The position numbers and the translations under genes were made by a program. Positions 1 to 64,000 of a DNA stretch of 64,000 nucleotides are shown one piece after another (the first letter of the stretch is position 1; each line of letters opens with the position of its first letter). The notes beneath the pieces were generated by a model that searched no databases, was not told where the DNA came from, and saw nothing but the letters and a program-made list of their open reading frames with translations. Origin of the DNA: Verrucomicrobiota bacterium (GTDB lineage Bacteria > Verrucomicrobiota > Kiritimatiellia > CAIQIC01 > JAGNIJ01); contig JAZDKK010000039.1 of the NCBI GenBank assembly GCA_043803015.1, positions 2,708 to 66,707 of the forward strand, written 5' to 3'.

Positions 1-70
1 CCCTCGCCATGCTTCGCCCCAGCAAGCGATCGGCCGCCTTGGAAACGATCTCTCGGATGTAGTCCTTCAT
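1..70 (-). CDS. 5' end of a gene that runs off the window. Its position directly after an AbiEi-like antitoxin suggests an AbiEii-type nucleotidyltransferase toxin.
   Basis: ATG at 70..68, six nt after the stop of the 77..700 ORF. It reads MKDYIREIVSKAADRLLGRSMAR and then leaves the window. The function is inferred from gene order only. Confidence 0.3.
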   Translation of the reverse strand, partial: MKDYIREIVSKAADRLLGRSMAR

Positions 71-76
71 AATCCC

Positions 77-700
77 TCAACCCGCCTCCGCGATCACCCG
101 GGCGAGTCGCTTCGCCGCCCTCGCCACCTTCCTGCTCTCCATGCGCTCGGCGACCTGCGCCAGCCGATTCATGTCCAGCGCACCGGCGTTCTGAATGCGC
201 AGTTCCGCCAAGTAGGCCCGATCATCGGACTCCGGCGTCAGGTAGAGAAGATCGAGCAACGCCTTCTCGGGTGTGGCAACGAACGCCGATTGGCCATCCC
301 CGAGTTTCATCCGTCGGTAGTCGAAAAAGAGCGGCGTTCTGACGTGCCGGAAAGTGAACTCCCCGGCAGGGGTGCTGAATCGACAAGGCCGGCGCGTGGT
401 GATGCTCGTGACGACCGGCACGTACTCCGGAATCAGGCCGTAGTGCTCCAGCGCGGACTGGAGGCTCACGTAGGATGCTTGCCTGATCCGGTTCGCCAGA
501 AGGAATGGATGCGGGATCGTCTTGCGATATCGCGCGCCGAGCATGTACAGCCCGCGACGCAACTGCACGAGCCGGCCGGTCTTCACCCACCGGGAGAGTT
601 GTCGGCCGATGTCAACGGCATCCACGTCACCCGCCTGCAGAATGCTGGACTCGAAGACCGCTTCCGGCCCCAGCATCTCAAGGAGTCCGTCCCATTTCAT
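77..700 (-). CDS. AbiEi-family (type IV toxin-antitoxin / abortive infection) antitoxin-like regulator
   Basis: 207-aa ORF. The N-terminal winged-helix-like segment LSRWVKTGRLVQLRRGLYML is typical of AbiEi antitoxins. It is followed 6 nt later by another ORF start, which matches the abiEi-abiEii layout. Confidence 0.65.
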   Translation of the reverse strand: MKWDGLLEMLGPEAVFESSILQAGDVDAVDIGRQLSRWVKTGRLVQLRRGLYMLGARYRKTIPHPFLLANRIRQASYVSLQSALEHYGLIPEYVPVVTSITTRRPCRFSTPAGEFTFRHVRTPLFFDYRRMKLGDGQSAFVATPEKALLDLLYLTPESDDRAYLAELRIQNAGALDMNRLAQVAERMESRKVARAAKRLARVIAEAG

Positions 701-706
701 GGCGGC

Positions 707-735
707 AATATGCCATTTAGGGCATATTATTGCAA
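707..735 (-). promoter_or_regulatory. Candidate sigma70-type promoter with an overlapping inverted-repeat operator for the AbiEi gene; the transcript may be leaderless
   Basis: On the minus strand: TTGCAA (735..730), a 17-nt spacer, CATATT (712..707), 6 nt, then ATG (700). The perfect inverted repeat AATATGCC-N6-GGCATATT (707..728) overlaps the spacer and -10. This is an AT-rich patch in a GC-rich genome. Confidence 0.35.
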
Positions 736-838
736 CACAATTACCACTCCACCCAGTGCCGCCGGGTCAGCAATGCGGGCCCCCGCTTGCGGCGGCTCCT
801 TGGCGCGGACCACCCGACGGCCTCCGCAAGCGGAGGCC

Positions 839-3298
<2,460 letters not shown>

Positions 3299-3347
3299 TT
3301 ATGCCGAAAGGCAGCGGTTTTTCCAGCGTTTCGAGGAACAAAAGGCC

Positions 3348-3986
3348 TCAGCCCCCGCTATTGCGCCGCTTGATGGTGATCTGCCGGACGCGCTTTTCCT
3401 TCTCCATTTCCTCGAACATCTGGCTGACGTCGATGCGGACCGTGGCGTCCTTGGCCGCATCGCCGGTGATCTCCTCCGAGCGCTCGGACAGAGCCGAAGG
3501 AGCGCCGGGGCCGGCACCGCCCCTGGTCACGCTCCGCACGGGTATGTTGATCCGCGCCTTGCAGGTGGGGCACCCGATCCACTGCCCGGTCATGGTCGCC
3601 GGGGCATCGATGTTCTGCCCGCAGAGCGTGCAGTCGAAATTGATGTACTCCTCCTGCCCAGCCGGCCGCGGGGCCGAAGCCGGCGGCGGTTTCCGTGCCG
3701 GCGGAGGCGGCGGCGTGGCCGCCCGCGAAGCCGGCGCTTTCTCCGCCGCGCCCCGCCCGGCCAGCAGTCCGCCGACCTTCCGCGTGAGCACCTCGATGCC
3801 GTCCTTCAAGGTCGCGGAGTAGACGGTGAAATCGTTCTTCAGTTTCTGCAGGTTCTGGGCCCAGGCCGTGCCGTCGTCCTTGAGCCTCTTCAGATCCTCG
3901 GCCGAGTTCGTCGTGCGGACCAGGGCGATCACGGCCACGACGAGCGCGGCGAGCGCCAGCAGAATCGCGATGATGGTTCCTGCCAC
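3348..3986 (-). CDS. membrane-anchored hypothetical protein with a Pro-rich linker and a zinc-ribbon-like CxxC...CxxC motif
   Basis: GTG start at 3986 preceded by a GAGGGG Shine-Dalgarno. There is an N-terminal TM helix IIAILLALAALVVAVIALV. The motif FDCTLCGQNIDAPATMTGQWIGCPTCKARINIP is present. No family assignment is possible. Confidence 0.55.
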   Translation of the reverse strand: MAGTIIAILLALAALVVAVIALVRTTNSAEDLKRLKDDGTAWAQNLQKLKNDFTVYSATLKDGIEVLTRKVGGLLAGRGAAEKAPASRAATPPPPPARKPPPASAPRPAGQEEYINFDCTLCGQNIDAPATMTGQWIGCPTCKARINIPVRSVTRGGAGPGAPSALSERSEEITGDAAKDATVRIDVSQMFEEMEKEKRVRQITIKRRNSGG

Positions 3987-4057
3987 GACCTACCCCCCCC
4001 TCAGCCCCGCAAGGCTCCGGCACCAATACATACGAAGGACATATCTGGCCCTTCCCG

Positions 4058-4178
4058 CCCTCTCCCTTCAGGGGAGAGGGTTGCCTGCCCGCAGCGCTAC
4101 GCGCAGCGTAGCGGGCGGGGCGTGAGGGTGCGGGCCAACCTACCCCTCACCCTTGCCCTCTCCCCCAAGGGGAGAGGG
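4058..4178. repeat. cluster of REP-like palindromic units (CCCTCTCCC-loop-GGGAGAGGG hairpins plus GTGAGGG/CCCTCAC arms)
   Basis: Hairpins at 4058-4080 and 4156-4178. CGCTACGC-GCA-GCGTAGCG is at about 4094-4112. GTGAGGG (4122-4128) faces CCCTCAC (4144-4150). The same unit recurs at 46652-46742 and 51756-51858. Confidence 0.6.
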
Positions 4179-4214
4179 AATCGCGCAAACGTCGCGCGAC
4201 CTAGTGCGTTCGTA

Positions 4215-4904
4215 TCAGAAGTCGAGGCGGACGCCCGCGCCGAAGAACATATCGTCGATGTACGATGCTTCCCCGTAGACCGACCAGGCATCGTCCAACT
4301 GATAGAGCGCGCCGGCCGTCAGCGCGAACTCCGTATCGCTATCCTTCGAAATGGCCTGGAAGTGAATATCGTCCTCCGGCGGAATGCCGGCACCCGAGCG
4401 CCACTCCGCCTCCCAGTACACCGCGCCGATCCCGCCGTACAGCGAGAGCTCCGGAGCCGCCTCGAGGCAGCCGCTCCCCACCAGCATGAACGACATCCCC
4501 CAGACGCTCAACTCCAGGTCCACGCCATCCTCCGTGACGTCCTTGATGAGCGGCTTGAAAAGCGTGCCGCGAAGGCCCAGGTCCACCGGAAGCGTGTCGA
4601 TAGGCAGGGAATACAGGGCACCGACCTGGAAACTCGGGCTGACCTCGAACGGGTCCTCCAGCTTCACGGCGCCGACGTCGCCGAACACGGACAGGCTCTC
4701 CAGCGCCACGTACGTGTAGCGCGCGCCGTAGAAGGACACATCGGAATCGGCAAACTTGCCCATGACGAGGCCGGCGGTGACGCGCATGGCCCCCGCGTTC
4801 CCCGGACCGGCCGTGTCGGCCACCTGCAAACCGAAGCCCTGGCCCAAGGCGCTCAGGCTGAGCGCGAACAGCAACGCGACAACGACAGAGAACCTCGTGA
4901 ACAT
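4215..4904 (-). CDS. outer-membrane beta-barrel protein (hypothetical)
   Basis: Start at ATG 4904 (MFTRFSVVVALLFALSLSALGQG, a signal peptide). The sequence has alternating beta-strand character and ends in ...GAGVRLDF, with the terminal Phe typical of OMPs. Confidence 0.65.
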   Translation of the reverse strand: MFTRFSVVVALLFALSLSALGQGFGLQVADTAGPGNAGAMRVTAGLVMGKFADSDVSFYGARYTYVALESLSVFGDVGAVKLEDPFEVSPSFQVGALYSLPIDTLPVDLGLRGTLFKPLIKDVTEDGVDLELSVWGMSFMLVGSGCLEAAPELSLYGGIGAVYWEAEWRSGAGIPPEDDIHFQAISKDSDTEFALTAGALYQLDDAWSVYGEASYIDDMFFGAGVRLDF

Positions 4905-5039
4905 GGCGAACCTCCTCGCTTGAATCCGGCGTTCTGCAATTCGCTTGCCTACACCTACCAAGGCGCGCCCACAGCGTCAACTCGCAACTCCCCTGCAACT
5001 CCCCTGCCCGTCCGCGCCCAGACCCCTACCGTCGACCTG

Positions 5040-5815
5040 AAGGAAGTCAATCCCGTCCTCGTCCAGCCACACCTGCCGGGCTTGTCCCGGCGTAGCTCGC
5101 CAGAGCGAAGACGGATCCGGGCGCGGCGGGCCTTCGGGGCGGGGGCGCCCGCCGCGCAAGGGCTGGGTGGCGAACTGGCCGAGCGAAGCGAGGCTCGCCC
5201 GCCGAAGCTTCAGCGAAGGCGGCTCCACGAAGGGCTGGCAACGTGCGAGCAGGCGCGCCTGTCCGCCGTAGCGCGTCAGCGCGAAGGCGGAAGCCGTTGC
5301 CGGCCCGACCACCGGGCTCGGCCCCTTGAGGGGCCGAAGCCCAACGGGGTGGACAAGCGTAGCGCCGAATGGGTGGGCGCGCGCCGGGCGGGCGCAGGAG
5401 GCAGAAGACCGCGTTATGCGACGCAACAGGCTCCGCGTCAGCGGTGGTTGCCTGTTGCGTGTGAGGAGTCTTCGACGAACGAACGCATAACGACGGCTTT
5501 TGGGAACTGCGCGGGGTGGCGGAGGCGTAGACGAAGCCGGTAGCAAGGGACGTGACAAGCGGCGGTCCGACGCTTCGAGGACGGCCGCTTGGCGCGGCCC
5601 TTGCGGGCGCGCGCGTACTGCCGAGCGAACGTAGTGAGCGAGTCCTTCGGGGGCGAAGACCACGGCCCGAACTCTCGTAGAGAGCTCGGGCGGTGGGCGG
5701 AGGGGGTAGGTACGGGCTCAGCCTGGCCGGTAGCACTTCGGGCGCAGCTCGTCCGTCCGCGGCCAGGTGTCGAGTAGAACGCCTGCCCTGCGTAGCTCGT
5801 CAGAGCGAAGCAGGG
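5040..5815. repeat. repeat-dense GC-rich non-coding tract
   Basis: Recurrent units CYTGYCC(G)GCGTAGCKCGYCAGMGCGAAG at about 5081-5110, 5259-5290 and 5782-5812. gagcgaag/cttcgctc-type motifs are also present. A hairpin CGGCCCC-TTGA-GGGGCCG lies at about 5319-5336. Nested inverted repeats CGTTATGCG / CGCATAACG and GCAACAGGC / GCCTGTTGC lie between 5411 and 5492. ORFs in the track here are R/A/P-rich in all frames. Confidence 0.5.
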
Positions 5816-6035
5816 TGAAGTACAGCAGGAACGGCTTGAAGTACTGGCTGTCCGTCAGCACCGTGAACCCGGTCAGGTTGTCCGCCTTGTCGTAATCGTA
5901 CGTCACTGTCGCCTGGTTCGAGTAGTTCGCCCCCGCCAGCCGGTGCTGCTCGTCGTACGTGTACACGATCATCCCCGCCCGCGCCCAGCCCGCCAGCAGC
6001 AACACACTCACCATCGTTAGCGTCAGTCGTTTCAT
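5718..6035 (-). CDS. small secreted protein with one or two YD (RHS-type) repeats; possible orphan RHS fragment
   Basis: ATG 6035 with an AAGGGTG Shine-Dalgarno. The signal peptide is MKRLTLTMVSVLLLAGWARA. YD-repeat-like YTYDEQHRLAGANYSNQATVTYDYDKADNLTG follows. The C-terminal third is encoded by the GC-rich repeat at about 5782-5812, so the true 3' end is uncertain. Confidence 0.45.
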   Translation of the reverse strand: MKRLTLTMVSVLLLAGWARAGMIVYTYDEQHRLAGANYSNQATVTYDYDKADNLTGFTVLTDSQYFKPFLLYFTLLRSDELRRAGVLLDTWPRTDELRPKCYRPG

Positions 6036-6078
6036 TTCAGCACCCTTAGTCACTAATCAAGGCTTGGCCCCCTCCGGC

Positions 6079-6552
6079 CTAGTCACTTGTCAAGGCCTGG
6101 TCCCTCTGTCCACGCAACAGGGATTCAACCAGCTGTTGGTGAGGGAGACTCCTTTGCGGATTGCTAAGAGAGAGTTCGCGGATCCGCCGCGGAGTCCCCC
6201 ATGCGATCGAATACAACACGCCGTCTTTCACACGGCCGCTGTAATCCCCGACGCCGTGTTCAACCGCGTCCTGCAACGAGCCCATCACTTCGTCGAAAGC
6301 CTGCGAGGTCTGCTCCTGCCACTGTGTCGCACTCTCGGTCTTCTTGCGAAGGTCATGGGATCGGCGACACATGCGCGTGCTGCTGGACGCGTGCAACCAT
6401 TCGACAGTGTCAACGACTCCTGCCAGCGGACTGGATCGAACTATGACCACGCATGCATCGAGGGAGGGATCTGCCTCGAATGCAGCGAGAAGTCTTCGTC
6501 TCGCCGGAGAACAAAAGTTGTTCCGGAGGAAGCGGCGTAGGGAATATGTCAT
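6079..6552 (-). CDS. candidate immunity protein for the RHS C-terminal toxin (no recognisable family)
   Basis: 157-aa ORF. Its ATG (6552..6550) overlaps the RHS stop (6551..6549) in an ATGA overlap. It sits in the position typical of cognate immunity genes and looks lower in GC than its surroundings. Confidence 0.5.
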   Translation of the reverse strand: MTYSLRRFLRNNFCSPARRRLLAAFEADPSLDACVVIVRSSPLAGVVDTVEWLHASSSTRMCRRSHDLRKKTESATQWQEQTSQAFDEVMGSLQDAVEHGVGDYSGRVKDGVLYSIAWGTPRRIRELSLSNPQRSLPHQQLVESLLRGQRDQALTSD

Positions 6553-9500
6553 TGGCCGCCTCCACCAATCACATATGAACCGAACCCAAACGCTGTCAGT
6601 CCTCCGCCTGCCTCGATGGCGTAATTCAGCGGTGTGACAACCGTTCCACCTCTGACTGCATAGGCGCCACTGAACGCATGGCTGATGCCTTGTCGGAGAC
6701 TTCCGCTAGCATACGTCTGGGCAATGATCTCTTCAGTTGCGTTGAAGAACGCGCTGTTGTCGTACGCAGCCTGGCCAAGACCTTGGCGGAATGTCGCCAC
6801 AGGACCGCTTCCCCGCGGTGAGAGGAACGCGTGAACAGATTCATGTCGGAGTGCCGCTACTTGCTCTGCCCGTGACAGCCCCGGCTGCAGAAACACCCGG
6901 CCCGCGGGCGTCGTGTACCCAAGCGTGCGTGTTCCGGCCAATGTCGCGTCCGTAGATGGAAGGCGGAGCGGCCTCGTCGCCCTGGAGGCTGGGCCACGAC
7001 CGCCCAGCACCGTTAGCACGGCCGTTTCCATGATGGCGCCATTCACTTGGGCCTGCACGTAGTCTGCCTGCGTCATGGGCACTTTGCCATAACTCATGTC
7101 TGTCCAGTGTTGCTGTTCCGAGGCGTTGACGGGGGCGCGAAGCACGGGACCGTCGTAGTAGCCGCTGTTCCCCGAAGACCCACCCTGCCCCCAAGACGGG
7201 CCGTCATAGTACGAGTCGGCACAGAGGCCGAGGACATCCAGGAAGAACAGCGGATTTGCATTCGCGTAGAGGTAGAGGTTGTTGCCTCCGGCCAACCCGA
7301 TGGGGTCAGAGGAGAGGAACCGTTTGTACTCCGAGGAGTAGTATCGCGCCTTCATGCGGTAGAGGCCCGAGCCCTCGGAATACACCCCATGCCCGCCGAT
7401 GAATGTGTAGACGGTCTGGACAGTGCCGGTATAGCCCCAGGACTCGCCGTTCGGCCCGTAGGCGTATTGCGCGACGAGGTTGGCGTTGGTGTCGGTCAGC
7501 GCCAGGGTGGATCCGAGTTCGTCCGGATGGACGTAGTAGACCGTTCCGTTCGTCTCGATTTGGGCAAGCAACCCGTTGGCGCCCCAAACGTAGTACCGCA
7601 ACGGTGCGCCGTTCGTCGCCACCTCCATCAGGACATTGTGCAGGGCGCTTGCGCGGTCGACGACAAAGTAGCTGGTCGCGCCGTTCGCCACCCGCCTGAT
7701 GCGGTCCCCTGTGCCGTCGTAGGCGAACTGCCGATTGCCAACCGCCGATTGCCAATTCGTCAGGCGGCTGTCGTAGTCCCAGGAGTACTGAACTGCGGAT
7801 GGGGCGAGCGTCAGGTTCCCGTTGGCGTCGCAAGCGTACGCGCTATTTGTGCCAGAACCGGAATCCGGAGCGGCCTTGGCGAAGATGTTCGTCATGCGGT
7901 CAGCGGGATCGTGGGCGCGGGTCTGAACGGTAGGCGTCGAGGGCATGGGCTCAAGCCCTGCCGCGACGTTCTCCAACATCTTGTGGCCCAAGGCATTACG
8001 GGTGATGGTCCGCTCGATCAACGTGGCCGCGCCCTTCGTGTATTCATACCCAACCACACGGCCCGCAGCGTCGGGGGTGTACGTCGCATCCACGCCGCTA
8101 GGATAGTCAATGCCGGTGAGCCGATCAACGTTGTCGTAGGTGTAGACCGTCTCGCGGTTGCCCCAGTCGCGAACCTTCTCGATCCGGTCTGCGGCATCGA
8201 ATACGTATGCCACGTTCAGGCCGCCCGGATACGCGATGTTGGTGCGGTTGCCGGTGAGGTCGTACTGGTAGGAAACCGGGAGCGTAAGACCCGAAACCTG
8301 TGTGGTGGAAGAGAGCAACCGGTTCATGATGTCGTACGCATACGAAACCACGGTGCTCACGGAAGTCACGCAGGTGACGTTGCGGTTGGCATCGTATTGG
8401 TAGCCGACCCTGGAGCTGTCGGGATACAGAAGATTGGTCAGGAGGTTGACCGGGCTGTAGTAGTAGTTCACGGTCTGGTCTTTCGCGTCGATGCGGGACA
8501 GGCAATTGCCTACGGGGTCGTAGGTGTAGCTGGTCACATAACCGAGGGCGTTGGTCTCGGCAACGACGCGGCTCATGCCGTCGTAGCCGAAACTCGTCAT
8601 CTTGCCTTCGCCATTCACGAAGGCCAGGAGATTGCCCAGAGGATCGTACTCGAAGGAATCTACAACGCTGCCGGGCCGCAGAATCGCCGTCCGCCGGCCC
8701 GCGGCGTCGTACTGGTATTCGGTTGCGGCCCCCAGGGCATCAACTACTGCAACGAGTCTGCCAGCGGCGTCGTACTCGTAGTCGGTGTCATTGCCAAGTT
8801 GGTCGGTGGCCTTCACTATGCGATTCAGGGCGTCGTACTGATTGGAGACGACGTTGCCCAAATCGTCTCGCGTGGTCAGCAGGTTCCCGCTCGGATCGTA
8901 GCTGTAGGATGTCTTGCGCCCCAGCGCATCGGTCGTGTTCGTCAGACGGCTGACGGCATCGTAGCGGTTCGTGACAGTACGACCGAGGGGGTCTCTGTCC
9001 GCGACCAACAAGTCGCGGCCGCTGTAGGTATTGCTGACCACCGCCCCGCTGGCGTAGACCGTCGCGGCAAGCTTGTACGCCTTGGTGTAGGTGTTGCTTG
9101 TCAGGTTCCCTTTGCGGTCTCTGACCGTAACCAGGAGCCCGGCTCCGTTGTAGGCATTGCTGATCGAGTATCCCAGGGCATCGGTTTGTTTGAGAAGCAG
9201 ACGCCGCTTGTCGTAGGCGTACGTGCTCATATTGCCGTTGGGGTCGCGTGAGGAAAGCAGGTTGCCAACCGAGTCGCAGGAATTCGAGACGGTCCCCCCA
9301 TCGGTTCGCTGGACCGTGGCGGGGTTCCCGTAGGAGTCGTAGGTGAAGGTTGTCTGGTTTCCCTTTGCGTCGGTGATGACCTGAGGCAGGCCGTCGGCGG
9401 TGTAGGTGGTGCGTGTCGCGTTGCCGAGGGCATCCACAACGTTGGTAAGGTGGTGCTCGCCATCGTATCCACAACCGGTGACGTGCCCCAACGGGTCCTT

Positions 9501-12500
9501 CACAGAAACGACGTGGTACTGGGTGTCATACGTGAACGCCGTCGCGTTGGAAAGAGCGTTGATGAGATTGGTGACGTTGTGCGCCCCGTCGTACTGATAG
9601 ATGGTGGCGTATCCGCGGGCGTCCATGGCGTTCGTGACGTGATTCTGGCCGTCGTAGTATGTGTAGACCCGGTTGCTGTATGCGTCCTGCACACAGGTGC
9701 GCCGCCCGAGCTCGTCGAAACAGTGGATGGTCTGCCCGCCCTCGGGGTCCTGCTCCACATTGCGGACACGCGAGATATAGAACTTCCACTCGTAGCCTGT
9801 CGCCGACACCTGTGAAGTCACGCATCCCAATTCGTCGTACCGGTTGCTGATCGTGACCTGGTTGAGCGGGTCCTTGATCGAGGTGAGCCAGTGGTTGGTG
9901 CCGTAGGTGTAAGTCCACTGGTTTCCTTCGGGATCGGTAAAGCGAGTGAGGTTGGTGTAGGCCCCATAGACGTACGAGACCGAACGCCCAGACGAATCAG
10001 ATACGGACGCTAGGCAACAGTTGGATTTGTAGTTGTAGTCGAACAACAGGCTCCGTCCCCTGCAATCGGTTACCCAGGCCAGGTTGCCGTAGCCGTCGTA
10101 GACGAATTCCATTCGGTTGCTGTCTGCATCCTCCCACCACTTGATCTTGCAGTAGTTCAGGGTCTGAAGAGGACTCTCGTCGGGGCCAAGGTCTGGATCA
10201 CTGAGTGAGTATTGATTGGTTGACGTTGTCAGCACGAGCTTGTCCAGTTTGAAGCCATCTTCCCGCATCCAGACGTTGATTGTGTGGGCACCGGGTTCTT
10301 CGAGTGTGACGACGTTGTCTTGCCCCGACTCCTGGTCCCTCTGCCAATCCCAAGTCCCATCCGACGCGAAATCGACGTACACGAAGTCGACACTTCCATC
10401 TAGTCCTGCGTGACACGAATTCGCGCCGCTGTTCGTCCCGGAGCCCCTGATCCAAAGCCGATGCACCCCCGCCTCGGTACAGAGGATATTGTAGACGAGT
10501 TCCGGAGCCGTCGTCTCGATGCCGGTGTTTATGTTGGCTCCGTTGTTGGGCCCCGCCTCCGAATAGGCTCCTCCGGATGTGTCCGTAGCGGAAGTTAGGA
10601 CATTGCTCCAGTAGTGCTGACTCCTCGGGATCATGCTGTCGTAATGCTCCCCCTCCACGGAAATCAGGTGGTGCCATTGGGCGCCCTGCAATCTGCCCGT
10701 GACGTTGCAGCTCTGGAACTCCATCCGCGTGCCGAACCGTTCCTGCAACTGATAGGTTCCGTTTGTCGGATCCGTGGCCACGAGCTTGGTGGTGACCCCT
10801 GGGGGCGGGTTGTACGAACCGTCCGCGAGCTTGACGTACTCGGTGCTCCGGTTGCCCTGCCGGATCGTGACTGCGTTGTCGGTGAGCTGATCCATCGCCC
10901 ATTTGGTCGCGAGGACCGTTGCCATCCAGCCCTTGATGTTGAGTTCGTTCTTCAGAAGGTCGTTGGCAACGATGGAATGGGCTATGAGAGATGCGGCGTC
11001 CACCGGCTGGCGCGTTCCCATGGCGGGGTCGCCGTGGCTGTGCCGGACGGCTTCGATGTCGTAGTTGTGCGTCCAGCCCCAGCCCAGTGGCCCGCGTCGC
11101 AGGCCGTTACCGCTACTGTAGAGGCGGGTAAAGTCTAATCCTGACGGCTCGCGCGATCCGAGCGAGAGGTCGGTGTGCTCGAAGAGGTAATCGCCCGAGA
11201 ACAGGTCCACGGGCTCGTCGCTCACGTGCAGGTTCTCCGCAGTATCCTGAGAGGAAATGGAGGCCACGATGTTCTGCTGAATGGGATCATAGATGATTTG
11301 GGCGGGCGTCCCGCCGTACCCACCGCTGTAACCGCCGGAGATTATCATGGCGCCCAAGGAACTCGAGTACGCCACGTACCCCAGCCCCGTCCACTCGGCA
11401 AGAGCGATGTTTGCATCCTCCGGCAGGACGACAGTGCACGCCAGATTGGTTACGTACACTGCAATCACAGCCAGCTCGTCAGATGTGTAGTTCTTGAGCT
11501 TATTTGTAACGGCGCTCCAATATGCGCCCGTCACCATGTAGTTTGTCTTCCCGTTGCTGTTGCTCAGCTGGAGGAGTTTCATCGTGGAAGCAGCGGGCTT
11601 GTCCGTGCCCTGCATCTGTTCCAGCATTCCATGCTCAAAGGCGCTCGCCATGCAGACCGAATGCAGGAACCATGCGCTCTGCCCAGACCCATCGCCCGTC
11701 TTCTCACCAATAGCGCTGAAAGCAAGCGGCACATCGATGTAATACCCCTCTTCCTGAGCCATCGCGCCCGCACCGTAGTGGTTGACCCATGCCATGCCAT
11801 GCAGCGCTCCCGCAAGGCGCCGGTACAGGTACTTCTCATGGAACCAAGTGAGAGCCATCACGTTCAGAGCCCCGCCCAGAACCTCCTCTGATGACTGCGA
11901 TCCACCAGCTTCGCGGGCTTTGGTGAGAGCATCGTTCTGCCCGGCGATCATCTCGGGCGAGGTAGATCCGAAGTCTTGAGCGATGACGTACCTGTTTGTG
12001 GCTATGAGCGTCAAATACTTGTACTTGCTGTCCGGTCCATCGGCGGTGGGAATCGACACCGTGAGCTTCACCTGAAAGTAGGTGCCGGTCGTCACTGGAT
12101 TATTTCCCTCTTTGATCAACTGCCCGTCCACCCTCAATTGCGGCCGGTTGTCTGCGCCTGTGTAGAAGATGGAAACCCGCTTACCCGCAATCTCGTAGGC
12201 CTTGAAAGTGTTCGTGAACGAGGAGGGCGGTGGGTGTTCAATAGTGAGCTTAGCGAAGTGAGTATCCGGCAGGGAAGAGCGAGACGTTTGGCTGAGAATC
12301 TGTTGGGCGTAGGGTAGGCTGGTAGGGAGGGTGGTGTATTCCTGCGCCACGATCTTGCGCCCGCTGACGATCTGCTCGATACTGGCGTTCGGATAGGTCG
12401 AACGGAAGCAGGCCACGAGGTTAGTGCTGTATTGGGCGAGGTCTGAGCGCACATTGGCCTCGTTGACGTTTGCCACTTCGTTCGGATTCGCTTGGCTCGC

Positions 12501-13265
12501 ACCCGACATGGCATCGCTCAGAAAGGTCGCACGGTTGTACCCCATCGTTGCGCTCAGCGAGGCAACGCCCAGTCCCGCGATGTTGGTGTACGGTTTGAAA
12601 CCGGGATCCAAGACCCGATTCACACCATCGACAGTTGCCTCCACCCAGAAGTGCGTCATGCGGATGTTGCCCTGGTAGTTGCTTGCTGGCACATAGAAGG
12701 TGTTGAGTATGCCGAGCACGTGGTCTTGGCTCACATCGAGAAGGTTGGCCAGAAACGATGTGCTGTATTGAACTTCTCCTTCAACATAGTGTGCGTCCGT
12801 GCTTGCATCGGCAGCCCTGAGCAGCGCGATCAGGAGGGAGCACTGGTCCAGGTCGTTCCCTCGTTTGGCCAGCAACGTGGCGGTCGCGCCGTTGCGGGAG
12901 CCGTGATAGATGGAGTAGTCGATGCAGTTGCGGACGTATTCGAAAATGCGCGCGGGATCGTTCTGGAGCCCGTAAGCAAGGGCCTTGATGTTAGGTGTGA
13001 CCTCCGTCTCGCTGGTGCTAGGCCCGCCAAGGAGCATCATTCCTTCCTGAGGTGCATTGGAACTCACGTACTGCTGCCACTGGTCTGGTGTGCCGGGGCG
13101 AGGCTGGGCCAGAGCCCAGCCAGCAGGGACTTCGCTGGCCGGGGCATACGCGTGTGACATCACGAGCAGTATCAGCGCCCAAGATGCGCAGCGTTCGACT
13201 GCCCCAGCTTGTCCCCAGCGATGTCCTCCCGGCGGCGCTGTGAGTTCTATTCGCGAACCTGCCAT
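6549..13265 (-). CDS. RHS-repeat polymorphic toxin with signal peptide, N-terminal transglutaminase-like domain, YD-repeat shell with an inserted beta-sandwich domain, RHS core and an HExxH C-terminal tip
   Basis: 2238 aa.
- Cys-His-Asp transglutaminase-like core: DQCSLLIALLRA, HFWVEA, VLDP.
- Dozens of YD repeats of the YxYDxxGNL type.
- Core end: YYSSEYKRFLSSDPIGLAGGNNLYLYANANPLFFLDVLGLC.
- A 223-aa tail containing HESVH. Confidence 0.9.
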   Translation of the reverse strand: MAGSRIELTAPPGGHRWGQAGAVERCASWALILLVMSHAYAPASEVPAGWALAQPRPGTPDQWQQYVSSNAPQEGMMLLGGPSTSETEVTPNIKALAYGLQNDPARIFEYVRNCIDYSIYHGSRNGATATLLAKRGNDLDQCSLLIALLRAADASTDAHYVEGEVQYSTSFLANLLDVSQDHVLGILNTFYVPASNYQGNIRMTHFWVEATVDGVNRVLDPGFKPYTNIAGLGVASLSATMGYNRATFLSDAMSGASQANPNEVANVNEANVRSDLAQYSTNLVACFRSTYPNASIEQIVSGRKIVAQEYTTLPTSLPYAQQILSQTSRSSLPDTHFAKLTIEHPPPSSFTNTFKAYEIAGKRVSIFYTGADNRPQLRVDGQLIKEGNNPVTTGTYFQVKLTVSIPTADGPDSKYKYLTLIATNRYVIAQDFGSTSPEMIAGQNDALTKAREAGGSQSSEEVLGGALNVMALTWFHEKYLYRRLAGALHGMAWVNHYGAGAMAQEEGYYIDVPLAFSAIGEKTGDGSGQSAWFLHSVCMASAFEHGMLEQMQGTDKPAASTMKLLQLSNSNGKTNYMVTGAYWSAVTNKLKNYTSDELAVIAVYVTNLACTVVLPEDANIALAEWTGLGYVAYSSSLGAMIISGGYSGGYGGTPAQIIYDPIQQNIVASISSQDTAENLHVSDEPVDLFSGDYLFEHTDLSLGSREPSGLDFTRLYSSGNGLRRGPLGWGWTHNYDIEAVRHSHGDPAMGTRQPVDAASLIAHSIVANDLLKNELNIKGWMATVLATKWAMDQLTDNAVTIRQGNRSTEYVKLADGSYNPPPGVTTKLVATDPTNGTYQLQERFGTRMEFQSCNVTGRLQGAQWHHLISVEGEHYDSMIPRSQHYWSNVLTSATDTSGGAYSEAGPNNGANINTGIETTAPELVYNILCTEAGVHRLWIRGSGTNSGANSCHAGLDGSVDFVYVDFASDGTWDWQRDQESGQDNVVTLEEPGAHTINVWMREDGFKLDKLVLTTSTNQYSLSDPDLGPDESPLQTLNYCKIKWWEDADSNRMEFVYDGYGNLAWVTDCRGRSLLFDYNYKSNCCLASVSDSSGRSVSYVYGAYTNLTRFTDPEGNQWTYTYGTNHWLTSIKDPLNQVTISNRYDELGCVTSQVSATGYEWKFYISRVRNVEQDPEGGQTIHCFDELGRRTCVQDAYSNRVYTYYDGQNHVTNAMDARGYATIYQYDGAHNVTNLINALSNATAFTYDTQYHVVSVKDPLGHVTGCGYDGEHHLTNVVDALGNATRTTYTADGLPQVITDAKGNQTTFTYDSYGNPATVQRTDGGTVSNSCDSVGNLLSSRDPNGNMSTYAYDKRRLLLKQTDALGYSISNAYNGAGLLVTVRDRKGNLTSNTYTKAYKLAATVYASGAVVSNTYSGRDLLVADRDPLGRTVTNRYDAVSRLTNTTDALGRKTSYSYDPSGNLLTTRDDLGNVVSNQYDALNRIVKATDQLGNDTDYEYDAAGRLVAVVDALGAATEYQYDAAGRRTAILRPGSVVDSFEYDPLGNLLAFVNGEGKMTSFGYDGMSRVVAETNALGYVTSYTYDPVGNCLSRIDAKDQTVNYYYSPVNLLTNLLYPDSSRVGYQYDANRNVTCVTSVSTVVSYAYDIMNRLLSSTTQVSGLTLPVSYQYDLTGNRTNIAYPGGLNVAYVFDAADRIEKVRDWGNRETVYTYDNVDRLTGIDYPSGVDATYTPDAAGRVVGYEYTKGAATLIERTITRNALGHKMLENVAAGLEPMPSTPTVQTRAHDPADRMTNIFAKAAPDSGSGTNSAYACDANGNLTLAPSAVQYSWDYDSRLTNWQSAVGNRQFAYDGTGDRIRRVANGATSYFVVDRASALHNVLMEVATNGAPLRYYVWGANGLLAQIETNGTVYYVHPDELGSTLALTDTNANLVAQYAYGPNGESWGYTGTVQTVYTFIGGHGVYSEGSGLYRMKARYYSSEYKRFLSSDPIGLAGGNNLYLYANANPLFFLDVLGLCADSYYDGPSWGQGGSSGNSGYYDGPVLRAPVNASEQQHWTDMSYGKVPMTQADYVQAQVNGAIMETAVLTVLGGRGPASRATRPLRLPSTDATLAGTRTLGYTTPAGRVFLQPGLSRAEQVAALRHESVHAFLSPRGSGPVATFRQGLGQAAYDNSAFFNATEEIIAQTYASGSLRQGISHAFSGAYAVRGGTVVTPLNYAIEAGGGLTAFGFGSYVIGGGGQ

Positions 13266-13266
13266 T

Positions 13267-16200
13267 CTACTGCCCCTTGATTGAGACGTCGTCCACGCAC
13301 ACCTCGCCTGCTGAACCGCTGCTCAAGCGCACGCCGTGCAGAGATCCGCATCCTGAATAGCGGAAACCGAGGCCGGTTAGGGGCGGTCCCCCATCAACAG
13401 ACACCGCCCAAGTCTTGCCTGTGTAGTTGAGTATCACTTGCAGCTGAACCCATCGGTTGGGAAGCAGCGAGTTTGTGACGGCTTTCCATGAACCACCCCC
13501 GCTGCCGTCGTACGCCATGATGCCTTGGTCGGGATCGTAGCTGATCACGCCACTCGCATTCGTCGGAATGCTACTCGTCGCGGGAGGGAAGACACTCGCA
13601 TCGGTCAAGTACAGGTAGATCGTGTTCGTCACGACAGCATTCGTCCCGTACAGACCGTGCTGCGCAGACGAGCCCCAGCCGGAGAGGCAAACAGCTTGCG
13701 CGCCCTCGTGGACTGTGTTGGACTCGACAACCACGTTGGCTGAGGAGCACGTCCAATGGCCTTGACCGTCCAAACCCCCGCCCCAGAAGCCTTCGTTTGT
13801 TTCGAATCCCGTGGAGTACGGCAGAGGACTCTCCCAGACAGCGGGGTCTGTTCCATCGAGTACTTCTTGGCCATCGCTCCGCTCATCGCCGTCCGTATCG
13901 GTGTTCGTGGGATTGGCGCCATACTGAAACTCTTGGAGATTCAACAGCCCGTCCCCGTCCTTGTCTTGGAGCGCGTCGTACATCGTGTAGACCGCGTTGC
14001 TGCTGAGGGCGGTGGAGTACAGCCGGACGTCATCCAACTTGCCCTGCCAGTGGTAGTCGAACGACGGATCGTTACCCCAGCCGATGCGGACCTCCGCCTG
14101 CGTGGCAGCGACGAAACTGCCGGACTGCACCGCTACCTGTGCTCCGTCCACGTAGAGGCGAGCATTGGTCCCGTCGTACGTCAGCGCCAAGTACCGCCAG
14201 ACGTTCGTCATGGTGACTGTGGCGTAGGGGTAAGCGTAGCCGCCGCACGTGCCCAACAGCCCTGCGGGACCTGGCACGTCCTTGTCGTACCCGAGCCAGA
14301 ACCCCGGATAGTTGTACCCGCCGCACACGTACATGTCCGCGATCAGCGTCGGGTAATACGTCGGAAACCCGCTCTTGAGATACGCCCACCCGCTGGCGGT
14401 GAACTGCTGTCCCGTAATCATGGGCGGGTTCTGCGGGACTCTCACATAGTCGTTGGTCCCATCTAGTTCCAGCGCGTTGCCCAGCTTGCCAGTGACCCAC
14501 ACGTTCGTTGCCATATTCACGAGCTGGCCGTCATACGAGGAGGACGCCGCGTTATCAGCGTTCGTGCCGCTCGTTTCATCGAACTTCCACCAGCCGACGC
14601 GTGCCGCGGAAACCCCGGAGGACGGGTTGAGCCCGTACTGGATCTCCCACCAGTCCGGCATGCCGTCCTGGTCGCTGTCCAGGTCCGTCAGCGTGATGTT
14701 GATATTGCTGGTGCTGTTGACGAGATAGACGGGGTTGTTGGTGTAGGTACCTTGGGCCTCAGTCGCGTCATTGCTCTGGTTGCCGTTGGAGTCCCGATAG
14801 GCATCCACGTTGTACAGCCTCAGGTTCGGCACATTCGAGATGACATAGGCCCCTGGACTTGCCGTCTGCGCCTGGTAATGGCGGGACAGCCCGTGCTGGT
14901 AGAGAGAGGCAATCTCCTGCGCGCCCAGCAGGCGGGTAAAGATGCGCGTCTCGTCTTGGCGCCCGTAGAACGGCCAGATCCCCCCGGGCGCGCGCTTACC
15001 CAGCCATAGCTCGGCCGACGTGTCTGTTGTTGCGTGCGACCCATTTGTTTCTGCGGTGCCTTCCAGGACCCCGTTGACGTAGATCCGGCTCCGCATGAAG
15101 TTGGTCCCAACCTCGAACGTCCCGCAAAGGAAATACCATACCCCCGTGGTCATCAGTGTCGTGCTCAGAGCCTGCGCCCGGTTGGGCCAGGTCGCCATAA
15201 GCTCTGTCCCAGCCAGGTTCTGTGACTGCTGCCACAGCGCCCAGCCTGTGTAGGGATACGGTGTCTGGTACTTGCCGATGAAGAGGGATTCGATGTTGAG
15301 CTTCTCCAGCTTGACCCAGGTACATGCCGTCAGGCACGTTATGCCACCCACGACGACGTCCAGTACATCGCCCGTGCCGACCCTGATGTAGTCGTTGCTG
15401 AAGTAGTACGCCCCGCCAAGAACACCCGTGTTCGTGTACGTCGCCCCGAAAAGCCTTCCGGTATACCCGTTGCCGCTCATGTCCACGATGTTTGTGGGCT
15501 CGTCGATATTGAAGTCATAGTGAACTGCCAGCGAGTTAGTCGGCGGCTGGATGTTGGCTGTCACCCAAACCGTGCCCGTCTGCCTGCCGCCGTAACCGAC
15601 GTCCCCAGAAATCGCAACAGGATAGGAGTTCGAGTCGTCGGGGTCGGTCCCGGCAGCCAGTTCCGAGTAGTCCGTGAAGCCGTCGCCGTCCGCGTCCGGG
15701 TCTACCAGCAGGATGTCGATACCGCTGGCTTGGGCTGTGAGGTAGAGCGGGCTGCCCGTGTACACCCCGCACGGCTCCCAGCGCTCTCTCACGCCGTTGG
15801 TGTTGGCGTCCGCCCACGCGAAGATCGTGTACCGCTTGAGGGTTGACAGGTTGGTGAGCGTGTACGAGCCGGGAGATGGCAAGTTGGTTACTCCCACGAT
15901 GTAGAAGTTGACCCCAAGCTCGTAAAGATTCGTGACGTCGGTCAAACTCAACGCCCGGTCGTAGACCATGCCCTCATCGAGCCGCCCGATCCAGAAGGAG
16001 TTGGTTGACCAGTTGTGGAGGGCACCCATGATCACCTGCTTCCAGCCCGTGTTGACCGATCCCCCGCCGGTGCCGGAACCCAGAAACCCGCCATCGAGGT
16101 AGAAGGTTCCCGATGTCTGGACGCCGTCTACCACCAGCGCCACATGGTGCCAGGTACCGTGTTCCAGCGAGAACCCGCTGCTCTGCTGCTGCACGCCTGG

Positions 16201-19044
16201 GTCGCTAGGCCCCCCCGCGCTCAGGGCGTAACTGTAGAACACGTAGGTATTACTGACATAGTATGTGCCGATCAAATAGCGCCGGTCGAACGAGAACAGA
16301 TTGCGGGTGTTGGAGAAGTTCTTAGGATCACCTGAGTTAAACCACAGAGCCACTGTGTAACTGCTGTTGGTCGTTGGGTTCCTGCTGACCCGGATGTGAT
16401 CGTTCGTCCCGTCGAACTGGTACCAGCCGCCTGGCCCGTTGGTGACGTAGGTTGCCCCCCACATTACAGTCCCGCTGTTGGTGTGGCCCGAGAGGTCCGT
16501 AACGTTAGTGCCCTCGTTGTCGGCGAAGCTGTAGTACATCACCAAGCCGTTCGTAGGCGGCAGGGCTTCGGCCTTGATGTAGATCGTTCCTGTCAGCGTG
16601 CTCAGGTTCGAGATGGTTCCCGAGATGCTGGTCAGGAAGGAGTTCGTCAGGAGTGGGTTGGACCCGTTGCTGACTTCCAGCGCATCCGAGTACCCATCGC
16701 CATCCGTGTCGTTGGTCTTAGGGTTGGTGCCGTAGGTATTGACCTCGTCCCCGTCCCAGAGCGTGTCCCCGTCCGTGTCGTTGGTTTGCCAGTTAGAGAG
16801 GTCGGTCAGGTTGGTGTAGAGCCCGTTCCCATCCGTGTCCTCCAAGAAATCCCAGAGCCCGTCCCCGTCGCTGTCATTGGTGGAGGGGTAGTGGAATGAG
16901 ATGTCCACGACCGAGTTGGATTCCTTCACGTGGTTCGTGGCCGTGGTGAAGTGGTAGAGGCCCAGCGCATCTGCGTTCGCGGAGCCGGCGTTTACAGCCC
17001 CGGAGGTCTGAAGCAAGTAGTTGCTGCCTTGGGAGCCTACGGCAAACGGGCTGTTCGTCAGCACGAGCGTGTTGGTCCCCGCCCAGCCCGCCGTACAGTT
17101 GTAGGTCCCGTTGAAATCGAAGAGCGCCCTCACTTCGCAGTTCGAGCTGAACGTGTTCGTCACCGAGGCAAACACGGTATCTCGCACAGCCAATTGCGAT
17201 ACGCTACCTGTGGCGCACAGGGCCCAGTTGGTCATCCGGTCGAACGTGCAGGCTTGGACCAGGACTGCGTTCGCCTCAGCCCGGATGCCCTCCGGCGTGT
17301 CCCGAATCAGGCAGTTGAACACCGTGGCCGTCTCGGAGCCCTGGTTCACCTCGATGGCCCGGTCGCAGAACGAAAGCTGGGCGTCCTGCACGCGCTGTCC
17401 GCCGGCACTTGAGGAGAACCGAATGCCTGTTTGAGCGTACCGGATCCTCAGCCCTTTCACCGTGTTGTTGGTTGGAGATTCGAAGATCAGGGCGGCCCAG
17501 TACTTGTTGGAAACCGGGTTGGCGGAGTAAATGGTCTCGCCCGCGCCGTTCGTGTCGCCGGCGGTCGTGAACAGCGCCGGGCTCAGGGCGTGGGATTTCG
17601 TCTCGATCCGGGCGCCGTTCTGGAACTTGATACTCGCCGAGTTCGTGAGCTTCACAAAGCAGCCCGGCTCGATGGTCAGGATGGCGTTCGGGCCGTCGAA
17701 CACCAGCGGGTTCTTAATGAAGTACGTATTGGCCGTCCTGAACGTCACCTGGAGCGTGTTCGTGCCCGAATAGTCCACGTAATCCACGACATAGCGCTGC
17801 GGGGAGCGGGGAACGTAGACGGACCGCGAATTCACGCGAATTGACCCGCCTTCGCCGGGGGCTTTGGCGAGGCGCGGCGCGAAAGGAAGCGGCCTTTCTT
17901 CTCTTCCATTTCGCGTCGTTCGTGTATTTCGTGGGCTCCTCTTCCTTGCAATCCTTTGCGCCTCTTCGCGGCCATTCTTGCCTTCCGCGAAAAGATACGA
18001 GGCTTCCTTCATCAGGGCTCCCGCGAGGACTTCCTCCGAGAGGTACGTCCTCCCTTCCACCGAGAGCACCCGCATGGCCACCGGTTGCCCCGCGCCGCTC
18101 CCGCCCAGGGTCAGGCTGGCTTCATCTTCCGCGTATGCCTGGCACCGCTGCCAGTTGTGAATCCTCCGGCGGGTTCCGGGTTCCTGGGAGAACACCTGCA
18201 ACGGCGCCGGGCTCGGGTCGTCAGCTTTGATATCGCCCTCACGCTCGGTGTCCGCGCCAGAGAGATCGAAGTCCACCAGCTCCGTCAGGATACACAGGAC
18301 ACTTTCGTTGTCGTCCAACCCGTAGACCGAGGGCGAGGGCAGGCCGCCGAACAGCACAATGTCCTGCTCCAGGCCCCACGGATGGACGCGGTAGACGATG
18401 TCGGCATCTGCGCCGTCGAAAGCGCTTGGGTAGAACACGCCTTCGTCGAAGGGTTGGGCCTTGGAGTCCTTCACTTGGGCGAACACGAAGCTCTTCCCGG
18501 TGGTCTCCTCATAGTAGCTCAGGCCCGCCACGGCGCAGTTGGCGAGTTTCGTTCCGTCACCCGAGGTCTCGACCACGGTTTCCAGGTTGGCGTTGGCGGC
18601 GAAGCGGTACTGGACGGGCAGGTTGCTGAAGGTGACCACGCCGTCTGCGGCAACTTCGGGTTTTATAGCGGAAGGCTGCCACTGGCCCGCGTCGTCCCGA
18701 TAGTTCAAGCCGCTCCCCAGTTCCGTGTAGCCAGGCGAGATGATCTCGGACTGAACGCTGCCGTCGCTGTACGTTGTATAGCGTACCTGCTCGATCTTCC
18801 GGCTGAATTCCGAGCAGGACTCAGGCGCTTCGGTCCACTGCGTGACCGAGGAGACGGGAGCAGGTGGTGGGCCGGGCGGGGCGTTGGTCGAGGCGATCTC
18901 CGTCAGGACGGAGTCGCCGAGCAAGGTGTTCGTAGACAGAGCGTCGGGCTGATCGAGGTCGGGCAACTGAGCAAAGGAAACGCTGCAAACAACGAGCCCG
19001 ATCAGGTTGATCAAACCCAAGAGACTTCCGCTCCCCACTCTCAC
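13267..19044 (-). CDS. giant secreted multi-domain protein with a parallel beta-helix region, thrombospondin-type-3-like Ca-binding repeats and at least four LamG/ConA-like lectin domains
   Basis: The open frame runs to 19098, but there is no ATG there. The likely start is GTG 19044, behind a GGAGG Shine-Dalgarno, giving the signal peptide (M)RVGSGSLLGLINLIGLVVCSVSFA. DxDxDG repeats are present (DTDGDGYSD, DPDADGDGFTD, DSDQDGMPDWWE). LamG-like blocks are present (e.g. LDGTNDYVRVPQNP...WRYLALTYDGTNARLYVDG...GKLDDVRLY). The stop lies 1 nt before the RHS ATG. Confidence 0.85.
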   Translation of the reverse strand: MRVGSGSLLGLINLIGLVVCSVSFAQLPDLDQPDALSTNTLLGDSVLTEIASTNAPPGPPPAPVSSVTQWTEAPESCSEFSRKIEQVRYTTYSDGSVQSEIISPGYTELGSGLNYRDDAGQWQPSAIKPEVAADGVVTFSNLPVQYRFAANANLETVVETSGDGTKLANCAVAGLSYYEETTGKSFVFAQVKDSKAQPFDEGVFYPSAFDGADADIVYRVHPWGLEQDIVLFGGLPSPSVYGLDDNESVLCILTELVDFDLSGADTEREGDIKADDPSPAPLQVFSQEPGTRRRIHNWQRCQAYAEDEASLTLGGSGAGQPVAMRVLSVEGRTYLSEEVLAGALMKEASYLFAEGKNGREEAQRIARKRSPRNTRTTRNGREERPLPFAPRLAKAPGEGGSIRVNSRSVYVPRSPQRYVVDYVDYSGTNTLQVTFRTANTYFIKNPLVFDGPNAILTIEPGCFVKLTNSASIKFQNGARIETKSHALSPALFTTAGDTNGAGETIYSANPVSNKYWAALIFESPTNNTVKGLRIRYAQTGIRFSSSAGGQRVQDAQLSFCDRAIEVNQGSETATVFNCLIRDTPEGIRAEANAVLVQACTFDRMTNWALCATGSVSQLAVRDTVFASVTNTFSSNCEVRALFDFNGTYNCTAGWAGTNTLVLTNSPFAVGSQGSNYLLQTSGAVNAGSANADALGLYHFTTATNHVKESNSVVDISFHYPSTNDSDGDGLWDFLEDTDGNGLYTNLTDLSNWQTNDTDGDTLWDGDEVNTYGTNPKTNDTDGDGYSDALEVSNGSNPLLTNSFLTSISGTISNLSTLTGTIYIKAEALPPTNGLVMYYSFADNEGTNVTDLSGHTNSGTVMWGATYVTNGPGGWYQFDGTNDHIRVSRNPTTNSSYTVALWFNSGDPKNFSNTRNLFSFDRRYLIGTYYVSNTYVFYSYALSAGGPSDPGVQQQSSGFSLEHGTWHHVALVVDGVQTSGTFYLDGGFLGSGTGGGSVNTGWKQVIMGALHNWSTNSFWIGRLDEGMVYDRALSLTDVTNLYELGVNFYIVGVTNLPSPGSYTLTNLSTLKRYTIFAWADANTNGVRERWEPCGVYTGSPLYLTAQASGIDILLVDPDADGDGFTDYSELAAGTDPDDSNSYPVAISGDVGYGGRQTGTVWVTANIQPPTNSLAVHYDFNIDEPTNIVDMSGNGYTGRLFGATYTNTGVLGGAYYFSNDYIRVGTGDVLDVVVGGITCLTACTWVKLEKLNIESLFIGKYQTPYPYTGWALWQQSQNLAGTELMATWPNRAQALSTTLMTTGVWYFLCGTFEVGTNFMRSRIYVNGVLEGTAETNGSHATTDTSAELWLGKRAPGGIWPFYGRQDETRIFTRLLGAQEIASLYQHGLSRHYQAQTASPGAYVISNVPNLRLYNVDAYRDSNGNQSNDATEAQGTYTNNPVYLVNSTSNINITLTDLDSDQDGMPDWWEIQYGLNPSSGVSAARVGWWKFDETSGTNADNAASSSYDGQLVNMATNVWVTGKLGNALELDGTNDYVRVPQNPPMITGQQFTASGWAYLKSGFPTYYPTLIADMYVCGGYNYPGFWLGYDKDVPGPAGLLGTCGGYAYPYATVTMTNVWRYLALTYDGTNARLYVDGAQVAVQSGSFVAATQAEVRIGWGNDPSFDYHWQGKLDDVRLYSTALSSNAVYTMYDALQDKDGDGLLNLQEFQYGANPTNTDTDGDERSDGQEVLDGTDPAVWESPLPYSTGFETNEGFWGGGLDGQGHWTCSSANVVVESNTVHEGAQAVCLSGWGSSAQHGLYGTNAVVTNTIYLYLTDASVFPPATSSIPTNASGVISYDPDQGIMAYDGSGGGSWKAVTNSLLPNRWVQLQVILNYTGKTWAVSVDGGPPLTGLGFRYSGCGSLHGVRLSSGSAGEVCVDDVSIKGQ

Positions 19045-19329
19045 GCCCACCCTCCCTGATTCCAAGCGTGGACACAACCCCTGCGCCGTTCGGTGCACAG
19101 CCTAAGGGGGCATGCGCCGAATGCAAGCAGTTTCCTTTCCCCATCTCATTGCCCTCCCCGGCCCGGGCTCTTCGGCCTGTTGGCCCGCCTGGCTGAAGTG
19201 CGGGTTTCTGGCTGTCTTCCTTCGCCAGCAGGCTGAAGCCTGAACGCCAGCGGGCCGCGGATTCCCTTTTTTTCTGCCCGCCGAACCGCGTCTGTGATAG
19301 CCTGTTCCCGGCTTTGGAGGCGCGAACAC

Positions 19330-19608
19330 ATGGTGGCGAAATACCAGCGGCGGCCAGGCGTCGGCGAACAGCAGGTGGGCGACGAACGGATGCTCCTGGA
19401 CGAGGCGTCCAATGCCGTCCACGTGCTGAACGGCTCCGCGGCGTCCATCTGGGATTGCCTGAAGGCTCCGGTCACGCTCGACGAAATCCGGCAGCGGCTC
19501 TCCTCGGAGTACGACCTGGGCGCCGCCCGCAACGTCCCCGCCATGATCCAGCACACGCTCGACGACCTGCAGAAGAAGGGCTTGGTCCTGACGGTCTCCG
19601 CTGACTAG
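19330..19608 (+). CDS. PqqD-family protein (RiPP-recognition-element-like peptide chaperone)
   Basis: ATG 19330, 8 nt after GGAGG. The 92-aa sequence GDERMLLDEASNAVHVLNGSAASIWDCLKAPVTLDEIRQRLSSEYDL...DDLQKKGLV fits the PqqD pattern of beta-strands, LN..a..iW and a helical bundle. Confidence 0.8.
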   Translation: MVAKYQRRPGVGEQQVGDERMLLDEASNAVHVLNGSAASIWDCLKAPVTLDEIRQRLSSEYDLGAARNVPAMIQHTLDDLQKKGLVLTVSAD

Positions 19609-19640
19609 TACATACGAAAGAAGTCTTTTGACAATTCACA

Positions 19641-19740
19641 CCCTCTCCCCGCCATGGCGGGCAAGCCCCATGGAGAGAGAGGTAGAGCCCGGTTCATCCG
19701 GGCTAGGGTAGCCCGCGTGAAGCGGGCTCTACGGGGGGGG
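19641..19740. repeat. palindromic hairpin cluster between the PqqD gene and the DUF362 gene
   Basis: CCCTCTCC...GGAGAGAGAGG surrounds the palindrome GCCATGGC. GTAGAGCCCG (19682-19691) pairs with CGGGCTCTAC (19723-19732), enclosing two smaller hairpins (CCCGG-TTCAT-CCGGG and CCCGC-GTGAAG-CGGG). Confidence 0.5.
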
Positions 19741-19793
19741 GCGGAACCGAGCAATCGTTGTTCGCCTTGCTGCGTTTGCATTAGGGCCTATGT

Positions 19794-20630
19794 GTGATGA
19801 TCCGAGTCGCCTGCATCCAAGCTCAAGAGCTCCGGGGCTCTCTGGCCGACTCGCTGGATGCGCTCGGCGCCGACGTCCGCGCAGGCCTTCGCGGCGCCCG
19901 CATCCTCGTCAAGCCAAGCCTGAACAGCCCGGATCCCCCGCCGGCCTCCACGGATCCCGAGTTCCTCTCCGCGCTCGTCCAGCTCCTGAAGGACGCCGGG
20001 GCCGCGGACATCGTCATCGGCGACAGCTGCGGCCTGCGCTGGTGCCCGGCCGACAAGGTCCACGAACGCCTCGGCGTGCCCGGGCTCGCCCGCCGGCTCG
20101 GCGCGACCTACGTCAACTTCGACTCCGGGCCCTGGCGCACCGTCCCCGTCAACGGCAGGGCTTTGAAGGAAGTGGCCATAGCCGAGGCGTCCTTCCAGGC
20201 CGACAAGATCGTCTACGCCGCCTGCATGAAAACGCACCGCCTCGCGCGGTACAGCCTCAGCCTCAAGCACGCCGCCGGATTCCTCTCGCCGAAGATGCGA
20301 TGCCGCCTCCACCAGGGCGATCTCGAGTCGAACATCGCCGACATCAACCTGGCCGTTAAGCCCGACCTGATCTTCGTCGACGGCCGGACGTGCTTTGTCA
20401 GCGGCGGTCCCGCGCGCGGTTGGGTCCGCCGCCCGGGCATGATCCTGGCCTCGACGGACCGCGTGGCCGTGGACGTCGAGGCACTCAAGATTCTCTTGTC
20501 GTTCTTCGCCTTCAACCGCGTCCGGCGGGACCCGTGGGCCAACCCGCAGATCCGCCACGCTGTCGCCCTCAACCTGGGCGCGACGAGCGAAGCCGACTAC
20601 GAGGTGGTGAGGGGAGGAGCGTCGCGATGA
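19794..20630 (+). CDS. DUF362 domain-containing protein
   Basis: 278 aa, with a GTG 19794 or ATG 19797 start. DUF362-like blocks: ILVKPSLNSP, IVIGDSCG, MKTHRLARYSLSLKH, VDGRTCFVSGGP, LASTDRVAVDVEALKIL. Confidence 0.7.
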   Translation: MMIRVACIQAQELRGSLADSLDALGADVRAGLRGARILVKPSLNSPDPPPASTDPEFLSALVQLLKDAGAADIVIGDSCGLRWCPADKVHERLGVPGLARRLGATYVNFDSGPWRTVPVNGRALKEVAIAEASFQADKIVYAACMKTHRLARYSLSLKHAAGFLSPKMRCRLHQGDLESNIADINLAVKPDLIFVDGRTCFVSGGPARGWVRRPGMILASTDRVAVDVEALKILLSFFAFNRVRRDPWANPQIRHAVALNLGATSEADYEVVRGGASR

Positions 20631-22072
20631 ACGTGGCGCTCATCGACCTGGATCGGCGGCACCACCTTTTCAAGGTCCCGCTCTGGTGGCCCGTCTACCT
20701 GCCGTCCGTGGCCGCGGTGCTGCGCGAGAGCGGCCATGCGGTGGCGCTGATCGAGCGCGGCGTGCTGGAAGCCCGATCCCACGACAACGCCGACGAAGTC
20801 CTCCGGCGGCTTGTCGCCCGCGTCGTGAGCGCCGAGCCGGAGCTCGTGCTGTTCGATGTCCGCGCCGATTCGGCATCCGACCTGAACGCCTTCGCCGAGG
20901 CGGCACGCCGCGGCGCGCCGCGCGCGCGGCTTCTCGCCGGCGGACGGCATCCGACGCTTTGCCCGGACGAAACGCTCGAGGACTGCGGGTTCCTCGACGG
21001 CATCGTGGCCGGCGAGGCGGAGAACGCGATGTCACGCCTGGCTGCCGGCGCCGCGCTGGACGCGGTGCCCTCCGTGGTCTTCCGCCAGGCCGGGCAGGCG
21101 GCGCGCACCGCCGGCGAGGCTCCCGTGACCGACCTCGACACCCTCCCCCTCCCCGCCTGGGACCTGCTGGACATGCGCTACTACGCGCGCCGCACGCCGC
21201 GCGCGATCCCCTGCTTTCCCCTCAAGACGGCCACGCTGGAAACCTCGCGCGGCTGCCCCGGCCAGTGCACCTTCTGTTCCGAGGGCCGGATGAACTCGAA
21301 GGCGCATCGGTTCCATGGCGCCGCGTACGTGGCGGAAGCCATCCAGCTCCTGATCCGGGACTACGGCATCGACGGGGCCTACTTCTGCGACGAATCCTTT
21401 CTCGCGAACCCCGGGCGGGTCATGCAGTTATGCGAGGAGCTGATGCGCCAAGGCCTCGACCGGAAGATCCGTTGGTCGGCGCAGGTTCGCACGGACTCGG
21501 TGAATCCGGAGATCCTCGCCGTCCTCCGGAAGGCCGGATGCGTCCAGCTCGAGTACGGCGTGGAGAGCGGGTCGCAGCGCATGCTGGACAGCGTCGCCAA
21601 GGGGGCGACGATGGAGCAGAACGCCGCGGCCGTGCGGCTCGGCCGCGAGGCCGGCGTGCGGGCCCTCGTGTACATCATGTACGGACTTCCCGGCGAAACG
21701 CGGGACGACCTCCGCGAGACGGCGCGGTTCCTGGGCCGGACCAGGCCCGACATCGTGCGCTTCATCCGCTTCATGCCCTTTCCCGGAACGCCCGCCGCCC
21801 AGCAGCTCGTGGCCGCGGGCAGGCTCCCGAGGGATTTCTGGAGGGAGGCGCGCGGCGGTCGCTCCTTCTTCGAGTACACGCGGGAAAACGTGTCGGCGAT
21901 GCCGGCCGAGGTGCTCCGGACCGAAGCCCGCAGCGTTTACTTCCGGCGCGTGTTCCCGGTCTACCTCCGCGACTACCTGCGTCGCAACAGCCCGGCGGAC
22001 ATCCTTTCCCACATGCAGGCCGCGGAGCTCCTCCGGTTCCTGCGTGAGAAGATGGTTGCGCCGCGAGAATGA
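20627..22072 (+). CDS. B12-binding-domain radical SAM protein
   Basis: ATG 20627 overlaps the DUF362 stop (ATGA). There is an N-terminal Rossmann-like B12-binding region. The radical SAM cluster motif is SRGCPGQCTFCSE (CxxxCxxC). Downstream lies GVESGSQRMLD. Confidence 0.85.
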   Translation: MNVALIDLDRRHHLFKVPLWWPVYLPSVAAVLRESGHAVALIERGVLEARSHDNADEVLRRLVARVVSAEPELVLFDVRADSASDLNAFAEAARRGAPRARLLAGGRHPTLCPDETLEDCGFLDGIVAGEAENAMSRLAAGAALDAVPSVVFRQAGQAARTAGEAPVTDLDTLPLPAWDLLDMRYYARRTPRAIPCFPLKTATLETSRGCPGQCTFCSEGRMNSKAHRFHGAAYVAEAIQLLIRDYGIDGAYFCDESFLANPGRVMQLCEELMRQGLDRKIRWSAQVRTDSVNPEILAVLRKAGCVQLEYGVESGSQRMLDSVAKGATMEQNAAAVRLGREAGVRALVYIMYGLPGETRDDLRETARFLGRTRPDIVRFIRFMPFPGTPAAQQLVAAGRLPRDFWREARGGRSFFEYTRENVSAMPAEVLRTEARSVYFRRVFPVYLRDYLRRNSPADILSHMQAAELLRFLREKMVAPRE

Positions 22073-22085
22073 AGGATTGTGCACC

Positions 22086-23276
22086 ATGGGCGCCTTTGAC
22101 CTGATCGAAACGATGACGCTCTCCGCGGGGGAACGGGCCGCCATCGTGGCGGACGCGACGCACTCCGCCGATTTCCTGATCTGCGGAAACCGCATCCGCA
22201 TCCTGGGGAACACGCCGCTGCCCGCGGAGAAGTACCTGAGGTACTACCGCGCGTTCGCCGCCGAGCGCGCGGACCAGGCCGCCGACCTGGCCGTCTACTG
22301 CCGCTTGTCGGACAGCGCGTCGGGCCGCGCGGTGACCTTTCTCGCGGGCGACGAGGCGTACAGGATCACGGACCCGGACGTGATCGACCACCTCGACACG
22401 ACGCTCGACTACCTTATCTTCCCGCGGATAAGGTCTCACTACCTCGTCCACGCCGGCTGCGTGTCGCGCGGCGGCCAGGGCATGATCCTCTCGGGCTCCT
22501 CCGGGATGGGCAAGACCACGCTGACGACCTACCTCGTGTCCCGGGGCATGGGCTACCTCTCCGACGAGATCGCGCCGATCCACCGCAAGGACTGCACGGT
22601 CGAGCCCTTTCCGCTCCGGCTCGGCGTCCGCCCCGGCCCTGCGCGCAAGCTGGTCGAGGGCCTGCCGGGCGACGACTTCTCGTACGGCACCGACGAGAAG
22701 CGGCTGGTGGACGTCCGCGACCTGGGCGGACCCCCGGTCCGCGGCCCCGTGCCGCTCCACGCGGTCGTCTTCCTCGCCCAGCGCGCCACGAAGGAGGTCT
22801 CGACGCCCCTGAAGTTCGCCGGCGAAGTGCGGGTGAGCTTCCTGGGCGTGACCCCGGAATTCCGGACTGAGCTGCTGGAGAAGACCGGCACCACCCTGGT
22901 GCGGGAGGAGAAGCTGAGTCCCAAGGTCGTTGCGTGGCGGCTGCGCGTGGCCGACTCCTCCTCGTTCCTTCCGACCCTCTACGCGGTCGCCGGGAAGCAC
23001 GGCCTCCCGGTGGCGGGCGTCGAGTACGAGGACATCGACCGGCACGATTTCTCGGTGTCCCCCCATCTCGTCGAGCTGCCGAAATCGTCGGGCGTCATGG
23101 AACTCATCAAGAAGATGTCGTCCTTCCAGAAACAGAGGATCATGGACGCGGACTTCAACGGCAAGATGCCCCCGTTCGTGCAGGGAATCACGCAGCTCAC
23201 CCGGGGCGTGGCCTTCTACAAGCTCTCGCCCGGCCGCCTCGACGAGATGCTTTCCGCCCTCGAGGGCCTCCCATGA
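22086..23276 (+). CDS. HPr-kinase-related (HprK C-terminal-domain-like) P-loop kinase
   Basis: The preferred start is ATG 22086, with AAGGA 9 nt upstream. An alternative ATG 22044 overlaps the radical SAM gene. The Walker A motif LSGSSGMGKTTLTTYLVSRG followed by YLSDE resembles HprK-like kinases that accompany PqqD-type genes. Confidence 0.7.
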   Translation: MGAFDLIETMTLSAGERAAIVADATHSADFLICGNRIRILGNTPLPAEKYLRYYRAFAAERADQAADLAVYCRLSDSASGRAVTFLAGDEAYRITDPDVIDHLDTTLDYLIFPRIRSHYLVHAGCVSRGGQGMILSGSSGMGKTTLTTYLVSRGMGYLSDEIAPIHRKDCTVEPFPLRLGVRPGPARKLVEGLPGDDFSYGTDEKRLVDVRDLGGPPVRGPVPLHAVVFLAQRATKEVSTPLKFAGEVRVSFLGVTPEFRTELLEKTGTTLVREEKLSPKVVAWRLRVADSSSFLPTLYAVAGKHGLPVAGVEYEDIDRHDFSVSPHLVELPKSSGVMELIKKMSSFQKQRIMDADFNGKMPPFVQGITQLTRGVAFYKLSPGRLDEMLSALEGLP

Positions 23277-25108
23277 CGACGGCCCCCACCACACCCGCCG
23301 ATTTGACTCCCCTGGTCCGGACCTTCGGCCGCAGCATGCTGCCGCTGATCAGGAACCGGTCCCTGGTCCGCTACCTCCCGGCGACGGCCGACGACGTGGC
23401 GGTCGGCGACATCATCGTGTTCCGCCTGGCCGGCAAGCTCCACGCTCACCGCCTGATCGGCAAGCGGTCCGAAGGCGGCCAAACCCTCCTTCGGCAGAAG
23501 GGGGATCACGAGCTCTGCGGAAGCTGGGTCGAGGCCGAGGCGCTGGCGGGCAAGGCCGTCTCCGTCAGCCGCGGCACGGAGACCTGCCGCCTGGACGTGA
23601 ACCCGCGATCGCTCCGACTCCTCCTGCTGACGGCGTACGCGCGGCTCGAGTCCGGCATCGTCACGGCCTACGTCCGCCTCAAGAGCGGGCGCCGCTGGCT
23701 CGCGTGGATCAAGGGCCCCGCCCTCCTCCTGGCCTTGGCGGCAGCCCCGTTCCGATGGCTCCTCTTCCGCCTCCTCCTCACGGTCTACCGACGCCGGAGA
23801 AGGACCGAAGACCCGGCCGACCTGGCGTTTCTCCTGGCCTGCTTCCGCAGCGTCCACGACGCCGGCGGCAGGGAACCCCTGCCGCCGGTCTCCGACTGGA
23901 ACACGCTGATCGAAACGCTGGGGGTCAACCGGCTGGCGCCGCTGGCGCTCAAGCTGCTGTCGGAGGATGAGACGCGCGGGCCCGCACCTCCCCACGTCCT
24001 GCAGGTGCTGAAACAGATCCGGTACCGCGCCGCCCTGTCCCACCTCTCCGCCCTGGCGGCGCTCGGCGACATCGACCGCCTCTTCCAGGCTGCGGGCGTG
24101 GGCTACGCGGTGCTCAAAGGTCCCTACCTCTACGAGTCACTCTACGGCGGGCTCTTCCCCCGCGAGTACGAAGACATCGACCTGCTGGTGCGCCCCGCCG
24201 CCGTGGACAAGGCCTTGCCCCTGCTGTGGTCGGCGGGCTACGAGCCCGTCGGCGGAACCTGGGCCCGTTCGCTGATGCGGCGCGGGCACTTCCACCTCAC
24301 GCTCCACTCCACCGTGCCGGGGCGCCCGCCCGTCGAGCTGCACTGGTCCCTGGTGGACCGGGCCAACCTCTACCGCATCGACAACGTGGATGTCCTGCTG
24401 CGCGCCCGCCCGTTCCACGCCGGCGACCGGAAGTTCTTTGCCCTGTCCGCCGAAGACCAGTTCATCTACCTCTGCCTCCATGCCGCCAAGCACGGCGTGC
24501 TCAACGGGATCGGCCTCGCGCAGGGCTGCCCGCCCGAGTGGTTCTGCCGCCGCACCACCGGGAACGACCTGACCTGGTTCATGGACCTCGACCTCTTCCT
24601 CCAGAACGAGATGGCGGGCTTCAGCTGGACCAGGCTGGTCGAGAAGACCCGCGACTGGAACGTCATGGCCCCGATTGTCGAGTGCCTCCGCGTGCTCCGG
24701 CTGCTCCAGCCGGCCTCGGCGGCGGGCGCGGCCCTGGAGAAGCTGGGGTACTTCGACCCCGCGCCTGGCAGCGCGCCGGAGGCGACCCCGCCCTCGGCGA
24801 GGTTGCTCAAGAGCCGCGCGGGGCAGAGACTGCTGGAGAGCTCGATGCAGATGAACCCGGCGTTCTTCTTCCGCCCGGTCCGCCTGCTCCTGGCCGCGCG
24901 CCTCCTGTTCCCATCGCGCGAGGACCTGATCCAGTACTACGGCAGCCGCGACCGCCGGGGCCTCGTGAAGCTGCGTCTCACCCATCCGTTCCACATGCTG
25001 CGGAAGGTGTTCGGACGTCCCGCCGGCAGGCGCGAACCCTCGTCCCCGCCGGCCGCCGCCCATGCCCAGCGGCGCCCGGCATCGACCATCAGGGCGCGCC
25101 GGGGCTGA
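23273..25108 (+). CDS. fusion protein: S24/S26 (signal-peptidase-like) domain, transmembrane segments, and an NTP_transf_5 (PF14907-like) nucleotidyltransferase domain
   Basis: ATG 23273 overlaps the kinase stop (ATGA). The peptidase-like part reads FGRSMLPLI...GDIIVFR...HAHRLIGK. The hydrophobic stretch is [27 protein letters not shown]. The nucleotidyltransferase-like part reads [16 protein letters not shown]...[10 protein letters not shown]...VELHWSL. Confidence 0.7.
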
Positions 25109-25126
25109 GCCATCGCGCGCGTTCGG

Positions 25127-25190
25127 CTTGTCCCGCCGACTTGTCCGCCGGAGCCTTGGCGAAGGCGGAAGCTCGGCGAAGGCGGGAGAA
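25127..25190 (-). repeat. GC-rich repeat unit (CCGCCTTCGCC x2 ... GGCGGACAAG / GGGACAAG)
   Basis: The reverse complement reads ctcccgccttcgccgagcttccgccttcgccaaggctccggcggacaagtcggcgggacaag. This is near-identical to 63316-63377. Confidence 0.7.
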
Positions 25191-25210
25191 CGCGGGCCAC
25201 CACGGCGCCT

Positions 25211-25263
25211 TTTTTTCCAAGGGTTGGAAAAAATCCCGCCGGTTTTTCCAATCATTGGAAAAA
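25211..25263. repeat. pair of AT-rich palindromes TTTTTTCCAA-GGG-TTGGAAAAAA and TTTTTCCAA-TCA-TTGGAAAAA
   Basis: The palindromes lie at 25211-25233 and 25243-25263, with centres 31 nt apart. The same two-palindrome architecture and 31-nt spacing occur at 59469-59519. Confidence 0.75.
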
Positions 25264-25317
25264 CTTCTTTCGGCGGGGCGGCCGGCGTGGTATAGCGACC
25301 CCGCGGAGGGTTTGGTC

Positions 25318-25872
25318 ATGGAAGAGCTGATTCGCCAGTGGCTGATCAAGATCGGCGAGGACCCGGATCGCCCCGGCCTGAAACGCACGCCCCACCGCGT
25401 GGCGGAGTCCTGGAAGTTCCTCACGCGCGGCTACTCCCAGGACGTCCACGAGGAGATCAAGTCGGCGCTCTTCGACGTGGAAGCCAACCACATGATCATC
25501 GTCAAGGACATCGAGATCTACAGCATGTGCGAGCACCACCTCCTGCCCTTCTTCGGACGCTGTCACATCGGGTACATCCCGAAGGGCAAGGTGCTCGGCG
25601 TCAGCAAGCTCGCGCGCATCGCGGACATCTTCTCCCGCCGGCTCCAGCTCCAGGAGCGCCTCACGAACCAGGTCGCCCGCGAGTTGATGGACCACCTTCA
25701 GCCCGAGGGCGTGGGCGTGGTCATCGAGGCGCGCCACCTGTGCATGATGATGCGGGGCGTGGAGAAACAGAACTCGAGCATGGTGACCTCCGCCATGCTC
25801 GGGAGCTTCCACGACTCCATCGCCACCCGCCACGAGTTCCTGACCCTCATCGGCCACGAGCAGAGGGTGTAG
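25318..25872 (+). CDS. folE: GTP cyclohydrolase I
   Basis: 184 aa starting from MEELIRQWL. It contains the signature [12 protein letters not shown] and ERLTNQVA...[22 protein letters not shown] Shine-Dalgarno lies upstream. Confidence 0.95.
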
Positions 25873-25890
25873 GCGGCGTCGATCGCCAGG

Positions 25891-26061
25891 TCATGTTGCG
25901 GCCGCGTACGCCTTGGCGAAGTCCTTGGCGAACTCCTCGATCGTGGTCGGCGTGGTGTTGACTTTGGACCGCGCTTCCGCGGCACGGATGCGGCCTTCGT
26001 TGAAGCCCTGCAGCATCTCGATCATCAGCTGCGCGATCAGGCCGAATGCTCGCAGGGAGGT
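25891..26061 (-). pseudogene. possible remnant of the 3' end of an unrelated gene, in frame with and immediately after the TAG stop of the SGNH hydrolase gene
   Basis: 56 sense codons (TSLRAFGLIAQLMIEMLQGFNEGRIRAAEARSKVNTTPTTIEEFAKDFAKAYAAAT, then TGA) have protein-like composition. There is no start codon of its own. Confidence 0.25.
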
Positions 26062-26736
26062 CTACGTCAGCGGCGGGTTGGTCTTCGGCATCGTCGCCGC
26101 GGCCAGGGCAATCTTCATGGGCAGGTTCGCGGCCACCATCCGGTCGTACAGCATCCCGTGCCCCTGGTCGTTGATGGCCACGCCGTCACTGCCCTGGCAC
26201 TCCGGCTTGATCGTCCCGTCTTCCTTGGCGAGGCCGGTCCAGAAATCGAGGGCGCGGTCGCCGAACGTGGACATGATCCGGCCCCGGAGCTCGGCCAGCT
26301 GCTGCCGCTGGACCGGCGACGCCGCCCGGGGCTGGGAGGTCGTCACCCACACGGGCACCTTCTGCTTCTGGGCTTCCTTCACGAGCGCGTCGAGGTTCGT
26401 CATCTGCTCCTGCACCGCGTAGCCCGCGGCGACATCGGCTGTGGGAAAGCTGAGGATGATCGCGGACGGCTTCAGGGAAAGGGCATGGGTGATGTTGTGG
26501 GCGGCATCCGGGGCGGGCCGCCCCAGCGGCGGCTTGAACGTGGTGGGCATGACGTGGTACGTCGTGTGTCCCGCCACCGAGAGATTGACGATCCGGCTGC
26601 CCGGCCGCGCCGTGGCAAGATGAATGGCGTACCGGTTGGTCCAAGCCATCTGGAAGTTCGACGCGCCCACCCCGGCCGCGCACGACGAACCCAGAACCGC
26701 CACGACCAGCGGCGACGAAGAAGCAGGCCCTGCCAT
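26062..26736 (-). CDS. SGNH/GDSL-family hydrolase-like protein
   Basis: 224 aa. Block I-like VAVLGSSCAAG. Block V-like SDGVAINDQGH. No signal peptide is visible. Confidence 0.6.
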   Translation of the reverse strand: MAGPASSSPLVVAVLGSSCAAGVGASNFQMAWTNRYAIHLATARPGSRIVNLSVAGHTTYHVMPTTFKPPLGRPAPDAAHNITHALSLKPSAIILSFPTADVAAGYAVQEQMTNLDALVKEAQKQKVPVWVTTSQPRAASPVQRQQLAELRGRIMSTFGDRALDFWTGLAKEDGTIKPECQGSDGVAINDQGHGMLYDRMVAANLPMKIALAAATMPKTNPPLT

Positions 26737-26811
26737 GCGAGTACGCGCTCCCTTCTGATCACGCCATGCTCATAATTACCCCAACCACGGGGGGTTGTAC
26801 AAGCCCTCGCC

Positions 26812-27183
26812 CTACGCCCGGCCCCGCCGGCGCGTCACCTCCGCTGCGACGCTCCGCGCGAAGCGGAGGGCGCCGGGCTTGTCCACGGTCACCGTCGCAC
26901 CCGCGACCCGCGAATCCTGCAGGCAGAGCCCGGCGATCCTGTCGGCAAGCGTTTCGATCAGGTTGAAACTGCTGTTCTCGACGAGCTGGATGATCTCTTT
27001 CTTGATGCCCTTGTAGTCCACGGCATCCTTCAGCTGATCGCTCCGGGCGGCGGCCGAGTGATCGCATTCCATCACGACATTGATGATCACATCCTGCTTC
27101 TCGCGCCGCTCCTCGGGATAGACGCCGATGATGCACCGGAGCGCGAGGTCCCGGATGTGGATCTTGTCCGCGTTCTTCCTCAT
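26812..27183 (-). CDS. folB: dihydroneopterin aldolase
   Basis: The start MRKNADKIHIRDLALRCIIGVYPEERREKQDVIINV matches the FolB N-terminal pattern. ATG 27183 overlaps the SDR stop by 1 nt (TGATG). Confidence 0.8.
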   Translation of the reverse strand: MRKNADKIHIRDLALRCIIGVYPEERREKQDVIINVVMECDHSAAARSDQLKDAVDYKGIKKEIIQLVENSSFNLIETLADRIAGLCLQDSRVAGATVTVDKPGALRFARSVAAEVTRRRGRA

Positions 27184-27914
27184 CAACCAGCCCCCAACAG
27201 GTGTTGTCCTCCATCCACGAAGAGGATCTGCCCCGTGATCGCTTCGTGCTCCAGGAGGAACACCACGGCCTCGGCCACGTCCTCCGGCTTGACCTGCCGT
27301 TTCAGGGGCACCGGCCCAGCCTGGTCGCGGAGGTACCTCGCGCCCTTCCCGGGCGGCGGCAGGACCGCGCCGGGTGCGACGGCGTTGACCGTGATGCGCG
27401 GCGCCAGCTCGAGCGCCGCCATGCGCGTCACCTCGGCCAGCGCCTTCTTGCTCAGCACGTACGGCACGCAGGAGGTGTCGAGCGATGTGATCCGCCGGTC
27501 CAGCAGGTTGATGATCTTCCCCTTCCTTGCGCGCTCGGCGAACGCGCGCATCAGGAGCATCGGCGCAAACAGGTTGGGCCAGAACTCTGCCTGAAGCTTG
27601 TTCCCGGTCACGCCGTGCAGGGAATCCTTGTGGAAAACCGCCGCGTTGTTGACGAGGATGTCCAGCCGGCCCGCCCGCGCGGCCGCCCGCCGGATGAGCG
27701 ACCTGCAGGCCTTCTCCGAGTCCAACGCGGCCTGGATCGCCCAGGCCTTGCCGCCCCTGCCCCGCACCAGCCGCGTCAGCCCTGCGGCGTCGCGCGCGGA
27801 ACGGTTGTAGTGAACGACCACGTGCGCACCGCGAGCTGCGAGGGCCAGGCAGATCGCCCGCCCGATCCTCGCCGCTCCGCCGGTCACTAAAGCAACGTGG
27901 CCCTTCAGGTTCAT
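27183..27914 (-). CDS. SDR-family oxidoreductase, pteridine/dihydromonapterin-reductase-like by context
   Basis: Start at MNLKGHVALVTGGAARIGRAI (TGxxxxIG cofactor motif), NNAA, and a YxxxK region (YVLSKKAL). It is coupled to folB. Confidence 0.8.
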   Translation of the reverse strand: MNLKGHVALVTGGAARIGRAICLALAARGAHVVVHYNRSARDAAGLTRLVRGRGGKAWAIQAALDSEKACRSLIRRAAARAGRLDILVNNAAVFHKDSLHGVTGNKLQAEFWPNLFAPMLLMRAFAERARKGKIINLLDRRITSLDTSCVPYVLSKKALAEVTRMAALELAPRITVNAVAPGAVLPPPGKGARYLRDQAGPVPLKRQVKPEDVAEAVVFLLEHEAITGQILFVDGGQHLLGAG

Positions 27915-28071
27915 GGCGCGCTCCTTGATGCGTTGCGCTTCCGGCACTTTACTTCATCGCCCCGCAGACTTCCAAGCCCCGGAATTGAACACGGCAACGC
28001 GACGGGGGGTATAGTGTTGCCGCGGGGAGGTCCGTGTACTACCATTTCCGCACCCTACGAGGGAGCTGACG

Positions 28072-29484
28072 ATGAAGCACTTCATTCTGCTGGCCGGCCT
28101 GCTGGCTGTATTCGCTGCCGTGACGCCGGCCGCCCCGGCAGCGGAACTGCCGTCCAGCGGCCTCGTCTATCTCATCCCCATCCGCGGGATGATCGAGCCC
28201 GCGCTGCTCTACGTCATCCGGCGCGGCGTGAGCGAGGCGCAGGCGGCGGACGCCCGGGCCATCGTCTTCGTCATGGACACGCCCGGCGGCACGGTGGATG
28301 CGGCGCGCGACATCATCAACACGATCCAGAAAATCTCCGTCCCCACCTACACATTCGTCGAGAAGAACGCCTTCTCCGCCGGCGCCATCATCGCCCTCGC
28401 CACCAAGCACATCTACATGGCGCCGGGCAGCGTGATCGGCGACGCCATGCCGATCATGATCACGCCGTTCGGCAGCCCGCAGGAGATGCCCGACGACCTG
28501 AAGGAGAAGGCGGTCTCCGGCGTCGCCGCGCTGGTCCGGTCGGCCGCGGAGGCCGGCGGACACGACAAGCAGCTGGCGGAGAAGATGGTCCGCCGCGAGC
28601 TCGAGTTCAAGATCGGGGACGACGTGATCGGGAAGAAGGGCGAGCTCCTCACGCTGACCAACATCGAGGCCGAGCGGAAGTTCGGCAAGGAGAAGAAGCC
28701 CTTGCTCTCCGAGGGCACGGTGCCCGACCTGCAGGGCATGCTGAAGCAGATCGGCCCGGAGCATGCCGAGGTCAAGGAGCTGAAGGTGACGGCGGCGGAG
28801 TACGTGGCCCGCTTCATCGCCGCCTTCGCGCCGCTCTTCCTGATGGCCGGCCTGCTCGGCATCTACATCGAGATCAAGACGCCCGGCTTCGGCCTGCCCG
28901 GCCTCCTGGGCATCCTGTCCCTGGCCATCTTTTTCTGGGGCCACCACATTGCCGGGCTCGCGGGCATGGAGGACATGCTCGTCTTCCTGGGGGGCCTCAC
29001 CCTGCTGCTCATCGAGATCTTCCTGATCCCGGGGTTCGGCGTGGTGGGCGTCACCGGCATCCTTCTCATGGTCTGGGCCGCGCTCAGCGCGATGATCGAG
29101 CGCTACCCGGGCGGCCCCTGGTATCCGTCGCTCGACCAGCTCCAGTGGCCGCTGCTCAAGCTGTCGGGATCGCTGGTGGGATCCGCCGTGGTCATCGCCC
29201 TCATCGCGCGGTTCCTGCCGGAATCCGCGCTCTTCAGGCGGCTGACGCTGGAGAAAGCCGCGAGCCGGCAGGCCGGCTACGCGGCCTCGGAGGATACCCA
29301 CTTCCTCCTCGGCCTCGAGGGCAAGGCGCTCTCGCAGCTGCGGCCCGCCGGCACCGCCATGTTCGGCGATCGGAAGCTGGACGTCGTCACGCGGGGCGAC
29401 TACCTGCAGCCCGGCACGGCGATACGGATTGTCGAATCCCACGGAAACCGTATCATTGTGGAGAAGTGCGGCGACAAGGCGTAG
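28072..29484 (+). CDS. NfeD-family membrane-bound serine protease (long NfeD, ClpP-like domain + TM region + OB domain)
   Basis: 470 aa. It has a signal peptide, a ClpP-like block IVFVMDTPGGTVDAARDI...AFSAGAIIAL, multiple TM helices and a C-terminal NfeD OB-fold region. Confidence 0.85.
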   Translation: MKHFILLAGLLAVFAAVTPAAPAAELPSSGLVYLIPIRGMIEPALLYVIRRGVSEAQAADARAIVFVMDTPGGTVDAARDIINTIQKISVPTYTFVEKNAFSAGAIIALATKHIYMAPGSVIGDAMPIMITPFGSPQEMPDDLKEKAVSGVAALVRSAAEAGGHDKQLAEKMVRRELEFKIGDDVIGKKGELLTLTNIEAERKFGKEKKPLLSEGTVPDLQGMLKQIGPEHAEVKELKVTAAEYVARFIAAFAPLFLMAGLLGIYIEIKTPGFGLPGLLGILSLAIFFWGHHIAGLAGMEDMLVFLGGLTLLLIEIFLIPGFGVVGVTGILLMVWAALSAMIERYPGGPWYPSLDQLQWPLLKLSGSLVGSAVVIALIARFLPESALFRRLTLEKAASRQAGYAASEDTHFLLGLEGKALSQLRPAGTAMFGDRKLDVVTRGDYLQPGTAIRIVESHGNRIIVEKCGDKA

Positions 29485-29502
29485 GAAGGGAAGAGGCAAT
29501 CC

Positions 29503-30012
29503 ATGACCCCAACCTTGCAGTTCTACATCATCCTCGTGATCGTCGGCCTGTTCCTGATCGGGGCGGAGATCTTCCTGCCCGGCGGCGTGATCGGGGTGCT
29601 CGGCGTGATGGCGCTCGCGGGGGCGATGATCGTCGGCTTCTCGCCCGCGGTCTTCGGCCTGCAGGGCGGCCTGCTCAGCGCGCTGATCATCGTGGTGCTG
29701 GTGGGCCTCTGCATTGCCGCGTGGGTCAAGTATTTCCCGAAGACCTCGATGGGACGGCGCATGACCCTGGAGAAGGACGGCAAGACCTTCAAGGCGGCCT
29801 CCGAGGTCGAGTCGCTCATCGGCAAGGAGGGTGTGGCGCTGAGCATCCTGCGTCCGTCCGGCATTGCCAAGATCGACGGCCGCCGCGTGGACGTGGTGGC
29901 CGACGGGACCTGGATCGAGAGCGGCAAGCGCATCAAGGTCATGGGCGTCTCGGGTCCGAGAGTCCTCGTGCGCGAGATCTCCGGAACGCCCGGGGGCAAG
30001 GATTCGGCATGA
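29503..30012 (+). CDS. short NfeD-like membrane protein (TM helices + C-terminal OB-fold domain)
   Basis: 169 aa. There are three predicted TM segments, followed by GKEGVALSILRPSGIAKIDGRRVDVVADGTWIESGKRIKV, which is typical of the NfeD C-terminal domain. Confidence 0.7.
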   Translation: MTPTLQFYIILVIVGLFLIGAEIFLPGGVIGVLGVMALAGAMIVGFSPAVFGLQGGLLSALIIVVLVGLCIAAWVKYFPKTSMGRRMTLEKDGKTFKAASEVESLIGKEGVALSILRPSGIAKIDGRRVDVVADGTWIESGKRIKVMGVSGPRVLVREISGTPGGKDSA

Positions 30013-31259
30013 TGAGGAGGACCTGGCTGGCTTCGCTCGCCGTGCTCGTGGTCACCGGCGCGACCGCGCCGGCCATCCAGTTCAGGACGGCTGACGCCTA
30101 CGTCCTCCAGCCCGACCAGGCGGTCACCGAAGAACTCTGGCTCGTCGCCGGCACCGCGGACATCCGCGGGACCGCCGAGGACGACGTGTTCGCCGCCGGG
30201 AATGCATTCGACGCGGCCAGCTCGATCACCCTTTCAGGCGCCTTCGGCAACGACGTGTGGGCCGTGGCCAATACCGTCACCGTGACCGGCCGCGTGAAGG
30301 AGCACGGCCGCCTGCTGGCCAACACCGTCGAGCTCGGCGGCAAGATCGGCGCCAGCCTCGCGGCGGCCGGCAGTTCCATCCGCCTCGCCAAGGGGTCCGA
30401 AGTCGCCGGCGACGCCATCCTTCTCTGCGAGAATGCCCTGCTCGAGGGCGAGGTCGGGGGCAACCTGCGGCTGTTTGCCTACAGCGTGACCCTGAGCGGA
30501 AGGTTCGCGGGCAACGTGAGGGTGGTGGCCGAGGACATCGTCGTGATGCCCCGGACGGCGATCAAGGGCAACCTGACCTACACCTCCTCCAAGGAGCTGT
30601 TCCTGGACCAGAACGTCGTGCTGGGAGGCCAGCTGGTCCGAAAGGACGTGACGAAGCCGGCCGAGGCGCCGTCCTACAGCCCGCGCCTGAACGACATCGT
30701 GGTCATGCACGCGTTCTTCTACCTGTGCGCCCTGGTCGTGGCGCTGCCCTTCGTCGCGATCTTCGGCCCGTTCGCCGGCCGCGCGGTCCGCTCGATCCGG
30801 CAGTCCAGCTGGAAGTGCGCGCTCGTCGGCCTCGCGGCCTTCTGCCTGATGCCCATGATCGCTGTCTTCGCCGTCTTCACGATCGTCGGCATCCCGCTCA
30901 GCGCGATCCTCCTCGTGACGTACGGTGTGATGATCTACCTGAGCAAGATCGTCGTTGCGCTCGTGGTCGGCGGCGTTCTCCTCCGCCGCCGCGGCCCCCA
31001 GCCGTTCAGCCGCGTGTTCACGGCCCTGTCCCTCGGCCTGATCCTGCTCTACGCCCTCGCCGCCCTGCCCACCGTCGGCCTCATCGTCTGGTTCCTGACG
31101 GTCCTGCTGGGCTTCGGAGGCATGGTGCTGGCGGTCTTTGCACCGCTGGCGCCGGCCGCCGCGGAACCGCCCCCGCTGGCGCCGTCAGGCCCACCCCCCG
31201 TGGGCCAGGAGCCCCCTACCTTCGGACCTGGAAGCAATCCAACGCAGAGGAATCCATAA
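30009..31259 (+). CDS. membrane protein with an exported bactofilin-like (polymer-forming beta-helical) repeat domain and a C-terminal multi-TM domain
   Basis: ATG 30009 overlaps the previous stop (ATGA). It has a signal-like N-terminus. Repetitive G-x-hydrophobic units are present (e.g. VTVTGRVKEHGRLLANTVELGGKIGASL, LLEGEVGGNLRLFAYSVTLSGRFAGNVRVVA). Four to five TM helices follow. Only the last 416 codons of the long track ORF are supported. Confidence 0.6.
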   Translation: MMRRTWLASLAVLVVTGATAPAIQFRTADAYVLQPDQAVTEELWLVAGTADIRGTAEDDVFAAGNAFDAASSITLSGAFGNDVWAVANTVTVTGRVKEHGRLLANTVELGGKIGASLAAAGSSIRLAKGSEVAGDAILLCENALLEGEVGGNLRLFAYSVTLSGRFAGNVRVVAEDIVVMPRTAIKGNLTYTSSKELFLDQNVVLGGQLVRKDVTKPAEAPSYSPRLNDIVVMHAFFYLCALVVALPFVAIFGPFAGRAVRSIRQSSWKCALVGLAAFCLMPMIAVFAVFTIVGIPLSAILLVTYGVMIYLSKIVVALVVGGVLLRRRGPQPFSRVFTALSLGLILLYALAALPTVGLIVWFLTVLLGFGGMVLAVFAPLAPAAAEPPPLAPSGPPPVGQEPPTFGPGSNPTQRNP

Positions 31260-31274
31260 AGGAGGAGCAATGCC

Positions 31275-32309
31275 ATGAGTAGCAGTAGTGGTCAACCGGT
31301 CGTCATCCTGTTCGTCGTGCTGGCGGTCCCAATCCTGATTGTCGTGGGCGTGTTCTTCTACTTCCTGAAAATCTGGGTGCAGGCGTGGATGTCGGGCGCC
31401 CGGGTCAGCCTGTTCAACCTGCTCGGCATGAAACTCCGGAAGGTGCCGCCCTCCCTCATCGTCGAGGCGCGCATCCGGCTGGTCAAGGCCGGGCTCGAGC
31501 TGGAAACCGATCCCCTCGAGGCCCACTACCTCGCCGGCGGCGACGTGATCCAGGTCGTGCACGCGCTGATCGCGGCCGACAAGGCCAACATCGACCTGAA
31601 CTTCCAGCGCGCCGCGGCCATCAACCTCGCCGGCCGCGATGTGTACGACGCCGTCCGCACCAGCGTGAATCCGAAGGTCATCGATTGCCCCGATCCGGCC
31701 AAGGGGTCCACCATGCTCGACGCCGTGGCCAAGGACGGCATCCGGCTCCTGGTCAAGGCGCGCGTGACCGTGCGCACGAACCTCGAGCGCCTCGTCGGCG
31801 GCGCCACCGACGAGACGATCATCGCCCGCGTGGGCCAGGGCATTGTCAGCGCCATCGGCTCGTCCCCGTCGTACAAGGACGTGCTGGAGAACCCGGACCA
31901 CATCAGCCGGGTCGTGCTCGACAGCGGCCTCGATGCGCAGACGTCCTTCGAGATTGTCTCGATCGACATCGCGGACATCAGCGTCGCCGGCACGCTCGCC
32001 AAGGACGTGGCGAACGTCGGCGCGATGCTGGAAACCGACCGCGCCGAGGCCGACAAGAAGATCCGCCAGGCCGAGGCCGAGGGTGAACTGCGAATGGCCG
32101 TGGCCCGGGAACAGCAGATGAGGGCCAAGGTCCAGGAGATGCAGGCCAAGGTGGTCGAGGCCCAGGCCCAGATTCCCATGGCGATCGCCCAGGCGTTCCG
32201 GGAAGGCAAGCTGGGCGTCATGGATTTCTACCGGATGCAGAACATCATGGCCGACACGTCGATGCGCGAATCCATCGCGGAGGGCGGACAGGAGCCGCAG
32301 AAGTCGTAG
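31275..32309 (+). CDS. floA: flotillin-like protein FloA (UPF0365/YqfA family)
   Basis: 344 aa. It is co-linear with the FloA pattern: [28 protein letters not shown]-like [68 protein letters not shown]. Confidence 0.9.
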
Positions 32310-32345
32310 CGCGATCCCCCGGGGGCGGCGCTTCGTTGGAGAACC

Positions 32346-33011
32346 ATGATCGACCACGTCGTCAAAGCCGACAGCGGGGCGGATGCGATCATCTGGATCC
32401 TGCTGGGGGTGTTCTGGGTCATCGCCCAGCTCCTGGCCAAGGGCAGGGGCAAGGGCTCCGTGCCCCGACCTCCCCCGGTCCCCCCGCGGCCGGCCCCGTC
32501 CATCGAGGACGACCTGAAACAGCTGTTCGAGACGATCAGCCGCACGGCGGGCGGAGCGGAAGCCGGGCCGAAGAGCCCTCCCCCTCCTCCGCCGGCGCCC
32601 ATGCGGCCCGTTCCCTATGGCTTCAGGCCGAAACCGGCCGCGGCCCCGCCCCCGCCGCGCAGACCGATCCGTACGCGCCTGGTGCCGAGCGAGGCCGCCC
32701 GCGTCACAAGTGCACGGCCGCAGGAACCCAGCCCGGCTGCGCCCGCTCCGGAAGCCCCTCGGCCGATGTCTGCTGCGTCGCTGACCGAGACCGCTATGCC
32801 CCACCGGGCGCAGCCGGGGAGTATGACTATTCCGCTGTCCAAGGTTCTGCCGTCGGCCGCGCAGGGGTTCAAGCTGTCGGCCATGAGCATAGCCACCGGC
32901 ATACTCTACTCGAGGGGGACCCACGGCAACCGCGCGTTCCGCGGGCGGGGCGCGTTGAGGCGTGCTGTGATCAGCCGGATTGTGCTGGGCCCGCCGAAGG
33001 CTTTTGGATAA
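32346..33011 (+). CDS. hypothetical membrane-anchored proline-rich protein
   Basis: 221 aa. One N-terminal TM helix (AIIWILLGVFWVIAQLL) is followed by a long P/A-rich low-complexity region. It follows floA in the same direction. Coding status is moderately supported. Confidence 0.45.
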   Translation: MIDHVVKADSGADAIIWILLGVFWVIAQLLAKGRGKGSVPRPPPVPPRPAPSIEDDLKQLFETISRTAGGAEAGPKSPPPPPPAPMRPVPYGFRPKPAAAPPPPRRPIRTRLVPSEAARVTSARPQEPSPAAPAPEAPRPMSAASLTETAMPHRAQPGSMTIPLSKVLPSAAQGFKLSAMSIATGILYSRGTHGNRAFRGRGALRRAVISRIVLGPPKAFG

Positions 33012-33900
33012 GCGGCAGGATCCGCGCGTTGATATCCTTCTGCGTCGCGCAGCGCGGAACGTTCCTGTACAGCGCCCAGCGTTCCTCGTGCGAGACCGAT
33101 TCGCCGGGCGCCAGCTCTGCCAGCGGCCCCAGCGTCTCCAGCTCCAGGATGCGTTGGTCGGCGTACACCTCGAAGTTCACGTCGCCGTCGGGGTAGACGC
33201 CCTCGGCCTTCCGCTCGAACCACTTGACGAAGAGCCGGCGATCCAGGAGGTACGCCGCCCAGCCCTCACGTTGCGCCAGGCCCAGCTTGGTCGGACCGCG
33301 TTTCGGATCCTGTTTCAGCAGGATGCAGCGCGAGCCGATGTTCCAGCGCGGGTCGGCGAGGTTCGTGTAGCTCCACAGGCTCCAGTTCTGGTTGGGCGTC
33401 CACCGGTCGTCGCGGAGCTCGAACGGTGGGAGCGGGATGATCGCCGTGCCGCCCGGCGCCAGGACGGTCAGGGCCCACGGCGAGCACTCGACCGGCGTCT
33501 TGCCTTCGTTGGTCAGCCGATGGACAACGGTGACTTCGTTCCGGTCCTCCGCCATGCGGATGTCCATCGCCTTGCGAAGGCGCGTCAGCAGGCCCGGCTC
33601 CGCCACGACGCTGACCCCGCCCTCGATCTCCCGGAACTGCACGGCCCGGTTGTCCAGCTCGTAGGTCCTCGGCTTCTGCTCGGGGGCGACCCACAGGCGA
33701 TGTCCGCCCCGGAGCATCCACTTCGCCTCGCCCTTCCCGCCCCGCTGCTCGCGGAACTCCCCGAAGATGTTGCGCCCCTTCTTGAACCCGTAGTGGATGA
33801 TCCGCGGGCCGACCTCGAGCGTGACGATCAGCTCCGTCTCGTCGTTCGCCAGCCGGAGGTTCTTCTGCCATCCGCCGTAAGGAACCATTTCCACCGCCAT
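32971..33900 (-). CDS. hypothetical protein, possibly a DUF4380 / galactose-mutarotase-like fold (tentative)
   Basis: Start at ATG 33900 (MAVEMVPYGGWQKNLRLAND) or ATG 33888. Composition is protein-like throughout. The family call is from memory and is weak. Confidence 0.55.
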   Translation of the reverse strand: MAVEMVPYGGWQKNLRLANDETELIVTLEVGPRIIHYGFKKGRNIFGEFREQRGGKGEAKWMLRGGHRLWVAPEQKPRTYELDNRAVQFREIEGGVSVVAEPGLLTRLRKAMDIRMAEDRNEVTVVHRLTNEGKTPVECSPWALTVLAPGGTAIIPLPPFELRDDRWTPNQNWSLWSYTNLADPRWNIGSRCILLKQDPKRGPTKLGLAQREGWAAYLLDRRLFVKWFERKAEGVYPDGDVNFEVYADQRILELETLGPLAELAPGESVSHEERWALYRNVPRCATQKDINARILPLIQKPSAGPAQSG

Positions 33901-34080
33901 CGCGACCTCCGTGAAAGATGCGCGGCATGATAGCGGGATGCCCCACCCAATCTCCATCGTTTTCTGTCGCGCCGGCACGGAATCTCCCCGCGGCAAGCTG
34001 GGGCATCGTGGTAGGGCCGAGGCGCTGCCTCGGCCGCTCGCCTCGGCGCGGCCTCCAGCGAAGCCCGGCGGCCGGCCCAG

Positions 34081-34121
34081 CCGTCTTCGCTGCGCTTCGC
34101 CGAGCCAAGGCGGGCCGGCCC
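34081..34121. repeat. GC-rich repeat unit CCGTCTTCGCTKCGCTTCGCCGAG(C)CAAGGCGG
   Basis: It matches 58292-58328 at roughly 34 of 38 positions by eye. Both copies are intergenic. Confidence 0.6.
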
Positions 34122-34224
34122 TACCTTGCCCTTCCCCGTCAGGCCCGGCGGGACAACCCCCTGCCGTTGTTGACTTTGTATGCGGCTGCAGACAAACTCA
34201 GGCAAAAAGCGGAAGGGACTTCGC

Positions 34225-34971
34225 ATGAATATCTCCCGATGGCTCGTCGTGGCCGGCGCGGTCGCGCTCCTCCAAATCCCCGCCCTGGCCGGACCCCTGA
34301 CCGGCAGCGTGACGATGGATTCCGGGATCGAGGCGCGGAACCTGGATCGGCTGAGCGTGGGGCTGGACGCCGAGATGCTGCAGCGCGACGTGGAGCCGGA
34401 GTCCGGGGGGGTTATGGAGCTCAAGGCTCAGCAAGCTTCCGCCTTCCTCGGCGTGGACCTGTTTCCCTGGCTCGCGATCTACGGCACGGCGGGCGCGGCC
34501 GAAGCGAAGCTGGGCGATATGGGGGACTACGGCGACGCTCAGTTCAAATGGTCGGCCGGCCTGAACGCCAACATCTGGCACTGGGAAGATTCCGTCAAGG
34601 ACCCGTCCTGGGGCCTGACGATCAAGGCGGTCGGCGAGTTCTCGCAGTACGAGTCCGGCGACGAGAACAACAAGGTCGAGTGGGACGAGATCTCGGCGGC
34701 CCTGCCGCTGAGCTACGAGATCTACTTTGCCACCTACCCGGAGGGGTGGGCCGACATTGACACGCTGATGATCTACGCCGGCCCGGCCTTTTCGGCCATC
34801 GACGGCACCCGCACGATGAAGGGCGCGGAATTCGATTTCTCCGAGAGCGAGAGCGCCGGCATCCTCGGCGGCTTGGATCTCTTCTTCACCGACAGCCTCT
34901 CCCTGCGCGGCCAGGTCGAGTTTTTCGACAGCGTCATCTACAGCGCCAGCCTGCGCTATCACTTCCACTGA
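34225..34971 (+). CDS. outer-membrane beta-barrel protein (hypothetical)
   Basis: Start at MNISRWLVVAGAVALLQIPALAG (signal peptide). The sequence has alternating amphipathic strands. The C-terminus is ...ASLRYHFH. Confidence 0.6.
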   Translation: MNISRWLVVAGAVALLQIPALAGPLTGSVTMDSGIEARNLDRLSVGLDAEMLQRDVEPESGGVMELKAQQASAFLGVDLFPWLAIYGTAGAAEAKLGDMGDYGDAQFKWSAGLNANIWHWEDSVKDPSWGLTIKAVGEFSQYESGDENNKVEWDEISAALPLSYEIYFATYPEGWADIDTLMIYAGPAFSAIDGTRTMKGAEFDFSESESAGILGGLDLFFTDSLSLRGQVEFFDSVIYSASLRYHFH

Positions 34972-35034
34972 CCCCTCTCCCAGCCCGCGCTTGAAGCCGC
35001 ACCGCAAGTGATGTAAGAAGGAATCTGCACGGGC

Positions 35035-35145
35035 GCCGGAGTGGCGGACTTGTCCGCCGCAGGCGGAATGGCAGATCCGCCTTCGCCCAAGCCGCTCCGC
35101 GGCTGGGCTACGGCGGACAGGCGCACTGGGCGCAAAGACCCAGCA
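35035..35145 (+). pseudogene. degenerate copy of the 5' half of tRNA-Leu, split by two GC-rich repeat insertions
   Basis: Three segments concatenate to 30 nt identical to 35164-35193 of the intact tRNA: gccggagtggcgga (35035-35048), atggcaga (35068-35075) and cgcactgg (35122-35129). The insertions span 35049-35067 and 35076-35121. No variable arm or T arm follows. Confidence 0.5.
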
Positions 35146-35163
35146 GCAGTGGTTGATGTTCTT

Positions 35164-35249
35164 GCCGGAGTGGCGGAATGGCAGACGCACTGGACTCAAA
35201 ATCCAGCGCCTTTACGGGCATGAGGGTTCGACTCCCTCCTCCGGCACCA
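35164..35249 (+). tRNA. tRNA-Leu (anticodon CAA), type II with a long variable arm, CCA encoded
   Basis: - Acceptor stem: GCCGGAG / CTCCGGC.
- D arm: GGCGGAATGGCAGACGC.
- Anticodon stem-loop: CTGGA-CTCAAAA-TCCAG.
- Long variable arm.
- T arm: GAGGG-TTCGACT-CCCTC.
- Discriminator A followed by CCA. Confidence 0.9.
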
Positions 35250-35250
35250 T

Positions 35251-35370
35251 CCTTCGCTCGAAGCGCAGCGAAGAGCGAAGGATGCCCTTCGAAGCTCGAG
35301 CGAAGCGCAGAGCGAAGTAGGGCAACGCACTTCGATGAGCGCTTCGAGCTTCGGATGGCAAGCTCGCCAC
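35251..35370. repeat. GC-rich gagcgaag/cttcgctc repeat cluster immediately downstream of the tRNA
   Basis: The hairpin CCTTCGCTC-N13-GAGCGAAGG lies at 35251-35281. The direct repeat cgaagcgcag(c)g(a)agcgaag occurs at about 35259 and about 35299. Confidence 0.5.
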
Positions 35371-35374
35371 GGCT

Positions 35375-35812
35375 TTACCCGGACGCGCCGGGCGGTTTCG
35401 GCGGCCTCTTCAGGCGGAGACCAAGCTTGAGCCGGATGCCGAGGCTGTCCAGCGTCTCCTGGATGTTCTCCGGGGTAAAGGGCTTCATCAGGTAGCCGTC
35501 GCAGCCGGCCTTCATCGAGGCCGAGATCTCCAGCATGTCGGTGGAAGAAGTGACCATGATGATCCGGGCCCCGGCCAGCCTCTTCTCCTGCTCCCAGGTG
35601 CGGATGGCCGCCACCGCCTCCTTCCCGCTCATTCCGGGCATGCTGATATCCATGGTCATGAGCATGTAAGGCCGGCCGTCGGCGCTGGCCTTCTTGATCA
35701 TCTCCAGGGCTTCCGAACCGTTGGTGGCCGTATCACAGTCGCCGTACGTGGCGAGCAGCGTTTTCAGCTTCGCCCTGCTCACGTCTTCGTCATCGACGAT
35801 CAGGATTCTCAT
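35375..35812 (-). CDS. single-domain response regulator (CheY-like receiver)
   Basis: Start at MRILIVDDEDVSRAKL. Phospho-acceptor context MLMTMDISMPGMSG. Conserved KPF. ATG 35812 lies 2 nt after the kinase stop. Confidence 0.85.
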   Translation of the reverse strand: MRILIVDDEDVSRAKLKTLLATYGDCDTATNGSEALEMIKKASADGRPYMLMTMDISMPGMSGKEAVAAIRTWEQEKRLAGARIIMVTSSTDMLEISASMKAGCDGYLMKPFTPENIQETLDSLGIRLKLGLRLKRPPKPPGASG

Positions 35813-35814
35813 GC

Positions 35815-38355
35815 TTACCCTCCTTGTGCCTTCTGCTCCACCCCCGGGCGCCGGGCCCAGGCTTCCAGCCGCTTGAACTCCGCCTCCAGGGCCTTCCATG
35901 CAGTCAATGCCTCTTCTTGCTTTCCCGCCAAAGCAGCTTCCTCGACCCGCCCCGCCGCCCCCGCCATGAGATCCGCCGCTAGGTTCGCCGCTCCGCCCTT
36001 CATGGCGTGGGCTTCGGAGCGGACCGTCTTCAGGTCGCGGGCCTCAAGCGCAGCCCCCATTTTCGCCATCTGCCCGCGCACCGTTTTCAAGAAACCTTCC
36101 AGCAGAGCGCGAACCTGGGCCTCATCCCCGCCGAACTCCGCCACCGCGCGCTTCCAGTCGATGGCCTCCTTGGCGGCCCGCTTTCGAATCCAGTAGGCCA
36201 CGCTTGCCTGGAGCGTATCCCGCCGAAGCGGTTTCACCAGCACGTCGTTCATGCCGGCATCGAGACAACGCCGCCGCGCCTCCGCGGACGCATCGGCGGT
36301 CACCGCCACAATCGGCAGGCCGGATGCCGGCGCGGGACCGGCCCGGATCCGGCGCGTCAGCTCGTTGCCGCTGGTGTCCGGGAGCTGGACATCGGAGAGC
36401 ACCACGTCGTACCGCGTTTCTTTCAGCTTGGCCAGCGCCTCCGCGCCGGTGCCGGCCACATCCACCGTGTACCCGGCCGCCTGCAGGTGCGCCGAGGCCA
36501 CCTGCTGGCTCGTGACGTAATCCTCGACGAGCAGGACGCGCCCGCCCGGCGCCACCGCCCACCCGGCCGACGCCTCGTCCGCCAGTTTCTCTCCGGTCTT
36601 CAGCTTGAGCTTGAACCAGAACGTGCTGCCCTGCCCTTCCTTGCTCTCAAAGCCGATCTCGCCGCCCATCATCTCGACCAGCTCGCGCGCGATGGACGTG
36701 CCCAGGCCGGTGCCTCCGAATTTGCGCGCGGTGCTGGCGTCCGTCTGGACGTAGCGCTGGAAGACGCGCCCCTGCTTGTCCGCCGGGATCCCGATGCCCG
36801 TGTCGCGCACGAGAAAATGCAGATGCGCCTGGTCATGCTGCGTCGCCAGCACCTTCACGGCGAGCGTGACCGAGCCTTCCTTGGTGAACTTCAGCGCGTT
36901 GCCCAAGAGGTTGATCAGGATCTGGCGGATGCGGTAGGGATCGCCCACGACGCGGATGGGGAGGCCCTGCTCGAGGTCCAGCTTGAAGACCAGCCCCTTC
37001 TGCATCGCCCGATCGCCCATGATGGACCCGATCTCTTCGACGAAGGCGGGCAGCTCGAAGGGCACTTCTTCGAGCGTCAGCTTCCCGGCCTCGATCTTCG
37101 CCGTGTCGAGCAGTTCGTTGAGCAGCCCGACGACGTTCTCCGCCTCGCCGATGATCTTCCGCGCGTGGGCGCGGCTGGTATCGCGCAACGGCGAGGCCGC
37201 AATCAGTTCCGCCAGGCCGATGATTCCGTTAAGGGGCGTGCGCATGTCGTGGGATATGCTGGAGATGAACTCCGTCTTGGCGCGGTTGGCCTGCTCCGCC
37301 TGCTCCCGGGCCCTCGCCCACTCCTTCATCGTCTCCTCGAATTCCCGCGAGAGCGTCCCGATCTCGTCGCGGCGTGCCAGCGCGACCGGCTGGGTGAGCG
37401 CCGCGGATTTCCGGACAGCCAGCACGTTGCGCGTCAGCCTGGACACCGGCCTCAGGACGACGAAGCTCAACAGGCCGACGATCGAGACCAGCATGAGGAG
37501 CCCTACCGCCGCGATGGACACGGACCCAAACAGCGCAGCCGTGCGCCCCTTGGCCGACACTTCCCGGGGTAAGATCAGCCGGATCAGCAGGGCCGGGTTC
37601 CCTTCGAGATCCGGCACGGTGCAGTAGGCGCAGAGCCGGCGCGGACCGTGCGGCACGAGGCAATGCGAGCCCGGTTGGGGAATCTGCGTCAGGTCGCGCT
37701 CCGCGTCCTTGGGAACGAGGCTCCCCTGGATCGGCCACGCGGCCAGCATGGCACCCACCCGCTCGCCCAGCGTCCGGACCGCCTCGTTGTCGAGAAGCCG
37801 ACCCATGATGGCCACCCCGCGAGCGGGACCCCCTCCGTCTGTTTTCAGGATGGCGTTCGCGGCGACGAGCATCGGCCCGCGCTCCGTCGGCATGAGGCCG
37901 GTCACCGCATTCGCCGGACCGACGGCCCGCCGAAGCGGGCTGGACGCCGACAGCACCGCGGCGTCCAGCGGCGCAAACCGGATCTCCTGCCCGCTGTCGA
38001 GATCGTAGGCGCGACCCCAGATCACCTTGCCCGCCATGTCGCGGAACTGCATCAGGGCAAGCTTGCTGTCCCTGAACGTCGAGAGCTGCAGGTTGGCCTC
38101 TTCATACTCCGGGTTCCGGTCGGCCATGTACCGATACGTGTCGTCCCACTGCGCCCAATCCTTGACGACCATCGCCAGGTACTCGGACTCCCGCGCGAGC
38201 GCGGCCCGGCAGCGTTCCAAGTCCCGGAAAGCCAGTTCGTTCTCCAGCTCGGTGAAGCTCTTGTACAGGGAGCGGTAGAAGACGGCGTAGTTAAGGACGA
38301 CGGAGACAACGATCAGCAGGATCAACGCCAGGGTGACTTTGGCATTCAGGCGCAT
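35815..38355 (-). CDS. hybrid sensor histidine kinase (CHASE4-like sensor, HisKA, HATPase_c, receiver, HPt)
   Basis: 846 aa.
- N-terminal TM helix.
- CHASE4-like [12 protein letters not shown].
- H-box [13 protein letters not shown].
- G-boxes [19 protein letters not shown].
- Receiver VLLVEDY...[11 protein letters not shown].
- HPt [10 protein letters not shown]. Confidence 0.9.
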
Positions 38356-38636
38356 GAACGCTCAGGCCCTCCGCCGACCCTAGGTGTGTGAGACCCTCGA
38401 CTCCTCATGCTGACCCCCAAGCTGGAAAATACCCATCCTTGCGGACCGGATACAGCCAATTCTTTGAATTCCGAGGCCCAGCACGCCGTTTCCGTTTTCC
38501 CTCCTCCTGCTTCCCTGCGAAGGAGAGCTGGGTCGCGCCGGGTCAGCGCCGACTTTTCTTGTCCCGGAGCGCCCCGCCTATTAACATTTCCCGGCGAGAG
38601 CCGTACATAACCTGAGTCCCAACCCAAGGAGGGCCT

Positions 38637-39398
38637 ATGTCGGTCGATCTTGAGAAGCTGCTCCGCCCCGTCGATACTCCGGTCCCTCCTTTCCCGCCGA
38701 AGTTCATGAAAGTCGCCAGCGGCGAGGACATGGTCGTCCGGCAGGTCACCCGCGAGGAGATCCCCCAGATTCTGCCCTACATCGAGCCCCTGCTCCACGT
38801 CGAGCGCGACTTCTACGACATCGTCTCGGCCCGCGTGTACGCGGAACTGCTCGCTTACTACACCCACCGCGTCCAGGACGAGTACGTCCTCGTCGCGCAG
38901 ATCAACGGCGAGCTGTGCGCCGTGGTAAACGGCCGCTTCCTGAACAAGGACGTGGGCGTGTCGTACCATACGCTCGCCCTCCGGCGCGGCCTGCGAGTCG
39001 GCGCGCACGCGTTCGCGGCGAAGATGGAGTACCACCTCGACACCGTCGGCCAGAAAGAGGTGCTCATCGTGGCGGAATCGCCGATCGGATTCCGGCGCTG
39101 GATGATCGAGTACCAGCTCGAGAAACGGTTCGACATCCCGCACGAGCTCGGCGGCGTGCCGTCGTACGCGCTGACCAAGGCGCTCTTCGACAAGGCGCGC
39201 GAGACGCTGGTCGTCGGCCGCCGGCCTGTCCCGGAAGCCCTGCTCAAGAAGGCGCAGGAGGCCATCCTTCCGCCGTCGAACCCGCCGAAGCCGCCGCCGG
39301 ACCTGCTGGCGGCGACGCGCGCGAAAGACGACCCGACCGGCACCGCGCTGAACCTCTCGCGCTGGAAACTGGCGCAGGCTGCTGAAGGGAAGGCGTAG
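38637..39398 (+). CDS. hypothetical protein (possibly a GNAT-like acyltransferase fold; not established)
   Basis: 253 aa, starting at ATG 38637 behind an AAGGAGGG Shine-Dalgarno. It is the first gene of the long plus-strand operon. I recognise no diagnostic motif. Confidence 0.55.
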   Translation: MSVDLEKLLRPVDTPVPPFPPKFMKVASGEDMVVRQVTREEIPQILPYIEPLLHVERDFYDIVSARVYAELLAYYTHRVQDEYVLVAQINGELCAVVNGRFLNKDVGVSYHTLALRRGLRVGAHAFAAKMEYHLDTVGQKEVLIVAESPIGFRRWMIEYQLEKRFDIPHELGGVPSYALTKALFDKARETLVVGRRPVPEALLKKAQEAILPPSNPPKPPPDLLAATRAKDDPTGTALNLSRWKLAQAAEGKA

Positions 39399-39400
39399 TC

Positions 39401-40582
39401 ATGCGCGACGTCTACGTCATCGGCATCGGCATCACCAGCTTCTCGCGGCTCGAGTACCCCCTCTCCGAGATCGCCGCCTACCCCGCGATGATGGCGATGA
39501 AGGACTGCGGGATCCGGAAGATCGACCACCTGTACGTCGCCAACATGGGCGGCGGGCGGCTGAACCACCAGACCGGGCTTGCCAGCGCGGTCGTCGACAC
39601 GCTGAGCCTGACCCCGGCGGGCGCGGAGACGATCGAGAACGGACCGGCCTCGGGCGCGTCGGCGATCAAGACGGGCTTCATAGCCGTCGCGTCCGGCATG
39701 TACGACGTGGTCATGGTGACCGGCGCAGAGCGCATGCGCGAGGTGAACAACCTCGAGGCCACCGACTTCGTGGCAACCCTGACCCACCCGATCGCAGAGT
39801 ACATCTACGGCGTCACCCTCCCCTCGCTGGCCGCGATGTTCACGCGGCTCTATATGGACAAGTACGGGGTCACCGAGCGGCACCTCGCGATGGTCGCGGT
39901 GAAGAACCACGACAACGCGATGCTGAACCCGTTCGCCCACCTGCACGAGAAGATCACGATCGAAGCCATCCTCGACTCGCCCGAGGCCATGACCAACAAC
40001 CCGTACGTCTCCGAGCCGCTCCGGTTCTTCGACATGTGCCCCGTTTCGGACGGCGGCGCATGCGTGATTCTCGCGAGCAAGGAGGTCGCGCAGAAGGTTA
40101 CCCGGCCGAAGGTCCGGCTGGCCGGCGTCGGACAGGCGACCGATACGCACTGTGTTTCGGAGCGCGAGAACCCGACCGACCTGCTGGCCGTGCGGCGCGC
40201 GGCCGAGCTTTCGATGAAGATGGCCGGCGTGAAGCCGTCGGACGTCAGCGTCGCCGAGCTCCACGACGCGTTCACGATCCTCGAGATCGTCGAGAGCGAG
40301 GAGGTCGGCTTCTTCAAGAAGGGAGAAGGACACAAGGCGCTCGAGCGGGGCGATACGCGCATCGGCGGGAAGATCCCGATCAACACCTCCGGCGGGCTCA
40401 AGGGCAAGGGCCACCCGGTCGGCGCCACCGGCATCGGCCAGGCGCACGAGATCGTCACCCAGCTTCGCGGCGAAGCCAAGAAGCGCCAGGTGAAGGACGC
40501 GAAGGTCGGGTTTACCTGCAACTTCGGAGGCTTCGGCAACAACGTCGTTTGCCTGACCTTCATCCGGGAGGACGGACCATGA
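39401..40582 (+). CDS. thiolase-like protein (SCP-x/archaeal-type thiolase domain)
   Basis: 393 aa. It shows the thiolase fold pattern (ASGASAIK active-site-Cys-region analogue, NTSGGLKGKGHPVGATGI, CNFGGFGNN). It is paired with a DUF35 gene. Confidence 0.8.
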   Translation: MRDVYVIGIGITSFSRLEYPLSEIAAYPAMMAMKDCGIRKIDHLYVANMGGGRLNHQTGLASAVVDTLSLTPAGAETIENGPASGASAIKTGFIAVASGMYDVVMVTGAERMREVNNLEATDFVATLTHPIAEYIYGVTLPSLAAMFTRLYMDKYGVTERHLAMVAVKNHDNAMLNPFAHLHEKITIEAILDSPEAMTNNPYVSEPLRFFDMCPVSDGGACVILASKEVAQKVTRPKVRLAGVGQATDTHCVSERENPTDLLAVRRAAELSMKMAGVKPSDVSVAELHDAFTILEIVESEEVGFFKKGEGHKALERGDTRIGGKIPINTSGGLKGKGHPVGATGIGQAHEIVTQLRGEAKKRQVKDAKVGFTCNFGGFGNNVVCLTFIREDGP

Positions 40583-40926
40583 CGCTCCAGATTGTCGCCT
40601 ACCAGTGCCGGAAGTGCGGCCAGCTCCACTATCCGTACCGGATGGTGTGCCGGAAATGCGGCCAGAACGAGCACAACGAGTTCGACCCGGTGCCCCTGCC
40701 GAAGAAGGGCAAGCTGGTCACGTTCACCTTCCTTCATAACCCGCCGGCGGACTACATGGTCGTGAAGCTGCCGCTGGGCATCGTGGAGCTGGAGAACGGC
40801 ATTCGGATCACCGGCCAGCTCAAGATACCCAAGCCCAAGGCGGGGATGGCTGTCCGCGGCGAAGTCGAGGTCGTCAGGCAGACCGAGTACAACAAGAACC
40901 TCGGCATGGTCTTCTACCCGGCCTGA
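40579..40926 (+). CDS. Zn-ribbon / OB-fold protein (DUF35 family), partner of the thiolase
   Basis: ATG 40579 overlaps the thiolase stop (ATGA). The motif CRKCGQLHYPYRMVCRKCGQ (rubredoxin-like zinc ribbon) is followed by an OB-fold-like region. Confidence 0.8.
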   Translation: MTLQIVAYQCRKCGQLHYPYRMVCRKCGQNEHNEFDPVPLPKKGKLVTFTFLHNPPADYMVVKLPLGIVELENGIRITGQLKIPKPKAGMAVRGEVEVVRQTEYNKNLGMVFYPA

Positions 40927-40982
40927 CGCGGCATCCAGCAGCGCCGGTGGCCGGCGTCCCCGGCCCGGCAAGGAGAAACAGA

Positions 40983-41606
40983 ATGAGCCGAACGAACCCC
41001 ACAAGGTGGCTCACGCTTTTCGACGGCTCCAGTCTGGGCAAGTGGGCCATCAGCGCTGACGGCATGGAGATCGACGGGGACACCCTCGTGTTCTCCGGCA
41101 AGGCGGCCAAAGCCGAGGTCGGCGGCATGTCCTGGGACAACTACGTGCTTGGCGCTGACGTCATGATCACGCCAAGGACAGCGAAGCCGCGGTTCTGCGT
41201 TCAGCTCACCGCCAGTGGAACCTGCATCTACTGCCAACTCATGCCATGGCACATCCGGATCGCCTACTATTGTGCAAGACCCAAGAAACATCCTGCGGGC
41301 TTCACTCACCTCATAACACCCGTACCTGTCACCCCCAGGGCGCGAAAATGGTTGGCCTTTCAGATGAGGGCGGAAAACGGCCGGCTCACGGCGCTTCTTG
41401 ACGGCAAGAAGGTCGCGGCCGCCAACATCCCGGATGGGACCGCAGGCATGCCGGGTTTTCTGATCAACCAGCAGAAGGACTGCGTCGTGCGGCTGAGGAA
41501 CATCAGGATCAAGTTCCTCCGCCCCACTCGGAAGCAGATGCTGGAGCTCGCGCGGGACGCGCAGATCAACTGGCTCAGGTACGAGGAGAGCCAGCGGCGC
41601 AGGTGA
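40983..41606 (+). CDS. DUF1080 (3-keto-disaccharide hydrolase-like / LamG-like jelly-roll) protein without a signal peptide
   Basis: ATG 40983, 7 nt after AAGGAG. The N-terminus WLTLFDGSSLGKW and the C-terminal block GFLINQQKDCVVRLRNIRIK resemble DUF1080. Confidence 0.55.
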   Translation: MSRTNPTRWLTLFDGSSLGKWAISADGMEIDGDTLVFSGKAAKAEVGGMSWDNYVLGADVMITPRTAKPRFCVQLTASGTCIYCQLMPWHIRIAYYCARPKKHPAGFTHLITPVPVTPRARKWLAFQMRAENGRLTALLDGKKVAAANIPDGTAGMPGFLINQQKDCVVRLRNIRIKFLRPTRKQMLELARDAQINWLRYEESQRRR

Positions 41607-41718
41607 CACGGGACGGAGCAGGTCTTACGGAACCTGCGCTCTCGTATCGCTCCTCGCGCTGCGACACGCGGGGCCACGCACGGGCGATGAACGGGCGAGC
41701 ACAGACACCGGAGAGTCG

Positions 41719-42873
41719 ATGAGGATCCTCAGCGTGGGGGATGAAGTTCGAGAGGGAACCTACGCGCTGCACTCCCGCTTCAGCCGCGCCGTGAGCTTCA
41801 CCGACGGCAAGCGCCTTGTGTCCCTCGTCACGCCGGAGATCGGCCCGGGCCCCTTGAACATCGTCATCCAAGACCCGGCGACACTCCTGCGCCACCTGGC
41901 AGACCACCCCATCCCCCGCCGTGCCGACACGTGCCGCGCGGACAACCGCCGCGCCGACGTGTGCCGCGTTGACAGGCGCCACCTGGACAAGCGCCACACG
42001 AGTAAGCGCCACCTGGACAAGTGCCTCCCGGACAAGCGCTGCGGCGGATCGTCCCGGCGTCTTGAGGAGTCGGCGCAGAGCGCTCTGTCCAGCCGGCAGC
42101 TTGAGCCGCGTTTGTCCAGCACCGGCCTATCGGTCCACGGCGCAGGTGCTGCAAGGGCAACCCGCACCCTTTCTGCCGGGATGACCCGCGCCGGCTGCAA
42201 CACCGCCCTCAGCCCCATCCTCCGCATCGGACGCTATTCAGTTTCCCTCGCCAACAGGCGATGGGTGTTCAGTCGAGTACACTCATATCAGTCCCTCCTT
42301 CCTATTAAGGAAGGTTCGAGCGCGGAAGTTTTCCGACAGAATCTGCAGGTGCTGACGCAATTGCTGGTTCGAGAAGCCAACCCCAGAAGCCTCGCCTTTC
42401 TCCTCGATGCGAAGCGCGCCAGGAGTTTCACCACCGGCTTCGAGACCGCCTTCGTCCGGCGGATCAAGGCCGGCGTCCGGCTCTTGCGGCGCGGACATCG
42501 CGCCGAGGGCGCGACGCTTCTGCGCGGGTGCGGATTCGGACTTACGCCAAGCGGCGACGATCTCCTGGCCGGATGGCTGATCGGCCTGAATCTGCTTCAG
42601 CAGGCCGGCGGCCGGGACTTCAGTTCCGCGATACGAGCGATCTACCGGGCGGCCAAGGGCCGCAGCCTCGTCTGCAACGCGTTTCTCCGGCTCGCCCGCG
42701 ACGGCCGTGTGAACGGCAACATGCGGAACCTGATCTCCGCGCTCCTGCGGAACGGCGCAGACTCCGTGCGTACGGCCGCACGGAGGGTCCTGGATCAAGG
42801 CGAAACGTCCGGGGCTGATCTTGCGACTGGATTCGTCATGGCAACACGTTCAAACTGTGCCCGAACATCATGA
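41719..42873 (+). CDS. DUF2877 (YlbF-like) protein carrying an internal low-complexity insertion
   Basis: 384 aa. The conserved-looking motif is GCGFGLTPSGDDLLAGWLIG. Residues about 58-165 are R/D/K/C-rich and repeat-derived. Confidence 0.65.
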   Translation: MRILSVGDEVREGTYALHSRFSRAVSFTDGKRLVSLVTPEIGPGPLNIVIQDPATLLRHLADHPIPRRADTCRADNRRADVCRVDRRHLDKRHTSKRHLDKCLPDKRCGGSSRRLEESAQSALSSRQLEPRLSSTGLSVHGAGAARATRTLSAGMTRAGCNTALSPILRIGRYSVSLANRRWVFSRVHSYQSLLPIKEGSSAEVFRQNLQVLTQLLVREANPRSLAFLLDAKRARSFTTGFETAFVRRIKAGVRLLRRGHRAEGATLLRGCGFGLTPSGDDLLAGWLIGLNLLQQAGGRDFSSAIRAIYRAAKGRSLVCNAFLRLARDGRVNGNMRNLISALLRNGADSVRTAARRVLDQGETSGADLATGFVMATRSNCARTS

Positions 42874-44405
42874 CGGTCAGCGGCCAGATCAGACGGGGCG
42901 CCTACTTCGACTCCGTGACGCTCATGCGGGTCGGAAAGGAACTCTCCGGGATGCCCGGCGTGGGAGATGCCGCAGTCGTGATGGGTACGAGGAGCAACAA
43001 GGCCATCCTCGCCGCCGCCGGCCTGCTGGTCACGGAGTTCCAGAACGCCCGCGATACGGATCTTCTGATTGCGGTCGAAGCGTCCAGCGACAAAGCGGCT
43101 TCCGAAGCCATCGCGAAAACCGACGCCCTCCTCAAAGGCGCAACCAGGAAAACCGCCGCCAGCGACCAGGCCCGCGCGGGCAGCATGGATGAAGCCGTGA
43201 ACCTCCTGCCTGGCGCAAACATGGCCGTGATCTCCGTCGCCGGGCGCTACGCGGGCGACGAGGCGATGAAGGCGCTCGCGCGCGGCCTGCATGTCATGCT
43301 GTTCTCCGACAACGTGCCGCTCGAGAAGGAAATCGAGCTGAAGAAGTACGGGGCGAAGAAAGGCCTGCTCGTGATGGGTCCCGGTGCCGGCACCGCGATC
43401 ATAAACGGCGTGCCTCTCGCCTTCGCGAACGTCGTCAACCGCGGGAGGATCGGCGTGGTGGCCGCCGCCGGCACCGGACTCCAGGAGGTCACCTCGATCA
43501 TCACGGGCGAGGGCGACGGCATCTCGCAGGCGATCGGCACAGGCGGCCGCGACGTGAAGAAAACCGTCGGGGGCATCATGTTCCTCGCGGCCATCAAAGC
43601 CCTGGCGGCAGATCCGTCCACCAAGGTCATTCTCCTGGTCTCGAAGCCGCCGGATGCCGCGGTCCTGAGGAAGATCAGCGCCGCCGTTCGCGCGATCAAG
43701 AAGCCGGTTGTGCAGCTCTTCCTCGGCGCGAAGCCCCGGCCCGGCGAGCCGCGTACTCTCGAGGAGGCCGCCCACGTTGCCGTGGCCCTGGCACGAGGGG
43801 AGAAACCGGATGCGGCGCTTCAACGGCTGGCCGTCCGCGACGCGGACATTGTCAAGCTGGCCCGCCGCGAGGCCGCGAAGCGGAAGAAAGGTCAGAGGTA
43901 CGTCCGCGGGCTGTTCAGCGGAGGCACGTTCTGCGCCGAGGCCCAGGTCATCCTCGGCGGCCTGTTGAAGGACGTCTACTCCAACGCTCCCACGGGCCGC
44001 GCGAAGCCGCTCAAGAACCCGCTGAAGAGCCAGAAGCACACGGTGATCGACCTCGGTGAGGAGGAATTCACGCAGGGCCGGCCGCACCCGATGATCGACT
44101 ACTCCCTGCGGAAGCAGCGCCTCGGGCAGGAAGCGAACGATCGCGAGACCGCCGTGATCCTGCTGGACGTCGTTCTGGGCTTCGGCTCGAACATGAACCC
44201 GGCGGCCGAACTAAGAGACGTCATCCGATCAGCGTCGCGAAGGGTCCGCGTGGTCTGTTCGGTGACCGGCACCACCCAGGATCCCCAGAACGCCGACAGG
44301 GTCAGAGAGCTTCTCGAGAAGGCCGGGGCGATCGTCATGCCGTCGAACGCCGCCGCGTGCAAGCTGGCAGCGGGAATCGCGAGGAACCTGGGCCATGTCC
44401 ATTAA
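42870..44405 (+). CDS. FdrA-family protein (succinyl-CoA-synthetase-alpha-like)
   Basis: 511 aa. ATG 42870 overlaps the DUF2877 stop. It is co-linear with E. coli FdrA as I remember it: YFDSVTLMRV, VMGT..NKA, ISVAGRYAGDEA, MLFSDNVPLEKEIELK, GLLVMGPGAGTAIINGVPLAFANV, GTGLQEV, GRPHPMID. Confidence 0.85.
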   Translation: MTVSGQIRRGAYFDSVTLMRVGKELSGMPGVGDAAVVMGTRSNKAILAAAGLLVTEFQNARDTDLLIAVEASSDKAASEAIAKTDALLKGATRKTAASDQARAGSMDEAVNLLPGANMAVISVAGRYAGDEAMKALARGLHVMLFSDNVPLEKEIELKKYGAKKGLLVMGPGAGTAIINGVPLAFANVVNRGRIGVVAAAGTGLQEVTSIITGEGDGISQAIGTGGRDVKKTVGGIMFLAAIKALAADPSTKVILLVSKPPDAAVLRKISAAVRAIKKPVVQLFLGAKPRPGEPRTLEEAAHVAVALARGEKPDAALQRLAVRDADIVKLARREAAKRKKGQRYVRGLFSGGTFCAEAQVILGGLLKDVYSNAPTGRAKPLKNPLKSQKHTVIDLGEEEFTQGRPHPMIDYSLRKQRLGQEANDRETAVILLDVVLGFGSNMNPAAELRDVIRSASRRVRVVCSVTGTTQDPQNADRVRELLEKAGAIVMPSNAAACKLAAGIARNLGHVH

Positions 44406-45801
44406 CGCTCTGTTCAAGTCCGAGCTGAAGGTGGTCAACATCGGCCTTGCGTCGTTCAAGGACGCCGTGGATCGCGCAGGAGCGACGGCCATCCAAGTGG
44501 ACTGGAGGCCGCCGGCGGATGTGGACGAGAAGTTGAGGAGAATCGTCCAAGCACGGCGCGCGGAGATCGACAAGGCGAACGCCAAGGCGGTGCAGATCAT
44601 CCTCGCCGGCATGCCGCAGTGGGTCGGTTTGGACCGCGCCATCAACGTCATCCCCGGCATGAAGCCGAACCTGATCCTGCACGCCGGACCACCCGTCACC
44701 TGGGACCGGATGTGCGGCCCTATGCGGGGCGCGATCATGGGAGCCCTGCTGTACGAAGGCAGGGCCGACAGGCCCGAGGAGGCCGAGCGCCTGGCCGCCT
44801 CCGGCAAGATCGAGTACTCGCCCTGTCACGAGCACAACGCCGTGGGCCCCATGGCGGGCATCATCTCGCCGTCCATGCCGGTATTCGTCCTCAAGAACGA
44901 CGCGTACGGGAACTTCGCCTACGCCACGATGAACGAGGGCCTCGGCAAGGTCCTGCGCTACGGCGCCTACGGAGAGCCGGTGATCGAGCGGTTGAAATGG
45001 ATGGAGCGCGTCCTCTACCCCACCCTCAAGAAAGCCCTCGCGAAGGTCGGGCGGATTGACCTCAAGAACATGATCGCCCAGGCGCTGCACATGGGCGACG
45101 AGGTCCACAACCGCAACCGTGCCGGTACGTCGCTTCTCTACCGCGCCCTGGCCCCGGCCGTCGTCACCACATGCGACGACCCCAAGGCCGGCGCGGAGGT
45201 GCTCGATTTCATCAATCACAACGATCACTTCTTCCTGAACCTCTCGATGCCCGCCTCCAAGGTCACGCTCGACGCGGCGCGGGGCATCCGGAACAGCAGT
45301 GTCGTGGTGGTCATGGCGAGAAACGGGACCGACTTCGGCGTCCAGCTCTCCGGCACGGGCGACGAATGGTACACCGGGCCGGCGGACGTCCCCGACGCGC
45401 TCTACTTCCCCGGCTACACCAAGGCGGACGCCAATCCGGATATCGGCGACAGCGCCATCACGGAAACGAACGGGCTCGGCGGCTTCGCCATCGCCGCCGC
45501 TCCGGCCATCGTTCAATTCGTCGGCGGCACGGCGGCCGACGCGCTGCAGTACACGCGGCAGATGTACGAAATCACCGTGGCCGAGAACAACGTGTACCAG
45601 ATCCCGTATCTCAATTTCCGGGGCACCCCCACGGGCATTGACGTGATCAAGATCATCGAGAAGAACATCCTGCCGTTCATTGACACCGGCGTGGCGCACA
45701 AGAACCCGGGCGTCGGCCAGATCGGCGCGGGCGTTTTGAGCGCGCCGCTGGAGCCGTTCAGGAAAGCCTATGAGGGTCTCGCAAAGAGGCTGAGAAAATA
45801 A
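44395..45801 (+). CDS. DUF1116 (YlbE-like) protein
   Basis: 468 aa. It overlaps the fdrA-like gene by 11 nt. Size and gene order match the YlbE partner of FdrA. The family call is from context plus general resemblance. Confidence 0.7.
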   Translation: MSINALFKSELKVVNIGLASFKDAVDRAGATAIQVDWRPPADVDEKLRRIVQARRAEIDKANAKAVQIILAGMPQWVGLDRAINVIPGMKPNLILHAGPPVTWDRMCGPMRGAIMGALLYEGRADRPEEAERLAASGKIEYSPCHEHNAVGPMAGIISPSMPVFVLKNDAYGNFAYATMNEGLGKVLRYGAYGEPVIERLKWMERVLYPTLKKALAKVGRIDLKNMIAQALHMGDEVHNRNRAGTSLLYRALAPAVVTTCDDPKAGAEVLDFINHNDHFFLNLSMPASKVTLDAARGIRNSSVVVVMARNGTDFGVQLSGTGDEWYTGPADVPDALYFPGYTKADANPDIGDSAITETNGLGGFAIAAAPAIVQFVGGTAADALQYTRQMYEITVAENNVYQIPYLNFRGTPTGIDVIKIIEKNILPFIDTGVAHKNPGVGQIGAGVLSAPLEPFRKAYEGLAKRLRK

Positions 45802-45826
45802 CCGCGACACACGAAAAGGGGCGACC

Positions 45827-46645
45827 ATGAAGACGAACCAATTCATCGACCTGATGAGCAAGGCACGCGTGTATGACCTGACCCAGCGGCTCAGCATCCA
45901 CACGCCGCCATGGCCGAGCTACATGCCGCTGGGCATCCAGTACTTCAAGCGGATCGCCGGCGCGCACATGGGCCAGGGCGCCAACGGCCAGATCATCACC
46001 ATGAGCAACCACGTCGGCACACACATGGACGGCGAGATACACTTCCATGCCAGCGGCCGCAGCATCGGCGAGGTCCCCATCAAGGAATGGATCGGGCCCG
46101 GCGTGGTCGTGGATATCTCCAAGGATTGCGACGACTACGACCTCTACTTCCCCGAAACCCTCACGAAGCGGGCGGAGATCCACAAGGGCGATATCCTCAT
46201 CATCAACACCGGCTACCACCGCTACGCATGGGACCAGCCCGCATCCGACGAACTGCGGTACTTCGTCAGGCATCCCGGCCCGGGACCCGGCTTCGACCAG
46301 TGGTGCCTGGACATGAAGATCAAGTGGATCGGCGTGGACTGCGGCAGCGCCGACCACCCCATGAATACGATCATCCGCCAGTGGCATCCCGCGCGCTTTA
46401 CCGAAGCCGAGAAAAAGCTGAAGGCCAACTACGGGAAAGGGTGGGACGAAATGTTCCCGCCGGAGAAGTACTACCAGGTCATGCACCTCAAACTGTTTCC
46501 GAAGCGGCTCGTGCATGCCGAGAACCTTGCCGGGGAGATCGACAAGGTCAGCAACCAGCGGGCGTGGATCGGGTGTTTCCCGATCAGGGGCATTGAGCTC
46601 GAGTCGGCGCAGTGCCGCATCGTGGCGATGCTGCCGCCGAAATAG
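45827..46645 (+). CDS. cyclase-family protein (kynurenine-formamidase-like metal-dependent amidohydrolase fold)
   Basis: 272 aa with the family motif NHVGTHMDGEIHF (HxGTHxDxxxH). Confidence 0.75.
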   Translation: MKTNQFIDLMSKARVYDLTQRLSIHTPPWPSYMPLGIQYFKRIAGAHMGQGANGQIITMSNHVGTHMDGEIHFHASGRSIGEVPIKEWIGPGVVVDISKDCDDYDLYFPETLTKRAEIHKGDILIINTGYHRYAWDQPASDELRYFVRHPGPGPGFDQWCLDMKIKWIGVDCGSADHPMNTIIRQWHPARFTEAEKKLKANYGKGWDEMFPPEKYYQVMHLKLFPKRLVHAENLAGEIDKVSNQRAWIGCFPIRGIELESAQCRIVAMLPPK

Positions 46646-46651
46646 GGAAAT

Positions 46652-46742
46652 CCCTCACCCCGGCCCTCTCCCGGAGGGAGAGGGAGGAAGCGGGCCACGC
46701 AAGACGGCATCCTCTCCCTCTGGGAGAGGACTGAGGTGAGGG
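46652..46742. repeat. nested palindromic REP-like element (outer CCCTCACC/GGTGAGGG stem enclosing two CCCTCTCCC/GGGAGAGGG hairpins)
   Basis: CCCTCACC 46652-46659. Inner hairpins at about 46664-46684 and about 46711-46729. GGTGAGGG 46735-46742. The architecture matches 51756-51858. Confidence 0.7.
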
Positions 46743-46761
46743 CGGACTTGAAGGAGGGCGT

Positions 46762-47652
46762 ATGGCGATTGCGCACCAGTTCGACTACGTGAAGCCGGCA
46801 AGCCTCGCCGAGGCGGTGAAGACCCTGCGGCGACATGGCAACCGGGCGCAGATCCTGGCCGGAGGGACGGACCTCATCAGCCTGATCGCCGAGGACATGG
46901 TGAAGCCCGCGATGCTGGTGGATATCAAGGGCATCAAGGGCCTCGATCGAATTGAGTTCAAGAACGGCGCTCTGAACATCGGGGCGCTTGCCACGTTCAG
47001 CGACCTCCGGGACTCGGCGATCGTTGCGAAGAAATTCCCCGTGATCCGCGAGATGACGGGTTGGGTTGCCTCGACAGGCATCCGCAACCGCGCGACGATG
47101 GTCGGGAACCTCTGCTCCGCGGTGCCCTGCTGCGACAGCGGCCCGATCCTGCTGGTCTATGACGCCGCCGTCCTCGTGGCCGGTCCGAGAGCCAAGCGGA
47201 GGATCCCTCTGGACAAGTGGTTCTTCGGTCCGCGCAAGACCGCCCTGAAGAACGGGGAGGTGGCGACAGGGGTGACGCTCCGCCTGCCGAGGAAGAGGAG
47301 TGCCGCCTGCTTTGTGAAGCTAAGGAGGTACCAGGGCGAGGACCTGGCGCAGGCCAGCGTGACGGTCATGGCGCTGGCCGGAAACGAGTACCGCATCGCC
47401 TTCGGGTCCGTGGCCCCCGCCCCCATTCGCGGCACCCGGATCGAGAAGCTGCTCCGCGGCAAGGAGCTGTCTGAGTCCCTGGTTCGCGAAGCGGTCAAAC
47501 TGGTGCCCAAGGAGATCGCACCCATCACGGACATCCGGTCGACGAAGGAATACCGCCTGCACATGGTGGGCGTGATGCTGGAGCGCGGACTCCGGGCCGC
47601 GGTGAGCCGGCTGAACGGCCGAGGTCCCGAATACGGAACAAGTCTGCTTTAG
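46762..47652 (+). CDS. FAD-binding subunit of a xanthine-dehydrogenase-family molybdenum hydroxylase (CoxM-like)
   Basis: 296 aa. ILAGGTDLISL. FAD-binding PCMH-type pattern. C-terminal CO-dehydrogenase flavoprotein-like domain. Confidence 0.85.
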   Translation: MAIAHQFDYVKPASLAEAVKTLRRHGNRAQILAGGTDLISLIAEDMVKPAMLVDIKGIKGLDRIEFKNGALNIGALATFSDLRDSAIVAKKFPVIREMTGWVASTGIRNRATMVGNLCSAVPCCDSGPILLVYDAAVLVAGPRAKRRIPLDKWFFGPRKTALKNGEVATGVTLRLPRKRSAACFVKLRRYQGEDLAQASVTVMALAGNEYRIAFGSVAPAPIRGTRIEKLLRGKELSESLVREAVKLVPKEIAPITDIRSTKEYRLHMVGVMLERGLRAAVSRLNGRGPEYGTSLL

Positions 47653-47722
47653 TTGTAGCGGCGCTTCTGCGAAGCGCCGTCTCGGGGCGCTTGGCACAAG
47701 CGCCCCTACAACGGAGAATGCG

Positions 47723-48196
47723 ATGAACAAACAGATCAGCCTGAAACTCAACGGGGAGAAGCGCTCCGTGGACGTTGAGCCCTCCGACATCCTGCTCGAT
47801 GTCCTGCGCGAGAAGCTCGGCATCAAGAGCCCGAAGGTCGGCTGCGAACGCGGCGACTGCGGCGTCTGCACCGTCCTGCTGGACGGCAAGACGGTTCGCA
47901 GCTGCCTCATCCTGGCGATCGAGGCGGACGGCCACGAGATCACGACGGTGGAAGGACTGGGCAAGGACGGGCTCACGCCTCTCCAGAAGTCGTTCCTCAA
48001 ACACAATTCCTTCCAGTGCGGGTTCTGCGCGCCAGGGATGGTGCTGGCTGCGACCGAACTCCTCGAACACAACCCGCATCCTGCGGAGGAGGCGATCAAG
48101 GAAGCGGTCTCGGGCAACCTGTGCCGGTGCACGGGGTATCAGCAGATCATCGATGCCATTGCCGAGGTGAACCGGAAAGCGGGGGCCGCAACATGA
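47723..48196 (+). CDS. [2Fe-2S]-binding small subunit of the molybdenum hydroxylase (CoxS-like)
   Basis: 157 aa. GCERGDCGVCTV, plus CGFCAPGM and CRCTGY cluster motifs. Confidence 0.9.
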   Translation: MNKQISLKLNGEKRSVDVEPSDILLDVLREKLGIKSPKVGCERGDCGVCTVLLDGKTVRSCLILAIEADGHEITTVEGLGKDGLTPLQKSFLKHNSFQCGFCAPGMVLAATELLEHNPHPAEEAIKEAVSGNLCRCTGYQQIIDAIAEVNRKAGAAT

Positions 48197-50619
48197 CCGA
48201 ACTCAAGTACGTCGGAAAATCGGCGAGCCGCATTGACGGGCTCGACAAGGTCACGGGAGCCGCCCAGTTCGTGGACGACCTCGATTTCGGCCCGAGGCTT
48301 CTTCACGGCGAGATCGTCGAGAGCCCCCACGCCCATGCGTTGATCCAGAGCGTCGACATCTCCGAGGCCGAGAAGGTGCCCGGCGTGGTGCGCGTGGTCA
48401 CAGGCAAGAACTTCCCCTACCGCTTCGGCCTGTACATGCAGGACCGGTACATCTTCCCCACCGACCGGGTGCGTTTCGTCGGCGAGCAGGTTGCCGCCGT
48501 GATCGCCCGCGATCCGAAGATCGCCAAGCGCGCGGCCAAGCTGGTGAAGGTTGTCTACAAGCCCCTCAAGCCCGTGCTCGACCTGGAGGCCGCACTCAAG
48601 GAGGGCGCGACGCTGGTGCATCCTGACCTCGGCAAGTACCAGCGAGTGCCCTGGTTCTTCCCCCAGGCCGGCACGAACATCGCGCACTGGCGAAAGACCC
48701 GGAAGGGCGACCTCGAGAAAGGCTTTGCCGAAGCGGACGTCGTTTTCCAGGACACCTACACGGTCCCGCGATACGCGCACTGCGCCCTCGAGCCGCACGT
48801 GATCGTCGGCCTGTACGACATGGCCGGCCGCCTCACGCTGTGGTCGGCCTCGCAGTCGCCGTACACGCAGCGGAACGTGTTTGCCGCCGCGCTGGGTCCG
48901 CTCGGGCTAGCGCACAAGGACATCCGCGTCGTGACCCCCTACGTCGGCGGCGGGTTCGGCGGCAAGGCGGGCGTCTCCATGGAAATCATCGGCGCCGCGC
49001 TGGCGATGATGGTGAAAGGGAACCCCGTCAAGGTCCGGTGGTCGCGCGCCCAGGAATTCTACAACACCTACCAGCGCCAGGGCGTCATCGCGCGGATCAA
49101 GATGGGGGTCAAGAAGGACGGCACCATCACCGCGCTGGAGCACACGCTGCATTGGGACGCGGGCGGCTACGTCGAGTACGGCGCGAACGTCGTCAATGCC
49201 GTGGGCCTCTCGGCCACCGGACCGTACCGCGTGCCGAACGTCAAGATCGACTCGGTGTGCGTGTACACCAATCTCCCGCCGGGCGGGCCCTATCGCGGCT
49301 TCGGGTACTCCGAATTCCACTTCGGACTCGAGTCGCACATTAACCGGATCGCCAAGCGGATCGGCATGGACCCGGTCGAATTCCGGCGGAGGAACGCCAT
49401 CCGCGAGGGCGACACGCTGGCGTACGGGGCGAAGATGAACCCGAGCGGACTCCACGAGGCGATCGACCGCGTGGCCCGGGAGATCGAGTGGGGCAAGAAG
49501 GAAGTCTCCAGCGATCCGGACAAGGCCATCGGCAAAGGTTTCGCCTGCTTCTGGAAGGCGCCCGCGATGCCGCCCAACGCCGCCTCGGCCGCTTTCATCA
49601 AGTTCAACGAAGACGGCAGCCTGAACATCAGCGTTTCGGGCATGGAGATCGGCCAGGGCTACCTGACGGTGATGGCCCAGATCGCGGCCGAGATCCTCAC
49701 GGTGCCGATCGGGCGCATCCGGATCGAGCCGCCGGACACCGACCGCAACGCCTACGAGTGGCAGACGGTCGGCTCCCACGTGACCTGGGGCTGCGGCAAC
49801 GCCGTCAAGGCAGCCGCGCTTGACGCGCGGGAGAAGATGTTCGAGACCGTGCACCGCGCGCACGGCTTCGACAAGAGCACGCTCTACCTGGAGGACGAGA
49901 AGGTCAAGTGCCGGGCCAAGCCCGATTTCGCCCTGCCGTTCAAGGATTTCGTCATCACCGGCATCCAGACCCCGCAGGGCAACTTCCTGGGCGGACCGAT
50001 CCTGGCGAGCGGCATGTTCATGCCGGAGTTCACCTCGGCCACCGGCGATCCCGAGACGAGCCAGGGCGGGCACCCGAACGTGCACTACACGGTGGGCGCC
50101 GCCGCCGTGAAGCTCGAGATCGACAAGCGGACCGGCAAGATGCGGGTGCTGAAAGCCACGCTGGCGGTGGACGCGGGCAAGGCCATCAACCCCGACCTCG
50201 TCAACAGCCAGGTCGTGGGCGGGATGGTCCAGGGCCTGGCTACGGTCCTGTACGAGGACATCCGTTATGACTTGAAGGGCAAGCTCCTCAACGCCAACTT
50301 CACGGACTACAAGATCCCCACGGCCATGGATATCCCCGACGAGATCGTGCCGATCATCATCGAGGTGGCCCAGCCTGACGGGCCCTTCGGGGCACGCGGC
50401 GTGGGCGAACACACCATGATCCCGGCGGCGCCCATCGTGGCGAACGCCGTCGAGGATGCCGTGGGCGTTCGGATGAAGAGCATGCCGATCACGGCCGAGA
50501 AACTTGCGCTCGAGCTCAACGGGATCAAGTACGAAGACGTGAAGGGCGACTACATGGGCCTTTGTTTCGCCGGCAACGCGGACGCCTACAAGTTCAAGAC
50601 GGCCTCGCCGAAGCGTTAG
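48193..50619 (+). CDS. molybdopterin-binding large subunit of the xanthine-dehydrogenase-family hydroxylase (CoxL-like)
   Basis: ATG 48193 overlaps the small-subunit stop (ATGA). 808 aa. a/b-hammerhead N-terminus. The motif GGGFGGK. C-terminal Mo-binding domains. Confidence 0.9.
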   Translation: MTELKYVGKSASRIDGLDKVTGAAQFVDDLDFGPRLLHGEIVESPHAHALIQSVDISEAEKVPGVVRVVTGKNFPYRFGLYMQDRYIFPTDRVRFVGEQVAAVIARDPKIAKRAAKLVKVVYKPLKPVLDLEAALKEGATLVHPDLGKYQRVPWFFPQAGTNIAHWRKTRKGDLEKGFAEADVVFQDTYTVPRYAHCALEPHVIVGLYDMAGRLTLWSASQSPYTQRNVFAAALGPLGLAHKDIRVVTPYVGGGFGGKAGVSMEIIGAALAMMVKGNPVKVRWSRAQEFYNTYQRQGVIARIKMGVKKDGTITALEHTLHWDAGGYVEYGANVVNAVGLSATGPYRVPNVKIDSVCVYTNLPPGGPYRGFGYSEFHFGLESHINRIAKRIGMDPVEFRRRNAIREGDTLAYGAKMNPSGLHEAIDRVAREIEWGKKEVSSDPDKAIGKGFACFWKAPAMPPNAASAAFIKFNEDGSLNISVSGMEIGQGYLTVMAQIAAEILTVPIGRIRIEPPDTDRNAYEWQTVGSHVTWGCGNAVKAAALDAREKMFETVHRAHGFDKSTLYLEDEKVKCRAKPDFALPFKDFVITGIQTPQGNFLGGPILASGMFMPEFTSATGDPETSQGGHPNVHYTVGAAAVKLEIDKRTGKMRVLKATLAVDAGKAINPDLVNSQVVGGMVQGLATVLYEDIRYDLKGKLLNANFTDYKIPTAMDIPDEIVPIIIEVAQPDGPFGARGVGEHTMIPAAPIVANAVEDAVGVRMKSMPITAEKLALELNGIKYEDVKGDYMGLCFAGNADAYKFKTASPKR

Positions 50620-50704
50620 CGCGCTGTAGGGGCGTTTCTGTGAGGCGCCCCTACAGCAGTTGAACTTGGCCCGCCTTTGGCTTAGCGTATCCGAGAGGGA
50701 CGGT

Positions 50705-51730
50705 ATGACCGCGTCTGCCATGTACGAGAAAATGAAGGCGAAGCTGGGCCACGTGGTTCCTGACGTGGAGTTGCGGTACAAGGCGGGGCTCGCCGAAGAG
50801 ATTCTGCGCCTGAAGAAGGAGCGGAAGGCGGTGATTCTCGCCCATAACTACATGGAGCCGGCGCTCTATCACTCGGTCCCCGACTTCACCGGCGACTCGC
50901 TCGAGCTGAGCCGGAGGGCGGCCGAGACCAAGGCGGATATCATCGTTTTCTGCGGCGTGAAGTTCATGGCCGAAACGGCCAAGATCCTGAACCCCGGGAA
51001 GACTGTTCTGATTCCTTCCGAGAAAGCAGGATGTTCGCTGGCCGAAGGCATTACCGCCGAAGACGTCCGGGACCTCAAGAAGCAGTTTCCGGGCGTGCCG
51101 GTGGTGACGTACGTCAACTCCTACGCGGATGTGAAGGCTGAGTCCGACGTGTGCTGCACGTCCAGCAACGCCGCCAAAGTCGTCCAATCCCTCAAGACCG
51201 ACCGCGTCATCTTTCTGCCGGACGAGTACCTGGCGCGCAACGTCGCCGGGGACCTGGGCTGGAAAGTCTTCTGCCCCAGCCGGGGAGAGACCCCGCCGGG
51301 ATCCGGGCCGTGGATGATCGCCTGGCCCGCCAAGTGCGAGGTGCACGAGCGGTTCATCGTGGACGACGTGAAGAACGCGCGCCGGCAGTTCCCCGACGTG
51401 ATGGTCCTCGCCCACCCCGAGTGCCACCCGGACGTGGTGGCGGCTGCAGATTTTGCCGGCAGCACCATGGCCATGGTGCGGCACGTCAAGCAATCCGGGG
51501 CGAAGCGCTACCTCCTGCTCACCGAATGCAGCATGGGCGACAACATCGCCGCGGAGAACCCGGACAAGGAGATGATCCGCATCTGCAGCATCCGCTGTCC
51601 TCACATGAACGAGATCACCCTCGAGGACACGCTGAATGCCCTCAAGCTGAATCGCTACGTCATCGAGGTGCCCGAGGATATCCGCGTGCGCGCCCTCCGC
51701 GCCGTCGAGCGGATGATCGAGATCGGTTGA
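50705..51730 (+). CDS. nadA: quinolinate synthase
   Basis: ILAHNYM, VFCGVKFMAETAKIL, TYVNS, HPECHP, TECSM: the classical NadA blocks. The start is chosen at ATG 50705, and the upstream ATG 50660 is also possible. Confidence 0.9.
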   Translation: MTASAMYEKMKAKLGHVVPDVELRYKAGLAEEILRLKKERKAVILAHNYMEPALYHSVPDFTGDSLELSRRAAETKADIIVFCGVKFMAETAKILNPGKTVLIPSEKAGCSLAEGITAEDVRDLKKQFPGVPVVTYVNSYADVKAESDVCCTSSNAAKVVQSLKTDRVIFLPDEYLARNVAGDLGWKVFCPSRGETPPGSGPWMIAWPAKCEVHERFIVDDVKNARRQFPDVMVLAHPECHPDVVAAADFAGSTMAMVRHVKQSGAKRYLLLTECSMGDNIAAENPDKEMIRICSIRCPHMNEITLEDTLNALKLNRYVIEVPEDIRVRALRAVERMIEIG

Positions 51731-51755
51731 TCCTTGCCGGTCGCCCGGAGCCAAT

Positions 51756-51858
51756 CCCCTCACCACAACCCTCTCCCCCAAGGGGAGAGGGAGGAACGGC
51801 GGCCCAGTCCGAGCAACCCCCTCTCCCCCGCGAGGGGGAGAGGGCCACGGTGAGGGGG
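51756..51858. repeat. nested palindromic REP-like element (same family as 46652-46742)
   Basis: CCCCTCACC 51756-51764. Two inner hairpins: CCCTCTCCCC-AA-GGGGAGAGGG and CCCCCTCTCCCCC-GCGA-GGGGGAGAGGG. GGTGAGGGG 51849-51857. Confidence 0.7.
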
Positions 51859-51867
51859 CGTGACAGC

Positions 51868-52617
51868 CTACACCCTTTCCGCCTTCGCCCCGAACAACCC
51901 CTTCAGGACGCCGGCGGTTTCGTCCGCGTACTCGTCGGTGAGCTCGTAGTCCCACCCCTGCTGGCGATAGAGCCACGCGATCTGGTTGCGGTAGTTGAGC
52001 GCGTCGATCAGAACGCTCGAGACGTGGGGGTTCACCGCCTGATACAGGGCCGTGGGGTTCATCGGCAGCATCGGCCCGATGAAAGCCCATGTCTCGAGGC
52101 CGGCCTCCCGCAGGCGCTTCAGGGTGGCGATCCGGCTGCCGATCGGCGGCGATCCGGGTTCAAGGATGCCGCGGATCTTGTCGTCGTCGGTGGGGATGGA
52201 CAAGCCGACGGATGCCTTGGCGGCGAGAAGGATGCCGATGTCCCTCGTCACGAGCGGCGACCTCGTAAGGATCTCGATCCCCCACCGGAAATCGCGGAGC
52301 GCCTCGAGGCACGCGCGCGTCAGCCTGTACCGCCGCTCGGCGGGCTGGTACGGATCGCACACGCTGGACAGCATCGCGCTGCCCCTTTGCCGCTTCCGTC
52401 CGAGCTCGTCCCGAAGGACCTGCGCGATGTTGACCTTCACCTCGACGAACTGTCCCCACGGGGTCGCGGCATGGTGGTGCGAGTACTTCCTCATGAAGAC
52501 CGCGTAGCAGTAGCGGCAGCCGTGCCCGCAGCCCAGGTAGGGGTTGATCACGTAGTCCACGCCCGGAATGCGCGACCTCACGAGAGCGCTCTTCGTCCTG
52601 ATCTCCGTGATGTCCAC
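51868..52617 (-). CDS. radical SAM protein of the SplB / DNA-photolyase-like group (function unknown)
   Basis: 249 aa, GTG start. The cluster motif is LGCGHGCRYCYA. Confidence 0.7.
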   Translation of the reverse strand: MDITEIRTKSALVRSRIPGVDYVINPYLGCGHGCRYCYAVFMRKYSHHHAATPWGQFVEVKVNIAQVLRDELGRKRQRGSAMLSSVCDPYQPAERRYRLTRACLEALRDFRWGIEILTRSPLVTRDIGILLAAKASVGLSIPTDDDKIRGILEPGSPPIGSRIATLKRLREAGLETWAFIGPMLPMNPTALYQAVNPHVSSVLIDALNYRNQIAWLYRQQGWDYELTDEYADETAGVLKGLFGAKAERV

Positions 52618-52653
52618 GGTACTCCCCCGGATGCGCGGTGAAGAAGTGCGACG

Positions 52654-53631
52654 CTAAGCCTCGAGCGTAGCCACGCTGAAGCCAGCCTCTTCAATCATGG
52701 CGCGGTCGGTCTCGTATCCCTGCCCGCTGGTCGTCAGGTACCCCTTGGTAAAAAGCGAATTGGCCGCATAGAGGGCCAGCGGCTGAAGATGACGGAGGCA
52801 GGCCTCCCGCCCGCCGGCGGCGCGGATGTCCCGGGTCGGATTCGCGAGCCGTACCATCGCCAGCGCGCGCAGTCCGTCCGCGGGCGTCGGCCTGGGGAGG
52901 TGCTCCATCGGCGTGCCGGGCCGCGGATCGAAGAAGTTGACCGGTATGGCGTCCACCTGGAGATCCCTCAGGGCGAAGGCCCATTCCACCCGGTCCTCGA
53001 GCGTCTCGCCCATACCGACGATGCCTCCGCAGCACGCCTCCATCCCGGCCGCTTTCGCCGCGCGTACCGTGGCCACCCGGTCGCCGTACGCGTGCGTATG
53101 GCAGATGGTCGGAAAGTACCGCTTCGACGTCTCGAGGTTGTGGTTGTAGCGGTCGACGCCCGCTTTCGCCAACTGCCGGGCCTGCACGGCCGTCAACATG
53201 CCCAGCGAAGTGCAGACCTTGAGAGGCAGATCGGCCTTGATGCGTCGGACCGCCTCGCAGACGGTCTCCATCTCCCTGGCGGTCGGCGACTTCGCACTGG
53301 CCACCATGCAGTACTTCACCGCCCCCAGCTTATGCGCCTGCCGCGCGCCCTCGACCAGGACATCCGCCGACCGCAGCGGATACCGGTCGACGCCGCTTTT
53401 CGCCGACGCCGACTGGCTGCAGAAACCGCAGTCTTCGCTGCACAGCCCGCTCTTCGCGTTCATCAGCACGTGCACGTTCACGCCGCGCCCAAAATAGCGG
53501 CGCCGGACCTCGAAAGCAGCCTGGAGCAGGGCCAGCAGTTCGTCGTCCGACGACCGGAGCACGGCCAGCGCCTCCGACTTCTTCAGCGCCACTTCGCCCA
53601 ACACTCTTTCAGCTGTCTCCTTCCAGTCCAT
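52654..53631 (-). CDS. bioB: biotin synthase
   Basis: 325 aa. CSEDCGFCSQS radical SAM motif. YNHNLETS. GGIVGMGET. Confidence 0.95.
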   Translation of the reverse strand: MDWKETAERVLGEVALKKSEALAVLRSSDDELLALLQAAFEVRRRYFGRGVNVHVLMNAKSGLCSEDCGFCSQSASAKSGVDRYPLRSADVLVEGARQAHKLGAVKYCMVASAKSPTAREMETVCEAVRRIKADLPLKVCTSLGMLTAVQARQLAKAGVDRYNHNLETSKRYFPTICHTHAYGDRVATVRAAKAAGMEACCGGIVGMGETLEDRVEWAFALRDLQVDAIPVNFFDPRPGTPMEHLPRPTPADGLRALAMVRLANPTRDIRAAGGREACLRHLQPLALYAANSLFTKGYLTTSGQGYETDRAMIEEAGFSVATLEA

Positions 53632-53706
53632 CGCACTCCGCCTTTGATTAGGGCCCTGATTCAGATTACGATGAGCAGGAAACGGATTGGGTCACGCCCT
53701 GTCAAT

Positions 53707-54879
53707 ATGAATCGCGAGAACTGGATATCGGAGGTGCTCGCCGGGCTCCGCGAGAAGGGACTCGAGCGCAAGCTCCAAGTGTACCCCGAGTCCGGGGGCC
53801 GAGTCCGTCTCGGCGACCGAACCTACCTCAACTTCTCTTCGAACGACTACCTCGATCTCACGCATCACCCCAGGGTCCTCGCCGCGGCCGAAGATGCCGT
53901 GCGTCGCTTCGGAGCCGGCTCCGGCGCGTCCCGGCTCGTAACCGGAACTCTGCCCATCCACGAAGAACTCGAGCAGCGCCTGGCCGGCTTCAAGGGCTAC
54001 CCGGCGGCGCTCGTGTTCGGCAGCGGTTACCTGGCCAACACCGGAACGATCTCCTCCCTGGTCGGCCGGGGGGACGCGGTGTTCGCCGATAAGCTCTGCC
54101 ACGCCAGCATCCTGGATGCCATTACGCTCAGCCGCGCGAAGCTGATCCGCTTCCAGCACAACGATCCCCAGCACCTCGAGGAGCTCCTGCGCAAGCGCCA
54201 GGCCGCGGGCCGCCGGCTGGTGGTCACGGAATCCGTGTTCAGCATGGACGGCGATCTCGCGCCCCTCCCCGAACTGTGCGCGCTGGCGGAGAAACACGAC
54301 GCGATGATCATGGTGGACGAAGCCCACGCCACAGGCGTGTTCGGACCCCGCGGGAGCGGCCTCCTTCGCGAGCATCACCTCGAGTCGGCGGTCAACGTCT
54401 CCATGGGGACCCTGAGCAAGGCGATGGGCGGGTACGGCGGATTCGTGGCCTGCTCCACGGCGCTCCGCGACCTCCTGGTGAACCGCGCGAGAGGTCTCAT
54501 CTACACCACGGCTCTGCCGCCCGCCGCGGCCGGCGCCGCGCTCGGCGCGCTGGACGTGCTGGGCCAGGAGACGGATCTTGGCGAGCGCCTGCTTCTGCGG
54601 GCCGCCTTCTTCCGCAAGCATCTCGCGGCCGCGGGGCTGGACACCATGCAGTCGGCCAGCCAGATCATCCCCCTGCTTGTGGGCAACAACGCGAAGACCC
54701 TGGCACTTTCGCAGCGTCTCCGCGAGCAGGGCCTGCTTGCCGCTGCCATCCGCCCGCCCACCGTTCCGGCCGGAACGGCGCGCTTGCGCCTGTCCGTGAC
54801 GCTTGCCCATACCGAGGGCGACCTGAAAGCCGCGGCGGATACCATCGCGGCCTCGGCGAGGGCGGAGGGCTTGATGTGA
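53707..54879 (+). CDS. bioF: 8-amino-7-oxononanoate synthase
   Basis: YLNFSSNDYL, GSGASRLVTG, DEAHATG, and the PLP lysine context GTLSKAMG. An alternative start is ATG 53671. Confidence 0.9.
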   Translation: MNRENWISEVLAGLREKGLERKLQVYPESGGRVRLGDRTYLNFSSNDYLDLTHHPRVLAAAEDAVRRFGAGSGASRLVTGTLPIHEELEQRLAGFKGYPAALVFGSGYLANTGTISSLVGRGDAVFADKLCHASILDAITLSRAKLIRFQHNDPQHLEELLRKRQAAGRRLVVTESVFSMDGDLAPLPELCALAEKHDAMIMVDEAHATGVFGPRGSGLLREHHLESAVNVSMGTLSKAMGGYGGFVACSTALRDLLVNRARGLIYTTALPPAAAGAALGALDVLGQETDLGERLLLRAAFFRKHLAAAGLDTMQSASQIIPLLVGNNAKTLALSQRLREQGLLAAAIRPPTVPAGTARLRLSVTLAHTEGDLKAAADTIAASARAEGLM

Positions 54880-55589
54880 GCAGGCCACGGATCGTCCTGG
54901 TTTCCGGCTGGGCCCACCCCGCAGAGACCCTGCAGCCGCTGGCCGACAAGCTGTCCGACGCGCTGGCCGCCACCGTGCTCCCGGCTTCCGACGACCTCGT
55001 GCGGGTTCTCCAAGCGAACGCGGCGCCGTGTCTTCTGCTGGGCTGGTCCCTGGGCGGGATGAAGGCCCTGGAAGCTGCGTTGCACTTTCCAGGGAAGGTT
55101 TCGGGCCTCGTTCTGGTCAGCGCTACGGCACGATTCTGCAGGGAGCAAGACTACCCTTGCGGCGTCGATCGGAGCGAAGTCCGGGCGATGGCGCGTGCGC
55201 TTCGGCAAACTCCTGGGGATGTTCTTACGCGCTTCATGGAGACGGCCGCGCGGCCTGTGGAGGAGCCGGCGGCCTCGATCCGCTCCAAGGTCGCCGACGC
55301 GATGGCCCGCGGCGCGGACCGCCTGAAGGCCGGGCTGGCCTACCTTCTCGACACCGATCTACGCATGGCGCTGGAGTCCCTGCATCAGCCGGTCCTGCTC
55401 TTGCACGGCAGGGAGGACGCCATCATCCCTTGGCAGGCTTCACAGCACCTCGCAAACCTGCTAAGAAACAGTCGGCTGGTTCTGCTCGACGGGCTCGGGC
55501 ATGATCTTCCCATCCGCTGCCCGCAGCCCGTGGCTGAACAGGTCATCGCGTTTGCGCAGGCACTGCATGAATCTCGACCGGCACAGTGA
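54876..55589 (+). CDS. alpha/beta hydrolase, BioH-like pimeloyl-ACP methyl ester esterase by context
   Basis: GTG 54876 overlaps the bioF stop (GTGA). The nucleophile elbow is GWSLGG. HG..D and GH lie near the C-terminus. It sits between bioF and bioC. Confidence 0.65.
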   Translation: MSRPRIVLVSGWAHPAETLQPLADKLSDALAATVLPASDDLVRVLQANAAPCLLLGWSLGGMKALEAALHFPGKVSGLVLVSATARFCREQDYPCGVDRSEVRAMARALRQTPGDVLTRFMETAARPVEEPAASIRSKVADAMARGADRLKAGLAYLLDTDLRMALESLHQPVLLLHGREDAIIPWQASQHLANLLRNSRLVLLDGLGHDLPIRCPQPVAEQVIAFAQALHESRPAQ

Positions 55590-56388
55590 ATCGGTCCGCG
55601 CGCGCTTCTCGGCCGCGGCCAAGAGCTACGACGCCCATGCGGAGGTACAGAAGGCCGTTGCCGAGCGTCTGGCCGGCCTCCTGCCGAAGGACCTGTTGCC
55701 GGGCCGTATCCTTGAAGTAGGCTGCGGAACCGGTCTTCTGACGAAACACCTCCTCAAGCGTTTCCCCAACACGAGCCTGGACGCCCTCGACCTGTCCGAG
55801 CGCATGATTCAGCGAGCCAAGGCCCGGTTCCCCGAGGAGACGCGGATCCGCTGGCTGATCGCTGATGCGGCGAAGTACCAGCCGCGCCTGAATTATCCTC
55901 TCATTGCCAGCAGTTGCTCCCTTCACTGGTTGCCCGACCTGGTTGAGGGCATGCGCCATATCGCCGGTCTCCTGGAAACCGGCGGCACCTTCGCGTTTGC
56001 CATCATGGTCTACGGCACGCTGTCCGAACTGCGTGAGGCGCGGCTGCGCGTGGCGCCGCACAAGCCGCCGCTCCGCCGCCTTCCGACCGCCTCGGAAGTC
56101 CGCGAATGCGTCCGCCTGTCCGGACTCACGATCACGCAATCCGAGGAGGAATACTACCCCTCCCTCTACCCGAGCGGCCGATCGCTGCTGACCACGCTTC
56201 ACGACCAGGGCCTCACTGGCGGGGAGATCTCGCACGCCATGCTCCCGCTCAACCGGCAGGAAATCAAAGACCTGGCCCACGACTACGAGGAGCACTACGC
56301 GCGAGCCGATGGGGAGGTGGTGGCTTCGTTCAGGGTGCTCTTCGTCGTCGCGATCCGGGCCGCCGGGGGATCTGCCGAGAGGCACTAG
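55567..56388 (+). CDS. bioC: malonyl-ACP O-methyltransferase
   Basis: FSAAAKSYDAHAEVQ and the SAM motif ILEVGCGTGLLT. It overlaps the upstream hydrolase gene by 23 nt. Confidence 0.8.
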   Translation: MNLDRHSESVRARFSAAAKSYDAHAEVQKAVAERLAGLLPKDLLPGRILEVGCGTGLLTKHLLKRFPNTSLDALDLSERMIQRAKARFPEETRIRWLIADAAKYQPRLNYPLIASSCSLHWLPDLVEGMRHIAGLLETGGTFAFAIMVYGTLSELREARLRVAPHKPPLRRLPTASEVRECVRLSGLTITQSEEEYYPSLYPSGRSLLTTLHDQGLTGGEISHAMLPLNRQEIKDLAHDYEEHYARADGEVVASFRVLFVVAIRAAGGSAERH

Positions 56389-57254
56389 GCCTGGCTCCGC
56401 GGCTCCGCGTGGATGGTGGCTTCCACGTGCAGCTCTTCGCGTACGGCGCGCTCGATTGCCGTGGCCTTCGCGTGCACCTCGCCGATCGTCATCCCGGGCG
56501 GGAACCGGACGTGGAACGTCAGTTCCACGTGTTCCCCGTAGCGATGCACGTGGAAGTGATGAGGGGCCGTTCCCTCCGGCGCTTTCTCCCGGAGAATCGC
56601 CTGGATGCGCTGTTCCATGTCGGCGTCCGCGGCCTCGCCGACGAGGGAGCTGGACGCATCCCGGAGGATGTCGTACGTCGCGTACAGGATCAGCAGGGAC
56701 ACGAGAATCCCCATGACGCCGTCGATCCACCACGCCATTCGCCCCAGCAGCGCGCCGACCACGATCAGCGCCGAGGCCACTGCATCGCTCCGGTGGTGCC
56801 AGCCGTCGGCGATGAGCGACTGCGCGCCCGTTCTCCTTCCCGCCCAGATCGAGAATCGCGCAAGCCCTTCCTTAAGGAAGACGGAGACCAGGAACACCGC
56901 GATAGACCCCACGCCGAACACGGCCCCCCTGTAATGGAGGAGTCTCATGATCGATTCCTGGAGGAACCGAACACCCACCACCGCCAGCAGCGTGCCGATC
57001 ACAACAGCCGCTATCACCTCCGCGCGGCCGTGCCCAAAAGGGTGTTTCTCGTCCGGCTTCCGGGAGGCGATCCAGAAACCGAGCAAGACCACCACGGAGG
57101 TCAGCGTGTCTGAAAGCGTGTGCCAGGCATCGGCAATCATCGCGATCGAGCCGCACAGGATCCCCACCCAGTACTTGAGGCCGAAGAGCGCCGTATTCAG
57201 GACAACCGACACCCATCCTTCGATGTAGCCGAGCCTTTTGGTTTCCGCCTTCAT
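56385..57254 (-). CDS. cation diffusion facilitator (CDF) family metal efflux transporter
   Basis: Start at MKAETKRLGYIEGW. It contains ADAWHTLSD and DGWHHRSD metal-site motifs, six TM helices and a C-terminal cytoplasmic domain. Confidence 0.85.
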   Translation of the reverse strand: MKAETKRLGYIEGWVSVVLNTALFGLKYWVGILCGSIAMIADAWHTLSDTLTSVVVLLGFWIASRKPDEKHPFGHGRAEVIAAVVIGTLLAVVGVRFLQESIMRLLHYRGAVFGVGSIAVFLVSVFLKEGLARFSIWAGRRTGAQSLIADGWHHRSDAVASALIVVGALLGRMAWWIDGVMGILVSLLILYATYDILRDASSSLVGEAADADMEQRIQAILREKAPEGTAPHHFHVHRYGEHVELTFHVRFPPGMTIGEVHAKATAIERAVREELHVEATIHAEPRSQA

Positions 57255-57512
57255 GGTCCGCGCATTCTTGCTCTGGCCCGCTCCGCCTGCAACAGATTTC
57301 TGACCGGCGCGCCGCGGCCGATGCGCCGCGGCCGATATGCCGCCGTCGGCACAGCGGCCGGCCTCGAGCTTGCAGCCGGTTCCAGTCATTCTGCAGTTCG
57401 CAACGCGATCTCTGCGCGTCCGTCCCGCGGACGAGGGAAGTTGTTGCGACGCCGCACAATCTACGCGGCAACGTCGCTTGAAATCCTGCGCGATTCCCGG
57501 GATGATGAGGCC

Positions 57513-58229
57513 GTGCAGAGCCTCTTCCTAACCGGCACGGATACCGGCGTCGGCAAGACCGTCCTCGCCGCGGCCCTGCTCGCCGCCGCACGCGCCCGGG
57601 GCATCGACGCCGTCCCCATGAAGCCCGTCCAGACCGGCTGTCTCCGGCGGGGCCGCACGCTGGCCGCACCTGACCTTGAATTTTGCCTCTCAGCGGCAGA
57701 CCTCGAGCCCGCGCCCGAAGAACTCCGCTGGATGTGTCCCTATCGTTTCATGTTGGCCTCCTCTCCCCATCTCGCGGCCAGAAAGGCCCGCGTCCATATA
57801 CTGGAAGGTTTCATCGCGAGGAATTTCCGAAGAATTCTGACACAACATGAAGCGGTGGTGGTCGAGGGCGCCGGCGGCGTGCTGGTCCCGATCGGCGACC
57901 GGCGGACCATGCTCGACCTCATGAAGACGCTCGGCCTTCCCGTCCTGCTCGCCGCCAGGCCGGGCCTCGGCACGCTCAATCACACCCTCCTGTCCCTCCG
58001 CGAGCTTCGCCGCGCCGGCCTCCGGATCCTTGGCGTCGTCTTCGTGGACTCGGCCCGCACAACGTGGGGCGCGATCGAACGCGACAACCTCCGCACGATC
58101 CGGAAGCTGGGCGGCGTTCCGTTCGTCGGCCGCCTGTCCTACCTGCCCGGCTTCGCACGCGGGCGGCCGACGAACCGCGAGCGCAGACAGATCGACAGGT
58201 TTTTCCGAGCCTTGGAAGAACATCTCTGA
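57513..58229 (+). CDS. bioD: dethiobiotin synthetase
   Basis: There is no in-frame ATG near the conserved N-terminus. GTG 57513 gives (M)QSLFLTGTDTGVGKT (P-loop). EGAGG follows downstream. The start is uncertain. Confidence 0.8.
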   Translation: MQSLFLTGTDTGVGKTVLAAALLAAARARGIDAVPMKPVQTGCLRRGRTLAAPDLEFCLSAADLEPAPEELRWMCPYRFMLASSPHLAARKARVHILEGFIARNFRRILTQHEAVVVEGAGGVLVPIGDRRTMLDLMKTLGLPVLLAARPGLGTLNHTLLSLRELRRAGLRILGVVFVDSARTTWGAIERDNLRTIRKLGGVPFVGRLSYLPGFARGRPTNRERRQIDRFFRALEEHL

Positions 58230-58291
58230 GATCCTCCGGCCTTGGAGCGCCCGCGTGCGACGGCATTCACCCGGGCGCGGCCACCGAGGAC

Positions 58292-58328
58292 CCGTCTTCG
58301 CTTCGCTTCGCCGAGGCAAGCGGTGGCC
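58292..58328. repeat. GC-rich repeat unit (same as 34081-34121)
   Basis: ccgtcttcgcttcgcttcgccgaggcaagcggtggccc. It lies upstream of rlmN. Confidence 0.6.
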
Positions 58329-58357
58329 CTCCCCTGCGAACGCTGGTATACTGATCC

Positions 58358-59434
58358 GTGATGAACGCGCGGTCTCCATCGCTGTATGATCTGAGCCTTT
58401 CCGAACTCGAGCACCTGATGAAGGCCTGGGGCGAGCCGGCGTACCGCGCCCAGCAAATCTACAAGCAACTCTACGTCAACCTCGCCGAAAGCCCGTCGGC
58501 CATGACCAATCTGCCGCAGGCCTTGCGCGAGCGTCTTGCAAGGGAGACACGGATGCCGGATCTGGACCTCGTGCGGGTCCAGACCGGCGACCGCGGCATG
58601 ACGCGGAAGGCGCTCTTCAGAGTGTCTGACAAGGCGCCGGTCGAGGCGGTGCTGATGATCTATCCCGACCGGGCGACGGTCTGCGTCTCGACGCAATCCG
58701 GCTGCGCCGTGGATTGCTCTTTCTGCGCCACGGGCAAGATGGGCTTCAAGCAGAACCTGACGGCGGGACAGATGATCGAGCAGGTCCTCTGGGCGGCGCG
58801 CGAGCTGAAGGCTGCCGGACCCGGCAGCCCGAAGCTCTCGAACATCGTCTACATGGGCATGGGCGAGCCGTTCAACAACTACGACCGCTGGTGGGCCTCC
58901 GTCGAACGGCTCCACGACCCCAAGGGGTTCAACATGGGCGCGCGCGGGTTCACCGTCTCCACCGTCGGGATCGTGCCCGGCATCCGCCGGCTGGCGCTAG
59001 AGAAACTGCCGGTCAACCTTGCCATCTCCCTTCACGCGCCGGACGACGACCTCCGCTCCAAGCTGGTGCCGATCAACAAGCGCTACCCGATCTCAGCCGT
59101 CATCGATGCCGTGCGCGACTACACCGAGCGGACGCACCGGCGGGTCTCCTTCGAATACGTGCTGCTCGAGGGCGTGAACGACAGCCCCGACCAGGCGCTC
59201 AGGCTGGCCAGGCTTCTCCGCGGGGAGCACGAGGAGAAGCGCCCCCTGCTCTGCCACGTCAACCTCATCCCGTGGAACCCGGTGCCGGGCATGCCGCTCA
59301 CCCCGTCCGCGCGCAGGCGCGTGCTCGACTTCGAGAAGGTCCTGCAGAACCACCACGTGCCCTGCACCATCCGAGTCCAGCGGGGGGTGGACATCGCCGC
59401 GGCGTGCGGACAGCTGGCGGGCAGTGCCCGATGA
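58358..59434 (+). CDS. rlmN: 23S rRNA/tRNA (adenine-C2)-methyltransferase RlmN (radical SAM)
   Basis: GEPAYRAQQIYKQLY. CVSTQSGCAVDCSFCATG. GMGEP. C-terminal CGQL. Confidence 0.9.
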   Translation: MMNARSPSLYDLSLSELEHLMKAWGEPAYRAQQIYKQLYVNLAESPSAMTNLPQALRERLARETRMPDLDLVRVQTGDRGMTRKALFRVSDKAPVEAVLMIYPDRATVCVSTQSGCAVDCSFCATGKMGFKQNLTAGQMIEQVLWAARELKAAGPGSPKLSNIVYMGMGEPFNNYDRWWASVERLHDPKGFNMGARGFTVSTVGIVPGIRRLALEKLPVNLAISLHAPDDDLRSKLVPINKRYPISAVIDAVRDYTERTHRRVSFEYVLLEGVNDSPDQALRLARLLRGEHEEKRPLLCHVNLIPWNPVPGMPLTPSARRRVLDFEKVLQNHHVPCTIRVQRGVDIAAACGQLAGSAR

Positions 59435-59468
59435 AGGGCGACAGCGCAGAGCACCGCGTATTCGCACG

Positions 59469-59519
59469 TTTTCCAACCCTTGGAAAAATCGGTGGCTATT
59501 TTTCCAAACATTGGAAGAA
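59469..59519. repeat. pair of AT-rich palindromes TTTTCCAA-CCC-TTGGAAAA and TTTTTCCAA-ACA-TTGGAAGAA
   Basis: The centres are 31 nt apart, exactly as at 25211-25263. The element ends 10 nt before the bioA ATG. Confidence 0.75.
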
Positions 59520-59528
59520 TAGGGCCGC

Positions 59529-60800
59529 ATGAAGACACGCGACCTGTCGGCGGCCGACCGCGAGCACCTCTGGCATCCGTACACGAAGTTCTCGTCGCTT
59601 GATGCCGGGCCGGTCCCCATGATCGTCCACGGCGAGGGCATCCACCTCCTGGACAGCGCCGGCCGCCGATACATCGACGCCATCTCGTCGTGGTGGGCCT
59701 GCAGCCTGGGCCACGGGCATCCGCGGATCATCGAGGCCATCTGCCGCCAGGCGGGCGAACTGCAGCACAGCATCCTCGGCAACCTCACCCACCCCCGCGC
59801 CGTCGAGCTCGCCGCGAGGCTGGCCTCGCTCATGCCCTCGCCGGACCGCCATGTGCTCTTCTCGAGCGACGGCTCGAGCGCGGTCGAGGCGGCACTGAAG
59901 ATCGCGCTCCAGTACTGGCATAACCTCGGCCACCGGAGGCGCCTGCGGTTCGCCGCGCTGGAAAACGCGTACCACGGCGACACGCTCGGCGCCGTTTCCG
60001 TCGGCTACCTGGAGGGATTCCATTCCGCCTTCCATCCCGTCGTGTTCCCCGTCCAACGGCTGTCCCTGCAAGAGGATTTCGAGACGGTCGAGGGCATCCT
60101 GGATGAGCAGGCCGAGGACCTCGCGGCGGTGATCGTCGAACCGCTATGCCAGTGCGCGGCAGGGATGAAGATGTACCCGGCGGAATACCTTAAAGAGCTC
60201 GCGGCGCTTTGTCGCGACCACAAGGTCCTCCTGATCGCGGACGAGATCGCGACCGGCCTCGGCCGCACGGGCACGATGTTCGCCTTCGAGCAGGCCGGCA
60301 TCGACCCGGACATCGTGTGCGTGGGCAAGGCGCTGTCCGCGGGCTACCTGCCGATCAGCGCGGCCATCGTGAAGGACGAGATCTACCGCACGTTCAGCGA
60401 CCAGGGCCACGACTGCACCTTCTACCATGGTCACACGTTCGCCGGGAATCCGATCGCCGCGGCGGCCGCGCTGGCGACGCTGGAGATCTATGACGAGGCG
60501 CATGTCGTGGAGGATGCGGCTCGGAAAGGGCTGCTGCTCGAGGAATGGATGGCGCCGCTGGCCAATCTCCCGACGGTGGACGAGGTACGCTGCCTCGGCA
60601 TGATCGGCGCGGTCGAACTGAAACCCGACACCGGTTCCCCGCCACGCCCCCGCCGCGTGCAGAAGCTCCTGCTCGAGCAGGGCATCCTGCTCCGCCCCCT
60701 CGGCCAGGTTGTTTACCTCATGCCGCCGCTCATCACGCCGGACGACACGCTGCACGGACTGGTCGTCGCATTGCGCGACGCCATCGAGGCGGCGGGCTAG
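59529..60800 (+). CDS. bioA: adenosylmethionine-8-amino-7-oxononanoate aminotransferase
   Basis: 423 aa. HLWHPYT. SSWWACSLGH. DEIATGLGRTG. The PLP lysine context CVGKALSAGY. Confidence 0.9.
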   Translation: MKTRDLSAADREHLWHPYTKFSSLDAGPVPMIVHGEGIHLLDSAGRRYIDAISSWWACSLGHGHPRIIEAICRQAGELQHSILGNLTHPRAVELAARLASLMPSPDRHVLFSSDGSSAVEAALKIALQYWHNLGHRRRLRFAALENAYHGDTLGAVSVGYLEGFHSAFHPVVFPVQRLSLQEDFETVEGILDEQAEDLAAVIVEPLCQCAAGMKMYPAEYLKELAALCRDHKVLLIADEIATGLGRTGTMFAFEQAGIDPDIVCVGKALSAGYLPISAAIVKDEIYRTFSDQGHDCTFYHGHTFAGNPIAAAAALATLEIYDEAHVVEDAARKGLLLEEWMAPLANLPTVDEVRCLGMIGAVELKPDTGSPPRPRRVQKLLLEQGILLRPLGQVVYLMPPLITPDDTLHGLVVALRDAIEAAG

Positions 60801-61077
60801 TGACCTATGTCCGGTTCATGCCGTGGTGGACTGCGATCTCCGAGCGCGGTCAGACGCCGCCCGGAGGTCGGCATCCACCCCTCATCGAGCAGCGTTTGCG
60901 GTTGACCCCGGATTGCGAGCAACAGCATGTTTAGTAATGCATCAGTCTGAACCCTCGCCCCGGCGAATAATCCCTTTGCTGGTTTTGCCGGACTAAGAAA
61001 CAGCGGTCTGACATCGCAGAAAAGTTGGCGTGCGTAGGTGCTTGAAGTGCAAGTAGTTAAGGTATTTGCTTAAAGAA

Positions 61078-61109
61078 TTGACTTGCACGTGGTTAACCTA
61101 TAGGTTAAC
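61078..61109 (+). promoter_or_regulatory. candidate promoter (-35 TTGACT) with an 18-bp perfect palindrome operator, GTTAACCTATAGGTTAAC, just upstream of the toxin gene
   Basis: TTGACT lies at 61078-61083. The palindrome lies at 61092-61109 and covers the expected -10 (TATAGG/TAGGTT). The ATG is at 61115. Confidence 0.4.
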
Positions 61110-61114
61110 GTTTC

Positions 61115-61552
61115 ATGAAGTTGAGGCTCATCATGGATGGGACCAGGTTCACCGTCTTTGAGATGGGAGATTCAGATGAGTTGGGCAAATTCATGCAAGA
61201 CCTCGATCAGCACCGCGGTAAGGAGTCCCTGCGGCTCGCAAGGCGGATCGATCAGTTGGCGAATTTGGGGGCGAGCAGGAAGCATGACGAGTTCAACGTA
61301 ATAGGTGAGGGACTTTTCGAGGCCAAGACCAGATACGGCGCACGTGTCGCATTCTTCTATGATGCTGGACATTTGGTGATCTGCGCGAATACCTATCTCA
61401 AGCAAACGGATCGCGCGCCAAAGAATTTCATTGCTACTGCACGTGCACGAAAACGGCAGTATGAGCAAGCAAAAGCCCGGCGCGAGGAGGTAGAAATCAT
61501 TCTCGACGATAATCAGGTAATGCCCAGGAGGCTCCCGACATGGTCAAGGTAA
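61115..61552 (+). CDS. RelE/ParE-superfamily toxin of the Gp49/HigB-like (DUF891) type
   Basis: 145 aa. The block GEGLFEAKTRYGARVAFFYDAGHLVICANTYLKQTDRAPKNFIATA matches the Gp49-like pattern (fe.r...g..R+.ff.d....v+l..f.KKt.ktP). It lies in low-GC DNA. Confidence 0.7.
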   Translation: MKLRLIMDGTRFTVFEMGDSDELGKFMQDLDQHRGKESLRLARRIDQLANLGASRKHDEFNVIGEGLFEAKTRYGARVAFFYDAGHLVICANTYLKQTDRAPKNFIATARARKRQYEQAKARREEVEIILDDNQVMPRRLPTWSR

Positions 61553-61977
61553 TCCACGATAACTCCAAGTTCGATTACGAGGGCGCGTTTGAAAAGGCGC
61601 GCGAGCAACTTGGCTACTGGCAGGAGGACATCCTCCTGACTGTTGCACGTCGGATCATTGATGAAATGGATGATCAGGATGTGAGCCGGGCCGAACTGGC
61701 GCGCCGGATGGACGTTTCTCCCGCGTACATTACGAAGATACTCAGGGGCCACGCCAACCTGTCGCTTGAGAGTTTGGCATCTGTTGCCTTCTCTTTGAAC
61801 AAGCGATGGGAATGTGTGATGACTGATTTCGGCGAGCAGTATAATTCGTACTGCGTCGAATCGAAACACACGCTGGCTCTTGGATCAAGAAACGAAAACG
61901 CGGCTGCACAAGCCGCGTTTTCGGTATCCACGCCCATGATGCAGCCACAGGCAAAAGTACTGGCAGAGGCCGCGTAG
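61540..61977 (+). CDS. XRE-family helix-turn-helix antitoxin (HigA-like) with an extended C-terminal tail
   Basis: It overlaps the toxin gene by 13 nt. An AGGAGG Shine-Dalgarno lies upstream. The HTH is SRAELARRMDVSPAYITKILRGHANLSLESL. About 55 extra C-terminal residues follow. Confidence 0.7.
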   Translation: MVKVIHDNSKFDYEGAFEKAREQLGYWQEDILLTVARRIIDEMDDQDVSRAELARRMDVSPAYITKILRGHANLSLESLASVAFSLNKRWECVMTDFGEQYNSYCVESKHTLALGSRNENAAAQAAFSVSTPMMQPQAKVLAEAA

Positions 61978-61989
61978 GAGCAACCGCTA

Positions 61990-62463
61990 ATGATCGTTCC
62001 TTTTGAAATTGAGCATTTTGAAATCCTTCAACTGAACATTGAAGCGAACGAAGTATTCGATAAGACCAGCACCGAGCGAACCGCTCTGCTCAAGGCACAG
62101 ATGTCTGTGAGTTGCCATGAGAAAGACCCTCGCCGGTGGCGGCTCACGCTGGCCCTAGAAATAGACGCGGAAAAACCGGAAGAAAAGAAGTTGTTGCCCT
62201 ATCGCATGAGGATCACGGGGCGTGCCTATTTCCTGTTCAAAGAAGACGCTACGAAAGAAGCCGCAGAACACACGTTGCGTCTTAATGGGGCATCGATTCT
62301 TTACGGGCTCCTGCGTGCGCAAGTCTTCAACATAACCGCTTTGTCGATCAACGAGCCGTATCTGCTGGACACGATGAATTTCGTGCAAGCAGAGAAGCAG
62401 CACCTCAAAGAACCGCCCGCAAAGGAGCAGGCCCAAGCCGCAGAGGCAAAGACCGGAGTCTAG
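61990..62463 (+). CDS. SecB-like chaperone (third component of a toxin-antitoxin-chaperone module)
   Basis: 157 aa, with AGGAG 9-10 nt upstream. Its topology is SecB-like: FEILQLNIEAN..., ...RITGRAYFLF...AEHTLRLNGASILYGLLRAQVFNIT...EPYLLDTMNF. The call is made by eye only. Confidence 0.6.
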   Translation: MIVPFEIEHFEILQLNIEANEVFDKTSTERTALLKAQMSVSCHEKDPRRWRLTLALEIDAEKPEEKKLLPYRMRITGRAYFLFKEDATKEAAEHTLRLNGASILYGLLRAQVFNITALSINEPYLLDTMNFVQAEKQHLKEPPAKEQAQAAEAKTGV

Positions 62464-62640
62464 GCTTTGGCCGGGAGGAGAGGTCCCCTTAAGAGACGTA
62501 CAGGGCCTAGCCCTGCAATCTGCGATTCCGCCTCAGGGCCACAGACCGAGCGCGGCCTTGGATGAGCTTGCCGAGCGACCGGCGTGGGGGGCCAGAGTGC
62601 AAGGTTGAGGATCGGCCGGCCCAGCGGTCCAGCCGTACCT

Positions 62641-64000
62641 TCATTCGCGGTAGATCCCCTCCGTCTTGTAGATGCACGCGCCTTGGAGGCTCAGGGGCTC
62701 AAGACCGTACTTCTTGCGCAGTGGGCCGAGGAGCTTCTGCTCGGCCTCGACAGGATCCGGCGAGACCATCGCCCAGTCGAGCTTGTGCTCCTTCACGGCC
62801 GCCACCAGGTCGTCCGCCGACAGGTCGTACGGCCGGACGACCACGGAGAACCCGCCGAGGTAGTACACAAAAATGGCGCACGGAATCGGTTTCTCGCCGA
62901 GCCAGTAGTGCATGGGCGTGACCAGCACCCGGTCGCCTTCCCGCGCCAGCCGGTTCAACGTCAGCGCCGCTTCGCGCGACGCGTACGAGCCCCACCAGAT
63001 CGGCCACTCGCGCTGACGCAGTGACTCCTCGTAATCCCGGCCCCACGCGTTCCAGACGAACGCCCAGGCCACCAGGATCGCGAGCCCGCCGGCCAGCAGG
63101 CGCGGGCCCGCCCGGCCCAGGGCGGGCGTGCGCTCGAACAGGCTGCGGAGCGCGCGGACCAGGCCGTCCGCTCCGACGCCCTGGAGCGTCGCCAACGTCG
63201 GATACAAGGCCACCACGAACCACGGCGCCTTGCCCCGCATGACGCTGAGGAGCAGGTACGCGGGCACGAGAACAGCCAAGGGCCAGAGAACGCTGGAAGA
63301 GACGAATGGGCGAATCCTCCTTCGCCCTTCGGGCTTCCGCCTTCGCCAAGGCTTCGGCGGACAAGCCGGAGGACAAGTGGGGGAATGGGCGTCTGGAGGT
63401 CGGACTCGCCAGATGGCAACAACACCTGCAAGGCACAGCGCGACTCCGCCCCACCCGAGATCCAGGGGCAGCAGCTTAAGGTAGAAGTACCACGGCCGGG
63501 TCCAGACGGAAATATCCGTGGCCGCCAGCGGCAGGCCGGTGACGAAGGCGAGGAAGTAGCGGAGCGCGGTGCTGAATCCGAGGTACCACCACCCCGACGT
63601 CACCCCCGCCAGGACGCCGATCAACACCAGATCGCGGATGCGGCGTTCAGGCCGTTCGCGGAACAGCCAGAGCACACCCACCGCCATGGCGTAGAACAGG
63701 GCTGTCTCCTTGCCGAGGAACGCGAGGCCCAGCAGAAGGCCTGCCAGCGGGGCGCGACGCCGCACGAACGCGTGGACGGCCAGCAAGCCGAAGAGGATCG
63801 CGAACACGTCCTGCTTGAGCCAGACATCGTGGAAGGCCGCGCCGGGCATCACGGCGTAGAAGAACGTGGCCCAGAGCGCCGGGCCGGCGCCAAGCGTTCG
63901 CCGGTTGAGCAGGAACAGCACGAGCGCGTTCAAGGTGCCCACGCAGATGACCAGGACCTGCGCCCGTTCGGCGAAGCCGGCCGCGAGCGGCCTCACCAGC
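62641..64000 (-). CDS. polytopic membrane glycosyltransferase, ArnT/PMT-like (GT39/GT83-type), N-terminus outside the window
   Basis: At least 451 aa are open to the window edge. There are many TM helices and a C-terminal soluble domain. The family call is tentative. It contains an in-frame GC-rich repeat at 63316-63377. Confidence 0.55.
   Translation of the reverse strand, partial: LVRPLAAGFAERAQVLVICVGTLNALVLFLLNRRTLGAGPALWATFFYAVMPGAAFHDVWLKQDVFAILFGLLAVHAFVRRRAPLAGLLLGLAFLGKETALFYAMAVGVLWLFRERPERRIRDLVLIGVLAGVTSGWWYLGFSTALRYFLAFVTGLPLAATDISVWTRPWYFYLKLLPLDLGWGGVALCLAGVVAIWRVRPPDAHSPTCPPACPPKPWRRRKPEGRRRIRPFVSSSVLWPLAVLVPAYLLLSVMRGKAPWFVVALYPTLATLQGVGADGLVRALRSLFERTPALGRAGPRLLAGGLAILVAWAFVWNAWGRDYEESLRQREWPIWWGSYASREAALTLNRLAREGDRVLVTPMHYWLGEKPIPCAIFVYYLGGFSVVVRPYDLSADDLVAAVKEHKLDWAMVSPDPVEAEQKLLGPLRKKYGLEPLSLQGACIYKTEGIYRE
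63316..63377 (+). repeat. GC-rich repeat unit embedded in frame in the glycosyltransferase CDS
   Basis: cctccttcgcccttcgggcttccgccttcgccaaggcttcggcggacaagccggaggacaag is near-identical to the reverse complement of 25127-25190. Confidence 0.7.

Follow-up and report, generated by a model that had tools for sequence, protein, structure and literature searches.

A low-GC four-gene block from a Verrucomicrobiota bacterium probably encodes a T6SS-independent RHS toxin with a giant lectin-like accessory protein and a small YD-pair protein

Introduction

In Tc toxins, the toxin is enclosed in an RHS cocoon and set free by autoproteolysis, and targeting is carried out by a very large, separate partner that is encoded adjacently. 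A different class of proteins, consisting of a signal peptide, an inactive transglutaminase domain and RHS repeats, has been described computationally, was assigned to Sec/T2SS export and proposed to be anchored at the cell surface (Zhang, de Souza, Anantharaman, Iyer & Aravind 2012, Biol Direct 7:18, PMC3482391). An earlier note on the DNA analysed here had regarded the RHS export and delivery routes in this lineage as uncharacterised; as a type, the RHS protein falls into the class predicted in 2012. Our literature search found no experimental study of any member of the class. More recently, bacterial teneurin-like proteins have been reported (Raoelijaona et al. 2026, Nat Commun 17:2753; PMC13018210). 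These YD-shell toxins depend on Sec, are accompanied by immunity genes and carry variable adhesion domains that serve their display at the surface, and no delivery machinery is obvious for them. How RHS/YD-shell toxins with neither a T6SS nor a Tc partner reach and enter their targets is explicitly stated to be an open question in that work.

Here we analyse a gene block located in a 64-kb stretch of DNA from a Verrucomicrobiota bacterium (the whole stretch is referred to as the window). With a probability of roughly 0.6, we read the block as a horizontally mobile operon of four genes encoding a T6SS-independent RHS polymorphic toxin accompanied by an accessory giant protein and a YD-pair protein.

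Results and Discussion

Organisation of the block

The block, which had previously been taken for a two-gene module, comprises four genes on the minus strand, encoding in this order the giant protein, the RHS protein, a candidate immunity protein and a small YD-pair protein (Table 1). The likely GTG start codon of the giant is preceded by a GGGAGGG Shine-Dalgarno sequence. At the junction between the first two genes, the minus strand reads ...atc aag ggg cag TAG a ATG gca..., so that a single nucleotide separates the stop codon of the giant from the RHS start codon, and the AAGGGG Shine-Dalgarno sequence of the RHS gene, 6–11 nt 5' of its ATG, falls within the 3' end of the giant gene, both as the earlier note had described. 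Similar spacing, with stop-to-start gaps from -4 to 22 nt, was found in most related PVC and delta loci.

Table 1. Features of the block (positions in the window)
Feature	Position	Strand	Remarks
Giant accessory protein	13267..19044	-	1925 aa; ORF extends to 19098; likely start GTG 19044
GND, all-beta N-terminal domain	17689..18912	-	aa ~45-452; nameless in Pfam/NCBIfam
Probable right-handed beta-helix	16879..17688	-	ends in conserved motif LGLYHFTT.TN.VKE.NSVVDI.FHY
Three LamG domains (Laminin_G_3)	13975..16563	-	aa 828-1042, 1176-1382, 1471-1690
ConA-like C-terminal domain of the giant	13270..13851	-	occupies the slot of the relatives' YD pair or short tail motif
Giant/RHS junction	13263..13276	-	AAGGGG Shine-Dalgarno; TAG 13269..13267; one spacer nt; ATG 13265..13263
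RHS polymorphic toxin	6549..13265	-	2238 aa; predicted own signal peptide
Transglutaminase-like region	11217..12998	-	aa ~90-683, TGase core aa 105-213; defines the RHS family
DUF6531 plug and GH115_C-like beta-sandwich insert	10203..11216	-	aa 684-740; aa 867-1021
YD-repeat shell and RHS-associated core	7224..10148	-	aa ~1040-2014; DPIGLAGG...DVLGL
Variable C-terminal toxin domain	6552..7223	-	aa 2015-2238; contains HESVH
Candidate immunity gene	6079..6552	-	157 aa; ATG overlaps RHS stop (ATGA)
Small secreted YD-pair protein	5718..6034	-	105 aa; ATG 6034; RHS_repeat E 1.5e-4
GC-rich spacer, left edge of the block	4962..5815	.	three copies of a 25-nt repeat

The lower GC content of the block, noticed before by eye, was borne out by calculation. 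GC per kb ranges from 0.57 to 0.64 within the block versus mostly 0.64–0.70 in the flanks, and the GC3 values of the giant (0.80) and RHS (0.75) genes lie below the flank mean of 0.881 +/- 0.033 (31 genes). The block minimum is reached in the region encoding the C-terminal toxin domain (0.64), and the candidate immunity ORF has a similar value (0.65). The YD-pair gene, the last of the operon, has a GC3 of 0.84, close to that of the host, and might be a remnant of another locus. A low GC content is likewise seen in the RHS block of locus L007.

At the left edge, copies of the 25-nt repeat are located at 5086-5110, 5262-5286 and 5786-5810 (three matches versus 0.01 expected), the third overlapping the 3' end of the small YD ORF. 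The repeat-dense tract proposed for this edge thus does contain repeats, but it amounts to these three copies together with short repeats, within a GC-rich spacer of 750 nt. At the opposite edge, the divergent gap of about 250 nt is indeed intergenic, but the promoter region suggested there lacks a sigma-70-like match. The block was also scanned for Rfam families, tRNAs and promoters, with no relevant match. None of the flanking genes of the window recurs at the other loci examined and, when all flank ORFs were clustered, the YD-pair gene was the only broadly conserved neighbour.

The RHS protein and its family

The sequence of the RHS protein shows the components of a cocoon that encapsulates a toxin, with a plug followed by a YD shell and an RHS core, and with a variable toxin domain at the C-terminus. 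It matched RHS_repeat, DUF6531, Transglut_core, GH115_C-like and Rhs_assc_core models. The shell is covered by PF05593 (RHS_repeat, E 6e-74) in 10 stretches and by TIGR01643 (E 2e-62), and the RHS-associated core by TIGR03696 (E 1.8e-14 over aa 1943-2014); the best sequence matches of shell and core are solved T6SS Rhs cocoons (7q97, phmmer E 2e-55). The plug/GH115_C-like region is kept in 67 of 82 related loci. The core, with its DPxGL-type aspartyl protease motif, is followed, after DVLGL, by 224 aa without a family match.

Both the RHS protein and the giant carry hydrophobic N-terminal stretches (aa 26-37 and aa 8-19, respectively) that are predicted to belong to Sec signal peptides, in line with what had been noted before. 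In the RHS protein, the transglutaminase fold directly follows the signal peptide and precedes the RHS repeats. Its core was recognised by Transglut_core (PF01841, E 4e-6 over aa 105-213), with C142, H205 and D220 at the catalytic positions. A structural model of the N-terminal 703 aa, generated with AF2, was poor (pLDDT 52), and in a Foldseek search only the transglutaminase core found a match, the transglutaminase-like protease 3isr.

An exact-sequence look-up of the RHS protein gave no record. The transglutaminase-RHS family includes at least 463 relatives in genome contigs, and those nearest to the window protein come from MAGs of Verrucomicrobiota, Kiritimatiellia and Deltaproteobacteria. 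The triad in 82 relatives reads A-H-D in 41, A-R-D in 12 and C-H-D in only three, the two forms without the catalytic Cys adding up to 53 of the 82. By homology, the RHS protein of the window is a member of the class with signal peptide, (mostly inactive) transglutaminase and RHS repeats, although it retains the complete C-H-D triad and the class is marked by the loss of one or more catalytic C/H/D residues.

The C-terminal toxin domain had no match in Pfam, NCBIfam or the PDB beyond a faint one to DUF6782 (E 0.19). It may be a metallopeptidase, a guess prompted by its one HExxH motif. The 157-aa ORF that follows occupies the usual position of an immunity gene and is a candidate for that role; this assignment is the least certain one, since no homologue or family was found, Pfam, NCBIfam and the PDB having been searched.

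Architecture of the giant protein

The 1925-aa product is identical to P0018 of the representative library. Its parts follow one another in the order signal peptide (aa 1-25), GND, beta-helix (aa ~453-722), TSP3 repeats with three LamG domains, and ConA-like C-terminus. Pfam identified three copies of Laminin_G_3 (E 1e-56) as well as TSP3_bac (E 6e-16), and the LamG domains alternate with TSP3-like DxDxDG motifs and beta-sandwich spacers.

Scans of the GND against Pfam and NCBIfam returned zero matches. In the representative library the domain was detected in 1600 clusters when the threshold was E<=1e-3 and in 581 when it was E<=1e-10; for the most part it forms the N-terminus of proteins 1000-2800 aa long. 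The AF2 model is all-beta, with a pLDDT of 77 overall and of 85-94 over aa 60-350. Its comparison with the PDB gave nothing confident, the best hits (E 6e-3, TM<=0.25) being GH-type beta-supersandwich domains; this resemblance was considered weak and set aside.

The probable beta-helix gave a weak match to NosD (E 0.004), and the region is 35% identical to the giant of locus L083 over aa 606-880 (E 5e-28). The last LamG domain and the TSP3 repeats are common to the giants of L083, L163 and P0019/23/24/27/36, and of the 152 closest giants only some 25 share LamG modules. The C-terminal ConA-like domain, for which Laminin_G_3 scored only E 0.26, is 40% identical to the C-terminus of a 568-aa protein encoded upstream of the L007 RHS gene (E 1e-34); outside the window giant it was seen only there. 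A word-indexed search with this C-terminal domain yielded zero matches. A metagenome scan with it was dominated by the TSP3 pattern, with L083 and, weakly, L105 as the informative loci.

Association of the giant with RHS genes in other loci

Homologues of the GND, found without reference to RHS, could be inspected in their genomic context at three further places (L083, L163 and L164-166). At all three, an RHS gene with a signal peptide lies directly next to the giant gene, 19–100 nt downstream or, in L163, across a frameshift. The pair first noted in the window is therefore kept in these loci as well. The remaining loci of the TSP3-dominated metagenome scan served as the control set, in which an RHS gene accompanied generic TSP3 proteins at 3 of 79 loci (Fisher p = 2e-5). 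On the evidence of gene order, the giant-RHS pairing is not a matter of chance, with the proviso that the independent contexts number only four, window included, for a family of about 1600 representative clusters. In every context seen, the giant family thus stands beside a Sec-signal RHS gene, and this association provides the GND, which has no Pfam or NCBIfam model, with its first functional context.

We infer a role for the giant in display, targeting or adhesion. The giant would be a dedicated accessory, whose production is kept in step with that of the toxin by translational coupling, and its glycan-binding-type modules (GND, beta-helix, TSP3, LamG and ConA-like) would serve to retain the cocoon at the surface of the producer, to bind glycans on the surface of target cells, or both.

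Alternatively, the giant could be an independent surface adhesin or glycan-binding protein that shares the operon and the mobile island but contributes nothing to the toxin. Large TSP3/LamG/beta-helix proteins are abundant in PVC-type genomes, such modules being present in 61 of 80 TSP3-pattern loci, and the LamG array is not conserved among the upstream partners of transglutaminase-RHS genes. These partners are mosaics of TSP3 with LamG, BNR, Ig or beta-helix modules, and what is conserved across them is the TSP3 repeats and the YD-repeat pair, not the LamG array; a GND/LamG giant precedes a transglutaminase-RHS gene only in the window and in L083. Consistent with independence, the N-terminal type of the RHS protein also varies over the four giant contexts, the transglutaminase type being confined to the same two. 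Nevertheless, the RHS gene is directly downstream in 4 of 4 giant contexts as opposed to 3 of 79 controls, and this is so among loci that are only 25-35% identical and differ in GC content from 49 to 66%. The tight start-stop coupling, the cis fusion of an RHS shell with TSP3 and a LamG-like region within one 3554-aa reading frame of L103, and the YD-pair-like tail at the end of some giants (L083, P0074 and P0084) likewise argue against an independent adhesin, which we consider unlikely.

One of the giant contexts calls to mind a different origin, since the giant-RHS pair of L164 is located downstream of terminase, portal-like and DNA methylase genes. A structural module of a prophage or mobile element, made up of a tailspike-like host-recognition protein and an RHS-like fibre instead of a bacterial toxin, would also agree with the tailspike-type beta-helix of the giant and with the low GC content of the block. 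Yet the 64-kb window contains zero phage genes, and a search of 2.9 million viral contigs found no relative of the GND, a result that speaks against phage ancestry. Sec signal peptides on both proteins, as well as the typical polymorphic C-terminal toxin and RHS core, also speak for a bacterial toxin, and we regard the phage explanation as extremely improbable.

The YD pair as a recurrent companion of transglutaminase-RHS genes

The YD pair, an element of about 40 residues, is the most widely conserved companion of transglutaminase-RHS genes. In the small protein of the window (YD-pair HMM, i-E 2.5e-17), a predicted signal peptide with a hydrophobic stretch at aa 4-15 and ending in ARA|G is followed by a single YD-repeat pair. 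Among 55 related loci, the pair was encoded upstream of the RHS gene in 33 (i-E < 1e-4) and only downstream in two more, and it is visible by eye in about eight further loci. It was detected in none of 12 transglutaminase proteins lacking an RHS shell and nowhere in 914 kb of control loci. The element is found free, fused to the C-terminus of the partner, or fused to the N-terminus of the RHS protein, an in-frame fusion of the latter kind occurring in Terrimicrobiaceae. Its conservation reaches from Burkholderia, Variovorax and Bradyrhizobium to Verrucomicrobiota. In L007, a YD gene has the same position and tail motif as that of the window. The window giant itself ends without the YD pair or tail motif that its relatives have at the C-terminus.

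This distribution suggests that the YD-pair protein could be a family-wide adaptor that links the cocoon to interchangeable partners. Most likely it would add beta-hairpins to the RHS shell or be bound by the transglutaminase-like domain. The Tc cocoon (4o9x, 6h6e), in which two polypeptides join their beta-sheets, is what we take to be a precedent for a YD element acting in trans. In its general form, our proposal is that Sec/T2SS-exported RHS toxins of many phyla share an undescribed accessory layer, in which a central YD-hairpin pair would attach to the cocoon, either through the transglutaminase-like domain or by augmenting a beta-sheet. In this way it would couple the toxin to targeting proteins that bind glycans and are interchangeable, the giant being one of them. 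We put this forward tentatively, as possible but doubtful. Several carriers, among them Variovorax paradoxus ISL-81 (JAGGNW010000015, locus L042), Paraburkholderia fungorum (L048) and Bradyrhizobium manausense (L034), are cultured and genetically tractable, which makes the hypothesis directly testable.

Export of the toxin

Profile scans of the approximately 44 ORFs of the window with Pfam and NCBIfam detected no PAAR, VgrG, LXG, TpsA/B, Tc-A or T2SS families. These results agree with the earlier note, in which none of PAAR, VgrG, LXG, TpsA/TpsB or Tc-A domains had been recognised, and its open point of whether HMMs would reveal T6SS/PAAR domains was likewise answered in the negative.

In seven beta- and gamma-proteobacterial loci of the family (of about 64), GspE, GspF and GspG genes were found within 10 kb in varied arrangements; the window contains zero T2SS genes. 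Because a T2SS block is located nearby in these seven loci, Sec plus T2SS appears to be the likeliest export route for the RHS protein. After Sec export, the proteins would probably reach or cross the outer membrane through a T2SS encoded elsewhere in the genome.

The same adjacency could mean that the accessory proteins serve export itself, as periplasmic or secretion chaperones or as outer-membrane anchors for the T2SS-dependent release of a very large cocoon. The YD pair is tiny and directly follows a signal peptide, and the translational coupling suggests matched amounts of giant and toxin, both of which would suit such a function. A chaperone role, however, is difficult to reconcile with a 1925-aa multi-lectin protein, and the modules of the partners (BNR, LamG, Ig and beta-helix) are those usually found in glycan-active proteins or in proteins that bind outside the cell. 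For the YD pair, the evidence favours neither role. We judge an export role of the accessories to be distinctly unlikely, and continue with a role in display or targeting.

Comparison with known systems

The RHS protein of the window has the same order of parts as the class of Zhang et al., that is, a signal peptide, a transglutaminase-like domain, RHS repeats and a variable C-terminal toxin; the catalytic Cys is absent from the family consensus of that class, whereas the window protein keeps it. The available part of the 2012 description does not mention TSP3/lectin partners, GND giants, the YD-pair mini-protein or the T2SS adjacency (PMC3482391).

T6SS Rhs effectors such as P. protegens RhsA (7q97), Tse5 and Tse15 follow the same plug-shell-core-toxin logic as the window protein. 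Unlike them, the window has no PAAR, VgrG, clade domain, Eag/DUF1795 chaperone or T6SS genes, and the predicted cleavable Sec signal peptide of the RHS protein would be incompatible with loading onto a T6SS spike in the cytoplasm. Gram-positive toxins of the WapA type are likewise independent of a T6SS; they have a Sec signal peptide, an RHS shell and a polymorphic toxin at the C-terminus, and are accompanied by an immunity gene (PMC12704120). WapA is anchored through cell-wall-binding domains in cis, in contrast to the transglutaminase-like N-terminus and separate accessory proteins of the window, whose host is most likely a diderm. With regard to two-partner secretion and CDI, neither a TpsA haemagglutination activity domain nor a TpsB/CdiB transporter was found anywhere in the window.

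Teneurin-like proteins carry their adhesion domains in cis, whereas in the window the adhesion-type modules reside on a separate, translationally coupled protein. Moreover, the teneurin-like superfold consists of an FN-plug, NHL, a YD shell and usually a TIP, but neither the FN-plug nor NHL or TIP was detected here, and Pfam reported no NHL or teneurin-specific family for the window RHS protein. The teneurin-type structures 9pt5 and 9ifo match only shell residues 1380-1592.

Tc (ABC) toxins share with the window the adjacent genes, the very large partner and the RHS cocoon, and the RHS core of the window matches TccC and YenC in the PDB. This likeness invites the explanation that the giant is an analogue of the A component, forming a channel through which the toxin inside the B-C-like RHS cocoon would be translocated. 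Nonetheless, no TcA families (VRP1, TcdA/TcdB pore), SpvB or TcB beta-propeller were detected in the giant, the RHS protein or their neighbours. An all-beta, lectin-like make-up is predicted for the giant, a lectin/beta-helix mosaic instead of a channel-former with a helical pore-forming shell, and the window proteins have Sec signal peptides, the RHS protein also carrying its own plug. A Tc-like channel function of the giant is, in our view, very improbable.

Under our preferred reading of a T6SS-independent toxin operon with accessory proteins, this locus and its relatives supply recurring candidate parts for display or delivery, namely lectin/beta-helix giants, a tiny YD-pair protein and, in some lineages, T2SS neighbours. 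The recurrence of the giant and of the YD pair beside RHS toxins in distant bacteria offers a lead on how such toxins might be displayed or delivered without a T6SS. If the proposal of a shared YD-pair layer is true, this layer would represent a T6SS-independent mode of toxin delivery comparable to that of TcA with TcB-C, but built from different parts.

Gene organization and composition of the RHS block

The block consists of four genes running in the same direction, all on the minus strand, which encode the giant LamG/TSP3 protein, the RHS toxin, a candidate immunity protein and a small YD-pair protein, the YD pair being a secreted element of about 40 residues with two YD repeats (see table). 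The earlier note had proposed a two-gene module; the linkage of giant and RHS stands, but the block has four genes. The giant stop had been placed one nucleotide before the RHS ATG, and the junction bears this out, the giant ending in AAG GGG CAG TAG with one spacer nucleotide before the ATG. Read from GTG 19044, the giant is identical to P0018 of the representative protein library. It contains three Laminin_G_3 domains (E 1e-56) and TSP3_bac repeats, together with a weakly supported beta-helix (NosD, E 0.004). The RHS protein comprises, in order, a transglutaminase core (aa 105-213), a DUF6531 plug, a GH115_C-like beta-sandwich, at least 10 RHS repeats, the RHS-associated core and 224 C-terminal residues that contain HESVH and gave no family match. 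Position and this one motif make the C-terminus and the following ORF candidate toxin and immunity protein.

Coordinates of features in the window and in related loci (L, numbered genome loci; P, giant relatives in the protein library)
Feature	Position or handle	Strand	Description
Giant	13267..19098	-	1925 aa; likely start GTG 19044, GGGAGGG Shine-Dalgarno ahead
RHS gene	6549..13265	-	2238 aa
Candidate immunity ORF	6079..6552	-	157 aa; ATG overlaps RHS stop (ATGA)
Small YD-pair ORF	5718..6034	-	~45 nt after immunity ORF; signal peptide and one YD-repeat pair
Left edge			GC-rich spacer, 750 nt; three copies of 25-nt repeat
25-nt repeat	5086-5110, 5262-5286, 5786-5810	core on -	CTTCGCTCTGRCGAGCTACGC core; confined to spacer downstream of block
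Second low-GC islet	61100-62500		0.52 GC; three small co-directional ORFs
Islet ORFs	61115..61552, 61540..61977, 61990..62463		HTH-like motif in the second
Putative maturation cluster	19294-25108		divergent from giant
AbiEi-type gene	77-700		left end of window
Flotillin operon	28072-32309		NfeD1b, NfeD, flotillin (FloA)
Nearest locus in gene order	L007:7000-17285		Kiritimatiellia MAG
Giant-RHS locus with phage genes	L164:1-9637 (also L165, L166)		giant is P0016
T2SS-adjacent loci	L040 (e.g. 5136-8540), L042, L043, L047, L048, L049, L050		near small-YD and transglutaminase-RHS pair
Open frame into RHS gene	L012:9269-10050, L020:1003-1830, L035:777-1800, L023, L029, L046		Terrimicrobiaceae/Chthoniobacter
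Tail-bearing giants	P0016, P0019, P0023, P0024, P0027, P0047, P0053, P0087, P0116 and many others		conserved C-terminal tails

Computed GC confirmed the lower-GC block that the earlier note had judged by eye, with 0.57-0.64 per kb against mostly 0.64-0.70 in the flanks. The giant (GC3 0.80) and the RHS gene (0.75) lie below the 0.881 +/- 0.033 of 31 flanking genes, and the toxin domain (0.64) and immunity ORF (0.65) lower still; as the part with the lowest GC3, the toxin-immunity end was probably the most recently exchanged. The proposed repeat-dense left boundary does hold three copies of a 25-nt repeat, the tract itself being a GC-rich spacer. One copy forms the final codons of the small YD ORF, and the repeat could represent either a REP-like element or a scar left by recombination where the island ends. 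The right edge is divergent, as described, and is an ordinary intergenic gap.

Beyond that gap, PqqD-like, DUF362, B12-binding radical SAM, HPr-kinase-C-like and NTP_transf_5 genes together resemble a cluster for peptide maturation (RiPP type). It has no relation to the RHS block, and neither does the ordinary membrane-microdomain operon containing flotillin. The layout of the second low-GC islet resembles a toxin-antitoxin system, perhaps with a chaperone. The left end of the window carries a gene of the AbiEi type (AbiEi_4, AbiEi_3), for an antitoxin or a transcriptional regulator; an AbiEii partner, if there is one, would lie beyond the window.

The giant and RHS genes form a recurrent pair

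For the unnamed N-terminal domain of the giant (GND, aa ~45-452), no Pfam or NCBIfam model was found; at E<=1e-3 it occurs in about 1600 representative clusters, mostly N-terminally in proteins of 1000-2800 aa. Three GND homologues, none reached via its RHS, could be viewed in genomic context. In L083, a 1593-aa giant (GND, beta-helix, TSP3, LamG) is followed 19 nt on by a 1996-aa transglutaminase-RHS; L163 shows the same order with assembly frameshifts; and in L164-166 a signal-peptide RHS begins 100 nt downstream of a 1005-aa giant. Counting the window, an RHS gene thus directly follows the GND giant in 4/4 known contexts, against 3/79 control loci with generic TSP3 proteins that contained any RHS (Fisher p = 2e-5), and the co-occurrence for which the earlier note suggested a search is found elsewhere, at only 25-35% identity to the window and a GC content of 49 to 66%. 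In related PVC/delta loci, the gaps from partner stop to RHS ATG are -4, 1, 2, 9, 15, 16, 19, 21, 22, 22, 38, 44, 44 and 84 nt. Every RHS in these loci has its own signal peptide, so partner and RHS are two proteins and not one split gene. Furthermore, TSP3 and a LamG-like region are joined to an RHS shell within a single 3554-aa reading frame of L103. Reciprocal synteny, tight coupling and fusion indicate, at the sequence level, that the pairing is meaningful; that the giant is an unrelated adhesin sharing only the operon seems unlikely.

Upstream of the giant-RHS pair in L164 are genes for a terminase large subunit, a portal-like protein and two DNA methylases, suggesting a prophage or other mobile element as carrier in that lineage. 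These flanking phage genes would also suit a phage structural module, a reading to which we give very little credence: the window is without phage genes, and no GND relatives occurred in 2.9 million viral contigs. In L007, which shares with the window the order partner, RHS, immunity and YD protein as well as the tail motif of the YD protein, block GC is 0.43-0.56 versus 0.58-0.65 in the flanks, consistent with cassette transfer between PVC genomes.

The recurrence of the pairing agrees with the proposed role of the LamG giant as RHS partner, but the LamG array is not the conserved feature of upstream partners. Those preceding transglutaminase-RHS genes are mosaics, nearly all with TSP3, plus LamG, BNR/sialidase-like, Ig-like or other domains, and the giants nearest to that of the window have in common only the last LamG and TSP3. 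Only the 568-aa partner in L007 has a counterpart of the ConA-like C-terminal domain of the window giant (40% identity, E 1e-34). The GND structure is confidently predicted to be all-beta (pLDDT 77, 85-94 over aa 60-350) and gave no significant match in the PDB; its weak likeness to glycoside hydrolase beta-supersandwich domains is compatible with carbohydrate binding and proves nothing. Many GND giants end in one of two conserved tails, '...V(I/L)IT.P.NG..(I/L)P*' or '...L.V(F/Y)TPLK*'. The first, absent from the window giant, resembles the opening strand of an Ig-type domain truncated by a stop codon, and might serve as a strand for docking or in protein sorting as a signal. It is improbable that the giant is an export or anchoring helper instead of a targeting protein.

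RHS family and export route

A search with the ~600-aa RHS N-terminal region against one-genome-per-species contigs identified at least 463 relatives in Verrucomicrobiota, Kiritimatiellia, Planctomycetota and Deltaproteobacteria, with further carriers in Burkholderia, Paraburkholderia, Variovorax, Massilia, Bradyrhizobium, Caulobacter and Melainabacteria. The RHS shell is also present in 65/82 family loci. In the passages of Zhang et al. 2012 (PMC3482391) on this class, a transglutaminase-like domain, mostly inactive, always lies between signal peptide and RHS repeats, and export by Sec/T2SS is assigned to it; by homology the window locus is a member of that known but unstudied class. The catalytic positions read A-H-D in 41 and A-R-D in 12 of 82 relatives, the nucleophile being missing from the family consensus; the window RHS retains C-H-D.

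Hydrophobic N-terminal segments consistent with Sec signal peptides occur in the giant and the RHS protein, as had been reported, and in the small YD protein. Likewise in agreement with the earlier note, no T6SS, PAAR, VgrG, LXG, TPS, Tc-A or T2SS family was detected in the ~44 ORFs scanned across 64 kb, which are housekeeping or unrelated genes. TcA and TcB families were not found, and a Tc-like channel-forming giant is highly improbable. The lack of secretion-system markers in the window does not imply a new export route, because seven beta- and gamma-proteobacterial loci have a GspE/GspF/GspG block no more than 10 kb away from the RHS, in differing arrangements. Such adjacency could point to an export route dedicated to, or preferred by, the family, and Sec plus a T2SS encoded elsewhere would be the economical reading.

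A widely conserved YD-pair companion of the RHS gene

An HMM trained on the small window ORF and on the C-terminal ends of several upstream partners located one YD pair immediately upstream of the RHS gene in 33/55 loci with sufficient upstream sequence (i-E < 1e-4) and solely downstream in 2 further loci; about 8 more were recognized by eye. It was found in 0/12 transglutaminase proteins without an RHS shell and nowhere in 914 kb of control loci. When all flank ORFs were clustered, no other broadly conserved neighbour emerged, and by these comparisons the YD-pair protein appears as the most widely conserved companion of the RHS. In Proteobacteria it is free, the mature part directly following the signal peptide (...A|GSVxYTYDALGRL...YxYDAAGNRTS); in PVC/delta loci it is the extreme C-terminus of the TSP3 partner; and in Terrimicrobiaceae it precedes the RHS as an in-frame fusion. 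The Terrimicrobiaceae/Chthoniobacter frame encodes a signal peptide, the YD pair, a ~150-aa domain, a hydrophobic Arg-rich segment and a second signal-peptide-like stretch, the corresponding protein in L013 and L021 being closed by a stop codon; the frame represents a genuine fusion or else a read-through layout that recurs. No description of the element was found in the literature searched, whose coverage was limited.

Proposed mechanism and relation to known systems

Gene order, coupling, domain content, conservation pattern and compositional signature are observed, and on them we base a mechanism comprising a mobile cassette, Sec/T2SS export, YD-pair docking and partner targeting, with a probability of about 0.6 for the whole. 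Much firmer is the narrower claim that the locus encodes a Sec-type RHS toxin belonging to the transglutaminase class. The cassette would move horizontally, and all three structural proteins would be exported by Sec and probably by a T2SS too. The YD pair would then bind the cocoon, the RHS/YD shell enclosing the toxin, either by extending the beta-sheet of this shell or by being held in the peptide-binding transglutaminase-like domain. In Tc toxins, TcB and TcC build one shared shell. Variable partners, the window giant being one, would provide surface retention, target-cell glycan recognition, or both.

The window locus would work like other RHS cocoon toxins, but it falls outside the T6SS Rhs effectors, the Tc toxins and the bacterial teneurin-like proteins, as well as the TPS/CDI systems, whose characteristic families were not detected in it. 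Compared with these systems, the accessory layer of RHS-linked giants and YD-pair element appears new, as does the pattern of T2SS adjacency, and with cultured carriers the delivery of such toxins without a T6SS becomes testable.

What the first reader, a model, noticed from the sequence alone, without database searches (positions are those of the whole stretch)
19330..25108. PqqD / DUF362 / B12-radical-SAM / HprK-like kinase / peptidase-nucleotidyltransferase operon: peptide-modification machinery with no recognisable substrate gene or cyclase
**Seen in the sequence**
- Five co-directional genes with start/stop coupling: ATGA overlaps at 20627-20630 and 23273-23276, and either a 29-nt overlap or a 13-nt gap at 22044/22086.
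- Diagnostic motifs: a PqqD-like fold pattern, DUF362 blocks, CPGQCTFC behind a B12-binding-type N-domain, the Walker A motif GSSGMGKT in an HprK-like protein, GRSMLP in a peptidase-like domain, and YEDIDLLV in an NTP_transf_5-like domain.

**Established knowledge (recalled, not checked)**
- PqqD-like domains act as RiPP recognition elements.
- HprK-related kinases and PF14907-type nucleotidyltransferases accompany some lasso-peptide clusters.
- A TIGRFAM-defined 'HPr-rel-A' PqqD/kinase neighbourhood has no known function.

**Inference**
This locus has no asparagine-synthetase-like lasso cyclase, no transglutaminase-like B2 protease and no ABC exporter. It adds a class-B-like radical SAM enzyme and a DUF362 protein instead. 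That combination suggests a different and possibly undescribed maturation pathway: radical chemistry, phosphorylation and/or nucleotidylation, and leader removal at the membrane.
Basis: partly seen in the sequence, partly recalled or inferred. Interest (0 to 1): 0.8.

Follow-up and report, generated by a model that had tools for sequence, protein, structure and literature searches.

The report
Peptide-modifying operon missing its substrate gene
This is an intact five-gene operon from a Verrucomicrobiota genome that closely resembles the machinery for the recently described "linear polyphosphorylated peptide" natural products, with a radical-SAM enzyme and a DUF362 protein added, but unlike almost all of its relatives it has no precursor-peptide gene and no exporter next to it.

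Summary
In detail: five co-directional, tightly coupled genes at 19330-25108 encode these proteins.
- A PqqD-type peptide-recognition protein
- A DUF362 protein
- A B12-binding radical SAM enzyme
- A distant HprK-like P-loop kinase
- A fusion of an archaeal/ER-type signal peptidase I domain to an NTP_transf_5 nucleotidyltransferase

Four of these modules are the published core of "linear polyphosphorylated peptide" (LPP) clusters (PMC13381572, 2026), which that paper says are restricted to Bacillota.

Ten relatives (35-66% identity, PVC-group metagenomes) carry 1-6 small genes, immediately after PqqD wherever PqqD is present. The 29-71 aa products have the consensus M..K..FEEPxVxTYxRDELxVETAFTG plus a 3-34 aa variable tail. 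This is a precursor family with no Pfam domain on record. Many relatives also carry a Wzx-like flippase.

The window has neither. A 40-sequence precursor HMM finds nothing in 64 kb. The slot holds a 186-nt hairpin-rich spacer. Its closest contextual relative, L029, also lacks both. The two are sisters in 100/100 bootstraps, and all five genes are intact in the window (in L029 the fusion gene runs off the contig end).

Best reading: a working LPP-like maturation module that acts on precursors encoded elsewhere. It is a new variant of a known kind, not a lasso cluster.

The parts
19330..19608 (+). PqqD-type RiPP recognition element (92 aa), LppB / lasso B1-like
   Evidence: PF05402 41.9 bits, above the 23.4 cut-off. 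TIGR04353 38.3 bits, above the 35 cut-off. Best PDB sequence hits are PbaB1 9X90, LppB 9X8Z and TfuB1, all weak at E 0.13-0.5. Pairwise to LppB: 26% identity over 85 aa, E 1e-7.
19609..19793 (+). 186-nt non-coding spacer at the position where relatives carry their precursor genes. It contains a 14-nt palindrome (19648-19661) and a 51-nt imperfect palindrome (19682-19732).
   Evidence: RNA fold -95.2 kcal/mol, z -5.3, 0 of 200 shuffles as stable. No Rfam family. Unique in the window. No match to the precursor HMM in any frame. The 47-aa ORF at 19654-19797 has no Shine-Dalgarno sequence and no relatives. L004 and L027 have strong hairpins after their last precursor gene.
19794..20630 (+). DUF362 protein (277-278 aa), function unknown
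   Evidence: PF04015 152.8 bits. No PDB sequence relative. DUF362 shares Pfam clan CL0471 with the LarA N-domain (PMC11770544). Its stop overlaps the radical SAM start (ATGA at 20627-20630).
20627..22072 (+). B12-binding-domain (class B-like) radical SAM enzyme (481 aa), subfamily unassigned
   Evidence: PF02310 49.8 bits and PF04055 81.4 bits. CxxxCxxC motif at 21254-21277. Best NCBIfam models are BchE and ApyD at about 148 bits, far below their cut-offs. PDB relatives: AprD4 2e-20, then OxsB, TokK and TsrM.
22086..23276 (+). HprK-like P-loop kinase (396 aa), LppK/ScmC-like
   Evidence: TIGR04352 E 2.4e-13 and PF07475 E 1.6e-5, both below their cut-offs. PF07475 is matched by all 7 family members scanned. 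Walker A motif at 22494-22517. AlphaFold2 model pLDDT 92.7; Foldseek hits PEPCK at 2.5e-7 and HprK/P at 3.5e-5. 100% identical to NCBI protein V1873_04040 from a Verrucomicrobiota MAG.
23273..23608 (+). N-terminal archaeal/ER-type signal peptidase I (S26B, SipW/Sec11/LppS-like) domain of the fusion protein, aa 1-112
   Evidence: TIGR02228 38.6 bits, E 9.5e-10. A family profile hits SEC11C/SEC11A at 5e-8. 31% identity to LppS, with Ser21 aligned to Ser29 and His59 to His68. H59, R60, K76, G77 and D78 are invariant across 17 fusions. The predicted fold matches LexA and SEC11A.
23612..23785 (+). Two long helices (aa 114-171) linking the two domains. The second is hydrophobic and may associate with the membrane.
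   Evidence: AlphaFold2 secondary structure H114-139 and H141-171. Membrane topology was not tested.
23891..24703 (+). NTP_transf_5 nucleotidyltransferase domain of the fusion protein (aa 207-477), LppN/PsmN-like
   Evidence: PF14907 147.8 bits. Invariant D301 and D303 (EDIDLL) and the HFH and ELHW motifs. The same Pfam family defines the "putative NTP transferase" of LPP clusters.

Best explanation
**What it is**
The operon is the enzyme set of a RiPP pathway of the "linear polyphosphorylated peptide" (LPP) type, in a variant found in PVC-group bacteria.

**Proposed steps, by analogy (all inferred)**
1. The PqqD protein binds the [F/Y]xxPx[V/I] motif in the leader of a 30-40 aa precursor.
2. 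The HprK-like kinase phosphorylates a hydroxyl residue just after the leader. Two candidates exist. One is the near-invariant Thr of "ET-A-F-T", which corresponds to Ser3 of "FET|AQS" in LppA. The other is the Ser/Tyr/Thr found 4-6 residues further on in 41 of 45 precursors.
3. The B12 radical SAM enzyme, probably together with DUF362, adds a further modification. Its chemistry is unknown; C-methylation is the commonest class B reaction.
4. The NTP_transf_5 domain elaborates the phosphate with a glycosyl or nucleotidyl group, as in pseudomycoidin.
5. The fused SipW-type peptidase domain removes the leader, probably after "..V-E-T", with the RRE presenting the site.

**What is special in this genome**
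The precursor genes and the Wzx-like flippase that accompany the operon in many relatives are absent. The same is true of its sister locus L029. The machinery therefore most likely acts on precursors encoded elsewhere in the genome.

**Shown versus inferred**
- Shown: domain identities, gene coupling, synteny, the existence and position of the precursor family in relatives, and the absence of a precursor in this window.
- Inferred: every chemical step, the cleavage site and substrate supply in trans.
For: **Domain assignments**.

**Same core as LPP**
- PMC13381572 defines LPP clusters by SpI (TIGR02228), a discrete PqqD RRE, an HprK-like kinase, NTP_transf_5 and an exporter.
- It shows kinase-dependent polyphosphorylation of core Ser3 and RRE-dependent cleavage after T-1 by LppS S29/H68/D93.

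**Synteny**
- L001, L004, L007, L024/25, L026, L027, L028 and L030 share PqqD, 1-6 small ORFs, (DUF362), radical SAM, (MOP flippase), HprK-like and the fusion. L028 has no PqqD.
- L002 and L013 have the same layout without the radical SAM gene.
- L032 is a 1-kb fragment showing only the PqqD end, two precursor ORFs and the DUF362 start.

**Precursor family**
- Consensus M..K..FEEPxVxTYxRDELxVETAFTG.
- 34 clusters in 5.8e9 proteins, with no Pfam domain on record.
- S/T/Y at +4 to +6 in 41/45.

**Window lacks a precursor**: HMM best E 4.3; regex and tblastn negative.

**Sister locus**
- L029 has PqqD overlapping DUF362, with no precursor and no flippase.
- Window plus L029 are sisters in 100/100 bootstraps, inside a clade whose other members have precursors (99/100).
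- All five genes are intact in the window and catalytic motifs are conserved.
- L007 shows that extra precursor copies can lie just downstream of the fusion gene and about 6 kb downstream of the operon.
Against: - No precursor is seen for this genome, so substrate supply in trans is an assumption.
- Profile-profile comparison of the PVC precursors with LppA leaders aligns only the short RRE-binding motif and is not significant (E 0.0095, probability 4%).
- The kinase and peptidase assignments are below curated cut-offs at sequence level.
- LppS Asp93 has no obvious counterpart. The family has a 9-residue deletion after KGD relative to SEC11.
- In the published system the S3T and S3Y variants were not phosphorylated and LppN showed no activity. 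A Thr or Tyr acceptor and a role for the nucleotidyltransferase are therefore extrapolations.
- Nothing constrains the radical SAM or DUF362 chemistry.
Confidence: 0.72

Rival explanations
1. Orphan remnant. The lineage lost its precursor genes and exporter, and the five enzymes are a non-functional leftover on the way to decay. The hairpin-rich spacer marks where the precursor cassette used to be.
For: - No precursor and no flippase in 64 kb.
- The spacer sits exactly in the precursor slot.
- Two relatives have strong hairpins after their last precursor gene.
Against: - All five ORFs in the window are full length with intact catalytic motifs and start/stop coupling.
- The same precursor-less layout is kept in L029 at only 57-71% protein identity, and the two are sisters in 100/100 bootstraps. 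This implies long retention under selection after the loss.
Confidence: 0.14
2. Not a dedicated RiPP pathway. The module modifies a larger protein or a cell-envelope or polysaccharide component, and the PqqD protein serves as a generic adaptor.
For: - Relatives and published LPP clusters often sit in polysaccharide loci with glycosyltransferases, Wzy and Wzx-like flippases (PMC13381572).
- LPP precursors can reach 200 aa.
- Two giant secreted proteins lie immediately upstream in the window.
Against: - Ten relatives have small precursor ORFs with strong ribosome-binding sites, directly after PqqD wherever PqqD is present.
- No leader-like motif occurs in any frame of the window, including the giant neighbours.
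Confidence: 0.1
3. An ordinary phosphorylated lasso-peptide cluster (paeninodin or pseudomycoidin type) whose cyclase and B2 protease are simply displaced.
For: - The HprK-like kinase, NTP_transf_5 and a B1-like RRE are the tailoring set of paeninodin-type lasso clusters (PMC8498205).
- The nearest unfused nucleotidyltransferase relatives sit beside a lasso B2 protease in L014.
Against: - No Asn_synthase or transglutaminase-type B2 in the 20 large ORFs tested in the window. The only Transglut_core hit in the window is a domain of the 2238-aa RHS protein (6549-13265).
- None is in the called genes within about 10 kb in nine syntenic loci.
- Most cores in relatives are 3-14 residues (41 of 45), too short for a lasso fold.
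- The leader peptidase is the SpI type.
Confidence: 0.03

Closest known systems
Linear polyphosphorylated peptide (LPP) clusters of Bacillota (lppA-K-B-S-D-N; Popov et al., Nat Commun 2026, PMC13381572)
   Same: - The same four enzyme modules, detected by the same models: PqqD RRE, HprK/ScmC-like kinase, TIGR02228-type signal peptidase with Ser and His in register, and NTP_transf_5.
- No cyclase.
- Frequent polysaccharide-locus context in relatives.
- The relatives' precursor leaders share the aromatic-xxPxV motif and a hydrophobic-x-hydrophobic-E-T / x-x-[S/T] junction.
   Different: - PVC-group hosts; LPPs were stated to be restricted to Bacillota.
- The peptidase and nucleotidyltransferase are fused into one protein.
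- B12 radical SAM and DUF362 genes are added.
- Relatives use a Wzx/MOP flippase instead of an MsbA-type ABC exporter.
- Mostly Phe instead of Tyr in the RRE motif, two more residues between Pro and ET, and Thr instead of Ser at core position 3.
- Cores are mostly 3-14 aa, whereas the characterised LppA core is 45 aa (LPP precursors are 35-200 aa).
- Asp93 of LppS has no clear counterpart.
- This window has neither a precursor nor an exporter.
Phosphorylated or phosphoglycosylated lasso peptides (paeninodin, pseudomycoidin; reviewed in PMC8498205)
   Same: - An HprK-homologue kinase acts on a Ser of the precursor.
- A PF14907 nucleotidyltransferase adds hexoses to the phosphate.
- The nucleotidyltransferase is sometimes fused to the leader peptidase.
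- RRE-dependent leader recognition through YxxP.
   Different: - No macrolactam cyclase.
- The leader peptidase is a serine signal-peptidase type, not a B2 cysteine protease.
- The cores are too short to form a lasso.
TIGRFAM "HPr-rel-A" system (TIGR04352 kinase plus TIGR04353 PqqD)
   Same: The PqqD protein passes the TIGR04353 cut-off (38.3 against 35). The kinase's best NCBIfam model is TIGR04352.
   Different: The kinase scores 49.9 bits against a cut-off of 200 and matches only about 75 residues around the P-loop.
SynChlorMet cassette (ScmC HprK-like, ScmD PqqD-like, radical SAM/SPASM maturases)
   Same: A PqqD-like protein, an HprK-like protein and radical SAM enzymes occur together. Homologues carry weak PF27840 ScmC hits.
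   Different: - ScmC scores 15 bits (cut-off 125) and ScmD 16 bits (cut-off 100).
- The radical SAM enzyme here is the B12-binding class, not SPASM.
- No ScmA-type precursor.
Class B (B12-binding) radical SAM enzymes of RiPP and antibiotic pathways (ApyD, TIGR03975 C-methyltransferases, TsrM, TokK, AprD4, OxsB)
   Same: An N-terminal B12-binding-type domain followed by a CxxxCxxC radical SAM core.
   Different: It scores far below every curated subfamily cut-off. The best PDB relative, AprD4, is a dehydratase rather than a methyltransferase, so the reaction cannot be assigned.

Membership tests
LPP RiPP cluster (PMC13381572) | Archaeal/SipW-type signal peptidase I as leader peptidase, with catalytic Ser, His and Asp | tested here: met
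   - TIGR02228 E 9.5e-10 (38.6 bits, below the 51.85 cut-off).
- Family profile against SEC11A/C: 5e-8.
- 31% identity to LppS, with S21=S29 and H59=H68.
- Caveat: LppS D93 has no aligned acidic residue. Only D78 of the KGD motif is invariant.
LPP RiPP cluster (PMC13381572) | Discrete PqqD-type RRE | tested here: met
   PF05402 41.9 bits, above the 23.4 cut-off. 26% identity to LppB, E 1e-7.
LPP RiPP cluster (PMC13381572) | HprK-like kinase | tested here: met
   - PF07475 and TIGR04352 hits around the P-loop are below their cut-offs. PF07475 is matched by all 7 members scanned.
- The AlphaFold2 model (pLDDT 92.7) matches PEPCK and HprK/P folds.
- No direct comparison with LppK was possible because its sequence was not held.
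LPP RiPP cluster (PMC13381572) | NTP_transf_5 (PF14907) nucleotidyltransferase | tested here: met
   147.8 bits against a 31.2 cut-off. The same Pfam family is used in the paper's domain table. Here it is fused to the peptidase.
LPP RiPP cluster (PMC13381572) | MsbA-like ABC exporter in the cluster | tested here: not met
   No ABC transporter or flippase in or next to the operon. Many relatives carry a Polysacc_synt/MurJ-type flippase instead.
LPP RiPP cluster (PMC13381572) | Adjacent precursor with a YxxPxVLxHQxIxFETxxS leader | tested here: not met
   - None in the window.
- Relatives have a related but distinct leader.
- hhalign against 14 LppA leaders is not significant (E 0.0095, probability 4%).
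LPP RiPP cluster (PMC13381572) | Polyphosphorylated linear peptide product | not testable with these tools
   Needs expression and mass spectrometry.
Lasso peptide cluster | Asn-synthetase-like macrolactam cyclase (C) and transglutaminase-like B2 protease | tested here: not met
   - Absent from the 20 large ORFs of the window that were scanned.
- Absent from the called genes of nine syntenic loci.
- The only Transglut_core hit in the window is a domain of the 2238-aa RHS protein.
Lasso peptide cluster | B1-type PqqD chaperone passing the NCBIfam lasso models | tested here: not met
   NF033530 scores 24.9 bits (cut-off 70) and NF033536 scores 24.3 bits (cut-off 80).
HPr-rel-A system (TIGRFAM) | TIGR04353 PqqD_rel_X | tested here: met
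   38.3 bits against a cut-off of 35.
HPr-rel-A system (TIGRFAM) | TIGR04352 HprK-related kinase A | tested here: not met
   49.9 bits against a cut-off of 200; a local match to residues 102-176 only.
SynChlorMet cassette | ScmC and ScmD equivalogs plus SPASM radical SAM maturases | tested here: not met
   TIGR04249 scores 15.1 bits (cut-off 125) and TIGR04248 scores 16 bits (cut-off 100). The radical SAM enzyme is the B12-binding type.
Class B radical SAM | B12-binding-type N-domain plus a CxxxCxxC radical SAM core | tested here: met
   PF02310 49.8 bits (cut-off 32.1) and PF04055 81.4 bits (cut-off 29.5). CPGQCTFC at aa 210-217. Actual cobalamin use is not testable here.

The most novel reading that the evidence does not exclude
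The PVC-group loci represent a distinct, undescribed RiPP class. They would make very short peptides (mostly 3-14 residues) that are phosphorylated, modified by a B12 radical SAM enzyme with DUF362, elaborated on the phosphate by the nucleotidyltransferase, released by a fused signal-peptidase-type domain, and exported by a Wzx-like flippase much as a lipid-linked sugar would be. In the window plus L029 lineage, the enzyme cassette has become a stand-alone module serving precursors scattered elsewhere in the genome, or a non-canonical substrate.
Probability: 0.35. Interest if true: 0.78.

Novelty: new variant of a known kind. Interest (0 to 1): 0.6.

Why it matters
- The LPP family was defined only in 2026. 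Its final product and the role of its nucleotidyltransferase are unknown, and it was reported as confined to Bacillota.
- These loci extend the same enzyme logic to Verrucomicrobiota, Lentisphaerae and Kiritimatiellia.
- They add radical SAM chemistry and fuse leader cleavage to the nucleotidyltransferase step.
- In relatives they come with very short cores, mostly 3-14 residues, which should make the mature product much easier to solve by mass spectrometry or NMR.
- They also define a precursor family with no Pfam domain on record, which can be used for genome mining.
- The precursor-less sister pair (window and L029) is a natural test of whether such maturation cassettes work in trans.

Tried and rejected
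**Spacer and small ORFs**
- Rfam on the window and on the spacer found no riboswitch or known RNA, only tRNA-Leu at 35164.
- The 47-aa Cys-rich ORF in the spacer (19654-19797) was rejected as a precursor. It has no Shine-Dalgarno sequence, no similarity to the family and no relatives.
- The spacer as a repeated mobile element was rejected. It is unique in the window, with only chance-level matches in relatives.
- Simple sigma-70 and terminator scans of 18900-25500 found nothing above expectation.

**Searches for a precursor in the window**
- Precursor HMMs of 8 and 40 sequences, plus three regular expressions, on the six-frame translation gave nothing.
- The search with the precursor profile returned no protein named from this MAG.
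- P0054 itself could not be located in the contig index, so the rest of the MAG could not be inspected.

**Comparisons that added little**
- PDB sequence search for DUF362 returned no hit.
- hhalign of the PVC precursors against LppA leaders was not significant.
- The metagenome scan with DUF362 gave only two short close relatives. One has two precursor genes. The other is too short to tell.
- P0003's contig had no DNA available.

**Literature searches that returned nothing**: PF14907 + RiPP, DUF362 + radical SAM + RiPP, and SynChlorMet.

Full report
**1. Observation**

The region 19330-25108 holds five co-directional ORFs on the + strand:

| Gene | Coordinates | Size |
|---|---|---|
| PqqD | 19330-19608 | 92 aa |
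| DUF362 | 19794/19797-20630 | 277-278 aa |
| B12-binding radical SAM | 20627-22072 | 481 aa |
| HprK-like protein | 22086-23276 | 396 aa |
| Peptidase-nucleotidyltransferase fusion | 23273-25108 | 611 aa |

- The ATGA overlaps at 20627-20630 and 23273-23276 are exact. So is the 29-nt overlap or 13-nt gap at 22044/22086.
- The 22086 start is favoured by the homologue alignment and by a 100% identical 396-aa NCBI protein. That protein is V1873_04040 from a Verrucomicrobiota MAG, on a 73,578-bp contig, and it identifies the source of the window.
- All four quoted motifs are present.

HMM searches confirm PqqD, DUF362, B12-binding plus Radical_SAM, and NTP_transf_5 above Pfam thresholds. The kinase and peptidase assignments are below curated cut-offs. 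Independent evidence holds them up:
- All seven family members scanned hit Hpr_kinase_C around the P-loop.
- A high-confidence model of the kinase (pLDDT 92.7) matches PEP carboxykinase and HprK/P folds.
- A profile of 17 fusion proteins hits the ER signal peptidase subunits SEC11A/C at 5e-8 over the SM-P / HR / KGD boxes.
- The predicted N-domain has the LexA/SEC11 fold.

The peptidase is therefore of the archaeal/ER (S26B, SipW-like) type.

**2. What the relatives show**

The fusion protein has about 20 full-length relatives at 35-51% identity in the 90%-clustered database. It also has roughly 30-35 fusion clusters among the top hits of the 1.84-billion representative set. Named sources are Lentisphaerae, Kiritimatiellia, Verrucomicrobia and "PVC group" MAGs.

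Syntenic loci were recovered with context. The recurrent order is: PqqD, 1-6 small ORFs, (DUF362), B12 radical SAM, (Polysacc_synt/MurJ-type flippase), HprK-like, fusion.
- L001, L004, L007, L024/25, L026 and L027 have the full order.
- L030 lacks DUF362.
- L002 and L013 lack the radical SAM and DUF362 genes.
- L028 lacks PqqD, and its fusion protein carries a second radical SAM domain.
- L032 is a 1-kb fragment showing only the PqqD end, two precursor ORFs and the DUF362 start.

The five genes are thus co-conserved. The PqqD, kinase and fusion genes form the constant core, and the radical SAM, DUF362 and flippase genes are frequent accessories.

No locus contains an Asn-synthetase-like cyclase or a B2 protease among its called genes.

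**3. The precursor family**

The small ORFs form one clear family of 29-71 aa with good ribosome-binding sites.
- The consensus is M..K..F-E-E-P-x-V-x-T-Y-x-R-D-E-L-x-V-E-T-A-F-T-G, followed by 3-34 variable residues.
- Pro and Leu are invariant, and the Thr of "FT" is more than 90% conserved.
- Only 34 clusters were found among 5.8 billion proteins, and none has a Pfam domain on record.
- In 41 of 45 non-redundant members a Ser, Tyr or Thr lies 4-6 residues after that Thr (56% at +5).

**4. The window lacks a precursor and an exporter**

- HMMs built from 8 and then 40 precursors find nothing in the six-frame translation of all 64 kb (best E 0.056 and 4.3). Regular expressions for this leader and for the LPP leader also find nothing.
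- No flippase homologue is present.
- None of 20 large ORFs tested is a cyclase, an ABC transporter or a flippase. The neighbours are two giant secreted proteins upstream and folate/pterin genes downstream.
- The precursor slot is a 186-nt spacer with a 14-nt and a 51-nt palindrome. Its predicted fold is far more stable than shuffles (z -5.3), it has no Rfam match, and it is unique in the window.
- Two relatives (L004, L027) have strong, mutually similar hairpins between the last precursor gene and DUF362. Three others do not. The spacer may be what is left of such a region, but this is weak.

**5. A shared, retained state**

- L029 is the closest relative with context. Protein identities to the window are PqqD 58%, DUF362 71%, radical SAM 60%, HprK 60% and fusion 59%.
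- L029 has the PqqD stop overlapping the DUF362 start. It has no precursor and no flippase on its 7.6-kb contig.
- In a neighbour-joining tree of concatenated kinase and fusion proteins from 12 loci, the window and L029 are sisters in 100/100 bootstraps. They sit inside a clade with L024 and L028 (99/100), both of which have precursors.
- The loss of cis precursors therefore looks like a single event in their common ancestor. All five genes have since stayed intact in the window, with catalytic residues conserved; in L029 the fusion gene runs off the contig end.
- This argues for continued function rather than decay.
- L007 shows that extra precursor copies can lie just downstream of the fusion gene and about 6 kb downstream of the operon. 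Supply in trans is therefore plausible.

**6. Comparison with what is known**

*The LPP family.* A paper of May 2026 (PMC13381572) defines "linear polyphosphorylated peptides". The core genes are these:
- A SipW-like signal peptidase LppS (TIGR02228; catalytic S29, H68, D93)
- A discrete PqqD RRE, LppB
- An HprK-like kinase, LppK
- An NTP_transf_5 protein, LppN
- An MsbA-type exporter
- A precursor with leader YxxPxVLxHQxIxFETxxS

The paper reports the following:
- LppK polyphosphorylates core Ser3.
- LppS cleaves after T-1 only when LppB presents the leader.
- LppN showed no activity, and the final product is unknown.
- The family is restricted to Bacillota.
- The text and the held supplements do not mention radical SAM or DUF362, or any Verrucomicrobia, Lentisphaerae or Kiritimatiellia entry.

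*How the window compares.*
- The peptidase domain aligns to LppS at 31% identity (E 1e-8), with Ser21/His59 matching S29/H68.
- PqqD aligns to LppB at 26% identity (E 1e-7).
- LppA reads ..YARPMVLSQQPVRFET|AQSWNKG. The PVC consensus reads ..FEEPQVVTYDREELVVET AFTG. Both have an aromatic-xxPxV motif and a hydrophobic-x-hydrophobic-E-T / x-x-hydroxyl junction, with two extra residues in the PVC family.
- This resemblance is a lead, not proof. hhalign aligns only the RRE motif (E 0.0095, probability 4%).

*Lasso peptides.* Earlier work (PMC8498205) shows that HprK homologues phosphorylate a precursor Ser, and that a nucleotidyltransferase adds hexoses to that phosphate. It also reports that this nucleotidyltransferase is sometimes fused to the B2 protease. 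The fusion here is the SpI-type counterpart. The nearest unfused nucleotidyltransferase relatives sit with a B2 protease, a PqqD protein and an HprK-like kinase (L014). This shows that the triad is modular.

**7. Mechanism**

Most likely sequence of events (all inferred):
1. The RRE binds the FxxPxV leader.
2. The kinase phosphorylates a hydroxyl near the leader-core junction. Candidates are the conserved Thr of "AFT", or the +4 to +6 Ser/Tyr/Thr.
3. The B12 radical SAM enzyme, with DUF362, adds another modification. The reaction is unassigned: the best PDB relative is the dehydratase AprD4, and the best NCBIfam models are BchE and ApyD, far below cut-off. DUF362 shares a Pfam clan with the LarA N-domain.
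4. The nucleotidyltransferase domain elaborates the phosphate.
5. The fused peptidase removes the leader.
6. In relatives, a Wzx-like flippase exports the product.

For this window the substrate must come from elsewhere in the genome.

**8. Verdict**

It is RiPP machinery without a cyclase and without a cis substrate, but its core matches a family that is now described.
- The novelty lies in several points:
  - the PVC-group variant
  - the added radical SAM and DUF362 genes
  - the peptidase-nucleotidyltransferase fusion
  - the short-core precursor family
  - the conserved precursor-less sub-lineage
- Classification: new variant of a known kind. Interest 0.6.

Noticed in passing
window 19648-19661 and 19682-19732: A perfect 14-nt palindrome (CCCGCCATGGCGGG) and a 51-nt imperfect palindrome lie in the PqqD-DUF362 spacer. 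The fold z-score is -5.3. There is no Rfam match, no T-run after it and no other copy in the window. Its function is unknown; it could be an RNA processing or attenuation element, or a relic.
   Followed up: partly
window 25215-25260 and 59471-59516 (also 58203-58217): Pairs of TTCCAA-N3-TTGGAA palindromes spaced 31 bp apart occur upstream of folE (ATG near 25282/25318) and upstream of the ORF starting at 59529. Five matches were found against 0.05 expected. The two sites align over about 55 bp. They look like a shared operator or promoter element.
   Followed up: partly
window 6549-13265 (-) and 13267-19098 (-): Two adjacent giant genes lie divergently upstream of the operon. One is a 2238-aa RHS-repeat protein with transglutaminase-like, DUF6531 and GH115_C domains. 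The other is a 1943-aa protein with three Laminin_G_3 domains and bacterial TSP3 repeats.
   Followed up: partly
L007:4362-4604 (P0087); also P0106, P0110, P0112: A subset of longer precursors (59-71 aa) ends in a conserved ..SDR[RC]LK.. tail. P0112 residues 36-59 match positions 1-23 of Peptidase_S74, the endosialidase chaperone and self-cleaving domain (E 5e-4, 20.7 bits, just under the 22-bit cut-off). This may be a self-cleaving or follower segment.
   Followed up: partly
L028:11191-14511: In this relative the peptidase-nucleotidyltransferase protein is 1106 aa and carries an extra C-terminal B12-binding radical SAM domain. The locus has precursor genes but no PqqD gene. A second ScmC-like gene and a small S26-like gene lie about 9 kb upstream among glycosyltransferases.
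   Followed up: no
L030:12966-13970; L029:1348-2151: A PhoD-type phosphatase gene lies directly downstream of the fusion gene in L030. A SAM hydroxide adenosyltransferase-like (SAM_HAT) gene lies divergently upstream of PqqD in L029. Both may be accessory functions.
   Followed up: no
L014:6318-11113: A Rokubacteria locus has a lasso-type B2 protease, PqqD, an acyl-CoA-ligase-like protein, an HprK-like kinase and an unfused NTP_transf_5 protein (46% identical to the window's domain). No cyclase was seen among the flanking ORFs tested. This may be another cyclase-less phosphopeptide system.
   Followed up: partly
window 25282-27947: A pterin/folate gene group lies immediately downstream of the operon: GTP cyclohydrolase I (+), a GDSL lipase-like gene (-), dihydroneopterin aldolase FolB (-) and a short-chain dehydrogenase (-). 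There is no evident link to the operon.
   Followed up: no
PMC13381572 supplementary file 2, SSN cluster 6: The LPP paper's dataset lists 197-aa signal peptidase I proteins from Candidatus Brocadia (Planctomycetota) with no co-localised RRE. By eye, their SM-PLIR / GDVIVFRR / AHR / KGDN boxes resemble the window's peptidase domain.
   Followed up: no
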